A stretch of DNA of 55,613 nucleotides, filler included, from Catajapyx aquilonaris (lineage: Eukaryota): assembly GCA_000934665.2 (NCBI GenBank). It is 2 parts of 2 records of this genome, joined end to end, with 100 filler letters (N's around TTAATTAATTAA, not from the genome) between each part and the next. Parts side by side here need not be neighbours in the genome. Positions count along the whole stretch, not along the records: positions 1 to 27,760 come from JYFJ02005003.1; 1 more part is not named here. One strand, written 5' to 3'. How positions within the stretch are numbered: the stretch's first letter is position 1; the number at the start of each line of letters is the position of its first letter. The position numbers and the translations under genes were made by a program. The notes below the pieces were generated by a model, which was not told the origin of the DNA, did no database searches, and saw only the letters and a list, made by a program, of their open reading frames with translations. Below are positions 1-55,613 of this stretch, piece by piece.

Positions 1-125
1 TATTGTAACCCGGTGGCAAGGAATCCAACGGCGGAAGTCCGACGTCTCTGCGACGCCGGGAAGTGCGAAATCTTTTTCATCCTATATCCTCCTCCTCCTC
101 GGCGTGGGGCTTTATATATATTAGA
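1..125 (-). mobile_element. Possible Helitron-like 5' terminus, running off the left edge of the window
   Basis: The minus strand reads A^TCTAATATATATAAAG from 126/125, resembling insect non-autonomous Helitron 5' ends. The 3' end is not in the window. Confidence 0.3.
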
Positions 126-654
126 TTATGTCAAGTTTTAAATGGTCATACAGGTGCTAGGTACCGGCAAGAATTCTTATTTCAGTTTTGGTGGCATTCA
201 TAATTTAAAACTTGTTTCATGAGTGACATTGTTTACTAAATCTGACATTTAAATAAGGTGACTTTGCAATACTTTTTTTGTACAATGTGGTATCATTTCA
301 TTTGGGATATTACAAAGGGATACCTTGTTTACTTTTAATGTTAGTTTTAGTGACTAATATGTTACTTAAAAATAATCATGTTGTAGGGGAGGGTGGGGCT
401 AGTTATTACAATTTCCAGTTGATAATTTTTACATGGTGTGTATCTTAAGGGTTGTTTTTGTGGAAAAAAATGCTGCTTAATAGGTTGGACTTTGACCCTT
501 ACTGTGCATTTTTTTCATTTGAATATAATTATCACATCATGGTAAAAAATCATGTATAAGGAGATCGTGCACTCTGTAACAACATGCCTCACTGTGATTT
601 GATTAGCCTGTTTCATATGTAGTGGCCCAATTTCAAGTGGATTTGTCTTTTCAG

Positions 655-2532
655 GACCAGTGGGACTAACATCAAGTGGAGTGCTATTGATCGTTGGTGT
701 ACTCACCCACTGCTAATCAAGACTGTTGCTGACCGAGTGTTGGAGGAATTAAAACAATTTCCAGATGAAAACAGAGATGATGTGGTGATATTGTTCTCTG
801 CTCACTCACTTCCAATGAAGGTAATGAAACTATCAGCAAAAGAGCATTTGTAGATGGAATAATATGTTTTACTTTTATTTAAACTGACGATTTTAAATTT
901 TGTTTGCTATAATATAATCCCATTGTATGTTCGAACTTCCTAGGCATGGTTTTTTGGAAAATTTTAGTGGCAACACTGCTTTTCTGGCCAACTTCTAAGT
1001 AACAGGCCAGTGCTCATGAGCCATTGGATATGTTACAGTTTTCTCCAGGTTTTCATTCACCCTTTGGCTGCCATGGCCATTTTGGTTGCATTATAATGCA
1101 AAATAATTTTTTAAAATTCATGTGTATAACCCCGCCGGAAATTTCTTTCACCACAGAAACTAGACGAGTTACCTAGGGCTATGTTCATGAGTATTTACGC
1201 CATTCGCATGATATTTTAAATGTTATGACATAGGCCAAAGGTCTCATTCATTGTAAGCAAACATTTACTTCACGAATTTAAATACACATAGCTCCCGGCC
1301 GCATATTTTCCGATAAGTGGACGTGCAGCTGAAAACCATTTAAAAAATTCCGAAATTCTGCGATTTACTTTTCGGCGGGGGGAAAATCAGAACGATCTGT
1401 CAAGGGTAGGCAAACTCCCTGGTGCCATTTTGGTCGTAAAAAATGTCCTCGCTCCTAATTGGCCGGGCAGACTGCTCTGAGCTCTAGGCGGTGCCCGCTT
1501 GCCACCTGAGCCGCCTTTTTTTTTGCACCTGGTGACTTGCATTACCTTCGTTTAAACCGGCCCTTTAAAATGTTTAAAACAGGCACTTAATATTTTCATA
1601 ATTTATTAGAGGGAGGGGGGGGGGGGNGTGTAAGTTTACATAAGGTTTAGGAGGGCATAGTATCTGGTTAGGATGTTTTTTATCTTCATGGCTATACAGG
1701 TAGATATTGTTGCTAGAATATTTCTGAATTGGGGTTCAGGGCATCTAATCGTGGAGAAGTGCTGGGTCTGTAGCAGAGCATAGAAAAAATGATATGCGTA
1801 TTGTGTTAAGATCTGGCTGAGAGCCTTGAAATTACTCAATTTAATGTATGTGTTGAGTTGTTCATAAGAATGGCCGCAGTCGGTAAATATTTTCGTATAG
1901 ACCTAGATAATAATCATTTCTTTGACTTTAGTAAAGATTCTGTTTGTTTAAGCATATCATTAATTTTTACTTTGTTACACATCCTACAGACTGTGAACCG
2001 AGGTGACCCCTACCCTGCTGAAGTCGGTGCTACTGTCCAGCTAGTCATGCAGGAGCTGGGCTTCAGCCATGCATATCGACTGGTGTGGCAGTCAAAAGTT
2101 GGTCCTGTCCCGTGGTTGGCCCCATCAACAGAGCAAGCCATGAAAGGGTTTGTTCGCCAAGGCCGCAAAAACTTCCTGCTTGTTCCTATTGCCTTTGTTA
2201 ATGAACATATTGAGACACTGCATGAAATGGATATTGAATATGCCCAAGAATTGGCTGAAAAGGTAAGGTTTCGCAGTGCCTTCCATTTATTTCAGGGATT
2301 GATAAACTCTTGTTCATGGCAGATTGGAGCAAATCTCGTGCGCCGAGCTGCAGCTCCAAATGCACATCCACTATTCATCCGGGCCATTGCAGATGTTGTG
2401 ACCTCACATTTCAAGCGAGGAGGAATCTGCAATCCGCAGATGCTTGCTTGCTGTCCGATGTGTACAAATCCTGTGTGTGAGCAATCTAAACGTTGGTGGA
2501 AAGACATGTCCAATTTGAAGTGTAACAATTGA
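655..2532 (+). CDS. FECH: Ferrochelatase, last three coding exons (5' part lies outside the window)
   Basis: Exons 655-820, 1990-2262 and 2323-2532 with GT-AG junctions and compatible phases. Translation contains [35 protein letters not shown] and a C-terminal CPMCTNPVC ([2Fe-2S] ligand pattern of animal ferrochelatases). Confidence 0.96.
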
Positions 2533-2580
2533 AATATTAACGATTGTCTGCTGTGGCAGAACATTATTTCATTAACCATA

Positions 2581-2959
2581 CACCGTGTTAATGAAATAAG
2601 TACACATTTTTTGAGGAATGATAGAGGGTCCGAGACAAATATTTTTCACCTAGGAACCCATGTCCAGAAACGCCATCTAGAGAGGGTCAGTAGACATTGG
2701 AACGGGTTGGTTCAGACACGTCAGGCGGGAGGCACTAGGCGAGTGGACTGACAAACTTCTAGGGGTATAATAGAGGGGACCAAGACAAACATATTTCAAA
2801 TAGGTACCCGTGTACGGAAACGCATATGAGTGACATGTTCCGTGTTTGTGAACCCCCTCTAGATGGCGTTTCCGGACATGGGTTCATAGTTGAAAAATAT
2901 TTGTCTCGGTCCCCTCTATCATTCCTAAAAAACCGCGCACTTATTTCATTAACACGATG
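2581..2959. mobile_element. Tc1/mariner-type MITE just downstream of the FECH stop codon
   Basis: ~110-bp imperfect TIRs (CACCGTGTTAATGAAATAAG ... CTTATTTCATTAACACGATG) flanked by TA on both sides. Confidence 0.85.
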
Positions 2960-3767
2960 TATATTAAACATTTATTTTTTTATTACACAAACACCATCAG
3001 GGCTCGATTTGGTGAGAATTTCAATTCAGAAAACACATGAGTTTGAATGTAACCTCCCTTTGACCATGGGGAACATGTCAAGGCATAGATGTGATGTATA
3101 ACCTGCCACAGGCTATTTCTTAGAGATGTTTGCACCAGCACAGCCATGCTAAGATAATTTTGTCCTCGTCATGCAATCGATATATTTGCACCTGTCATAG
3201 TGGAAGATTGCATTAGACACATCTAAAACATACTGAATGTCTCGAGGCTTGTTGTCAAGGGATTAAACCTGCAGGAGGTGGCTGAAAGGTAGCAAGTATG
3301 GGGAACTGACTGGATTAGGATGTTTGCCACTAACCATGGGACCCTATTTTTCCAGATACATTCCGTCTCTCCCGCTATGAAACTTGTCCCATCCATTCTT
3401 GCATTAATCAGAGTTCACAGATACATTTCCAATGACAGCAAGAAGATTATTTATGTACCTGCAGACTCATATAAATAGACAATGATCATATACATCTGGA
3501 AATTCCACCACTCTACCTGTGAACGCCAAGCAAGCTAAAGGCTGTCAAGACTGGTGCAACACAAAACTGTTGGTAGTGACAGGCTGTGTATAGCTTGTAA
3601 ATACCGAATGGGAGAGACCGTCCTGAAATTTTTGAACATCATTATCCTAAGTTATTATTGTTGTCTTATGTTCTTGATATGAGCAATAAATATTTCTCAC
3701 AGCTATCAATTTAAATCAGGAACGATAATTTTATGAGGTTAAAATGATGTAGCCATGTGTTAAAAAA

Positions 3768-3770
3768 ATA

Positions 3771-3818
<48 letters not shown>
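3768..3818. repeat. (AAT)n microsatellite
   Basis: Direct reading of the sequence. Confidence 0.95.
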
Positions 3819-3880
3819 CCTTGGGTAGTGCTTTTACCCCTACTGGGGTTTCTCGCACGGACCTTTATTGTACCGTTGTT

Positions 3881-3985
3881 TGTACTATCAGTCCACCAAG
3901 AATTGTCGTAGCGGCAGAGCACGAACTACAGTCTACGAGCACTTCTGGGGGGAGAAGTGCTCGTAACTGTAGTTCGTGCGCCACT
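3881..3985. mobile_element. Truncated copy of the small palindromic MITE also seen at 25384-25510
   Basis: TGTACTATCAGTCCACCAAGAATTGTCG...GCACGAACTACAGT...ACTGTAGTTCGTGC shares sequence with 25384-25510 and forms an internal hairpin. Confidence 0.7.
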
Positions 3986-4689
3986 CCACCTCCCTTACAT
4001 GTATCCATGTGTTTTTAATGAATAAAGTCAATACAAAAACATGCATCCTCTTTCATAGCAGGATACTGCACCAACCACCACAAATGTAAAATTTTGATGC
4101 CTACTTTTATTTTGATAGATGCCATCAGTCTGATATCAAATGCTGATTGATGATTGATCATGCCATTATTTATTCCAATGTGATAGACAATTATTTTTGT
4201 ATCTTTATTTTAAGGAAATGGCTCCTAAAGTGTATAACATCCTTTTGATATGTGGAAAGAAAATAATAATCTCGAGGACATACTTTCTGCTAGACGATTG
4301 TTTGATGGAATACGTGTGAATGGAAAAAGTGAAAGCTAGTTTCGCAAGAGCGTGAAAATCAATGGAGATGCAGAGGTTCAAATACATGCAGCCCTTCGGT
4401 TACGTACAACTCGACTGAAGACTTTCCATACTTATGAATGGGCTCCTAAGGCTCCCCATAAGGATAATTTATAATTTAATACTATAAAATTAAATCAATA
4501 ATTTGGGAACTACTTCCACACAAGTATATAACCAAACTCACATGGTGGAAGTGGATTCTTTACTGTAGTGCTCTCACACAGCATCACTTTCATTGTAGGT
4601 TTTTATTCTATTTTGTAAGCCTGTGATTACCATTATGACCATGCAAAGATGCAAGTCCAGGTGAGCCTGCAGTGAAGAGAAAGGTATTA

Positions 4690-5592
4690 CGAGGGTCGTT
4701 TGGAAAAGATTCGCACTCGATTTATTGTCGCGGCATACGTGTGGCTGCATGAAGTTAGCATTTGCCTCAACAGGGGGAGCCACTAGTACCCTACACTCTG
4801 TAAAAAGTTTGTCATATTCACCGCATCAGGTCAGCGACAGTGGCACTTGAAACGCGGGAGGGTGTAGACTGGCGTGGACAAGATGGAAATTCATGAAGCA
4901 GATCCCACAGGGTTTCTTGCAAGACTCGTCACAGGGGACGAATCTTGGTTCCACTACCACACGCCGGAGAAAAAATGTCAGTCGATGCAGTGGAAACACG
5001 TTGGCAGTCCCAGGCCGAAGAGGTTCAAGGCATCCCCGTCAACCGGCAAGCGGATGGGAACAGTGTTCTGGGATGCACAGGGAATTCTTCTGCTGGACTG
5101 GCTGGAGCAGGGGTCCACATTGAACAGTGCCACCTACTGCATCCTGCTGCGTCATCTGCATCGGAGGATTCAGCAAAGGCGCAAGGAGAAATGGGTGCGA
5201 AAGGTGTTGCTCCTGCACGGTAACGCGTGGCCTCACACAAGCCGCGCAACAACACAATCACTGCTCGAGCTTGGTTACACTGTGTTGTCACACCCACCCT
5301 ATTACCCGGACCTGGCACCTTCTGACTATGGACTTTTCGACGTGATGAAGGAACCCCTCCATGGACGAAGATTTGCCAATGCAGCTGAGCTCCAAAGAGC
5401 TGTCCATGACTGGGTGGTGAGGGTACCAAAAGACTGGTTCCGAGAGACGATCATGAAGTTGCCAGGAAGGTGGCAGCGGTGCATCGACCTCGGTGGAGAA
5501 TACATTGAGGCAGCCCAAGTGTGATTCAGCCTCTTCAAGTACATGTAGTGGCCAAAAAAATTCGAGTGCGGATCATTTCTGAACGACCCTCG
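4690..5592 (+). mobile_element. Internally deleted mariner (DD34D) transposon
   Basis: TIRs CGAGGGTCGTTTGGAAAAGATTCGCACTCGA / TCGAGTGCGGATCATTTCTGAACGACCCTCG with TA target duplication. At ~0.9 kb it is shorter than a full mariner. Confidence 0.92.
4874..5524 (+). pseudogene. Mariner transposase catalytic-domain remnant
   Basis: Motifs TGDESW, LHGNAWPH (canonical HDNARPH, second catalytic D changed to G), PPYYPDLAPSDY and WQRCIDLGGEY. The N-terminal HTH is missing. Confidence 0.9.
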
Positions 5593-7649
5593 TACAACGG
5601 GAACGAAAGTAGAAATAATAATCAAACGTTTGGAGAGAGGCCAGACACCACCAGTCATTCATTGGGAAAGAACTAGGCTTCAGTTTCTCTAATATCAGAA
5701 CATTATAACTTCATAATTATGCCCTAAAAATATAGCTGTAATTTGACAAATTTCAAAATTATCTAGGGCCCCGGAACTTCAGCTAGTATTGGCTTGCCAG
5801 GGCCGCCAAAATCTATGGTAGGCCTAACTGGATACTGAAATCCTTGTTGGTGCATGGCATAATAGTTATACCAGCTCTTTTATGCATGGCTCAGGCCTCA
5901 GGCTAGATCCAATCTGAACCATAAAAAGACACCTGAATTCTCAATTCAGGCTGCACTTGTCTCACCTTTGCATTTTAATACCAAAAATCAGATTTTCGCC
6001 ATTATTTTATCCTAATAAATTGAATGAACCACACACCATTGGTCTTGTCTGGGGGATGTTTCTTTTAAAATTATTATTATTACGTATTATTATTTTGAAG
6101 GGCAAAAGGCGTTGTTCAACTCAGTAGTTGGCTAATGTCTGTTTCAGACGATGATAAACAAATTATTATTTTTACATCTGGGGCCTTGAACCCACCCCTC
6201 ACCACCCCCTGGACAATTGCGAAAGGCTCTGAAGAAATTGAACAGACAATACAATAAGAATAAAATACTCAAGCTCCTCTTTACAGTCACCAACCGCAGG
6301 AGTGTCAGCGTCTCACCCTGGCATCAGCTTGCATCAGCTAAAAAGATGTGTCTTGCCAATTGTGGCACACATGATTCAGTCATGGTTCAGAAAACATTGG
6401 ACAGTGGTCAGTGCAACAGAAAGTGACTCACTTGGTGGGTTAAGCCTTATTCATTTAATTTAATGATCCATATGAGAATACATCAGGAACACAATCATCA
6501 TGAAGGTACAGTACTGTACTTTTTCATTGAACAGACCAAATTAAGGAGGCATTGTGGTGTCACAAATATTTCATAATTTTTTTACCATGTACCTTGTTTA
6601 TGCCTGGTTTATGCACTTTTCTAAAAATTACAATATTGTGATCATTATAATTTTAGAACAGTTCCTGTTGACATCAACCCGAACCGCCGAACGTACCTAG
6701 GCAAAACAGAACGCACCATAATAACGGGCGTTTGTCGCTCTGTTTTTCCCTGCTGCAGTCGCTGGGTTTGCTGCCCAGATACTTGATTTGTGGGTTGCGT
6801 TGCCTTGTGCTAGAATGGAGATACCTTGGGATAGGATGCTTTCTTTGCTGGAAATGAGTCTGATACAGTCGGCCAGAATAGAGAGGAATGGTGGATGACA
6901 TCGAGAGGAGAGCTGGAAGAATTGAGGATTACATCTCCAGCTGGAGGGAACGAACAGGTGGGGAGAAGTGAAGGTGGTGAGGAAAGGAGGTATAGAGGGG
7001 TTGTGTGTAGCTTTGAAAAGAACCGTACTTGCCGGGCGCAGTCTAATGACTGTATTCTCAGGGTGTTGAAATGTTTTAGAGTTACATAGCCTAACTTCAA
7101 TTTTTGGACAAATTTTGGTCATTTCCGCACTCTAAGCTCGGTGTTGTTCGACTCAGCTCGTTCAGCTGATTCAGAATCTGCTGAACGAGCCAAGTCAAAT
7201 AGAGTAAAAAGCAGCTGTTGCTTTCAGATTCTGATGGCAATCTGCATGACTGTGAGAAGCCACCAAGCTACAAGCCACAAGAAATGATACGAATTCCACT
7301 CACAATGTTGAATTATCGTGAGGATGAGTTAGCCTTACAGATGGATATGGCAGAATCTTTGGATGTAGAAGTGAGTTGGATGCCACATTCAAGAAGCAGT
7401 ATAGTTTTTAAAATTGGCATTATATCAAGAGTCTTAGTATATCAAAATACTAGATTGGTTCCACCAAAAGCACACAAACACTGAGCAGTTCTCTGAAAAT
7501 GCTACTTACTACCATAGACCTCAGCGCTATTTGTGGAATTAATTGTAGGCCTATCTAAGAAATTTGTAAGGGAATTGTAAAGGAACTTAAGGATGAAACT
7601 TGTGTGGACTATTTGGGCCAAGATTATTACTAATGCTTAGCATACTTAA

Positions 7650-8530
7650 CCCTGTACTGCACACATTTAGGATTGTGGGAAGAAAAAAATTCTAACGCCT
7701 TTTTCTCATCATATGCGACGTAAGGATGGTTTTAATTATGTTTTGGTCATCTCTGACCCAATGACTTTGAAGTTACACCGGGTGAGTCAAAAGTCATGGC
7801 GAGTATTTTTTTATTCAAAAATGGTAACACATACAGAGATGACCTTTGCTAAGTTTTGAAGGTCCGGTGATTACAATTTCATCTGATAAATAGATGGCAT
7901 CCATATCGCAAAGGGGACCAGAAAACTAAAGGCGATCATAACCCCCACCCTTCCACCGTCTCATGCAGCTCGGGGTGGGGGGTCACCATTCCCTTTCGTT
8001 TACCGGCTCCCCTTGAGACCTCGGGGCCATATATATTCCCGTCAAAATTGTAATCGCCGGGCCTTTAAAACGTAGTAATGGTCATATCTGTACATATTTC
8101 CGTTTTCGAATAAAAATAGTACAATGACTTAGGACTCAAACCTCAAGCAATATTGTGCCTGTGCCGCCAAAAAATTGTGATAAAATTGTGCTGGCAAAAT
8201 TAGAATGGCCTCAAATGGCGACGAGAGAGCTACTCTTGCAGTGTTACACATGCAATTCGATATTTAATATCTGCACCTATATCTAATCAGCGCCAGAAAC
8301 AATTGCTGCTTCAGCAAATTCAAATTTCGCGCCATTTTCAACGACCTTGCCTCCTCTCCGCTTCATACCATATCCCGATCGTAACATTGTCGACATTGCA
8401 TGTCATCCAGCGGAAGGTAACAAACTAACGGTGACATCAAGCCACACTGTGGGTTCCAGGACCAATGTTGAAGCTTATGGCGCCTGCGCAAATTAATTGT
8501 TGCCCTCAGGCAACAATGCCCGCTACAGGG
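7650..8530. mobile_element. piggyBac-like non-autonomous element
   Basis: TTAA-CCCTGTA ... TACAGGG-TTAA termini. Confidence 0.65.
7776..8142. mobile_element. Tc1/mariner-type MITE nested in the piggyBac-like element
   Basis: TA-CACCGGGTGAGTCAAAAGTCAT... pairs imperfectly with ...ATGACTTAGGACTCA; the inverted arms extend ~100 bp. Confidence 0.55.
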
Positions 8531-8595
8531 TTAAATCATGACACATTTTGTAGATTGCTGGTAGATGGTCATTGAACCAACCAAATGACCTTCAA

Positions 8596-8881
8596 CCCTG
8601 GAACCGTGCCGTGCCTACGAGTATTACGGCAACCGTGCCGTGGGGTCTTTTCGGACCCCACCATATTTTTATTTTTATTAATAATTATTACATAATACTT
8701 TTCAATGTATTGACTATATACAATCATTCTTTGAACAATGCCTAAAATGATCACTAATTCAAAATAAACCTGCACTTCCTGTTATATACTGTAAAAAAAA
8801 TGGCAAAAGTTCATTGTAATGATCATTTTAATGCATTTTTGTCCTTGGGGTCCAAAAAGACCCCAAGGCACGGTTCCAGGG
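8596..8881. mobile_element. piggyBac-like MITE
   Basis: TIR CCCTGGAACCGTGCC / GGCACGGTTCCAGGG, flanked by TCAA and TTAA, with subterminal GGGGTC-n-GACCCC palindromes at both ends. Confidence 0.8.
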
Positions 8882-11327
8882 TTAAAACTACTTTTGTACT
8901 GACTGGAATTGTTTCAAATCTGACGCAAAGCCTACATTGCAGGAAGACTGGAAACCAGTAATAAATTACGCAGCAGAAGACTCGGATCGAAGTGAAGCTG
9001 AAAATAATGCCAACCCACTTCAGACAGAGTCCATCCCAGGGATCATCAGATGAAAATGGTGGCCCTGAGAATTCCAGCCACCTTCAAACAAAAATCATTG
9101 AAGAGGCTCATGCACCTCAAGGATCATCAACATTTCAGGTGACTGTTCTAAATGGAGTGAGTTGGACTTTTTCTGACCAAGGTTTCTTCTGAATGTAGTC
9201 AATGGAGTTAATGAGTTGCAATGGTCCTTAGGCCATGCATGTGTCATTGAAAAGATTTTCTGTCTGGTTGCCTTCAGCACTCACGTCTTGCAGCAGTTAA
9301 GTAACCACACTGCAGTCAGAAGTCTTTTTTTGTTTGTTTTTTTTTGTTAAGAAAATCTATAAAGTAGTTTTTTGGCTACTGTGCAACTGGACCATCGACC
9401 ATGTTGTGCAGAGTTATACAAGTTGAATTACGTCTCAGTTGCATCAACAATGTGATGTGTTTAATTGCTTAATCATCACATACGTACCATTTTTACCTGC
9501 AGCATAATCAAGAGGCAGCTCTCATGAAAGCAGTCAGAGGCGCCTTTAAGTGGGATATGCATGAAGACATTTAAGACCAGATTTGGCCTCTTGGCATGCG
9601 TAAATTCACATGAAAATGATTAGATCTGTAAGAAACATGATCGTGACCATGATACGGCTGGCAGTAATGCCATCCAGACTGATGAGGAATTTAATAAATG
9701 GACGGAGAGCATCCGTTAGGAAGAGAGTGACAGTTTAGAGAAGGTGCATGTGTCACAGGAAAAAGAGGAAGACAGTGGAAGAGAGAGAGGTACTTGGTAA
9801 CCATTCAACTAATCTATTATTTTACTACATTGCACTCCTTGTAGCATCATCATTTTGAGTACCTTCAGCTGAGACATTGATAGAATTAAAATTTTCAACC
9901 ACTTGAGATTCTTCTACTGATTCATCTACTGTATATTTAATGTTCCTTTCTTTTTCGCAGGACAAATTAATTTCTACTTTGCATTTATCATCCGAGGACA
10001 AGGGATTGGAAAGAGCTGGCTGCACAAGTGAATTAGGCGATACAAGTCAATCCACTGGAGTCGCATTAGAAGTAGTGAAGCAGGAGGAGGAAGAGGATTG
10101 GTGTGGGATTGTAGCCACAGAGAGTCATTGGACAGGAACAGATGAAGAATATCTTTTGGCTTCACCTTCCCCCAAACGATCTTCACAATATTCCATTATT
10201 GAACAGCAAGTGCCCCTTACCCATTTTCTCTTCATGATACGTATGCAATTCATCCAAATGAAATCGGACCCTCAATCATCAAGCGACTTAGGGAGGAAGC
10301 CTCCAACAATCCTGTGAGAATGGCAGTTCTCCTGACTGTAGTCATGCATAAGGACAGTATTCGATACCACTGCTATTGCTCTGGAACAAGCGGAAAAGGA
10401 CGGTTTCCCGATATAGGTACGAACAAGATCCAAGAAATTATATATTTGGAGTTCAATGCACCCAATGATGTCATGTTGTGGCGAAAGTGTGTGGTTGCCA
10501 TTGACCAGTCAAGCAGAAATTTAAAGAAGAAGCTGAAGGATCTGCGGAACTTGCTCCTGACCAAGCAGCTATCTTCTGATTGTATTGCAAGAAAGTGATT
10601 AGTGCCGCTCTTCTGACTCTCACGACTGCCTTCCGTCATGAAAGCATAAGGACATGCCACATGTTGCTCTCCTTTCTAACCACTTTTCAGGCATAGTGAA
10701 ATAAATTATGCTGTACAGACACATTTTCATTCAGAGGTTCGGGACAAGCTGTAATCCACCTGCAGTCTTTTTCATTGCGTGGAAATTCAGGACTGTAGTG
10801 TATCTTGTAACAGAAAGGTACAAATAGGGATGGCGATTGATCTGTAATAGGATTGTTTTATAAAGGACACCAACATGTTGCTGCACAGCTCCACTTTTTC
10901 TAAGACTCCCATTGCCACACTGACACTTTTATTTTTTGCTCACAGGCTTGATTGGATCCACAGGGACAAAATTTTGACACAAGACTGACTGACAGATGAT
11001 CAACAGCAATGACAACAAGGGTGTCAAAACGTGGTGATTGTGAACAAATGCAGCTTGATTTTCCATCTTCTTTAGCCCAAGTTCTCCCATCCTGCTACCC
11101 ACACGGCATTTTCAGAAACCTGTGACCAAAGCTACTGGCACAACTCTGTCTGGCTGATGAAATGGCGTGCGACACAGGATTATCTCCTTCAGCGGACCCT
11201 TCTCCTACTTGACACTTGGCCCATGCAGGTACGCTGGTATTAATATTTTGTTTCGTAAGCTGTTGTTGGAGTACACAGCCTATTCTGTTGCATAGTTCAA
11301 TAGTCTCAATCTACATTTTTCACTTCA

Positions 11328-11607
11328 GGGAGGCGTGGTAGTCTAGTGGTTACGCCACTGGCTAGCCAAGCGGGAGGCCGGGGTTCAAATCCCGTCCCCG
11401 TCACCTCTGCTTGGCCGGGTCTTTTTCCGCTTTTCACCCGACACGCCGGGGCAGCATTGCACTCCCTTAGCTGCCCGGGGCCAGAGAAAAGGTCTGGTGT
11501 ATCTGAGAGAGTCGTGAGTGACTATAAACCGAGGATGCCCCCCCTTGGGAACCTTCCCTTCCCCCCAAAACGAGCCGAATGGCTCGAGCACGGAGTAATA
11601 ATAATAA
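11328..11607 (+). mobile_element. tRNA-derived SINE (family A)
   Basis: A box TGGTAGTCTAGTGG, B box GGTTCAAATCC, 3' stem-loop, (AAT)n tail, and a 16-bp TSD TACATTTT(T/C)CACTTCA. Confidence 0.88.
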
Positions 11608-12100
11608 TACATTTTCCACTTCACAGCCACCATGCAGTTGGAGTCGCCAATAAGCTGCACTCAGGCAAGTGGCAGACAGTCAACCTGGTGGGGAGTCCAG
11701 AGAAGGTGGGCTGGAGTAGGATGTACGGGAAGGAACACATTCCACATAATGATGCCTCTTGGAATGTTGCAAAGGTGGGTGCATTGGTTGGGTCTCTCCG
11801 TTTGCTGGGCATAGGAACTTGGCATTTAACTTGTTACTGGGCCAGGAACACATTTAATAATGATATGGTAATACTTGGTAAAATAAGGCAATGTCTGCAG
11901 TCAAGGTGTAATTGCAATGTTGTTGCTTGGCCATTTTGTGAGTTCCCCTGGGTGGTTAGTGTCAAGTAGTCCTACCTCAGATGGAGCCAGGGATGACCCA
12001 ACTCTGGATGAGATGCAATGGGGAGAGCCGAGGCTGTGTGGTGGATGAATACCCACAATTTTATCCAAATATTTATTATCTCACTTAATGAACATAGTCA

Positions 12101-12470
12101 GGGGGAGGTGTGGTGGCCGAGATGGTAACGTCTCGGCTTTCTGAGTGAAAGGCCCCAGGTTCGATCCCCGCCTGGGGAACTTTCCTTTCACCTGCGTCGG
12201 GAGGGTCTCTGACCTGCACCAAGGAGGTGTCTGGCAACCTAACCTCCTGGGGGACTGCACATGGCCCAAAAGCCATAGGACAATGCACCTGCACAAGTGT
12301 CCCCTCCCCAACAATCCCTTTCCCTACCCTATATCCTGAACCAGCCCTTGCACGGAGATCGAAGAAAAAAAAACAGAAAACTGATGGTGCTATGCCACCC
12401 CCCTAAACGAGCCGAAGGCTCGAGCACGGGGTATCAATAAATAAATAAATAAATAAATAAATAATAATAA
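12101..12470 (+). mobile_element. tRNA-derived SINE (family B)
   Basis: A box TGGCCGAGATGG, B box GGTTCGATCCC, the same 3' stem-loop as family A, (AAAT)n tail, and a 15-bp TSD TAATGAACAT(A/G)GTCA. Confidence 0.88.
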
Positions 12471-12513
12471 TAATGAACATGGTCATTGCAATACTCATTA
12501 TGGCTATCACTAT

Positions 12514-13456
12514 TTTATATATTTTTTAATTTTTTTTATTTTAACTACCCCGTATCAGGGCCAGAGGCCCTCTTGGGGGGACACAACTCCAAGTGAAACA
12601 TTACAGTGAACTTGCCATACAACCTTCATGTTCTGAACTCAATTTTCTTAACGACACATACCAAGAAATTATGAACATTGAACACCTGTGACTTTGTTAG
12701 GTAATCAAACATAAGGTGAAATTTGTCTGGAGGGAAGGATTGAATCTCAAACAGATATTGCTCTCTAGGAGTATTAAAAAACGGGCAGTTAAAAAAAATA
12801 TGGTGGGGGGAGAAAAATTCATTGCAATCACACCAAGAACAGTAGTTTTCGAAGTCAAACTGAAGCTTGCGCCCCTCTAAGTACAAATTTGTCGACCGAT
12901 GTCTTAAGTTTGACATCATTCGAGTACAACTAATAGGCGTCAGATAAGCTAGATAGTATGCCGGAGCAACAGAAGGCCGAATCTCTCGGTAATGGGTGTA
13001 TCTCTCGGAAACTTCTAGCGCTCGGGTACTCTCGTCTAACAGCTTACCCTAATATTTCTGTATCATATCAGCCTGAGACAAACCTAGATCGTTCAAATCC
13101 CCTCCGTTTAACGGTGCCAACAAAGTCTGAGCCTTAATGACCCAGTTTTTACAGATCGGTATTCGCTCAGCCTCCCTAGCAGCTGAGACAAAAGCCACCT
13201 TCAACAGTCTATCCTCTGGTAGATTTTGCAATTTTGTCACGAATTTACATACCAATTTTACGTAGGCCATAGATAGAGGAGGTTCACCTGTTTCCAAGTG
13301 CAGGAAATATTTTGCCGTGTTTCTGGGTAAATAAAGGAATTTCTCGATGAAAAAATTCTGCACCTGATCCATGACCATCGTCTGTGACAGGCCCCAGACC
13401 TGCGACCCGTAAAACAAAATCGGGACTATTTGAGCCTTAAATGGCCTATATATCAC
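12514..13456 (-). mobile_element. 5'-truncated non-LTR retrotransposon (ORF2 C-terminus plus 3' UTR; RTEX/L2-like)
   Basis: ORF fragments IVPILFYGSQVWG (post-RT motif) and CSWCDCNEFFSPHHIFFNCP (CCHC knuckle), a 3' stem-loop, an A-rich tail, and a probable TSD TATCACTAT at 12505 and ~13451-13467. Confidence 0.85.
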
Positions 13457-13715
13457 TATATCACTATACTCCGAAGAAAAATCAGGCTGACTTATTATAG
13501 CCTAATATTAAAACATTAAGCTTCACAGTAAGTGCAACACGCTCTATGGATGACTCTTTAGATAGCCTGACTATTGACTAACTTTTTTTAAAAAAATCAC
13601 ACGACCAATGAAGGAAAATTAGGTGACCATCCTTCATGACAAAAACAGAAAGACTTATAATGCAGGTTTTGGCCTCTTGCTTCCAGCCTGACAATGCTTG
13701 GTGCAATGAAACTTC

Positions 13716-16700
13716 TCATGGAGTTATGCTGCAAATTGCGCTGCAAGGTCCAACCGTTCCATAGACAGCAATGGCACTCACACGAAAGTTGTATGCGGTT
13801 TCTACATTGCACTGAAATATTAACAGTTGAGTAAATTAATTGATAAATAAAATTAAATGATTGCATTGAAAGGCAAAATAAATAAATAAACACTACCTTA
13901 AACAAGTACATTAGGGTAAGCAAGTACAGGGTGGGGAAAAAGTCATGGGCGGATTAAAACGACGCAGAATGGCGTAAGTAACGTATGACTATATATTTTT
14001 AAAAGTACACTACACAGAGAAAGATATGCCATTTATGGATCAAGGTCCAAAAAAGTCACTTCTTGGAAATAACACCAGATAGATGTGCACCTGGGCAACA
14101 CATTTTCCTCCAAACGCCGGACCAAACTCTTCATAACAACGTGCTCCAGCATGTCCAGGGAAATGTTTCTCATGGCGTGTCTTATCTGATCCTTAAGATC
14201 AGCCAATGACTGAGGACTTATGGCAAACACCGAACTCTTCAGGTACCCCCACAAAAAGAAGTCAGGGGTGGTCAAATCCAGATACCACGACTGCCAAGGA
14301 ATGTCCCCAAATTTCGAAATGACCCTCCCAGGAAACACTTGACTTTTAATTTGTTCGGTGTTCACCACACATCCTCAGTCATTGGCTGATCTTAAGGATC
14401 AGATAAGACACGCCGTGAGAAACAGTCCCCTGTACATGCTGGAGCTCATTATGAATGGTTTCGTCCGGCGTTTGGAGGAATATGTGTTGCCCACAAAGAT
14501 GGACATCTACCCGGTGTTGTTTTCAAGAAGTGACTTTTTTGGACCTTGATCCATAAATGGCATATCTTTCTCTCTGTAGGGTAAATTTTTTTAAATATAA
14601 CTGTTCGTTACTTACGCCACGCTGCATCGTTTTAATCCGCCCATGACTTTTGCCCCACCCTGTATATGGCCAGAATTCACCTTCACCTGAATCCTCTCAC
14701 TATTCATACGATTTTTATTACCTTATCAACAAACTAAAGAAAAGAGTTAACATTAATGAGAGCTACTTTTTTGATTAGTTCCAGTGAGTTGTGAAAGAAA
14801 AACTAGAGTGATTTTAAAATGTTTTCATACTTACAAAAGTTAGATACATTCTTATTTATATTCTCCATGTAATCGTATTCCTAATTGGGCACTTGTCATA
14901 CTGTCGCACCAGCTTTTGTATGCCTTTCCCTTACATGATTGCTGCTTGGATACTGCTCCAGCTCATCACACATTTCAAGTCTTCATTGTTCTCGAACCAC
15001 TACCTACCCAACCACACTTTTCTCTGACTGTCACAATGTCAAAAAGAGCTGACAGCGAAATATTTAAGGAAGATCAGCAGACAGGTCGGAAATTGTGAAT
15101 CGGTGGTGCTCTCGAAACACTTTGTCAACTTGTTCAACATCATTAGTCATCAGAGACTTTTCCCCCTGATGTTCCTCGTCATGGGTGTCAATTCATCCTT
15201 CTTGAAAATTCCTACACCATTTCGAAACCGCACTATCACCCATGCACTTCGTGGCTGAAAGTGTGGTTGGGTGGGAAGCGGTTCAAGAATAACGAAGAGC
15301 TGAAAAAATGTGTGATAGGTTGGCTAGGTACCCAGGCAGCAACCTTCTATGGGGGAGGCATATAAAAGCTGGTGCTGCGTTATGACAAGTGCCTCAATTG
15401 CGGAGGCAACTGCGTGGAGAGGTAGCATAGCATTGTGATTATTTAAAAATATTTTCACGTTGAGATGTACAGGATAATGCGACTAGCCAAACTGACTCAT
15501 TAGGACTGTGTGCAGATACACCTACAAGAGCGACTCTCTGCTTCCCAAGGTAGCCGAGTAATCAGAGAATTCCAGGATATTTTTGACCATATGGGTACAT
15601 GCTTCTCAAAACCTAAGTTGAAATACTCTGCAAGTACTTGCACACTGACAGCTAGGTGACAACGAAGCTACGATTTGGTTAGAAATGCACATAATGGCTT
15701 AATGTTCAAAATTTTCATTGCTATTGGAAATATGGTTTTGTCATGCTCTCAAATGATTTAGGGCACACTCTTGGGAACATGTTTGGAAAGGGGATCGTCG
15801 GGGTATCCATGGAATGTAACTCGGCTCCACAATGATGCAAAAAGGCAGGAATGCCATTGAAGGATCATTAATTCACGATGCTCCCATGACTGTGCCCATA
15901 GCTTGTAAACCTTCTGAACTAACGCTCACCTGAGTTAGAGTGATGCACATTGGAAGTGCCTTTGCTACGTAGGCTCCAAGAGTTGCCCAGGGAAATGATT
16001 TCTTTGAGGTTTTTTTCAGTTGAGCTTTGACCTCATAAAGGCATATTTCCGCAGGGTCCGTGTCTTGAGGCATATCCACCCGCAGGCAAATGGCTGCAAT
16101 GAATAGCCTTTATGTAAATTTAGGGTTTCTCGGTGTCTATAAGAGTTCACACCTTACCACCATCTTCCTTGAAGGCTTCCACTGTAGGCTTTGGTGGGAC
16201 GGATGCTGCACTAGTAGTCCCCTCCAGGTTGGGCAGTTTTAGTGGTTGGGCTAATGAGGCCGGGTCACCCTGCGGAACATGTCAAATTTTTTGTCCTAGT
16301 TGGTTTGGTTTGGTTTATTCGGAAGAAGTCAAAGCAACTATGGCTATCTGGCTATAAGAAGCAGGAAAGGTGGGACAGATGGAGAGAGAAACAAAGAGGA
16401 AAAAGAAGAGAGGAAAGACTGGTATCTCTCTTAGTCTGTCTCCTATCCCAAAAGACCTGTCCGGCTTGGGTGGCCCTGCCAGTAGACGAAGCTACCGCCG
16501 GCATAGCTCTTGGGGTCATGGGAGAAACGCAAACCCCACCACCACGATTTTTTATTTATATAATAATTATAACAAGTAATATATTATAATAATATTTTTA
16601 AATTTTTGTCCTAGTCATGTAGTGTAGTTAATAACAGTTGTGATTTACCATATTACCTGACAAATAGCACCATGCCAGTCATTGTAATAATCAGGGTACC

Positions 16701-16847
16701 GGTACTTACGGAGGGCTCTTCCTTTTTCTGTCCGAAGCCATGTGTTCTCCCAACACAGAAACCGGGAAAGGCAAGTGCCAAATGCGTGGATAATGTGGTT
16801 GTCGTTGCAGCAGTTGACGAAACAGGCTCTTCAGCCATAGGTTCCAT
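13716..16847 (-). CDS. Stand-alone ATF7IP/MCAF/Windei-type C-terminal FN3-domain protein, ~169 aa
   Basis: Exons 16847-16710, 16269-16158, 16093-15930 and 13811-13716 (510 nt), all GT-AG and phase-compatible, no internal stop. Translation ...VPPKPTVEAFKEDGAICLRVDM...LYEVKAQ...PWATLGAYVAKALPMCITLTQCNVETAYNFRVSAIAVYGTVGPCSAICSITP* aligns by eye to the ATF7IP FN3 (PQKP...[20 protein letters not shown]...YYFAVRAKDIYGRFGPF). Confidence 0.8.
13927..14662. mobile_element. Fold-back maT/DD37D-type element built from two inverted copies of the transposon 3' end
   Basis: TA-CAGGGTGGGG ... CCCCACCCTG-TA with ~300-bp inverted arms, both encoding PQSLADLKDQIRHA... The centre carries DLTTPDFFLWGYLK on the minus strand. 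Confidence 0.88.
14860..15426. mobile_element. Rearranged mariner remnant with an inverted duplication of the transposase C-terminus
   Basis: Plus 15255-15425 encodes LKVWLGGKRFKNNEELK...KLVLRYDKCLNCGGNCVER*. Minus ~15245-14860 encodes an HTH-region remnant (SAVSKWCRNFQEG...RFTISDLS) joined to a second copy of the same C-terminus. Confidence 0.75.
16430..16547 (-). mobile_element. RTE/BovB-like retrotransposon 5'-region fragment in intron 1 of the FN3 gene
   Basis: Minus strand TCGTGGTGGTGGGGTTTGCG...AGCTATGCCGGCGG...CAGGGCCACCCAAGCCGGACAGGTC resembles the conserved 5' leader of RTE-clade LINEs (recalled consensus). Confidence 0.55.
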
Positions 16848-17562
16848 TTCAGCAGTTGTTACAATTGCTTAACCCCAATGTGCTGCAATTATCACCTGGA
16901 AAAAAAAAAACGCTACAGGTACTCAAGATTCCCTAATAAAGTTCCCAATAAAGCATCACCTCTGATCTTATCAAGTGGGAAACATCAGCAACACAACTTG
17001 AACCAAGACTTGAACGTTCCATATTCAAATAGGGACTGGTTCTCTTACTAAACTTTAGAGGGCAGGGCAGTTTCACCGGGCTGATTGACACTTACAGTTA
17101 GTAGCTACATGCAGATTATTAGCTCTGACGTGTGCTCCCAACATGCCATTCGAAATACACATTGTGATTGTTAGCTGCTTAATGAAATAGCTGTTGAGAA
17201 ATGACCGTTAATTGAGCGGGATTATTTTACGGCGTGGTGTTGCATCCTGATGGTTGTGAGGTGGCGAATTGACGTCATATGTGCAAATTGGACTGTTTTA
17301 TGCAATAATAAGTCAACCCACATGGGAACAGTTTTGAGAAAAAGGGCTTTGAAGGTCATACCGGTACAGTCTGAGAAATTAATTCAGTATTCTTTTAGGT
17401 AATTTATGGCAGAATTATGCAGATTTTACTAGCGGGATTTTAATCCTTAAGTGGTATCATGGATCTGAGCAACATAACTGGTATCGTGGTGTCTTTTTTG
17501 ACCCCAGGTGGTATATTAATTATAATTTACCTCCAATTCATGTGTGTAAATTTTGAATGCCA

Positions 17563-18606
17563 TCTATACCTATAAATAAGGTTGTTTGTTTGTTTGTTTG
17601 TTTGCTATAGAAATCAAGGGGAAGGCCCCTACACCGCCTTAAACTAGCTTACTGGGGGGCGACACGGTGGCCGAGCGGTTAGCGCCACAGCCTTCCACCT
17701 CTAAGGTCCCGAGTTCGATCCCCGGGTCGGACGGAGGATACTTATGTGGATAGAGTTTCGATGAGTTCTCTCCGTGTTCGCGTGGGTTTTCTCGGGGATC
17801 TCCCGTTTCCTCCCACTATCAAAATCCATCACATTACAGGCAAATGATTAAAATCGGTTATTCAAAAGATGATCCCCTAAGAGGCCTATCACGGGGTATC
17901 CATTATTATTATTATTATATATTAAAAACTAGCTTACTGGGGGTTACTTTTTACGAGGAATGTCATGACGCATGCTTCTGCTCCCGAAAATGAGCGTAAC
18001 TGCCACGACACTCTATACGTCTCTCCTTGAACCACCATCTACAACAATATAAACAATATATTTCCAGATATGCATTCTCAGCGATATCGGGTATCCGCTT
18101 TCTACGTACATTTCTCCATCAAATGTCTCTCCAAAGAAGCGTTACACATTTGGACAATCTCCTGGTGCCAAACGCCAATGAATTAAAAAGCAGGATGAAA
18201 CAGGCAGTCAACGCCAGTCCCGTGTAGAACTTAAAGCAACCAGACACAATAATATTGAAGGGTATGGTGCAAGAAGGGGATATGTCAATTTTTGATCTTC
18301 ATTCATTTAATGGGCAGACTCTATAGATAAAAAAAGAATGGGAATCATTGCCCTGTGCAGGGTGACACCCTTCTGCCCTTCACAGGTATAATGACATACT
18401 TTGGCTTAAGGCTATTGTTTTCAATTAGCCAATGACCAATACAATACACAGCCAATACACAATGACCAGTTTTAAGGCATACATGTATCGAGTGTATATG
18501 GAATAGGAATTTTATTCATAAATAAACTTCCTAAAAATAATGCAGATATGGATACCCCGACCACTACCACCACCACATACCCGGGCAACGCAGGGTAACC
18601 TGCTAG
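17563..18606 (+). mobile_element. Non-autonomous Helitron-like element
   Basis: 5' A^TCTATACCTATAAATAAG followed by (GTTT)n; 3' hairpin CCCGGGCAACGCAGGG then CTAG^T; AT target site with no TSD. Confidence 0.72.
17654..17923 (+). mobile_element. tRNA-derived SINE with a V-domain-like core (family C), inserted in the Helitron
   Basis: A box TGGCCGAGCGG, B box AGTTCGATCCC, core GTTCTCTCCGTGTTCGCGTGGGTTTTCTCGGGGATCTCCCGTTTCCTCCCAC, (ATT)n tail, TSD AAACTAGCTTACT. Confidence 0.85.
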
Positions 18607-18763
18607 TTAAAAATAAGTTCACATAAATCTAATGTGTAAATAATAATACAGACTGATAAAAAACGTGATTGAGTATTTAGAGCTGTGCAAACACAATTCA
18701 ATGTGTATAATTATTAAGCTCAGCAACAGCCTGCAGCGTTACAAATTCCTAAATACACCTACT

Positions 18764-18994
18764 TTATTATTGATATTAAGGAGGTTGGCCCAGCATTGCC
18801 TTTCAACCTCCAAGGATAGGGAAGGAAGGAAGCGGCTGTGGCCTATTATATGGAAACAACCCCGGAATTATCCTAGGAGAAGACCGTGGGAAACCACAGA
18901 AAACCACGGTCAGTGTTGCCGGCCCCGGGATTCGAACCCAGGACCTCCCGATTAGCTGGCGGACGCCCTATCCACTATGCCAACCTGCTTCGGT
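18764..18994 (-). mobile_element. tRNA-derived SINE (family D) with an alternative 3' tail
   Basis: Minus strand ACCGAAGCAGGTTGGCATAGTGG...GGTTCGAATCCC...GGCCACAGCCGCTTCCTT; 15-bp TSD CTAAATACACCTACT. Confidence 0.88.
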
Positions 18995-20285
18995 CTAAAT
19001 ACACCTACTATGTAGAAGATCGCGAATGAGGAACATATGCTCTCTACATAAAATTATCTGCAATTCATATTTTAGAAAGTATAGATAAAAGTATAAGTTT
19101 CTTAGGCCCACCTAATGACCTAATGTACCGTACTCTACAACAGATGCACCTCACCTTGAATAACAGGAAGTTCGAGTAGAGCTGCCTGGAGATCCAGATG
19201 CAACGTGCAGTCATGCATATGTGCACACATATGTGTATTCAACCACCAGCAACAGCATCGGATTTCAAATCTCGATATAACAAAGCATTCTTCCTGAATA
19301 ATATCGATACTACGATAATAGATCGGGTTTTTCAACTGAACAACCGGTAGCCGCCAGGGGCGCGGGGGTTCGGGGACGCCGAGGAGGAGGAAGAGAGGGA
19401 TTTCAGGGAAAGAAAAGCGAACGGTTCTGGGCGGGTTCTAGGCTTGTGTAGGGCTGTTCGGTCCAATGTAATATTATTTCCCGCACGTGGTCTGATGTCT
19501 GGAGTGTAAACACATCGGAAGTACTGTGGTGAATCATCTGCGGCTACTACTATTGATCTGGTAAGGGCGTGTGTGATGGTGGGTAGATTAACCGGCTTGG
19601 CCATTGTTCCGGATGTGGGGAGTAGGGTAGCATGCTGCAAAAATTGACAAGCAAAGCTGGTGGTGACTCGACTTCGTGGTGCGGTAGGTGCGGGTAGGTG
19701 GGCCCGGGTGTGCATAGGCGTTCACTGGTACGGTATTAGAATGGGTACTACATTTAACAGACAACAAGGGGCGAAGGCAGAAACTCGGGCATACAGGGTT
19801 GCATGGCTGTGCCTGAAATTTGAATGTAAATGCAAGTTAAAATGATGCAATAGGGTTGAAGCTGTTTGAGAATCTGTATGCTAGATTTTTCAAGTAAAGC
19901 TGGTTATCCACCAGAGTTTTCTCTTGTCCGAGAAGCCAACTGCACATGCCAGTAAGAAAAAAAGTAGACAATTTTCAACTTTAATCCCCTCTCCAAGGGG
20001 CCCTGAGGCAACATAGAGTCTGTCTCGACGGACAAGTTTTCTTGAGCAAGAGGACTCTGGCACGAGAAACTTTTATGTGATAGTTTGCAAGCCACCCTCT
20101 CGCCAGCCAACATGGCTGACTGGGGTGAGGTCATGGATGAACTGGTGAAGGCCCATTTCCAAAGGGATCTTATAATGCAGGACAGGCGAAATGCTTTTAG
20201 GGTTGTCCAACACCTAAACATGCCGTGTTTTTGTTATGTGAGGGGCTCGGAGAATTGCTGCAGCCAAATAGCACATTGTACTTAA

Positions 20286-20927
20286 GGCCGAGCACAAATC
20301 ATGCAATGAAGGTGCGACGTTGCCCCGATTTGTTGCATCGAGACAGGATGCGCGCGCAGCTTTCGGATGACAATACGTCACATTGCACACCCTACGTAAA
20401 TCATGCAAATTTGATGCGATCTTAGGCGCGGAATTGTAGTACAGTATTCCATAATTTTAGGGAAGTAATACCGCTCACAGTTCATGAATGAGGTCATTCT
20501 TGATCACTATGTACTATCCACACTCCATGGGCCACCGGTACTGGTACGACGTAACACATACTTTGGTACAGTGTAGCCTAGTATTTACTCATTGCCAGCA
20601 AGTCACAACATTAGCAGCCTCCTACTCTCGTGGGGCCCCCGGGAAACTGGGCAGCATGCTCATCAGTTAAGACGGCCCTCCTTCCAACACACTGTATCGA
20701 AGATTCAACGAGATTCACTCTGACCTGGGCGGCGCCAGCTTGGAAATTGCCTCCGATTGGCCGGGAGGGGGGGGGGGGNNNNNAGAGAGGGGGGGGGGGG
20801 GAGAGAGAGAGAGAGTTTTCAAGCAGTGCTGGAAACCTGAAACACCCCTGCGACCTCGGAGGAAAGCGGCGCACGCACCCTGTGCCTGCAACAAGTCGCT
20901 GCAACTTCGCATGATTTGCGCTCGGCC
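20286..20927. mobile_element. PIF/Harbinger-like MITE
   Basis: TIR GGCCGAGCACAAATCATGC / GCATGATTTGCGCTCGGCC with TAA on both flanks. Confidence 0.7.
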
Positions 20928-21127
20928 TAAGGCACTGGCCAACTCCACGATAATTGAGAAAATTTTGATAGGAAAAAATTAATCAAAATTTGACTGAGCC
21001 TAACAGATAGCCTTGAGATTTGACGGAACTGGGAGTTTCGGCAAGCTATGGCCAACAATAAAACTACGAGCATGCAGTGTTGCAGTTGGACTGAAGGGTA
21101 CATGTATCATAATTAACACATGTGGTA

Positions 21128-21858
21128 CAGGGTGTCCCACTACCTCCTGAACCGGGAAAATGGCGCACAACTGGTAAACCACTTGATGTAGGGCTATGAA
21201 ATTTTACGGGTACATACCTTGGTCTGTGAAAGTAACATATTGTCATAGAAGATGCTGAAAGTGGCCCCCATTTGCATCCAAGCAGGTCTGAACGCAACGC
21301 TCCATGTTCGCGAAAGTGCAGGCCAACATCTCGGGAGTTATCCCCTCAATTGCGGAATGGATATTTTCCTGCAGTGCTGGGATAGTTCTTGGTTTGTTTT
21401 TGTAGACCTGTCCTTTTAGGTAACCCCACAGGAAATAATCGGGTGATCGTGGTGGCCAAATCCCCTTGGAAATGACTCGGCCTGATGGGAAGAAGGAATT
21501 GATGACGGCCATGCTGACCCTCGATGTGTGGCATGTTGCTCTGTCCTGCTGAATGTAGCCCAATGTGAGTTCTTCATCGTCCAACTGCTGCACGAAAGCG
21601 TAGAAAATCTGGAGGTACACGCGGATGTCACTGTTGAATTGAAGAATACGGGTCCAACAATGCGACGTCGTGAAATCCCACACCACACGCTAACTTTCTC
21701 AGAATGGAGCGGTTCCTCGTGTATCACGTGGGGATTTTCGCTGCAGCCGGTTTTTCTCATGGATCAAGCTATGTCCCCGTAAAATTTCATCGGCCTACAT
21801 GAAGTGGTTTACCAGTTATGCGCCATTTTGCCGGTCTGGGAAGTAGTGGGACACCCTG
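21128..21858 (-). mobile_element. Internally deleted maT/DD37D-type Tc1/mariner element
   Basis: ~80-bp TIRs (TA-CAGGGTGTCCCACTAC ... GTAGTGGGACACCCTG-TA). Frameshifted transposase fragments ENPH...KVSVWCGIS...GPVFF, QQDRATCH, WPPRSPD, FLWGYLK and NGGHFQHLL. Confidence 0.9.
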
Positions 21859-22196
21859 TACTATGGCCGCCAAATGTATTGGCCGGATGTGATGGGTATA
21901 TACCGCCGCCCATCGGCAGCCGGCAGAAACTGACGTGCTGTGATGATCCCTGCCGCTATTAGAGGCCTATTAGAGGGAGCTGAGAGTGGGGGGGATGGGG
22001 AGAGCATGCGAAGGAGGGAGACCAGATCAGGGGGGGGGGGAGTCGCATGTGTCCGGATGGTTCAATGGGAAAGAGAGACAGATTATATGGGCTTTGTCAG
22101 CTAATAAGCGCAAGGTCATGGGCATTTTTCAGACTCTGAATTTGTGTAATATTATGATTTCACACAATTATTTGTGATGTGCATTGGCCGAGCTGC

Positions 22197-22335
22197 AAAT
22201 ATTGCACTATAAGCTGCTACTTTGTAAGCAGTGACTTGTAATCGGTTTGTCGGAGGAATGGGGAATATTCCCTGCGAATCTTAGGATGAAGTGGCATACA
22301 CTGCTAACAAAGTAGCAGCTTATAGTGCAATATTT
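22197..22335. repeat. Short inverted repeat or MITE remnant
   Basis: AAATATTGCACTATAAGCTGCTACTTTGT ... ACAAAGTAGCAGCTTATAGTGCAATATTT. Confidence 0.75.
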
Positions 22336-22686
22336 CCGGTAACTGTTCGGACACAAAAAAGTTGAAACACCTGCTTTAAAAAATTATCCTGAAATAATCG
22401 CACTGGATATGTAGCCAAAAAGAAATAATTTTCAACCTCGCTGGAAACCACGATAATGTGTTTACTTACCTTCAAAACCTCTCGGGCCAGTAATATTGGA
22501 GTTTGTTCATAACCAACACATCAAGTAATACAATAATGCGCATTTGTGTTGGAGTGGTTCGGAAGTCATTGCTGGAAGTGAAAAACTAGCGAACGGCGGA
22601 GACAATTGTTTCTTTCAACAATGATGTCCAAGAAGCCAAACGAGAACAAGGACCCACATTGTATTAATGTATTGTGAATACCTACA

Positions 22687-23064
22687 TAGGGTGTCTCTAA
22701 CTAGTCCAGCCAACGGCCGTCAGCGTATTCCTTGGGCCAAAACAAGTCTCAAATGTAGGGGGGGAGAAATGTTGAGGACCTACCATTAACAAGGTAGACG
22801 ACCAGAAACATTGGCCGGTGGTTGTCGAAGTTGTAGGATATGAGCGGTGATAATCGCTTCTGTCAAAGAGGTGACCTTGCAAATCTCAACAGTCGCAATG
22901 ATCACACTCATATCCTGCTCCGATAACCATTGACCAATGTTTCTGGTCAAGGTCATTTTAACAGTTGCTCCCTCGACATTTCTCCCCCCCCCANACATTT
23001 TCGACTTCTTTTGGCTTATGTAATACGCTGATGGCCGTTGGCTGGACTAGTAACAAACACCCTG
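22687..23064. mobile_element. Tc1/mariner-type MITE upstream of the PWWP gene
   Basis: Imperfect TIRs AGGGTGT..ACTAGTCCAGCCAACGGCC / GGCCGTTGGCTGGACTAGT..ACACCCTG-TA. Confidence 0.75.
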
Positions 23065-23429
23065 TATATCATTGGAGATTTTCCCTAATTTGTCTTAATA
23101 CAACCAGCCCTATGTCAGTTTAACGAACAATGTGTGATTAATAAAATAGGATAAATAATACTCTTGTTACTAAAGTCAAAATTCTTGCACTTTACTGTTG
23201 CTGCTAAGAGAGGGAAATGTTGGATGGATTGGGATAGTTTGTACCATGTGATATTTTGCTTTAAAGTTCATTGAAAGAAAGTATGGTTGATATAACATTA
23301 TTTTTAATGTAAGTTTTGTTATGCATGTGTATTTGCCATCAAGCCTACATGTTCCATACCTTTGTAGTATAAGATGCGTAACTTTGCATCGTTTAAAGAA
23401 ATATTCTTTACTTATTTGCAGCAACAAGC

Positions 23430-26400
23430 ATGGCGAACGAAAATGATACATACGCTCCTGGTGATCTTGTATTTGCCAAAGTCCGGGGATATCCTGCGTG
23501 GCCAGCTAAGGTACTTTGTTTTTCATTGAAATTTGGCTTTAAGAATTATATATGACTCCAATATATGTGTGAATTGTTTTTATACACATATAGGTGATTA
23601 GTACTACGTACAAAAAGGGAAAGGTGTCTGAGAAGTACTACAACGTGGTCTTTTACAAGACTTATGAGAGGTAAAGGCTGGTCCTATTATTATCTGCATG
23701 TGATGTGGGGTTAAACCGAAGATTCTGGATTGAAGAATTGTCCAGAATATAGCATAAACCCTAAAGAAAAGTAGAGAAAAGCCGACAATTCTTTCTCGAG
23801 TCAAATAGAATTGTGCGTATTTCTCCTACAATGATTATATGAAATTTGCTCATGCAGTCTTTGCATTTTAAAATTCCAACCTTCGATTTCTCTGCAGTGG
23901 TGCATGCAAAGCTGATGCTCTTTTCCCGTATCGGACTTCTAAGGACAAGCTGGGTATCCCACAGAAACGGAAACATTTTAATGATGCTCTTGAAGAGATT
24001 GAAAACTTTCCAGACATTATTGGACCTGATGGAAAGGTAAAAAAATATTTTCTGCCCTATTCTGAGCCATGTTTTAATATATGTTTTCTCTGACAGCTGA
24101 ACAAAAAATTGACGAAGCAGAAATACGGCGAATCTGATGATGAGGATTCAAAGGAGGACACAAAGGAAGAAATTGAGGATGATTCAGAAGGAGAGTTGAC
24201 CATCGATGAAGACCCTAAGCCGGAAGCTAAGAGTGGCCCAGGACGTAAGAGGAGAAAGACTTCTCCTGACACTGAGGTAAAGGCATGTTCCCACTCTTAA
24301 CCGGCAACTCTTTCTCTCTGCCTGGGCAAGGCATATCCCTTCTCTCTTCTTTGCCACCACTCCTCACCACACCAACCCGAACTCCCCCTTTAACCCCATC
24401 ACCTCCAGCCAGCTATAGTCTCACTATTTTGAGAAAGGGGCATCACTTGTCATGACGTTTCAGCAGAGGCAGGATCAGATGCAGCGCATATTCAGTGTAA
24501 CCTCGCAACTTACATATCCTTCTCAAAAGTATAAGAGCTCACAATATCATTCCTGTACAAAACTATGGCAATATTACCAAGGGAGGAATGTGAAGTGAAT
24601 GTGGCTCCACGTTTTCCCGCATGAATAAGCCTTTCGTAGGGAGGGAGAGGAGGGGTGTGTAGGTCGATGACGCTGTCTCTTTCTCAAAATAGTTAGACTA
24701 GAGCATCTAGGCAATGAGAACTCAACCACAGAGTAGGGTAAACCATACAGTGATGGTCAGTTTAGTGTATTGGTCTCAGTAATACATGAATATTCTCACC
24801 TTTTCTTTTAAGGAGGTGTTCTAAAATATTTTTCTAATGACTGAGGTTGTCCCCATTCACATTGCATCAATTCACGCAAATCTATCAGAATGTGTATATA
24901 CAGGGTGTTCCAAAAAGGTGTTCCCAGTAAAGAACCGATGCAGTTGCAGAAGTATTCCATATATTTTATTCAATTTTTCCGGGAAGGTGGCACATATGAT
25001 AAAGTTTTTGTACAAAAATTCACACCGCACGCTGCGCCACTCCGTTTCCCCACATACTTCCATAGGCTACATGAGGACCTTGGGGGAAGAACTGTCAAAG
25101 TCCACTTTTTGTCAAAAATGAGTTACATATCTCATAAGATACTTTCACTAGCATAGAATATGGTGGTTTGGTCGTGGTTGTGGAATAATGATCATAGGTC
25201 ACTATGGAAAGCCCCGAAAGTGGGATTTACAATAACCTTATGGGCCTTTGAAATTTAAAATTGGCATGTCAGTTTCACCTGGCCTTGATCGTTCTTCCCC
25301 CGAGGTCTTCTTATGGCCTTTGTATTCGGCTATAACATACTGATTTCCGTGGTCCCTTGAAGTCTGTTATATCCTGATTCAACTGTACCTGCTGTCCAAC
25401 AAGAATTGTCGCAGCGGCAGCGCACGAACTACAGTCTCTTGTGTCCCTGTGCTCGTAGATTGTAGTTCGTGCGCTGCCACTGCGACAATTCTTGTTGGAC
25501 TGATAGTACATTGATTAAAGCTATGAGGACATTCATAATAACATCAGTATGTGACATACATGATGTAAGTTGCTTACTTATAAATAGGATTTAAAACACT
25601 TAAAAACATCTGTCTTTCCCTGCAGTATGTCTGCTTTTGTCCACTGTAAGACAACAAATGGGGGAAGTGGGGAGGGAGGAGGATAAAGTGAAAGCAGGGA
25701 GAATCATCAGATTGCCTCGTATGATCACCAAGATGTTTTGAAGGACATGGGCAGGGGATGAATGGGTGGAAATTTTAAAGGGACACTCCACTCAAAATAC
25801 AAGTTGGGCTCTAAAAATCGGGGGAAAAATCCTGACTCCGAGGGTATAAGCAGTTTTTCTGAGAACGAACGGTACGGCCAGGGCGAAGGCTGGAAGTGTG
25901 TCGTTCGAAAACTGCGCTCAAACGGCTCGGCGCAGGTGGCGACGCCACCCTCTGAGGGTAGGTGAGGGCAGAACTAGAGAGCGGTAGGCGCGGATTTGAA
26001 ACGGACCGTGCTCTACCTTTCCACCGACCCAGAAGATTAGTGGTGATGTCATCCTCGCACGGAAGTGTGACTTTGGCCCACGTGAGTGGTTGAGGAGTGC
26101 AAAGTGAAACCAGATGGGACACCAACATATCTGTTTATAGTCCGCATATCCAAATAACAATGAGCCTGCCTGACAGGCGACAGAACATGACGCATCTGTC
26201 CTCGTCGTCCCCATCGCTCTCATCGACCTCGTCATAATCATCGTTCGAAGTACGGCATGTACGGGTGCCGCCCAACGAACTCATCATCGCCGACATCAGT
26301 ATGTTGGTCATCCGCACTAGCACAAGCAGTGCCTCCAACTGATAGGGTAGGAGGCCATGCGCAGTGGATTGGGGGCCGCCTGGTCAGGAGGGACCATGTC

Positions 26401-27760
26401 CAACCTGGGCACCCTCCATCGCAGCAGCAGAGCCAAGAGCCGCACTCATTTCCATTACATTCCGTCCCGGAACAGAATCACTGGGCGGCGCCATCGTAGA
26501 ATAACCGCGACGCGTTTCAGAATAGCAGCTAATATGTGTTAGGGCCCAAAGATGGCTCTATTTCAATGACTAATTCCCATATGAAGCACTATTGGTGTCT
26601 GCCAGGCTACAACATTAGTCATTTGGTTGTTAGACAACTAGGTGTAGCATGCATTGGCCTAGGCGAGAGACTTGTCATTAGCAGTTAGTTGTAGCTGCTA
26701 GTAGTGCTAGAAAATAGCTACTGATGTGTGGTTCTCCGTCTGGCCGCCACGAGGGGTTCGCGTTCCTGCCAGGCGTCTCCACTCGCTGGCGGGAGACTAT
26801 TATTTTACGAATCTGACCTCTCGCCCTGGGCTTACCGTTCGTCTCCCAGAAAAATTGCTTATACCCTCGGAATCAGGATTCCTTGCCCGATTTTTAGAAC
26901 ACAACTTGTATTTTGAGTGGAGTGTCCCTTTAACATGGAGATGGTTCAAAGTATTATTGCCAATATCTCAACACACTCAGATTCCGGTACTTACCTGCGA
27001 CTGTGTGTGAAGATCCATGTCAGTTCTTTTTTTACTCATGCAGTCAGAATTTTGAACCATTCAGATATTGTGTTATGAGTAATAATTGAGGAAAGGGCCT
27101 AGCCCGCATCTCTGCAACACTATACTGTTCTGTCTTTTTTTTTTCTTCTTTCTTTCTTTCTTTCTTTACACTTCATCTTTCTTTCTTTACACTTCATCTT
27201 TCTTTCTTTTTTCTTCATTTTTTTTTGTGTTTCTGGACAAGGTCATTATAACGCACTCCAAAATGAGTGTTACAACCCAAAACGTCACAAATGTACAGAG
27301 TGCTCTCCCCTGCAGAAGGGCCCACAAAGCCTTGCAGGTTAATAAAACGTATTATTATTGTATTATTATTATTATAAGATCCATGTCAGTTGCAAAAGTG
27401 GAGATTACGACAAACTTTACAACCTGGCTTACATTGCCTGCTTTATTGAACTGACCATGACCATCTTGGAAAGTTTAGTTTAGGCAATAGACCAGTATCT
27501 TTTGGAAAATACCGTTAAATAATTACTCCAATTGCAGCACCTGCCACCTAGGAAGAAACGGCCGGTCGGTCGTCCAAGTAAGGAAGCCAAGCTTCAAATG
27601 TTGAAGGAAGAAGCTTCTCTGGAGGTTAAAACAGCCAAGTTGAAGGAGATCAAGGGACCTTCCAATGTTGACGCAACACAAGATGCTGAGCGAGTCAGCC
27701 GGAGTGGGCGTAAGATAAAACCAAAGCGGTTTGCAGATGAATCGATTGGTTTGGGTCCCA
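23430..27760 (+). CDS. PWWP-domain, AT-hook chromatin protein (HDGF-related/LEDGF/JASPer-like), 3'-truncated by the spacer
   Basis: Exons 23430-23510, 23594-23670, 23898-24036, 24097-24276 and 27538->27760, phase-compatible. Contains YAPGDLVFAKVRGYPAWPAK...YNVVFY...LFPY...FNDALEEIE (HDGF-type PWWP), an acidic linker, NLS-like GRKRRK and AT-hook-like KRPVGRPSK. Confidence 0.9.
24416..24700. mobile_element. MITE in a PWWP-gene intron
   Basis: Inverted ends TAGTCTCACTATTTTGAGAAAG / CTTTCTCAAAATAGTTAGACTA. Confidence 0.65.
25384..25510. mobile_element. Small palindromic MITE (~125 bp)
   Basis: Near-perfect hairpin GTCCAACAAGAATTGTCGCAG...CTGCGACAATTCTTGTTGGAC; related copy at 3881. Confidence 0.78.
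25779..26929. mobile_element. Kolobok-like non-autonomous DNA transposon
   Basis: TTAA-AGGGACACTCCACTCAAAATACAAGTTG ... CAACTTGTATTTTGAGTGGAGTGTCCCT-TTAA; ~110-bp TIRs, AG..CT termini and a TTAA TSD. Confidence 0.8.
27026..27375 (+). mobile_element. Short retroposed insertion (LINE 3' end)
   Basis: Perfect 16-bp TSD AAGATCCATGTCAGTT (27010 and 27376); ends in a CCTGCA..TGCAGG stem, AATAAA and a (TAT)n tail. Confidence 0.75.
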
Positions 27761-27860
27761 NNNNNNNNNNNNNNNNNNNNNNNNNNNNNNNNNNNNNNNN
27801 NNNNTTAATTAATTAANNNNNNNNNNNNNNNNNNNNNNNNNNNNNNNNNNNNNNNNNNNN
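27761..27860. other. Artificial 100-nt contig spacer carrying a six-frame stop linker
   Basis: N44-TTAATTAATTAA-N44, exactly 100 nt; the 12-mer is palindromic and places TAA in all six frames. Confidence 0.95.
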
Positions 27861-28229
27861 CCCTCCCCTAGAGAGAACCCCTTTTCCCCATCCCGCTTAG
27901 AACAGGACGACCCGGCCTGAGAGAGAGAGACTCAGCCCCACACCACACTACCACACATCGCAAGAGAGAGGGAAGATACGGACCCGCAGGTAAAGGCAAG
28001 GCCTCCAACTGGTGTACCCTACTAGTGTACGGAACGTTCGAAAAAAAGGAGAGTGGAAAAGAGGTGTAAATGCGCAGAATTGATCCAGGCCTCGGACTAG
28101 GCCTTGCCCCGTTCTTATTTCGGGGGTCAAACGGGGACCACATTCGAACCATTGCAGAACAACAATCTGTACATGGCCCTGCCTGTAGTTGCAGACTGAC
28201 CTGTTCTTTCCGCCCATTTTGCAGACTGC

Positions 28230-30360
28230 ATGAAGATGAAGATCCCGACGAGCTCGACGGGTAATGGCTACTATGGGTACGAGTCCCTCATGCAGGAGAC
28301 GCTGGGTGAGCTGCACGACCAGCCCAATGGGACGCCAGAGGATTTGCAGAGTCCGTCGGGGGAGGACTTCTCCGAGTACATGTGGATGGAGCACGAGGAG
28401 GAGTTTGACAAGCAGGTCAGTAGTTCTCCCAAGGAGGGAAAAATACGCCTCAGCTGGCTCACCAACCAACGTTACTGTGGCTTCATGCAACATCCTCACC
28501 TATAGTTTGCATCATGCTCTAAAATCATATCAGAACAATTTTGTGTTGCGTTATTTGTAATTATAACAGGGGGAGGGGGGAATTGCCACTGATTGATAAT
28601 TGTCGCCAGTAATTAAAACGAGAATCAGCTGCGTAAAGTGGGAAATGGAACGTGAACTTTTCCAGATACCGTGTGCCCTTCTGTTTTATCAGCATGCTGA
28701 GATTTTGCTGCTCTTACGCTGCATGGCATTCTCTGCATTGGCCTTCTTACTCTGGCATTATTTTGAGTACGTTGTTAAACTCAGCGGCTGCGAAACAAAA
28801 GAGTAACAATTATTGTTACTAATTTGTTTCGCTGCCGCAGCCGCTAACAACGTCCTCTTTTATTGTTATGATTTTCTGGTTTTTTTTGTGAGGAATTGCG
28901 TTGGCAATACTTTGTTGACACTCGGTGCTTGGCAGGAAGAATGTTGGCATCTTTTTTTCTGCATTTGTTATGATTACCATGGTTTTTTTTTTGTTGTCAT
29001 TGTGCCTGCTTCACCTATTCGACATAGAGCAATTTGACAGTACGGGCTGTGAGTTGGTTCTACTGTGAAGGAAAACAAGAAGCATCGCATTAGACTTGAA
29101 TTTGTTACCAGACCAGGCAAGCCTATTGGGAATCTGTGACTTTGAATTGTTGGAACCCAACGTCCCAAATGACTAGGTTGTATGATGGATGGTAACTTCA
29201 GAACAAGTCTTGTTATTCATTATTTAATTCCATCAAAGTGCATGTAGTCATGTATCGCCAAGCAATACTGTCAGTACGCCAGGGCCCGCAGGATTGATGC
29301 CAATTCATTCAGAGCAAAGTGTAAGTTTTATCAACTGTGTTTAGGTTTTTAATGGCATGACGATGAGTGTGTGAAGTCAAATTGCAGCGGCAGTAATTAT
29401 TTATGGAATGATTTTCTGGTGTGCAGGTAATGCAGCAGTTGGAAGAGGAGGCCCTGATGCAGCAGTGTATGGAAGCCATGCTGGAGGAAGAACATGAAGG
29501 CAACGGTGGAGAAGCAGCGTGGGACCCTTCCTCCTCCAACTCCTCCAACTCAGAGGCACACCTCAGCCACAGTCTTCGGGGTCTCAAAGTTCATGACGAA
29601 CTTGCCACGCAGGTCAGTACCCCACTGGTGAATGCTGTGGCATCTGGTCTGTCGGTGCGTCTGGTGAAATAATGACAAAGGCAAAAGTCTGTGCAGATGT
29701 TAGATCAACAGCTGAAAATGTCACTGCCAGTGATTATAGAGATGGGTTGAATGATCAATTGAACCTGCGGAATACATGTGCCATTATTATCTGTGCAAAA
29801 CTTTGCAGAAGTGTAACTTCACAATCAGATGATCCTATATCAGACTGTCATGCAAAGATTACATTTCGAAATTTTAATCTTGGTGATAAGAAAGACTCGC
29901 AAGGAAATGGGGGTGGATTCATCAAATGACTTACGACGTTTGATGAATCCAACCCCTGATTGTGATGTCTAGTAGTACAGTAGTAGTACTTATCACTGGC
30001 TCAGATTTAAATTAATTAATCGAGTCAGTTTTATCCGGTTTTATCATTTGAGAGTAAAGAACATATGGCATGATTCACTGAGAAATGTTACAGACCAGAA
30101 AAAAAGTAACCGACTGATCATGCCAAAATTAGCAGTTAAAGTGCATGTGCCGTACCTTTTGACTGTTTTATCAGTGAGTGTCAACATGGTTTCTCTTTTG
30201 TCCACAGAGCTCCTTGAACCCGAACGCAGCAGAGTTTGTCCCCCGCGGGTTCAGAGCACCACCATCACAATCACCTCCCACCTCCGCCCCCTCCTCAAAC
30301 TCCCCCACCCAGCCACAATTGTCCCCACCGAACAATCACGTCCCTTCGCCTTCATCGTAG
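28230..30360 (+). CDS. Paip2: Polyadenylate-binding protein-interacting protein 2 (~174 aa)
   Basis: Exons 28230-28415, 29427-29612 and 30208-30360, all phase 0. Acidic PAM1 region FSEYMWMEHEEEFDKQVMQQLEEEALMQQC and PAM2 motif SSLNPNAAEFVP. A probable 5' UTR exon ends at ~27989. Confidence 0.95.
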
Positions 30361-32477
30361 AAGGCAGGGGGGAAGACGACAAGAATTAAATACAAAGTTT
30401 TCTCTCCACGCACTAAATGACCCTGCTTCACCCCCACCGTGTGTGGGGGAGGGGGAGATTACCTCGTTTTCTTTTTGTGGTCGTTTGACTCATACTTGTA
30501 CAGTTTTTTCCCCCCCCCTGGGGTTGTTATCCCCCCCCCAGTACTTAGGTCTTATCTACTGCCCCCCCTCCTTTCCCTCCCCGATTGTCTTCACTATACC
30601 TTTACCGGTACCAAAAAAAAAAAAGTAATGTTAGGATAGAATTTTATTCCCATTTTTCATAGCGGTTAGTGTTGCTCCCCGCCATTCTCTTGACTTTTTT
30701 TTCTCTCTCTCTCTCTCTCATTTGGATAGGTTTATTTTTGGGGGGTCCTGGGTTTAATGGCTGAGTGGCAATTTTTAAAAGTCTTGACATGTGGCCAGCA
30801 AATTCAACTGCGTGTAAAAATTTGACTCGTTTACCTACTTTGACTTTGCGCATGTTTACAAAAAAAAAAGGAGGGTGTTTCCGTCCACCTGCTTCTTCCG
30901 ACATGTAACGTGAAAATTGTCCCACTCGGCCACTACGCCCACGACCTGCACACACTCAAAAAAAAATTAATAAAGAGAGAATCTCTTACGTGTACAAAAG
31001 CATTTAGTGAATTCCTCTTTTTTTTGACTGGGTAGCTATTATTAGTTTGTCCTTGCTAATTTGCAATGTAGTATTAATTACTCTTTGGCATTGCTTGGAC
31101 AAACGAACTCTTTTAATTTGTTTCCCCCCTCAATACCCCCTTGCTACAAGAAACTGTTCTGTGATTAGAAAATGCATCACGACATACTGTAAACCTGCAT
31201 AATAATGTGTAAATTAGTGGATTACCCCTCCCTCCCCATTTGTTTTGAAGTTCCTCCTGGGTGCGGAACGGACAAAGACTTTTTGAATCATGGGACTTTT
31301 TTTTTTTTTTGGAAATGGAATTTTAAAAGCCACAGGTCGAAACAAATGGGAGAAGTGATTTTAAAGGAAATGGTTATAAGCCAAGGAGGAATATTTGTTA
31401 ACGGATTACTGGATGTAACAGAACTAGTGTCAGGATTTTTGATTCGCAGTAGGAAATGCAGATGATGCGTCTGGCATTTTTTTTTTGACTTTTAAAGACC
31501 AGCTGGATGGAGTAGTGACCCTATCGTTATTTCCACTTGTTATTTTTTTCTTTTAAAGCCAATTGTGCACTCCAGTTCTCCTTCATTCCTCATGAATGCA
31601 TCACATTAGCTGTACTTATGGGCACTCATTTTTCGTGCATTTTTTAATTCTTCATTTTTTTTTGTTGTTGTTGTGAAATATCCTCTCCCAACCCGCTCCC
31701 CCTTTGAGTTTGATTCACGAGTGACGAAAGGTTACACCTTCCCCCGTCAATTTTTGTACATATTACCCGTATGAAGCTTTTGTGGACAATAAAAAAAAAG
31801 TGTACACCTTGTAAAGTAAATTACAAGTTGTGTTGACAAGAGCGAAAAAAATCTTTTGAGAGTTTTTTGAGTGACGTCGCCTGTGTTGCCAAGTCCTGCG
31901 AAGTCGTGATCCCTAGTTTTAATTAATGCACGGAGAACGATCCCGGGTTGTGTGGGCACAGTTTATTCATATTGTTCTCGGGGGAATGTTTCCATGGCGT
32001 CAGATCGTTCTTTCATTTTCCCGTGAAGCTTCGTTATGCAAACAGCTACGTTTAACTTGTCTCGATGCGTATTCTCATGACTGTGTAGTGTGTACGCTGT
32101 ACGGGTTAGTGTCGACACCAATTATGTAAAAGGGGGGGCTTTATTTTTGGTACATATTGGCTGCGTCGTTTTGGTTGCGTAAAAGGTTGCTGGCACATTT
32201 TTTTTTTTGGAATGTTGGGAGGGACCATCTTCAGCAATATTTGGTTTTTAAAATTTTAAAAATGCATTTTTAAATATCAATCGTTGCCGCAGTGATTTGT
32301 GCGAATGCAGCTTTCTAATGATATTGGCGTACCGGTAGCTAATTAAAAGGGTTGGTAATCAGCTTTGTTGCTGTATAAATGACGATTAGACCACTGCCAG
32401 GCATTTCGTTAAATATATTTTTTTTCGTTTATGATAATATTAATCCCGATTTGAAACAACAACAGACAGAGTGTCAT

Positions 32478-32514
32478 TGCGCATGCGTATCAATCGGCAT
32501 GTTTGCGCATGCGC
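32478..32514. promoter_or_regulatory. Paired NRF1/Ewg-like GCGCATGCG motifs upstream of alpha-catenin
   Basis: TGCGCATGCGT at ~32478 and TGCGCATGCGC at ~32504, ~350 bp before the ATG. Confidence 0.4.
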
Positions 32515-32856
32515 TTGTGTCAGCGCGTGCAGTTGTAAATCCGCTGTTCCTTCGTCCAACAAACCGGTTCCCCCCGTTCCCCATGTCTAATCTGGTCAAA
32601 GGAATTTCAAGGCGTTGGCCTCAATTTGGACCGTGTGAGTCACTAGTGATAATCGAGTAGAACATTCCAGGAATTTTTGGTCGGAATCATTTTCCATCCG
32701 GGGCGAGTCACCCCCATCTAATGTGCTGCCCCTCCAGGTCTCTTAGTGTAGGGGTATTGCAGACGCTGAGAAGAAAGGAAGAGTCTAACAAGTGGGAGTG
32801 GCCGATTGATTAGTTTTGCACACCCCCACCCCGGTTGTTGGGAACGAGAAGGAATA

Positions 32857-35800
32857 ATGTTGGGTACAGAGCATTTTGGGCATGTGGCCCTCAAGTGGGA
32901 CCCTAAGAACCTGGAGATTAGGACCATGTCTGTGGAGAAGACCCTGGAGCCGCTAGTGCTGCAGGTAACGTACTAGACCGACACTTTATGGGATGTCACT
33001 AATGCGACACCCTCCCCCCGGCACAGGTGACAACCTTGGTCAACACTAAAGGACCGTCTAAGAAGAAGAAGGGTCGGTCCAAGCGGGCCCATGTTCTGGT
33101 GGCGGCTGTGGAAAAGGCGACGGAGAACTTCATGGAAAAGGGGGAGCAGATTGCCATGGAGAATCCGGATATCAAGGCGGAGATGCTGTCTGCCGTTGAG
33201 GAAGTGCGGAAGACGGGTGAGGCCATGAGCACAGCTGCGAGGGAGTTTGCGGATGATCCCTGCTCTTCGCTGAAGCGGGGGAATATGGTTCGTGCCGCCC
33301 GTAACCTGCTGTCTGCTGTTACCCGCCTGTTGGTTTTGGCCGACATGGTGGACGTCCATCTGCTGCTCAAGTCACTCCAGGTCAATATTGCTGCTTCCTA
33401 ATTAATACTCACATCATGCCCATTCACACTTAAAATACGAGGGGTTAGTCACTTTTGAAGTCCTTGTACACCGAGACTGAACTCCGGACAAAGTTTGTGA
33501 AGTCAAGTCAAAGTCTGTGAAGTTCGCACAAAGTTCACGAAGGCCATGAAGTCCGGTCGAAGGCCATGAAGTCCGGTCGAATGCCATGACGTCCGGTCGA
33601 ATGCCATGACGTCCGGTCGAAGGCCATGAAGTCCGTCGTACTCTGTAACATCGAGTGACTAACCCTCTCGTTAAAATCAGTTCAGGTAGTTCGAAAGGTT
33701 GCAATGAATCGTGGTAAGACTAGTGTAACGTTTCTGATGGTGCGGCTTATAGGTGGTGGAGGATGACCTGGAGAAGGTGAAGAATGCTTCCAGCCAGTCT
33801 GAGCTGATGGATAGTATCCGTATGTTTGGACGCAATGCTGCCGAACTGGTTTCTCAGGCGGCCAAGAGGCAGCAAGAACTGAAGGATCCGCAGCTTCGTG
33901 ATGATCTGGCTGCTGCTCGTGCAATACTGAAGCGCAATTCAACAATGCTTTTAATGGCGTCTAAGGCGTATGTGCGTCATCCGGAGCTTGCAGCTGCTAA
34001 GGCCAACAGAGATTTTGTGTTCAAGCAAGTGTGCCATGCCGTCAACACCATTTCTGACGTGGCACAGGGAAAGAGTGCTCCGACTCAGCATCCCTACGAT
34101 GGGCCTGGCGAGTTGGCTGCTGCTCTGGATGATTTTGATGTAAGGTTATTTGAGGGGAAGGTTGATTGTGGTTTTATATCCGGTTTTGATTCCACAGGAG
34201 CGTGTGGTGGTTGACCCGGCTGCATACAGTGAGGTTCGGACGCGTCCGTCCCTGGAGGAACGTCTTGAGAGCATTATCAGCGGCGCTGCCCTCATGGCTG
34301 ATTCCTCCTGCACCCGAGATGAGCACCGAGAAAGAATTGTTGCCGAGTGCAATGCTGTTCGCCAAGCTCTGCAGGACTTGCTGTCCGAGTACATGGCCAA
34401 TGTGAGTACACTCGCATTATTTCTCCTTCTTTTCCATGCTGCAGGATGTGTTAAAATTTATCTTCTCGCTATTGTCAGGTTGGCAAGAAGGAACGAAGCG
34501 AAGGGTTGGACCATGCTGTTGAGCACATGTGCCGCAAGACACGTGACCTGCGCCGCCAGTTGCGTAAGGCTGTGGTTGACCATGTGTCCGACTCCTTCCT
34601 GGAGACCAGTGTTCCTCTACTGGTCCTGGTGGAAGCTGCGAAGGCTGGGAACGAACGTGAGGTTGAGGAGTACGCGCAGGTGTTTGCAGAGCACGCTAAT
34701 AAGTTGGTGGAAGTTGCCAATCTGGCCTGCTCCATGTCTGGGAACGAAGATGGGGTGAAAATGGTGCGTTATGCTGCAGCACAGATTGAGAACCTGTGTC
34801 CCCAGGTTATTAACGCGGCAAGAGTTCTGGCTGCGAGGCCGAGATCAAAGGTTGCGCAGGATAACATGGATGTCTTCAAGGATGCATGGGAAGCGCAAGT
34901 GCGACTGCTCACGGAGGCTGTTGACGATATCACTACTGTAGATGACTTTTTGGCTGTATCAGGTATGCGTTTGGCTTAAATGGAAGCGATGAGCTGAACT
35001 AAATGCGACTGTTTTCTTCATCAGAGAATCATATCTTGGAAGATGTCAATAAGTGTGTGCTGGCCTTTCAAGAAGTGGAACCCGACGTCTTGGATCGGAC
35101 AGCGGGAGCCATACGTGGGCGATCCTCTCGAGTGTGCAATGTGGTCACTGCTGAGACAGATAACTACGAGCCAGGAGTGTACACAGAGCGAGTATTGGAG
35201 GCAGTGAAGGTGCTGCGAGAGCAAGTTATGCCCAATTTTGCCAGACGGGTGGAGATTGCTGTCAACGCTCTAAGCTCAAATCGTATGAAAGAGATAGACG
35301 AGAATGACTTCATCGATGCTTCTAGGCTGGTTTACGATGCTGTCAGGGAAATAAGGCGTGCTGTGCTCATGAACAGGGTAACGATCACGGAGTTTGTAAG
35401 CGTAAGTGCAGTGCTAATACAATTTCTCGTTGCAGACTGATGAAGAACTGGATCCCGAGGACGTTGAATTTGATGAGCACTACGCCACAGAGACAAGGAG
35501 CAAATGTGAGTGGTTTTGCTCTAAGTTGCACTTAATTTAGTGTTTATTTTTCAACAGAGTGATAACCCCAATATAATAAGTAATCAGACCGTGAAAAGAT
35601 GAATGCAAGTGATGTTCGCTCAGGAGGTAAACCCCTCAATTGGTTTTGTAGGGCATGAAAGCCTGATGGCTAGTTGGATGCTCTTCTTTGATTGGCTGTT
35701 GGGCAGTGGTCCAGTGCTCTCCATAGACTCGTCAGGCATTCAGTTAGCTCATTATTTATAATGTAATAGTGAAGCACTGACGGGAAAATTTGCCATTCGA

Positions 35801-38019
35801 AATGACACGTCGAAAGTAACGAATGACTTTTAAGAAATAAGACGAGCCTAACATTTTGGATTTCATTTTCAGCGAGTGCACACACCGGTGACCACACTGT
35901 GGACGAGTATCCTGACATCAGCGGAATATGCACAGCAAGGGTGGGTAGAAAAGTCGTTTACCCCTTTCCAACACGTGTGACATGCCGCTTGTATCTTTTT
36001 TGCAGGAGGCAATGCGCAAGATGAATGAGGAGGACAAGCAGAAGATTGCACAGCAGGTGGAGTACTTCCGCACTGAGAAGTTGAAGTTCGATAAGGAGGT
36101 GGCCAAATGGGACGACACTGGCAACGACATAATCGTACTGGCTAAGCACATGTGCATGATCATGATGGAGATGACGGACTTCACCAGAGGAAGGGGACCC
36201 CTGAAGACCACCATGGACGTCATCAACGCTGCCAAGAAGATCTCGGAAGCTGGAACCAAGCTGGACAAGCTGGCCAGGCTGATTGCGGATCAGTGCCCCG
36301 AGTCCTCAACCAAGAAGGATCTGCTGGCCTACCTGCAACGCATCGCTCTCTATTGTCACCAGCTCAACATTACCTCTAAGGTCAAGGCTGACGTGCAGAA
36401 CATCAGCGGAGAGCTCATCGTCTCAGGGGTACGTTGAACATCTGGGAAGTTGATTATGTGATTCGCAATTGTGTTGAGTTAATTGGGCATTTTATTTCCA
36501 GCTTGACAGTGCAACGTCACTTATCCAGGCAGCTAAGAACCTGATGAATGCTGTGGTTCTAACAGTGAAGGCTTCGTACGTTGCATCTACCAAGTACCCA
36601 AGGCAGGGAACAGTTGCGGTAAGTTTCACTCGAGAACTGTGTGGCAGGTGGGCATGAAAGAGTTTATTTTCTTTCTGCAAGTACCCCCCCCATTTGATCA
36701 TCGCCATTTTTTTCTCCCCACCGTGAGTCTTAAGGGAACAGGTTGAATGGGTGTGAGGGTTGAGTGTGAAGACAGCTTGGGTTTTCAATGTTTTTAGGCC
36801 TGCAAATCCTGGCTGAAAAAAAGGTAGCATCCCCCCAAGACCACTTCTTTGGTCCGTAGGAGGTGAGCCGGGAGGAAGGGCTGGCGACTTTGCCCCAGGG
36901 GCCGCCCCTCTTTCTCCTGCGCCTCTCCGACTCACACGCCGTGCTCTACTCTGTCCATCTGGTATTCTCTGCATACACATAAGCGATTCAGTTTTAACGT
37001 AGTGACTTTAACAGTACTAATATTGCGAGACTAATGTGTGGCATTGCGTGTACATGTTCTAATGGCATGGTAAGCAGTGCAGGATATTTTTCTTTTCCAA
37101 TGTCCGTTGTATCAAGTTTAAAAGCAGGGTCGCTTATCACAGCGATAAGGTGCACAATTTGGAATGAAAACAGTGCGAGACTTGACGTCATGGGAATTGA
37201 GATGCCTGTTTTCTAACACTGCTGGTGTCATGAATTAGCAGGGATTTCGCTCTCTTTACATAACTAGAGAGGATAATGCGTAGAATTGCACAACAGGCTT
37301 ACAGAATACAATTCAACTTGCACAACTTTCCACAGGCGTGTCATTATCTATTGGTTCAAGTGAATTGTGGCCCTATGATTATTCATTGATTGGCACAAAT
37401 GAACAATGTATTTTTGAAATTATTTTATTGATTGCAATTCAAAATTTCACGTAAGAATATTACAAACACAGCTTTGTCACTAGTGATAATGAGAAAGTAC
37501 TGCCAAAGGACCTTGTGTATGTCCAATATGCAAATATATCTGTGGGTTGTGTCCACTTATAACAATTCCAGTGTAACATTGCACATAGAAATGATTCACT
37601 AAAACACTGTAATGTTGTTTAGCAAGTGATAGATGTTGCTGTTTACTAGCCCTACAGATAAAAGGCCTTAACCTTGTTGCGTGTGACTCAGAATATTATC
37701 ACAAGTCATAATCTTGTGATGTTTTTGTGAAAGCTAATATCGGAGATGGCAGTGACTTGTGTCCGTAGAGTAACTGGCTTTCTTAATTGAATGTGCAAAT
37801 TATGCACTTTGGAGGCTTGTACTAATGTAATTTCCTTTTTTTTAATTTTTTCAGTCCCCGATAGTGGTGTGGAAGATGAAGGCCCCTGAGAAGAAGCCCC
37901 TTGTGCGCAGGGAGAAGCCTGAAGAGGTCAGGGCGAAGGTCAGGAAGGGGTCCCAGAAGAAGCCACAGAATCCAATCAAGGCCCTCAGTGAATTCCAGAG
38001 CCCAGCCGAAGCTGTCTAA
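32857..38019 (+). CDS. alpha-Cat: Alpha-catenin (~910 aa, 11 coding exons)
   Basis: Exons 32857-32964, 33027-33380, 33753-34139, 34198-34401, 34479-34962, 35025-35377, 35436-35505, 35873-35940, 36006-36428, 36502-36618 and 37855-38019 (2733 nt, phase-consistent). Contains KWDPKNLEIRTMSVEKTLEPLV, AKWDDTGNDII, RGRGPLKTTMDVINAAK and VVWKMKAPEKKPLV. Confidence 0.98.
33438..33670. mobile_element. MITE containing five tandem 20-bp repeats, in alpha-catenin intron 2
   Basis: Ends CGAGGGGTTAGTCACT / AGTGACTAACCCTCTCG; (A[G/T]GCCATGA[A/C]GTCCGGTCGA)x5 at 33541-33638. Confidence 0.7.
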
Positions 38020-39506
38020 AAAAGAATGGGGGGGTAAAAGAAGGAGGAAGAAGATTATTAGGTTGTGCAAAAAAAGAAGATTCTAATCCAAGGCAAAGAA
38101 AAACCAAAAACCTCATCAAATTTTTAAATCTTCCAATCTACAGGGAAGTAAAGGAAGGAAATATAATAATGATTTATAGGCGGTTCCTTTATGTATCAAC
38201 ACGACTGCCAAAATAGTATAGTTGCATTTAAATGTATCGGAAAAATGGTGGCAGCATTTTTTTATCAAGTTTATAACAAGTCCCTCCCCCCCAAAAATTA
38301 AAGGTTTTTATTTTTTTTTATTTTGAGGCGAGAGGTAAGATATCATTGTAAAGTATTTCTGAATAATTTTTGGAGGCACACACTGGGCTGGTATTTATGA
38401 ATAGGGCGGAACTTTAAAAAAAGCGCTGTGTTCGTTTTTTGCAGTGTTTGTGGCTGGTGGAATTGGTGGTTACCTCCCAAATATATATATATATATATAT
38501 ATATATGCTTGGCAACTATTATTATAGTGCCAATTTATTATTTCACCAAAATATTTGAAAAAAAAAATCATAGTAAGACGGGGTCATTTGGCAAGTGGTG
38601 CCCGCATGAATGTGAGTATGCATGAGACTACTGTAGTAGCATTTTTAACGAAATATTGTGATTGTCAATTCCCCCCCACCTCATCGTCCCCTGGTCAAGA
38701 AAAAAGTAATCTAGATTTAGACGAGTCTCTTCTCTGCTGTTTTTTCATCCCTCCCCCCCCCCCTCGAACGTCCTTGTACACTTTTTCTGTGTGATTAAGT
38801 GTTCTCTCTTTCTCCCATCCCATCCGACCATACTTTCAATTCCCTTTTGTATCTTTATACAAAAGAAACGACAAAAAAAAAGAGAGTAATAATAATAAGT
38901 AGCAGGAAGTTTGTGTGGCAAGAAATTTTAGTCCTTTTTGTATGAATTTGTATGTATGAAAGTGCCTGTACACCTTCCAATATTTGTGGAATGGGGAATA
39001 ATTCATCAACATATTATTTTGTCTTTCTTTTGGGGACAGTCGATCGATAAATAAAAATTGGGAGTTCATGTAAAACATGTGCTTACGATTTCGCAGTAAT
39101 AACTCCAGCTTTCAACTACATGGTCCCTAGCATGTACGTACTATTGCATGTAATTGTATTAAGTGAGGTGGATGCGCGCTCTGCAAAGTGCAAATATCAG
39201 TAAATCCTGTGGCATTGCGCCACGACTCACTTGTCTAATCACAGGTGCTAACAAACAGTAGTGCGCCTTGAGGAATTGTTCGTATGCCAAAAAATTAGTC
39301 ACGCTTTTTTCACGAGGAACTGGCACACTGTATACACAACATACAAGGTTGAAGATGTATGGCGGTTTGCTGACTCCACATTTTGAGGAACTTGTTTCAA
39401 CATCTCATTTTATATGGGCTATGCTTGTACTTTTGAGATGTTGTTACTTGATTCATACTGATGGAAGCCTATCGCTTTACCAATTTATTAGACGCTGAAC
39501 TTCTAA

Positions 39507-39935
39507 CCCATGTAGCACAACATGAATATCCCATGGACATCCATGGGATATCCAGCTAAAATCCCCCTGGACATCCACGAATGGCCACGTTTCATTCCAT
39601 AGGATATCTGTGGGCATGGGCGGTGTCCCGGATATGGAGTGCCCATGGGCATCCATGGGATAACCAGCTAAAAAATCCCCTGGACATCCGTCATGGACAT
39701 CCATGGGATATCCGGCTAAAAAATCCCCTGGACATCCGTCATGGACATCCATGGGATATCCAGCTAAAATCCCCTGGACATCCGTCATGGACATCCAGCT
39801 AAAAATCCCCTGGACATCCGTCATGGACATCCGTGGGATATCCAAAATCCCCTGGACATCCGTCATGGACATCCGTGGGATATCCAAAATCCCCTGGAGA
39901 TCCACGAATGTCCCAAGTTGATTATATTTGTGCGA
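39507..39935. repeat. Minisatellite-like array of ~30-45-bp units, probably a repeat-bearing MITE
   Basis: About 8 variant units of CCCCTGGACATCCGTCATGGACATCCATGGGATATCCAGCTAAAAT; weak inverted ends TAGCACAA / TTGTGCGA. Confidence 0.85.
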
Positions 39936-40149
39936 CCCACATGCAGCATATACAGAAATGACCAAAATGACGTTCGCCAACTTATGACTAGGGATGAGTG
40001 CTGTGACTTATGGCACACACGGTAAATGCTAATTATTTTGCTGCTTATGCCTCCCACATTTATGATATTATGCAGCCTAACACGCAGATCATTCCCCTAT
40101 TTCTACAGCGTCCATATCCGGGCAGCATCGCAAGACCTCATGTCGTCAA

Positions 40150-40295
40150 CGCACGTGTTTATGTACGTGTTCCAAGTGCCCAAGGCGCAATTGATACGTG
40201 CAATTTTTGTTATTGCTTCAAAAAGAAAAAGAACGCGCAGTCGGCAGGGCGCATGCGTCGTAGTGACGTCACAGGGTGGCGCTACGATGACGTAG
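40150..40295 (+). promoter_or_regulatory. Putative BNIP3 promoter with a cluster of HRE/E-box and CRE motifs
   Basis: CACGTG 40152, TACGTG 40164, TACGTGC 40195, GCGCATGCG ~40248, TGACGTCA 40264 and TGACGTA 40288, in a CpG-rich stretch 170-320 bp upstream of the ATG. Confidence 0.5.
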
Positions 40296-40467
40296 TTGGA
40301 AAACAAAGAGGACGGGACGGGACGGGGAGGGGGAACTCTTGAGAGAACGTTTTTCGTTCCCGAACGAACAGAACACTGAGAACACACACGAGAGACGAGA
40401 GACGTTCCAGAGACAATTCCAGAGAACAACAGATCCCTTAATCGCTCCAGTGTCCATCAGTGCGAGG

Positions 40468-43400
40468 ATGGCCAGCTTGAGGCCCACTGTTGAGGACAGC
40501 CTTGGAGGTCAGTTTTTGTTATCATGGGGAGCGGGAATGGGAGGGGGGAGTCATTGTTTACATACAATCACATACGTTGTGCGCAAAAAGTGCGCATTTT
40601 CTTTTCTTCAAGAGTGCTGTTTTTTTGGGGGGATGCAAAAAAATGTTGCGAATTTTTTTTTGGGGGGGAATGGAATGGAGGGGGGGGTAAGTGACCAGTA
40701 AGGCGCATCGACCCCACCCCAACCCTTAAACCACCCACCCACCCACTTGTCAACCCTACCGTGGAACACTGCCAAAATCGTTGTGCACCCCAGTTCATTT
40801 AAAAGGTTATTAGACCAGATGAGTCAGTGGCTTTTTTCTAAATAAGAAACAGCAGACCTTGTATGACCTTCAGGTTGACAACAACAACAAACAACAACAC
40901 AAAAGGTCCTTGTGTAATTTTGGTGGAGCACTGGGAATGTACTTTGATGTTCACATGCGGAGTACGCTGGGAGGTCCCACTGGGAATGCACTTTGATAAA
41001 GACACATGCAGAGTGCGCAGTTCGGGGCTGCTGACCTATGGTCAGATCCGTTTGGGCTAGTTAATATCAGACAGTAAAGTTCAAACTGATTACTTTGTGC
41101 CAATCTATTTTTGGAGTAGCCTCTAGTCGTGTTTACCTTTTAGTAATTGAACGCAGTTTCGATGCAAATTGTGCTGAGAGGGCATGAGTCAAGTTCACCT
41201 CACTTGGCACTTTAAAGTCATGAATTTGCAATGCTGATGACCTCCAGTGGAGATAGCCAGGAAATTATAAAAGGCTAATCACCTGTTGCTAAATAAGTCG
41301 TACTGCAGGGTAGCTGGACTGTAAACTGTGAAGATCTGCAAATTAATGAGTTATTCATCAAGGTTAAAAAGTGACTATGAATAATACAGTTGGGTTTGCG
41401 AAGGTGGCGTTGGAACTATTACTTATTTACAGACTTTGTTAGACATTGTGACAACTTTATACATTTTTAAAACTTTGGCATCGTTCACAATAGCATAGTG
41501 CAGATTCTATGAAGCTTATTGTGCTGCAGCCAAGCCGAGCATGACGTCACTTTCTCGGGAGTTACCAAACATATGGTCCCAATTTTGACACAATGTATTC
41601 AAATTTGGCCAGTAATTATATGTGACTTCAAGGTAATCAGGCTGTGCACTGTCCATGAATTGATGAGACTGCATGATTACTCCACGCCTGCAATAAACTC
41701 TGCCAGCCGTTGGAAATAACTGGTTTTTGTTTACACCTCAGCTTTAATCGAATCGTTCCACTTGAGAGTAGGTGGACTTATGAAGTGCGACAGATAGTAT
41801 TGACTTAAGCAAAATAACATTTACAGAGTCATGGGTGGAGCTGGGCAGCGGTGGTGAGCTCCGTCCAATCACCCCTGAATCCCTCCCGACATCCGGCCCA
41901 GGGGCGGCCCCCACGCCCAACCAATGCTTGCTAGGTGAAGCAGAATGCCTGCGCCTTCTTCGGGAGGCCCAGAGGGAGTCATCTGGAGCATCATCAGCCA
42001 GGTTCTCATCCCCATGCTCATCCCGCCGAGACACTCCTTGGGATTCGACCTCCCCAAAGTCGCCTCCCAACAGCCCCAATGCGGAAATGAACAATGATGA
42101 TGACCTGAAGGGCGTGTATGTCAACTACTGTGGGTCTGGAGTCGGAGGCTGCAGGGAAGGTGTTGACTTGCTGGAGCGCAATACTGACTGGATCTGGGAC
42201 TGGAGCAGCCGACCTGATCAACAGCCACCTAAGTAAGTAAATATCATATTTATTGGAAACGTCCAAAGGTCAATTTTGGTGCAACATTACGATGATGTCT
42301 GTTAATGCTGAAGTGTAGTGCATGGTGAATAATTCATTTCAAAAAAATTGTTAATCATTTTTGATATCAATATTCAGAAAGCTTGCTCCATATTATTACG
42401 TTTGATCGTGCAACCAGTCAAAAATGATAAACATTTTGTTGAGGGTAGTTGTAGCTTTACAGTTGAATAAATATGATATAGTCATAACCTGTCATAACTT
42501 TCTATTCACCCACAAATATGACAAGCGCAACTCTTTATAAATTATTCAGTACAGATCAGGGAAGATTGATTTGAATGTGTGTTATGTAACATGAAGTGTG
42601 TCTCTGCATTAGATTTGTAAAGTTTAACCAATTCCGAAGGGATCATTGCTGTCGTATTCTGACTTCTGTGCTCATTGCATTCTGCAAATGGTGCGTAACC
42701 TTGTAAATACCAGCAGGGATTGTTTGGGGGGTGGTGTAAATCTGTGGAGAGTGGGTGCCAACCATTGCAAGAGTGGGCATGGTTGTGGAGGTCATGTCAG
42801 TTATAATATGTCTGTTTTGATGAAAAATATCTGCACATGTTTCTTGCTAACATTAATTGACGTGTAACATGCTGACATTTGCTAAACGTGATTGCACTTT
42901 GTACACAACCACATCGGGAACAAGGAAATCTGGGCAGTAGACAGTTTAGGATATAGCTATTTTTTTTAAAGATTCTTGAATGTTGTTTAAAGCATGTAAG
43001 ATAATTTTTCCCTCGTTTTATATTGTTTAGCAACTCTGTTAGGCACACACTTTCCTGCCTGTGGTTTGAAAGTTAGGGATTTCCTGCAACCTGCCGTAAC
43101 TAATAAACCCGTGGACTGTGAAATTGGCTTCCGTGGCATTATTTTCTGTGCCAGGATTGTGGAGAGGGAAGTGGGAAGGTGACGGAGGTGCTTGGGCAGG
43201 AACATTAGGGGACAGGGTGTTAACGAGAAGTGTAGGAAAATTGTGCAGATGGATAAAGGATGAGGGGGGCTTATCCGCAAGGGTCTTCCTGCTTCCAGAG
43301 CTGAGCAGTTAATGACCTCTAGGCAGAAATGATTAATGAATATATAAGGAGCTGAAATTGCATGTCTTTTGTCGCCCTCTGAAATTATGTCAGCGTGGCA

Positions 43401-44091
43401 TAACCAATTTAGCCATTAAAGGAAATGTGTAACTTTTATAAAAATCAGGCCAGAACAGTAGCCTTGTAACGTCCATTAATTCCCATTGCAGCAACAGGGC
43501 ATTAGAGCAATGCTCCATTCTCTAATTTTGGCACTTGCGTTTATCCAGTGATGACATCAGTTTACATTTGCATCCTCCAAGCATGCATGAATAATAAGCT
43601 AATTGATGTGACCTCAGCCATGCAAATCTAAACACTGCAAGTTTCCTACACTCTCAGTGCGCTTAAGCTTTCCCAAAATTAGGATTATTGGTACACATTA
43701 GTCTCTACAGTTTGCTAATGGTATTTTATTTCAGATAAGTTGTTTAAAAAAAATGTTTTTAAATACAGTCATAGCCCAAAAGTAATTTTTTGTATAATTA
43801 TTGTTGCAGGGGTTGGCACTTCAAGCATCCAGCACGAGTGAATTACAGCATTCGCACGACCAAGGTGGGCCGAAGTGGACTCTTCTCCAAGGAAGTGCTC
43901 TACACACTTTTCATCACCAACGTCATTTCTCTTCTGATTGGAACTGGCATCGGGTGTGTATTTTACATGTTCTCACGTTTTTGTTTTGGTCTCGGGCATA
44001 GACTTAACAAAACAAATCTTTTTTTTTGTATATTAACAGGATGTGGCTCAGCCGCAGAGGTTTCTTCCTCCCGAGGCTGAGTCTCCCTTGA
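40468..44091 (+). CDS. BNIP3: BNIP3/NIX mitophagy receptor (~213 aa)
   Basis: Exons 40468-40507, 41827-42232, 43810-43953 and 44040-44091 (642 nt). LIR motif ESWVEL, RLLREAQRES, DWIWDWSSRPDQQPPKGWHFKHP and a C-terminal TM LFITNVISLLIGTGIGMWL. Confidence 0.95.
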
Positions 44092-44935
44092 TGCGACTAA
44101 TGGGCCAACAAGGAGCGTGTATGAGGAAGATTTTGAAGGGTGGGATTTTGGGTGGGAGGGTTGGGGGGAACAATGTAAACATTGCTGATTGTTTAACCGT
44201 TTTATAGCATATTGATTCAGTGAAGGTGACAAAGAGACATAACCATTTAAGGAGAAAAAAAAAAGAGTTATATACTGTATAGATTATAATAGACTTTACA
44301 GCAGATTTATATATATTGCAGGAGGAAGGAGGAACTACTTGCAATCAGTATCAGTTTTAATCCTTGGCCCAATTTTTTAGTAGAAGTGCAGTTCTGCAGG
44401 CAGAAGAAAAAGGGGAGAGGCCGTGTTTTCAAACTAATTGCAATCATCCATTGAGCATTCACTTCTTTGCCACTATGTGTGAACCCTTGTCGGTTGTTCT
44501 ATGGACTTAATAAAAACCATTTGTGATGAAGTTCATCTGAGATCTTTAGCCTATGACCCTATTCAAATAATATCACGCAGTAATGTGTGCTTGTTACGCA
44601 GTTGACAAGCACAGGACGAGAATGCTGCTCTCTTTGGCCATGACCAGGTGCAATGTCAATCAGGTGAGGTCAGATTGCCAAAATGTACGGGATATTATTC
44701 TGGACCAGATATGTCTCGACCAGGAAAGGTGACTGGCATGTTGATCATGTGCAATGTGCCTGATAATGCATAGTGACCCAGGAAGATAGTTGATAACCTT
44801 CAAAAGTCTGGGATTGATTACAATACAATACTTATTTATGAAGTGTAATGGTGAGTCTTCAGCTACCTATATTTGAAGGAATGTCCATAAACAGAAAATT
44901 TGTAAGTCAAAGATTCTGTTTTACATTGGAATAAT

Positions 44936-45233
44936 AATAATATTATAATAATATCATACCCCATTGAAGCCGTTCTGGCTTTTTTAGGGGGGAGATTTGT
45001 TTTTTTGGCTGAAACTCTTGTAAACTTTATTTCGCTTTTTGGGACGGGATAGGGATGGAAGGAAGCGGCTGTGGCCTATTAACTAGGAAACAACTCCGGT
45101 ATTCACCTGGAGGAACCGTGGGAAACCACAGAAAACCACGGTCAGAGTTGCCGGCACCGGGATTCGAACCTCGAACCCAGGACCTCCCGATTAGCAGGCG
45201 GACTCCATATCCACTACACCAACCTGCTTCGGT
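44936..45233 (-). mobile_element. tRNA-derived SINE (family D)
   Basis: Same head and body as the 18764 and 47385 copies; TSD TTTACATTGGAATAAT; CCCC..GGGGTA 3' stem-loop. Confidence 0.88.
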
Positions 45234-47384
45234 TTTACATTGGAATAATTTGAAACTGATAAATTCAGAACCTGTGAGTCATGAAGTGTGTTGCATGAGA
45301 ATCATACTTGGAACCTTGTCAATTGCGCCTCTTGCTAAGGATGCACTGAAAATGCTGACCTGGGCACACGTCACGTTTATTAGTTTATCAGACAGTGTAA
45401 GGGTAGTGCAGTGTCGTCACCTTGGTCGTCACAGCCTTACCCATGCTCCAATCGGATGTGCACAAGAGCTTACACTAAATGAATGGAACCACTTAACACT
45501 GGTTTTACACCAATGCTACACCTGCCGATAAATGAAAAGCTCTACGGATTCACTCCAGCTTACGATACTCATCAATTTGGTTTCTCGATCACCTGGGAAT
45601 CTACTTGGCGAGGGTTTCTGACTTCTGAGCCCATGCTATGGACTTCAATCATGGTGTTGTTTTTTTCCTTACATTGCATTGTATTGGTTGTTGCTTGTAT
45701 CTGCTTGATTCCCCTAGCTGCCATATCAGCATTCTGGAATTTGAATAACAAGTGGCAATGAACTCCCCGAAGGTCATTGTTGTAACTGAACTATTTTTGT
45801 ACAGAATGCACCTGGCAAAGGCACAATGTTTCCTGAGTGGGAAAAATGTGGTGAAGTAAATGTACACTTGGGAAGATGCCTATGCAGTCCATGGTGGAAT
45901 TAATTATACCACAAATCAATGGAGGAAGTGCAGAAGCGACTTCCTCAGGGCAGCTTTCAAGTAATTGCAGCATGACTTTTGGCCAACTGTTTGCGTAATG
46001 TAATACATTCATCAGTCATGATATCATCTGCAAAACTATATTTTTATTGCCAATGAAATGTAAGGAATGTAACTTCCCCCATTGGAAAGGGCACCTGCTG
46101 GGTGGGCTGGGAGAGGTTGCGGAATAAGTAATTAAGGTAGGGAAGAGAGAGGGCATGAAGGCCATTTAAATAAATATTTTTGGTGTAAAACTAAATCACC
46201 CAAGGACAAATCTGGTTATTTAACTGGCTGCCTATTGCAATGGTAAAATTTCGTCCAATGTTACAGTTGCAGCCACGTTGCATGACATCTAACTGCAGTA
46301 ACCTTCCTGGCCAGGCAGGAATATTTTTCAAGGGTAGTTTTTTTTTGGCATAATTTTCCTGCCCTTCTGATGTGTCCTTTTGACTGGCCCTTTAGAATCA
46401 CTTATCCAACACGACCTTGACAAACAGTAGGCAGTCAACAGTAGGACCCAGTGGACATGCAACTCTTGCATCTTGACTGGAAGGTTTGTGTGGCTTAACT
46501 GTTAAAAGCACAAGGGTATCATTATTGCATTTATTTATTTTGGATCATTAATGCATACATAGTTTCAGAAAGATGTAACCTTGCCTGTCTTTTTGGAGAG
46601 ATGTGTCAACTGCACCTTGATGATTGGGCAAGAAAATGGTGTCGGTTGAGCAGGAGTGGGCTTATTGCAAAAAAAATATAAAAAGAGTAAGTATCCCTAA
46701 TTATGATGATCCTAATGCTCGTAATAAGTTGCGATGGTCACATTTGGCATCGCAAAACCATTGAGCCCCTACAGCCTGTGGATATCCCTATAAGACTAGC
46801 ATGTAATTGTTCCAAATAATGAAAGAAAGATGAAAACTGATACCCACTTTTTAAATAGGCCTACATATCATACATGTATGTCATCTGTAAATAATCTAGG
46901 TTTTTGAGAGTTGAGAGCTTTCAAGTTTTTCTAATTGCAAATGGGGTCAGGGGGTGCTAAGTACCTTCCATAATTTCAATTTAGAGTCAATGACAATGGT
47001 GTGTTGCTGGTGGCCAATTTTTTGTCACTTGTTTGGTGACAATAATATTAATATTATGTGCTTATGCATGATTTACCAAATGTTGTAATAAAATCATTTG
47101 AGGTAGGCTATCGCCACATGTGCAATTAGAATGAATTTGATTAAACATTATAGTTTTAGTGAACAATGTGCTGCTCAAATATTTGGTTATCGTTTATCAT
47201 TGTTGAAGCAAAAAATTTAAGCAGGTTTCTAGAGCATTCTGTGGTCATTTCAAATGCAAAAAATGTCAAATTCTCAACTTTTAATATCAGATTCCTACCA
47301 CTCCCAGGACAGAGTCTATTCAAAAACTGAGTTTCATTTTTTTCACATAAATGTTTTTCCAATTGCTCACATATCCAAGCTCTA

Positions 47385-47657
47385 ACCGAAGCAGGTTGGT
47401 GTAGTGGATATGGAGTCCGCCTGCTAATCGGGAGGTCCTGGGTTCGAATCCCGGGGCTGGCGACCCTGACCGTGGTTTTCCACGGTCCTTCCAGGATAAT
47501 TCTCGTGTCGTTTCCGTAACAACAGGCCACAGCCGCTTCCTTCTGTCCCTATCCTATCCCAAAAAGCAAAGTAAAAATGAAAGCAAAGAGTTCCAGTCAA
47601 AACAAAAATTTCCCCCCTAAAGAGCCGCCGGCTGATAATGGGGTATGAATTATTATT
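47385..47657 (+). mobile_element. tRNA-derived SINE (family D)
   Basis: A box TGGTGTAGTGG, B box GGTTCGAATCC, 14-bp TSD ATATCCAAGCTCTA, CCCC..GGGGTA stem-loop and (ATT)n tail. Confidence 0.9.
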
Positions 47658-47684
47658 ATATCCAAGCTCTAAATTTCAAAGCAA

Positions 47685-49700
47685 TTATGGCTGGGAAGTA
47701 AAGTACATTCTTTGAAAGTTATTACGACAGTCTGTGCCAAGCAGATGTTACTTTCCAGAAATCATTATACAACAAAAATTGTCAAGTTTATTTTCCAAGT
47801 ATTTGTATTATTATTACCAGATGTGAATAGTGGCAACATAAATGTGCAGTGTTGAAGACAATAAAAGTAACTATTTAAAGGAAGATATTTGACTGACACA
47901 CGTTCAATGTCTTTTCAGTTCCTGAGCACTCTTAGTTCATTGGACCTAATTGGAAAATTAATTCAATACAAGTCATAACTGGATCCATTGGTTTTCATTT
48001 GCCGTTAACTTCCTATTTGTCTTGCGTCCATTCTTTTCTGTTCACCAGAGTGAATTAATTGGCCAATTAAGTCAAAGGAAAGGTTCTTTGACTCATCTGC
48101 TGAACTTATTATGTTGAAATTGTGTGTTTGGCAATAACTGAGACCTTGATTGTGTATGGTGATAACATTGCAGGACTTGAAGTACAGTAGTTCAAGACGT
48201 GGCCTATTCACTGCCCACAATTGCTGACAAAGATGTTGATCTTGCATAAGTTCATCCAATCTCATTATCATGTGTAGGTTCTGGGTTGTTTGCAGGCATC
48301 TAACATATCTTGGTGGAATTTGTAGTCTGCTAATGTCATTAAAAATTTCTAAGACGCAACACTTCATTGTGTGGCAATGATAATTAGTACTGTAGCTAAT
48401 GCTTTTGATAACCACTATTACATGTAACTGTGCAAAAGCCACTGCATGGCAAAGCATCCAATTGCCACAAAGATGCAATGAGCACTCTCCTCAATGACAG
48501 TTGACAGTCATGTGACTTATAGATACTCATTACACCTTACAGAATGATGAGCCATCTGCGATTGATCTCTGGACATCGCCTGCCTGATTCTGCCAAACCA
48601 ACAACCACTTGGGCCTCATCCAAAGCAACTTCTGGAATCAAGCGATGCGAGGTGCTGTCTTCACCAGATGCCACAACTCTTCTGTTGCCATCTACTCTCC
48701 TGGCAGACCAGGCATGGACATGGTAAGCATTACACTTCGTGTAATACACCTCATATGTTGAAGTGCTGAAGCTGTCCATGCAATGAATTGGGAATCCAGT
48801 GGATATTGGAAGCTAATTGCTCGGTCAGTGAGAACAGTAGTGATCAAAATAATTCCAAAATTCCCTAACCAGAGATTGGCATCACTCATTTTAAAATGGA
48901 TTAAATATTTTGTATTCATTTACCATATTCTCCAGGCCTATTTGTATATTTCCTCCCCAATCTTATTCCTAATTGCCTTCATTTCCATTCCATACACTTC
49001 ATATAAAATAGTTAATTGGAAAATGAATTCCATCTTGAAATGAATGGTGTCCATCACTGCCCACAACTGCTGTTGACAGTAGAGGCTTATAAACCATTTC
49101 AGTTCTGCACAAAAAGAGTTGAGTTACAGTCGAGAGACATTTTCAGTGTTATTCTCTATGGCTTGGAAGTAAAGTATACATTCTTTAAAAGTTATTATGC
49201 CACTTTAGGCCAAAATGATGTTATTTTCCAGCAATTATTATGCGACCAATATTCTACCTGTTAATTTTTTAAGCTTGTTTCGTCACAAGCCTTTAATTGC
49301 TAGTTGCGATGATGATGTTGCCAGTTGTATTAATAGTTTCCTAGTGTGCTGATGTCCATCTGTTCCGTTCTTGAGCACTCTTAGCCCATTGGACCTAATT
49401 TGCAAATTAATTCAATAGAAGTCATACCTGGATCCATTGCTTTTTAAGTCATAGGAAAGGTTCTTTGACTCATCTGCAGAACTGATTGTTTAAATTGTTT
49501 TTGGCAGATATCTTGATCACATTGCAGTATTTGAAGTACAGGATGTGGCCTATCAGCATCTTGCAGAAATGATTCCAATCTCATTTATGCAAATAGGGTT
49601 CTGAGTTCACAAACAGCAAATATTTATTATAACTTGGAGGAATTTGTAGTCTGCTAATGCCATTAAACATTTCTGAGACAATGGTTCTACAACATTGTGG
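47685..49700. repeat. Diverged direct duplication (47685-48370 versus 49157-49700)
   Basis: Shared blocks such as GGAAGTAAAGTA..CATTCTTT, GAGCACTCTTAG..CATTGGACCTAATT, GGAAAGGTTCTTTGACTCATCTGC and GGAATTTGTAGTCTGCTAATG occur in the same order ~1.3-1.5 kb apart. Confidence 0.8.
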
Positions 49701-50084
49701 TGACTGACCAAGTCTGTGGGAGAGTTTCATGTAGCCTTCTGTATTTCCAGTAAAATTCATAGTTAAAAGAAAATCAATGAAATTTTGTCTCCTGCAGAAA
49801 ATAGCTCCTAAAACTTTGGTAATCCTTTTCATTTTTTAGATTGTTGTGCAGCCTGAAGCATAACTGTTTTGTACATCCTGGAAAAGTATGGAGCAGCAAT
49901 CACAAGAGCCACCATTATTGTGGACATCTTTATTGCACAGCCTGGAAAGGATCAAGCAGCCTGAAGTACAACTGTTCTTTTGAACATCCTGGAAAAGAGC
50001 AGCAGTCAGAAAAACAACTGTTATTGTGGACATATTTATTGATATTTTTGTACAATGTATACTGGCTTGTAAGAAATAAAGAAA

Positions 50085-50324
50085 CAGTGCTTCGTTGTCT
50101 CTTCTCCCTCCGCCTGCTGATGGCCAGGGGCAGAAGAGGCTTCGGAGGATGGGGGCCCATGGGCAATGTAAGCTACGTTGCCTCCCCTATCCTCCCAGGG
50201 CTTGCCCTGGGGGGATAGGGGAAGGAGGGCAACGTAACTTACATTGTCCCACGTGCACCCCCATCCACCAAAGCCTCACCCTGCTGACCAACAGCAGGCA
50301 GAGGGGGGAGGGACAGAGGCACTG
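50085..50324. repeat. GC-rich ~240-bp imperfect palindrome
   Basis: Arms pair around a 4-nt loop at 50201-50204 (CCCAGGG-CTTG-CCCTGGG). Confidence 0.85.
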
Positions 50325-51049
50325 GAGTGAACGAATGAGAGACTCTCACTGGACTCTGAAAAAAGTTTACAGGGAAAAGGGGGAGGAGTCAACAAGACAG
50401 GCTCCGCGACAGCGGACTTTGCGAACGCAGGAGCGGCCGGGGCCGCCCGAAATTACGCCCGGACGACCCCGGCCTTTTTTCGACGACTCAAACTACGATA
50501 TTTTAGCCCGCAAGTTTTCCCCCCTTCGACGTCATGCACATGACGTCGAAGGGGGNGGGGGGGGGGGGGGGGGGGGGAAGCCTAAATGCAGGCGGTAAAT
50601 CGACCTCTCTTCAACATCATGGGCCAAGAAGTCTTAGCACGTGATGCCAAAAAGGGGAAGATCTGTAGTGGGGAAAGGATGCTGTTGACTGGAACCATCT
50701 GGGCTGCATATGACTGAAGAGAACAGGGATACAAGAAAAATGATGCTGATCATTTCAGTCAGGACTGGCTTCCAGGATGGCACCATCTCAGCAGCAGGCT
50801 GCAGATTATTTGCACTGAAAAGAGAATAATTAAATTTTCAATTCATAACATACAAGGAAAAGGTCAATGCAATTACATGGAATGTGGTTCTTCTTGTGCA
50901 CAGAAGTTGCACACATTTCAGCACCCTGACATTGAATTGATATTTCCCAGTCATAAAACAGCTCTATGTACACATGGTCTCGTCATTTTTCAACGAGAGC
51001 AATGCCAAAGAAGCTGACAATGGTCAAATTGCAGATCCTGATGGCATCT

Positions 51050-51620
51050 GCAGCAGAACTAATTAAGTGGCAATGAGGAATTCAAGCTCAGCACAGGACT
51101 GGTTTCCTCTCATTTCCCCAGAGAAAGCAGATACGTTCAGAATAATGTCATTTTATTGCTGTCAGGTAATTCTCTCACTAGTCAACATTGCACAGGAGCA
51201 AACACTCAAATCCATGCAACTGCATTGAGACCTTGATCTTTCACGATACTGACCTACAGCATGTCTCATCATGGGCATCCTCCTCTGGCGAAAATGGTCC
51301 TGGAAATCACTGAACCTGGAAGGAACAAAAATGCAAAATCAAATCAGGTGAAACATGCGCAATCCATGGTTATGCAAGACCCAATATACACTGAAGTGCC
51401 AAATGTCATGCAACAGCAACATGAAACTTTTAAGTCACAGGTGTTGTCGTGAGGCGAGGGGAACACAGCTCATGGCACTGCTTTGTGAGGATGTGAGATT
51501 CCAGCAGGATAATAATTGATTCAAGGAGCATTTTGATGTGGCCACTGAATCCAATCCAGCATAATTTATGGGACGTGGTGCTAAGGTGTTGTACTGCAGA
51601 TTTGGACAGTGATTTTGGAC
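51050..51620 (-). pseudogene. Decayed cysteine-containing LRR (FBXL/AMN1-like) remnant
   Basis: Minus-strand fragments QNHCPNLQYNTLAPRPINYAGLDSVATSKCSLNQLLSCWNLT and ARGGCP**DML*VSIVKDQGLNAVA resemble the xCPxLxxL...DxGLxxIA repeat; many stop codons. Confidence 0.35.
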
Positions 51621-52150
51621 TTGTGTATTTGTCTGTAGCCCCGTAGATAAATTGGGCACTTCGTGAATGTCTACTGATATTGGTCACATGCTATAGTGCA
51701 ATCTCCTGTGAAGAATTACAGCATATGCCCAGAAATATTGGACTGTTCGCGAAGTGTCAGCAACGGGTTGGACTGATGCCGCAATTCAGAATCTACCCAC
51801 AGTGTAGATGATCAGCTGAGCAAAACCAGAAGGTGTGGAGAGCATCAGGAGATGCCGAGTGCAGGCCATGACCTCCACACATTCCCTCATTACATTTCGT
51901 TTAGGTCATGGGCATGCACTGTGCATCTCCTGATGCCCTCCACACCTTCTAGTGTTGCTTAGCTGCTCATGTACACTGGGTAGAATTGCGGAATCTGTCC
52001 AACCCGTTGCTGACACTTCGCTAACACTCCAATATTTCCGGGCACACGTTGTAATAATTCTTCGCGGGAGATTGCACTACGGCATGTGTCCAATTTCAAC
52101 AGACATTTCAGGAAGTGCCCAATTTCGCGATGGGGCTACGACATATTCAC
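51620..52150. repeat. Long fold-back inverted repeat (~250-bp arms, ~28-nt spacer)
   Basis: Left arm ends CCATGACCT (51874) and right arm begins AGGTCATGG (51903); for example GAAGTGTCAGCAACGGGTTGGAC pairs with GTCCAACCCGTTGCTGACACTTC. Confidence 0.88.
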
Positions 52151-52282
52151 TGCGAAGCATACTTAGGCACTTGATGGAACCTGTGAGGAAAATGGTTACT
52201 GTTTGCAACATAACAAGCAATGACAAGGGCATTGTGACATTGATGATTTTAGAAAATGAATGTTTTAATGGCACCTTGTGGC

Positions 52283-52494
52283 CCCAACATCTTCCATATA
52301 TGCCTCATTAGAATATAAATTGTATTGTAACAAATGTTACAATTAATGCAACTTTATCTATTCTAATGTTGTCTATGGTCTACTTATCTATATGGTATAA
52401 TCACACAACTTATATTCTAATGTTATCTATACTTATATAATTCTAATTTTAATACAATTTATATTCTAATGAGGCATATGGAAGAAATGTTGAG
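52283..52494. repeat. AT-rich inverted repeat or MITE
   Basis: ATATGCCTCATTAGAATATAAATTGTATT pairs with AATACAATTTATATTCTAATGAGGCATAT. Confidence 0.75.
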
Positions 52495-55400
52495 GACAAG
52501 ATATTAAAACAAGATACATTTTCTACTCATTCATTTTTTGTAAGATATGGACATGAAGGTGATTTTCATGCTAGGTGAACTTCACTGGCAAATGGGGCAA
52601 GTACAGTGGTGCCCTGTTTATGTTGGGAGGAGATTTAAATAGCCACGCTAAATAATCAGATCAGTTACGAGAAAAATACCATTGAAGGGAAGACGTAACT
52701 GAAAGATTAATGCTCAGTACGTGCATTTTCATCGAAATTAAGCCTTGGAGTCAACATAACCGCATCAATGTCATATTGCTCGTTAACTTGCAAAGTAACC
52801 TATTTCCTCATAGGTTGAATCAAGTGCCTAAGTATGCCTCGCAGTGAATACACAACACTCACCACCAGTTGTTGAGAAGAATGGGGAAAAATGCTACTCA
52901 ACTCATTGCTTCCATCTGCCAAATTTAACGTTTAATTTCAATGCAACTTCTTTACAAATTAGCACTGCCAGGCCATTTTTCAGGGGTGGTACACCCATGT
53001 ACAGATTACAGGCGACTTTCCAAAGCATAATTAACATTTGATTGCCAAAATGTAATAGATTCAGTATTCATCAAGCATATGCTTTTGACTAGCAACCCTC
53101 AGAAAAAATCTCATTTCAACTGTCCTTATTTGATTGATTTCCATTTTAAGCACCTGCTGATAATTATAGGATTCCATAGTTCATTTTAATGCACAAGTTA
53201 TCATTCGGTTACCACAGCAATTCCCATTGAACATATCTAGAAACTTTAATTTCATTAATCCTGCCGCCTTCATCACATATCCCCTTGGACTGGGTCTCAC
53301 AAAATATTAAAGCACTATTTTGCACTGAAATGAAACCTATCACTACCTCATGTCAAATGTCTCTGCATCCCACTAGACAAGCCCCACATCAGTGCTCTGA
53401 TTGATGACCAGGGCGAGTTTTCAGCAGCGATTCCTAATTGATGCAGCCACAAACACGAATCAGACTGGAGGCATGCGTTTGGCAATGAACCTGACATACA
53501 CACGTCTGTCACTACTCCAAAGTACTGTACGTGGATGATCCCATTTCCCATCAAGACGCGAGGCACCAATAAATGAAAGCAAGACAATAGGACTCACCAA
53601 TAAGTGAGGCATCTGAAGTCACTAGAAGAACCATAATTGCGCTCGGGGCCGGTGATGAAATGAGATTACCATGTCTGTTGCTGGATGGAGTGTGTCAGCG
53701 AAATGAGTTGTCCATCGCAGCAGTCACGTCTCCAGAGCAACGTAGAATGACGTTTGAGGCTGTTTCTGCAAGGGTCCAATTTGTGAGAGATCAAAAATAA
53801 TTGTCAGGCAACAATAAGTCACTAATAAACTATGGAATGGGTTTAGGTTCTCTTAGCAGTTAAATGTACCTCAAGGGGATATTCCACACCTCCAAATTAT
53901 CAGAAAAATTGAACAATTATTTGCTATTGACAGGTTTCAATCAAAGGTAGGCTGCACCTTCATTATCAAGAACGTCCAGTAAAAATAATCCTGTCACATG
54001 GCAAAATCAATCCTGGAAGAAATCCTTTTTTTTACAATGCCCAATTTGAGTCAAAAAATTCGCAAACCGAAACTAGTTGAATTCTAGTGGAACCTCATGA
54101 CTACAGGTTATCGAGTGGGGTACAATGGGCCAGCTCGGCTGAACACGTAAGTTGCCAGTTTTAGTTAATTATTATGACTCGAAAAAAATCAGACATTCTA
54201 CCATTATTGCAAACGTTGCAATAAAAATTTCCACACATCCCCATAGCCTCCTGGAGCCATTTTAAAGGTTAAAAACTCGCAAATTAGCCAAACCCTGATT
54301 TTCAGCAATGCAATGTAAAATATTGGTGTTTCAATATTTTGCTTCATCTACAAATCCCCCACTGGACACAGTAATTGGTAGGAAAATTAATAATGGACGA
54401 GGTCAGAGGGTTGTGTTGGTGAGATATGCATCTTGGATACTCACCAGAATAATTGTTGATGGTCGTCAAGTTCTTCCTGTTGACAACGCAGCCCGAGGAC
54501 CATTTTGACTGTCAGCGTCTCGTCCTCGATCCCAAAAGTGATGGCCTTCAGTGTTTGTCTGACTGACCTGGAAACAATACTCAATATTAATATACGCCAC
54601 AGTATTTCACGAGTTGACTGGTTCAATGGCAGAGTGTGTAACCTGCACTTGCACCAATGCATGTATAGTACTATCCCCTATAGCCATATACTATTAGGTA
54701 TGCTTACCATTGTGCAGCAGGTCCGTTCAGGGAGCCATCGAACCTTCTCAAAGCAAGTCCTGGCAGAGAAAGAAGGGTTGGACTCATTGGAGGTGGTGCG
54801 CATGTCTTATCTACAGCAAAATGCCTATAGATTCGATCTTACTAGTCCGATGCAACTGGAGTTCGAGACCGCCTCGAGTCGAGTGCAATGCATGATGGTC
54901 AATTCTTGTTATCAGAATGAAGACAACATTACACGAAGGTCAGCTTTCGTCACACAAAAATCATCACTTCTGGACGTATTTTAACCCTGTCTAATAACCT
55001 GCTGGTCCAATCGTCCTATTGGAATGATTATTAATTAATAATTAATATTGTTGTGATAGACTTCATCTGCCCCTGCCTACCCTATAGTTGGCCCAAAACC
55101 TTGCAGTGTTGCAATTATTTACAGCTCTGCTAGTTTTATGATGTTCATCATGTTGTATTCAGTCCATTGGTTTTATCATTTATAAGCGATGAGGTGACAA
55201 ATATATCTTGCTTTAAAATGCATCGATTTGTACCAAACAAGATTTCTCAGCAAGCTTGGAAGAATTTCTGGAGACCTCTTTTTTGCTTTTAAGTAACTGT
55301 CATTATTTAGCCTCCCAAGTCAGTCAAAAGCTGGACACGGTGAGCAATAGCAGCTCTCAAAAATAGGTCAGGAAGAGATAATAATTATACATACTCAGTT

Positions 55401-55613
55401 AAAAATGACACCATCTTAAATACAATTATAACTTATTCTCATTTGGACTCAATATTGCAGGGTATAAGAAAAGTGAACTACTTGTATGTTACAGTAATTA
55501 ATTAATGATTAACAAAAAATCAAAAATTAAAAGTCAAGGTACACGTGGAATTACTTTTGAGCAGGTGAGGATATTCCAGTGCATACTGGATGTGACGTCC
55601 GTCGTTTGAACGT

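Follow-up and report, generated by a model that had tools for sequence, protein, structure and literature searches.

A candidate FN3-only reading frame of ATF7IP/Windei type in the genome of the arthropod Catajapyx aquilonaris

Can the FN3 domain of the ATF7IP/Windei family, which in described members sits at the end of a larger protein, exist as a gene product by itself? The question is raised by a minus-strand locus in a window of 55,613 nucleotides (the whole stretch of Catajapyx aquilonaris DNA analysed, filler included, in two joined parts), where an initial annotation had placed an intact gene for a stand-alone FN3 protein lacking the SETDB1-binding region. Our best reading of the locus is a stand-alone four-exon gene with a Windei-type, FN3-only predicted product and no coiled-coil/SETDB1-binding region; judged from sequence, we give this reading a probability of about 0.45.

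Gene model and splice signals

The proposed gene consists of the following parts, given in the direction of transcription.

16848..16895, minus strand: possibly the untranslated beginning of exon 1 (5' UTR), with a strong acceptor ahead of it and an in-frame TAA (16871-16869) inside it
16847-16710, minus strand: coding part of exon 1, 138 nt, ATG start; no Pfam match
16270..16709, minus strand: intron 1, 440 nt
16269-16158, minus strand: exon 2, 112 nt, linker and putative first FN3 strand; no Pfam match
16094..16157, minus strand: intron 2, 64 nt
16093-15930, minus strand: exon 3, 164 nt, 54 whole codons, FN3 core by its match to PF16794
13812..15929, minus strand: intron 3, 2118 nt, containing transposon-like remnants
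13811-13716, minus strand: exon 4, 96 nt (31 codons and a TGA at 13718-13716), putative last two FN3 strands; no Pfam match

Spliced together, exons 1 to 4 give 510 nt, made up of 169 codons and the TGA with zero internal stops, and the predicted product has 169 residues, a mass of 17.8 kDa and a pI of 5.69. All exon borders are GT-AG and all acceptors are CAG, while the donors (TCC/GTAAGT, GTG/GTAAGG and CAG/GTGAGC) agree with GTRAGT at 6/6, 5/6 and 5/6 positions, respectively. With one donor of comparable strength every 222 nt on the minus strand, a single site is nothing unusual; chance would not be expected to yield three frame-compatible splice pairs that bracket the domain match described below and complete it to a stop codon. 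Exon 1 contributes 46 codons rich in Pro, Gly, Ser, Thr and Ala, and its ATG has an A at -3 and a G at +4. The acceptor upstream of it (AG at 16897-16896) follows a pyrimidine tract of 12/12, and an exon starting there would begin in the frame of the ATG, so that the TAA, 8 codons 5' of the ATG (16847), blocks any N-terminal extension through exon 1. The clean 169-codon frame from four minus-strand exons, the in-frame TAA behind an acceptor near 16897 and the inability of exon 1 to lengthen the reading frame had all been claimed in the initial annotation, and all three hold. Its wording "intact gene" is accurate for the open reading frame and the splice signals, but "open reading frame" is the better term than "gene".

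The FN3 match and searches for relatives

In a planned test of the four exon peptides against 24,736 Pfam models (reporting limit E <= 10), the exon 3 peptide matched PF16794 (fn3_4) with an E-value of 8.9e-4 and 19.6 bits over profile positions 24-75 of 103, and this was its sole family within the limit. We take PF16794 to be the ATF7IP-specific FN3 model; Pfam itself labels it "Fibronectin-III type domain". The stop-to-stop frame around exon 3 (15876-16109), searched among 150 frames, reached an E-value of 5.2e-5 and 23.6 bits, with 60 residues aligned to fn3_4 as against 49 in exon 3. Both scores lie below the curated cutoff of 27.1 bits because the queries are contiguous DNA, which supplies only about half of the domain. 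The generic fn3 model, PF00041, was matched by none of the four exon peptides at E <= 10. The type of FN3 first proposed is therefore the one that the profile search points to, below the cutoff and given our assumption about what PF16794 represents.

The remainder of the domain has to come from the neighbouring exons, neither of which matched any Pfam family at E <= 10 when searched individually. The unmatched ends of the profile, positions 1-23 and 76-103, are both about the right length for exons 2 and 4: the 28 C-terminal positions left unmatched compare with 31 residues in exon 4, which also carries the sole motif of the Y-x-F-x-V-x-A type between exon 3 and position 13600. Because the lengths fit and this motif is present, we infer that both exons contribute to the FN3, with the first strand placed in exon 2 because the 23 N-terminal profile positions are unmatched. 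Of the roughly 110 residues originally called FN3-like, the 49-60 aligned by Pfam can be retained as such, but the rest, in exons 2 and 4, belong to the domain by this reasoning rather than by alignment. Only 31 codons separate the end of exon 3 (profile position 75 of 103) from the stop, which places the FN3 at the extreme C-terminus, and no second FN3 copy was found in the window. An AlphaFold2 model of the half-domain in exon 3, made from the single sequence without an alignment, had a mean pLDDT of 59.3 and two helices and was uninformative.

Searches for relatives of exon 3 came back empty. A phmmer search against 1.84 billion representatives gave no matches at E <= 0.001, a homologue search yielded eight word-sharing candidates with none at E <= 0.01 or even E <= 10, the PDB returned three sequences at E <= 10 (best 0.37, MCM10), none of them FN3, and no usable match came from the ESM Atlas. 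A direct sequence match of the candidate to any ATF7IP was obtained neither by phmmer nor in the PDB search. As a control, a BNIP3 exon of the same window was searched and, at E <= 1e-5, recovered 260 proteins; among those listed, the top matches with full coverage were 54-59% identical and came from insects and Logan records. The blanks for exon 3 carry little weight because arthropods are represented in the searched database but close relatives are not. A metagenome scan produced 127 pattern matches, one of which passed tblastn; it was rejected as chance, because the shared word of 8 residues belongs to a frame of 42 residues overlapping an ORF of 262 residues, on a densely coding contig that is prokaryote- or phage-like. 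Our literature searches listed neither an FN3-only ATF7IP/Windei paralogue nor any paper on PF16794 or fn3_4.

Alternative readings of the locus

Three further features bear on whether the reading frame is a working gene.

13925-14664: nested inverted repeat in intron 3, a transposon-like remnant
12626..13501, minus strand: retroelement-like reading-frame tail, recognised by eye, with a weak zf-RVT match (E 0.034)
12535..12540, minus strand: first AATAAA after the stop, at a distance of about 1.18 kb

The locus is crowded with repeat remnants, which fill both the flanks and intron 3; no Pfam family was confirmed in the intron 3 frames, and the exons themselves are single-copy in the window and belong to none of its repeats. 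Neither AATAAA nor ATTAAA occurs on the minus strand across the 1.18 kb 3' of the stop, and the retroelement-like tail that lies there may be part of the 3' UTR. We also scored codon usage by log-odds trained on 1093 codons from neighbouring genes, a set dominated by alpha-catenin. Frame 0 scored best among the three frames of the ORF, and 13% of 641 null frames reached its score, so the ORF is not separable from random open frames. These observations, together with a domain core under the family cutoff and the failure to find relatives, would suit an untranscribed or decaying partial duplicate of the last three windei/ATF7IP exons in the repeat-rich gap, its frame still open through youth or luck and its "exon 1" a fortuitous stretch from an ATG to a donor. 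However, none of the six splice signals or 169 codons is broken, and the inferred domain runs complete to the stop. A copy with the age that such a distance from the family profile implies would be expected to have gained stops had it been unconstrained. Exon 1 also has a good ATG context and ends in a perfect GTAAGT donor in the correct phase (phase 0), a type of site found only once per 2418 nt on the minus strand. We consider a relic unlikely on balance, although it is the alternative that survives best.

A second alternative is that the exons are the 3' end of an ordinary full-length windei/ATF7IP gene whose upstream exons were missed or were split off by an assembly error, the missed exons being short, degenerate and spliced directly to exon 2, with "exon 1" skipped. 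The acceptor of exon 2 is in phase 0 and could be used by any phase-0 exon, and an assembly join could lie at the N runs upstream (20779-20783 and 22994), between the gene and its missing exons. Such a gene would also agree with the position of the FN3 at the very C-terminus in proteins of the ATF7IP family (PMC2730569; PMC7706265). N-termini and coiled coils in this family are poorly conserved, with 14.8% overall identity between Drosophila Windei and mAM (PMC2730569) and just 24% between the coiled coils of the paralogues ATF7IP and ATF7IP2 (PMC12167477), so that profile searches with pieces of exons can miss them.

We scanned for the missing part with PF16788 (ATF7IP_BD), which was found neither in the 169-residue ORF nor in 150 window frames of at least 75 aa, nor in the minus-strand frames of 33-74 aa from 16.9 to 33 kb (135 of them, after 3 of 138 were dropped for N runs) or in 122 minus-strand frames of at least 38 aa beyond 33 kb; the scans thus covered frames down to 33-38 aa. 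Given how divergent the coiled coils of the ATF7IP paralogues are (PMC12167477), the absent PF16788 match is weak evidence. No upstream frame resembled a coiled coil either: the best crude score was 0.37, within a transposon-like element, while the helices of alpha-catenin reached 0.39-0.48 and the candidate ORF 0.11. By both measures, the proposed lack of a SETDB1-binding region is supported in the ORF and in the upstream minus-strand frames scanned. A SUMO-interacting motif is a feature of human MCAF1; neither [VIL][VIL]x[VIL] nor [VIL]x[VIL][VIL] occurs in the ORF.

The neighbourhood also speaks against missing exons. The next gene upstream, a PWWP/HDGF-like gene on the opposite strand, starts at ~23.4 kb, ~6.5 kb away, and is followed on the plus strand by PAIP2-like, alpha-catenin and BNIP3 genes; a ferrochelatase is also among the neighbours. 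The gap between 16.9 and 23.4 kb contains repeats and no plausible coding exon, as its only two open frames of at least 35 codons with a good phase-0 donor both lie in repeat-like sequence. A full-length gene would have to span the four plus-strand genes, which occupy 23-44 kb. Exon 1, moreover, has a perfect in-frame donor and an ATG of its own that is preceded by a stop. We therefore regard a full-length gene as improbable. It is very improbable that the match to fn3_4 arose by chance or reflects a generic beta-sandwich likeness, with the ORF being some other small gene or none: the match is below the cutoff and in a single exon, and the phmmer, PDB and ESM Atlas searches were without result, but the match came from a planned test of four peptides as the only family within the limit and without PF00041, the leftover profile ends suit the adjoining exons and an F-strand-type motif stands at the expected place.

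Comparison with the ATF7IP/Windei family and proposed function

The stand-alone gene that we prefer would encode a 69-residue N-terminal stretch, probably disordered, followed by a single complete FN3 of the ATF7IP/Windei type that is predicted to finish 4-5 residues before the stop. On our assumption about PF16794, the FN3 of ATF7IP/MCAF1/mAM belongs to the Pfam family that exon 3 matches below the cutoff, and the arthropod representative of that family is Windei. Windei (Wde; Drosophila CG12340), a cofactor of Eggless/SETDB1, is a strongly acidic protein (pI 4.55) of 1420 aa, in which a coiled coil at aa 842-907 is sufficient for Eggless binding and the FN3 occupies aa 1320-1411 (PMC2730569). 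A C-terminal FN3 finishing a few residues before the stop would thus be common to both, whereas the candidate has 169 residues, a pI of 5.7 and no counterpart of the central coiled coil. The large size (hundreds to 1400 residues) and long disordered regions of the family, and the strong acidity of Windei, are not found in it. The candidate also has nothing comparable to the SETDB1-binding region of human ATF7IP (residues 562-817, coiled coil 574-666), which is needed for silencing and for nuclear retention of SETDB1 (PMC12167477; PMC7706265). ATF7IP2/MCAF2, a shorter vertebrate germline paralogue, illustrates that duplicates of the SETDB1 cofactor can specialise, but its coiled coil is preserved and its 2:1 mode of SETDB1 binding is unchanged (PMC12167477), whereas the candidate would retain the FN3 alone and would be the first form of the family to do so.

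Such a gene may go back to a partial duplication that copied the 3' end of the ancestral windei/ATF7IP gene and to the gain of a new first exon. What its product might do can be approached through ATF7IP, whose FN3 binds partners with "FAM" motifs in mouse and human. In mouse the domain is a hub for proteins with ITEFSL-like motifs of this kind (ZMYM2, MGA, MBD1, ZMYM4 and ZFP518A), is dispensable for SETDB1 binding and gives retroelement and germline-gene silencing an additional layer of its own (PMC7706265). If expressed, the candidate would by analogy bind the short FAM-type motifs of repressors like ZMYM2, MGA and MBD1, would be unable to bring SETDB1 along and could act as a competitor or alternative adaptor at H3K9 methylation targets; this decoy or adaptor role is one that we infer from the role of the FN3 in mouse ATF7IP. 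The fuller proposal, an expressed, lineage-specific Windei paralogue cut down to its FN3 hub and serving as a natural competitor for the FAM-type motifs of repressors, is speculative and, on balance, unlikely.

If the reading frame is merely a relic, it still shows how domain-only reading frames can come about through partial duplications within repeat-rich DNA. A free-standing FN3 copy would instead be a ready-made, natural separation-of-function allele, which could reveal the role of the FN3 by itself and could show whether animals tune SETDB1 targeting by competing for FAM-motif partners. Were the competitor proposal true, repressors would be uncoupled from SETDB1 or passed to another complex, and this arthropod would have a built-in dial on the H3K9me3 silencing of its transposons and germline genes.

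Reading frame and domain content of the candidate gene

Minus-strand segments 16847-16710, 16269-16158, 16093-15930 and 13811-13716 (exons 1 to 4 of the candidate FN3 gene) would splice into 510 nt, comprising 169 codons and a TGA with zero internal stops, and the exon coordinates and counts of the initial annotation were right, including a TAA 8 codons before the ATG. The borders are canonical (donors TCC/GTAAGT, GTG/GTAAGG and CAG/GTGAGC; acceptors CAG throughout), and the start codon at 16847 is flanked by A at -3 and G at +4. The minus strand has a donor this strong about every 222 nt and a perfect one every 2418 nt, so that lone splice sites are weak proof; three frame-compatible splice pairs flanking a domain match, taken together, are beyond chance. 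None of the exons has a second copy in the window or overlaps a repeat family. Upstream of exon 1 lies a very strong acceptor AG (16897-16896; pyrimidines at 12 of 12 positions), and the exon it opens shares the reading frame of the ATG. Because the TAA (16871-16869, 21 nt 5' of the ATG) stands in frame behind this acceptor, upstream coding exons would be unable to lengthen the protein through exon 1. The 8 codons and TAA within 16848-16897 (minus) could be plain 5' UTR sequence or the tail of a small cistron further upstream.

We searched the four exon peptides one by one against Pfam at E <= 10, and only exon 3 (54 residues) matched any family. The proposed FN3 likeness is partly supported by the exon 3 core, which matches the fn3_4 profile PF16794 (E 8.9e-4, 19.6 bits, aligning residues 6-54 with positions 24-75 of the 103 in the profile; 5.2e-5 and 23.6 bits for its stop-to-stop frame, among 150 frames), but both scores fall below the curated cutoff of 27.1 bits, the query being only half of the domain, and exons 1, 2 and 4 match nothing alone. 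We take PF16794, labeled in Pfam only as "Fibronectin-III type domain", to model the ATF7IP C-terminal FN3. Its positions 1-23 and 76-103 are uncovered by exon 3, which is directly preceded by exon 2 (37 codons); exon 4 has 31 codons and then the stop, and holds the sole Y-x-F-x-V-x-A type motif from exon 3 to 13600. The FN3 of Windei is placed at aa 1320-1411 of 1420 in PMC2730569, and the candidate's domain would likewise stop a few residues short of the C-terminus. Residues 1-69 are 55% Pro/Gly/Ser/Thr/Ala, without coiled-coil character (crude score <= 0.11), a SUMO-interaction-type motif or a basic cluster. The full-length product has a mass of 17.8 kDa and a pI of 5.69.

Repeats and signs of a working gene

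We place an FN3-only gene, possibly functional, at a probability of roughly 45%. A relic of a partial duplication is an unlikely but serious alternative. In favor of function, the reading frame, every splice signal and the whole domain are preserved in a sequence remote from the family consensus. Counted against it are the repeat remnants abundant in intron 3 and both flanks, and the lack of AATAAA or ATTAAA on the minus strand over 1.18 kb past the stop, the first poly(A)-type signal being at 12540, just beyond a retroelement-like tail.

Repeat features in the window
4868-5521, plus: mariner transposase fragment (Transposase_1, 1.4e-18)
12626-13501, minus: retroelement-like tail (weak zf-RVT match, E 0.034)
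13925-14664: nested palindrome in intron 3, arms 13925-14092/14497-14664 (86%) and 14138-14235/14353-14450 (89%)
18883-18994, 45115-45244, 47374-47480: three copies of a short element, 92-95% alike, with a tRNA-like 'GGTTCGAA' core
21125-21861: inverted repeats of 112 nt (85%) around a 148-aa minus-strand frame

The three-copy element is probably a SINE family. By eye, the 148-aa frame resembles a Tc1/mariner transposase in its C-terminal part (no Pfam match, E <= 5), and the palindrome carries transposase-like frame remnants, for which Pfam confirmed no family.

Codon usage gave no useful signal: of the three frames, frame 0 scores best, yet 13% of 641 null frames reach its score. No relative of exon 3 was found by word-seeded protein search, in PDB, the ESM Atlas or metagenomes, or by phmmer over 1.84 billion representatives. 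The one metagenome locus (L001) was rejected as chance, an 8-residue word whose short frame overlaps a longer ORF on a prokaryote-like contig. As a control, a BNIP3 exon of the window finds 260 proteins, and high-ranking matches with full coverage share just 54-59% identity with it; the database contains no close relative of Catajapyx aquilonaris, and the blank searches are therefore weak. The fly and mouse FN3 domains are reported to share just 36% identity (PMC2730569), so that significance for a 54-residue piece is out of reach in libraries so large.

Upstream sequence and neighboring genes

That the candidate is the tail of a full-length gene whose exons were missed or misassembled is unlikely. 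It would draw on the degeneracy of ATF7IP coiled coils (24% identity between ATF7IP and ATF7IP2 in PMC12167477) and on brief stretches of N (20779-20783 and 22994), which could mark assembly joins. We scanned for PF16788, the SETDB1-binding region, in all 168 stop-to-stop frames of at least 75 aa on both strands, in 135 minus-strand frames of 33-74 aa at 16.9-33 kb (3 of 138 excluded for N runs), and in minus-strand frames of at least 38 aa past 33 kb, with zero matches. Nor did a crude heptad/composition score detect an upstream coiled-coil-like frame, the top value, inside a transposon-like element, being 0.37; alpha-catenin helices, the positive control, gave 0.39-0.48. Between 16.9 and 23.4 kb, only two open frames of at least 35 codons have a good phase-0 donor, both repeat-like, and no coding exon upstream of the acceptor at 16897-16896 was found among frames of this size. 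The claimed absence of the SETDB1-binding region thus stands for the scanned frames, but degenerate coiled coils and very short exons could escape such a scan.

Neighboring genes and frames
623-2529, plus: ferrochelatase exons, an ordinary neighbor
9907-10598, plus: overlapping protein-like frames of 136 and 131 aa (no Pfam match at E <= 5)
23397-23552, plus: start of a PWWP-domain gene (PF00855, E 2.7e-6)
23872-24093, plus: HDGF/LEDGF-like continuation of the PWWP gene, by eye
24094-24300, plus: its acidic exon, by eye
27523-27760, plus: its AT-hook-like exon, entering an N gap, by eye
28200-30360, plus: PAIP2-like gene of three exons (PAM2 match, E 1.5e-7, at 30178-30357; acidic exons 28200-28505 and 29412-29672 by eye)
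33003-36434, plus: alpha-catenin (six frames matching the Vinculin family)
41784-44077, plus: BNIP3, two exons (Pfam frame matches)
49584-49835, minus: 84-aa frame with a weak SOCS-box match (E 0.012)

The SOCS-box frame may be part of a gene on the minus strand at the window's right end. The PWWP gene, starting at about 23.4 kb, and the PAIP2-like, alpha-catenin and BNIP3 genes, all on the plus strand, leave little room upstream of the candidate. With this crowding and no PF16788 or coiled-coil-like frame in the scans, 16847-13716 is most simply read as an FN3-only reading frame. Chance resemblance to the FN3 family, which the sub-cutoff scores would allow, is highly improbable.

The PWWP gene (23397-27760) and the minus-strand FN3 gene stand head-to-head, and these chromatin-related genes may share a divergent promoter region of about 6.5 kb. 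This gap contains SINE-like copies, one 'GGTTCGAA' element among them, and the inverted-repeat element.

Relation to ATF7IP/Windei and possible role

The coiled coil is kept in ATF7IP, ATF7IP2 and Windei, the members checked in the literature, and a cockroach Windei homologue is depicted with coiled-coil and FN3 domains, whereas the candidate has FN3 only. Lacking the coiled coil that defines the family, it should not be classed as an ATF7IP/Windei orthologue and is at most a domain-only derivative. Our literature search found no FN3-only ATF7IP/Windei paralogue or isoform, and no paper mentioning PF16794.

The mouse ATF7IP FN3 is described as a hub binding proteins with an ITEFSL-like FAM motif (ZMYM2, MGA, MBD1, ZMYM4 and ZFP518A), which is dispensable for SETDB1 binding and most silencing, but makes silencing efficient and is required at some germline genes (PMC7706265). 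The coiled coil is reported to bind SETDB1 and keep it nuclear (PMC2730569, PMC12167477). An FN3-only protein could bind the FN3 partners without binding SETDB1, and its role would then be that of a competitor or of an adaptor to something else; at 17.8 kDa, it could enter the nucleus by diffusion. Confirmed by RNA and orthologues, the candidate would be noteworthy, and without them ordinary.
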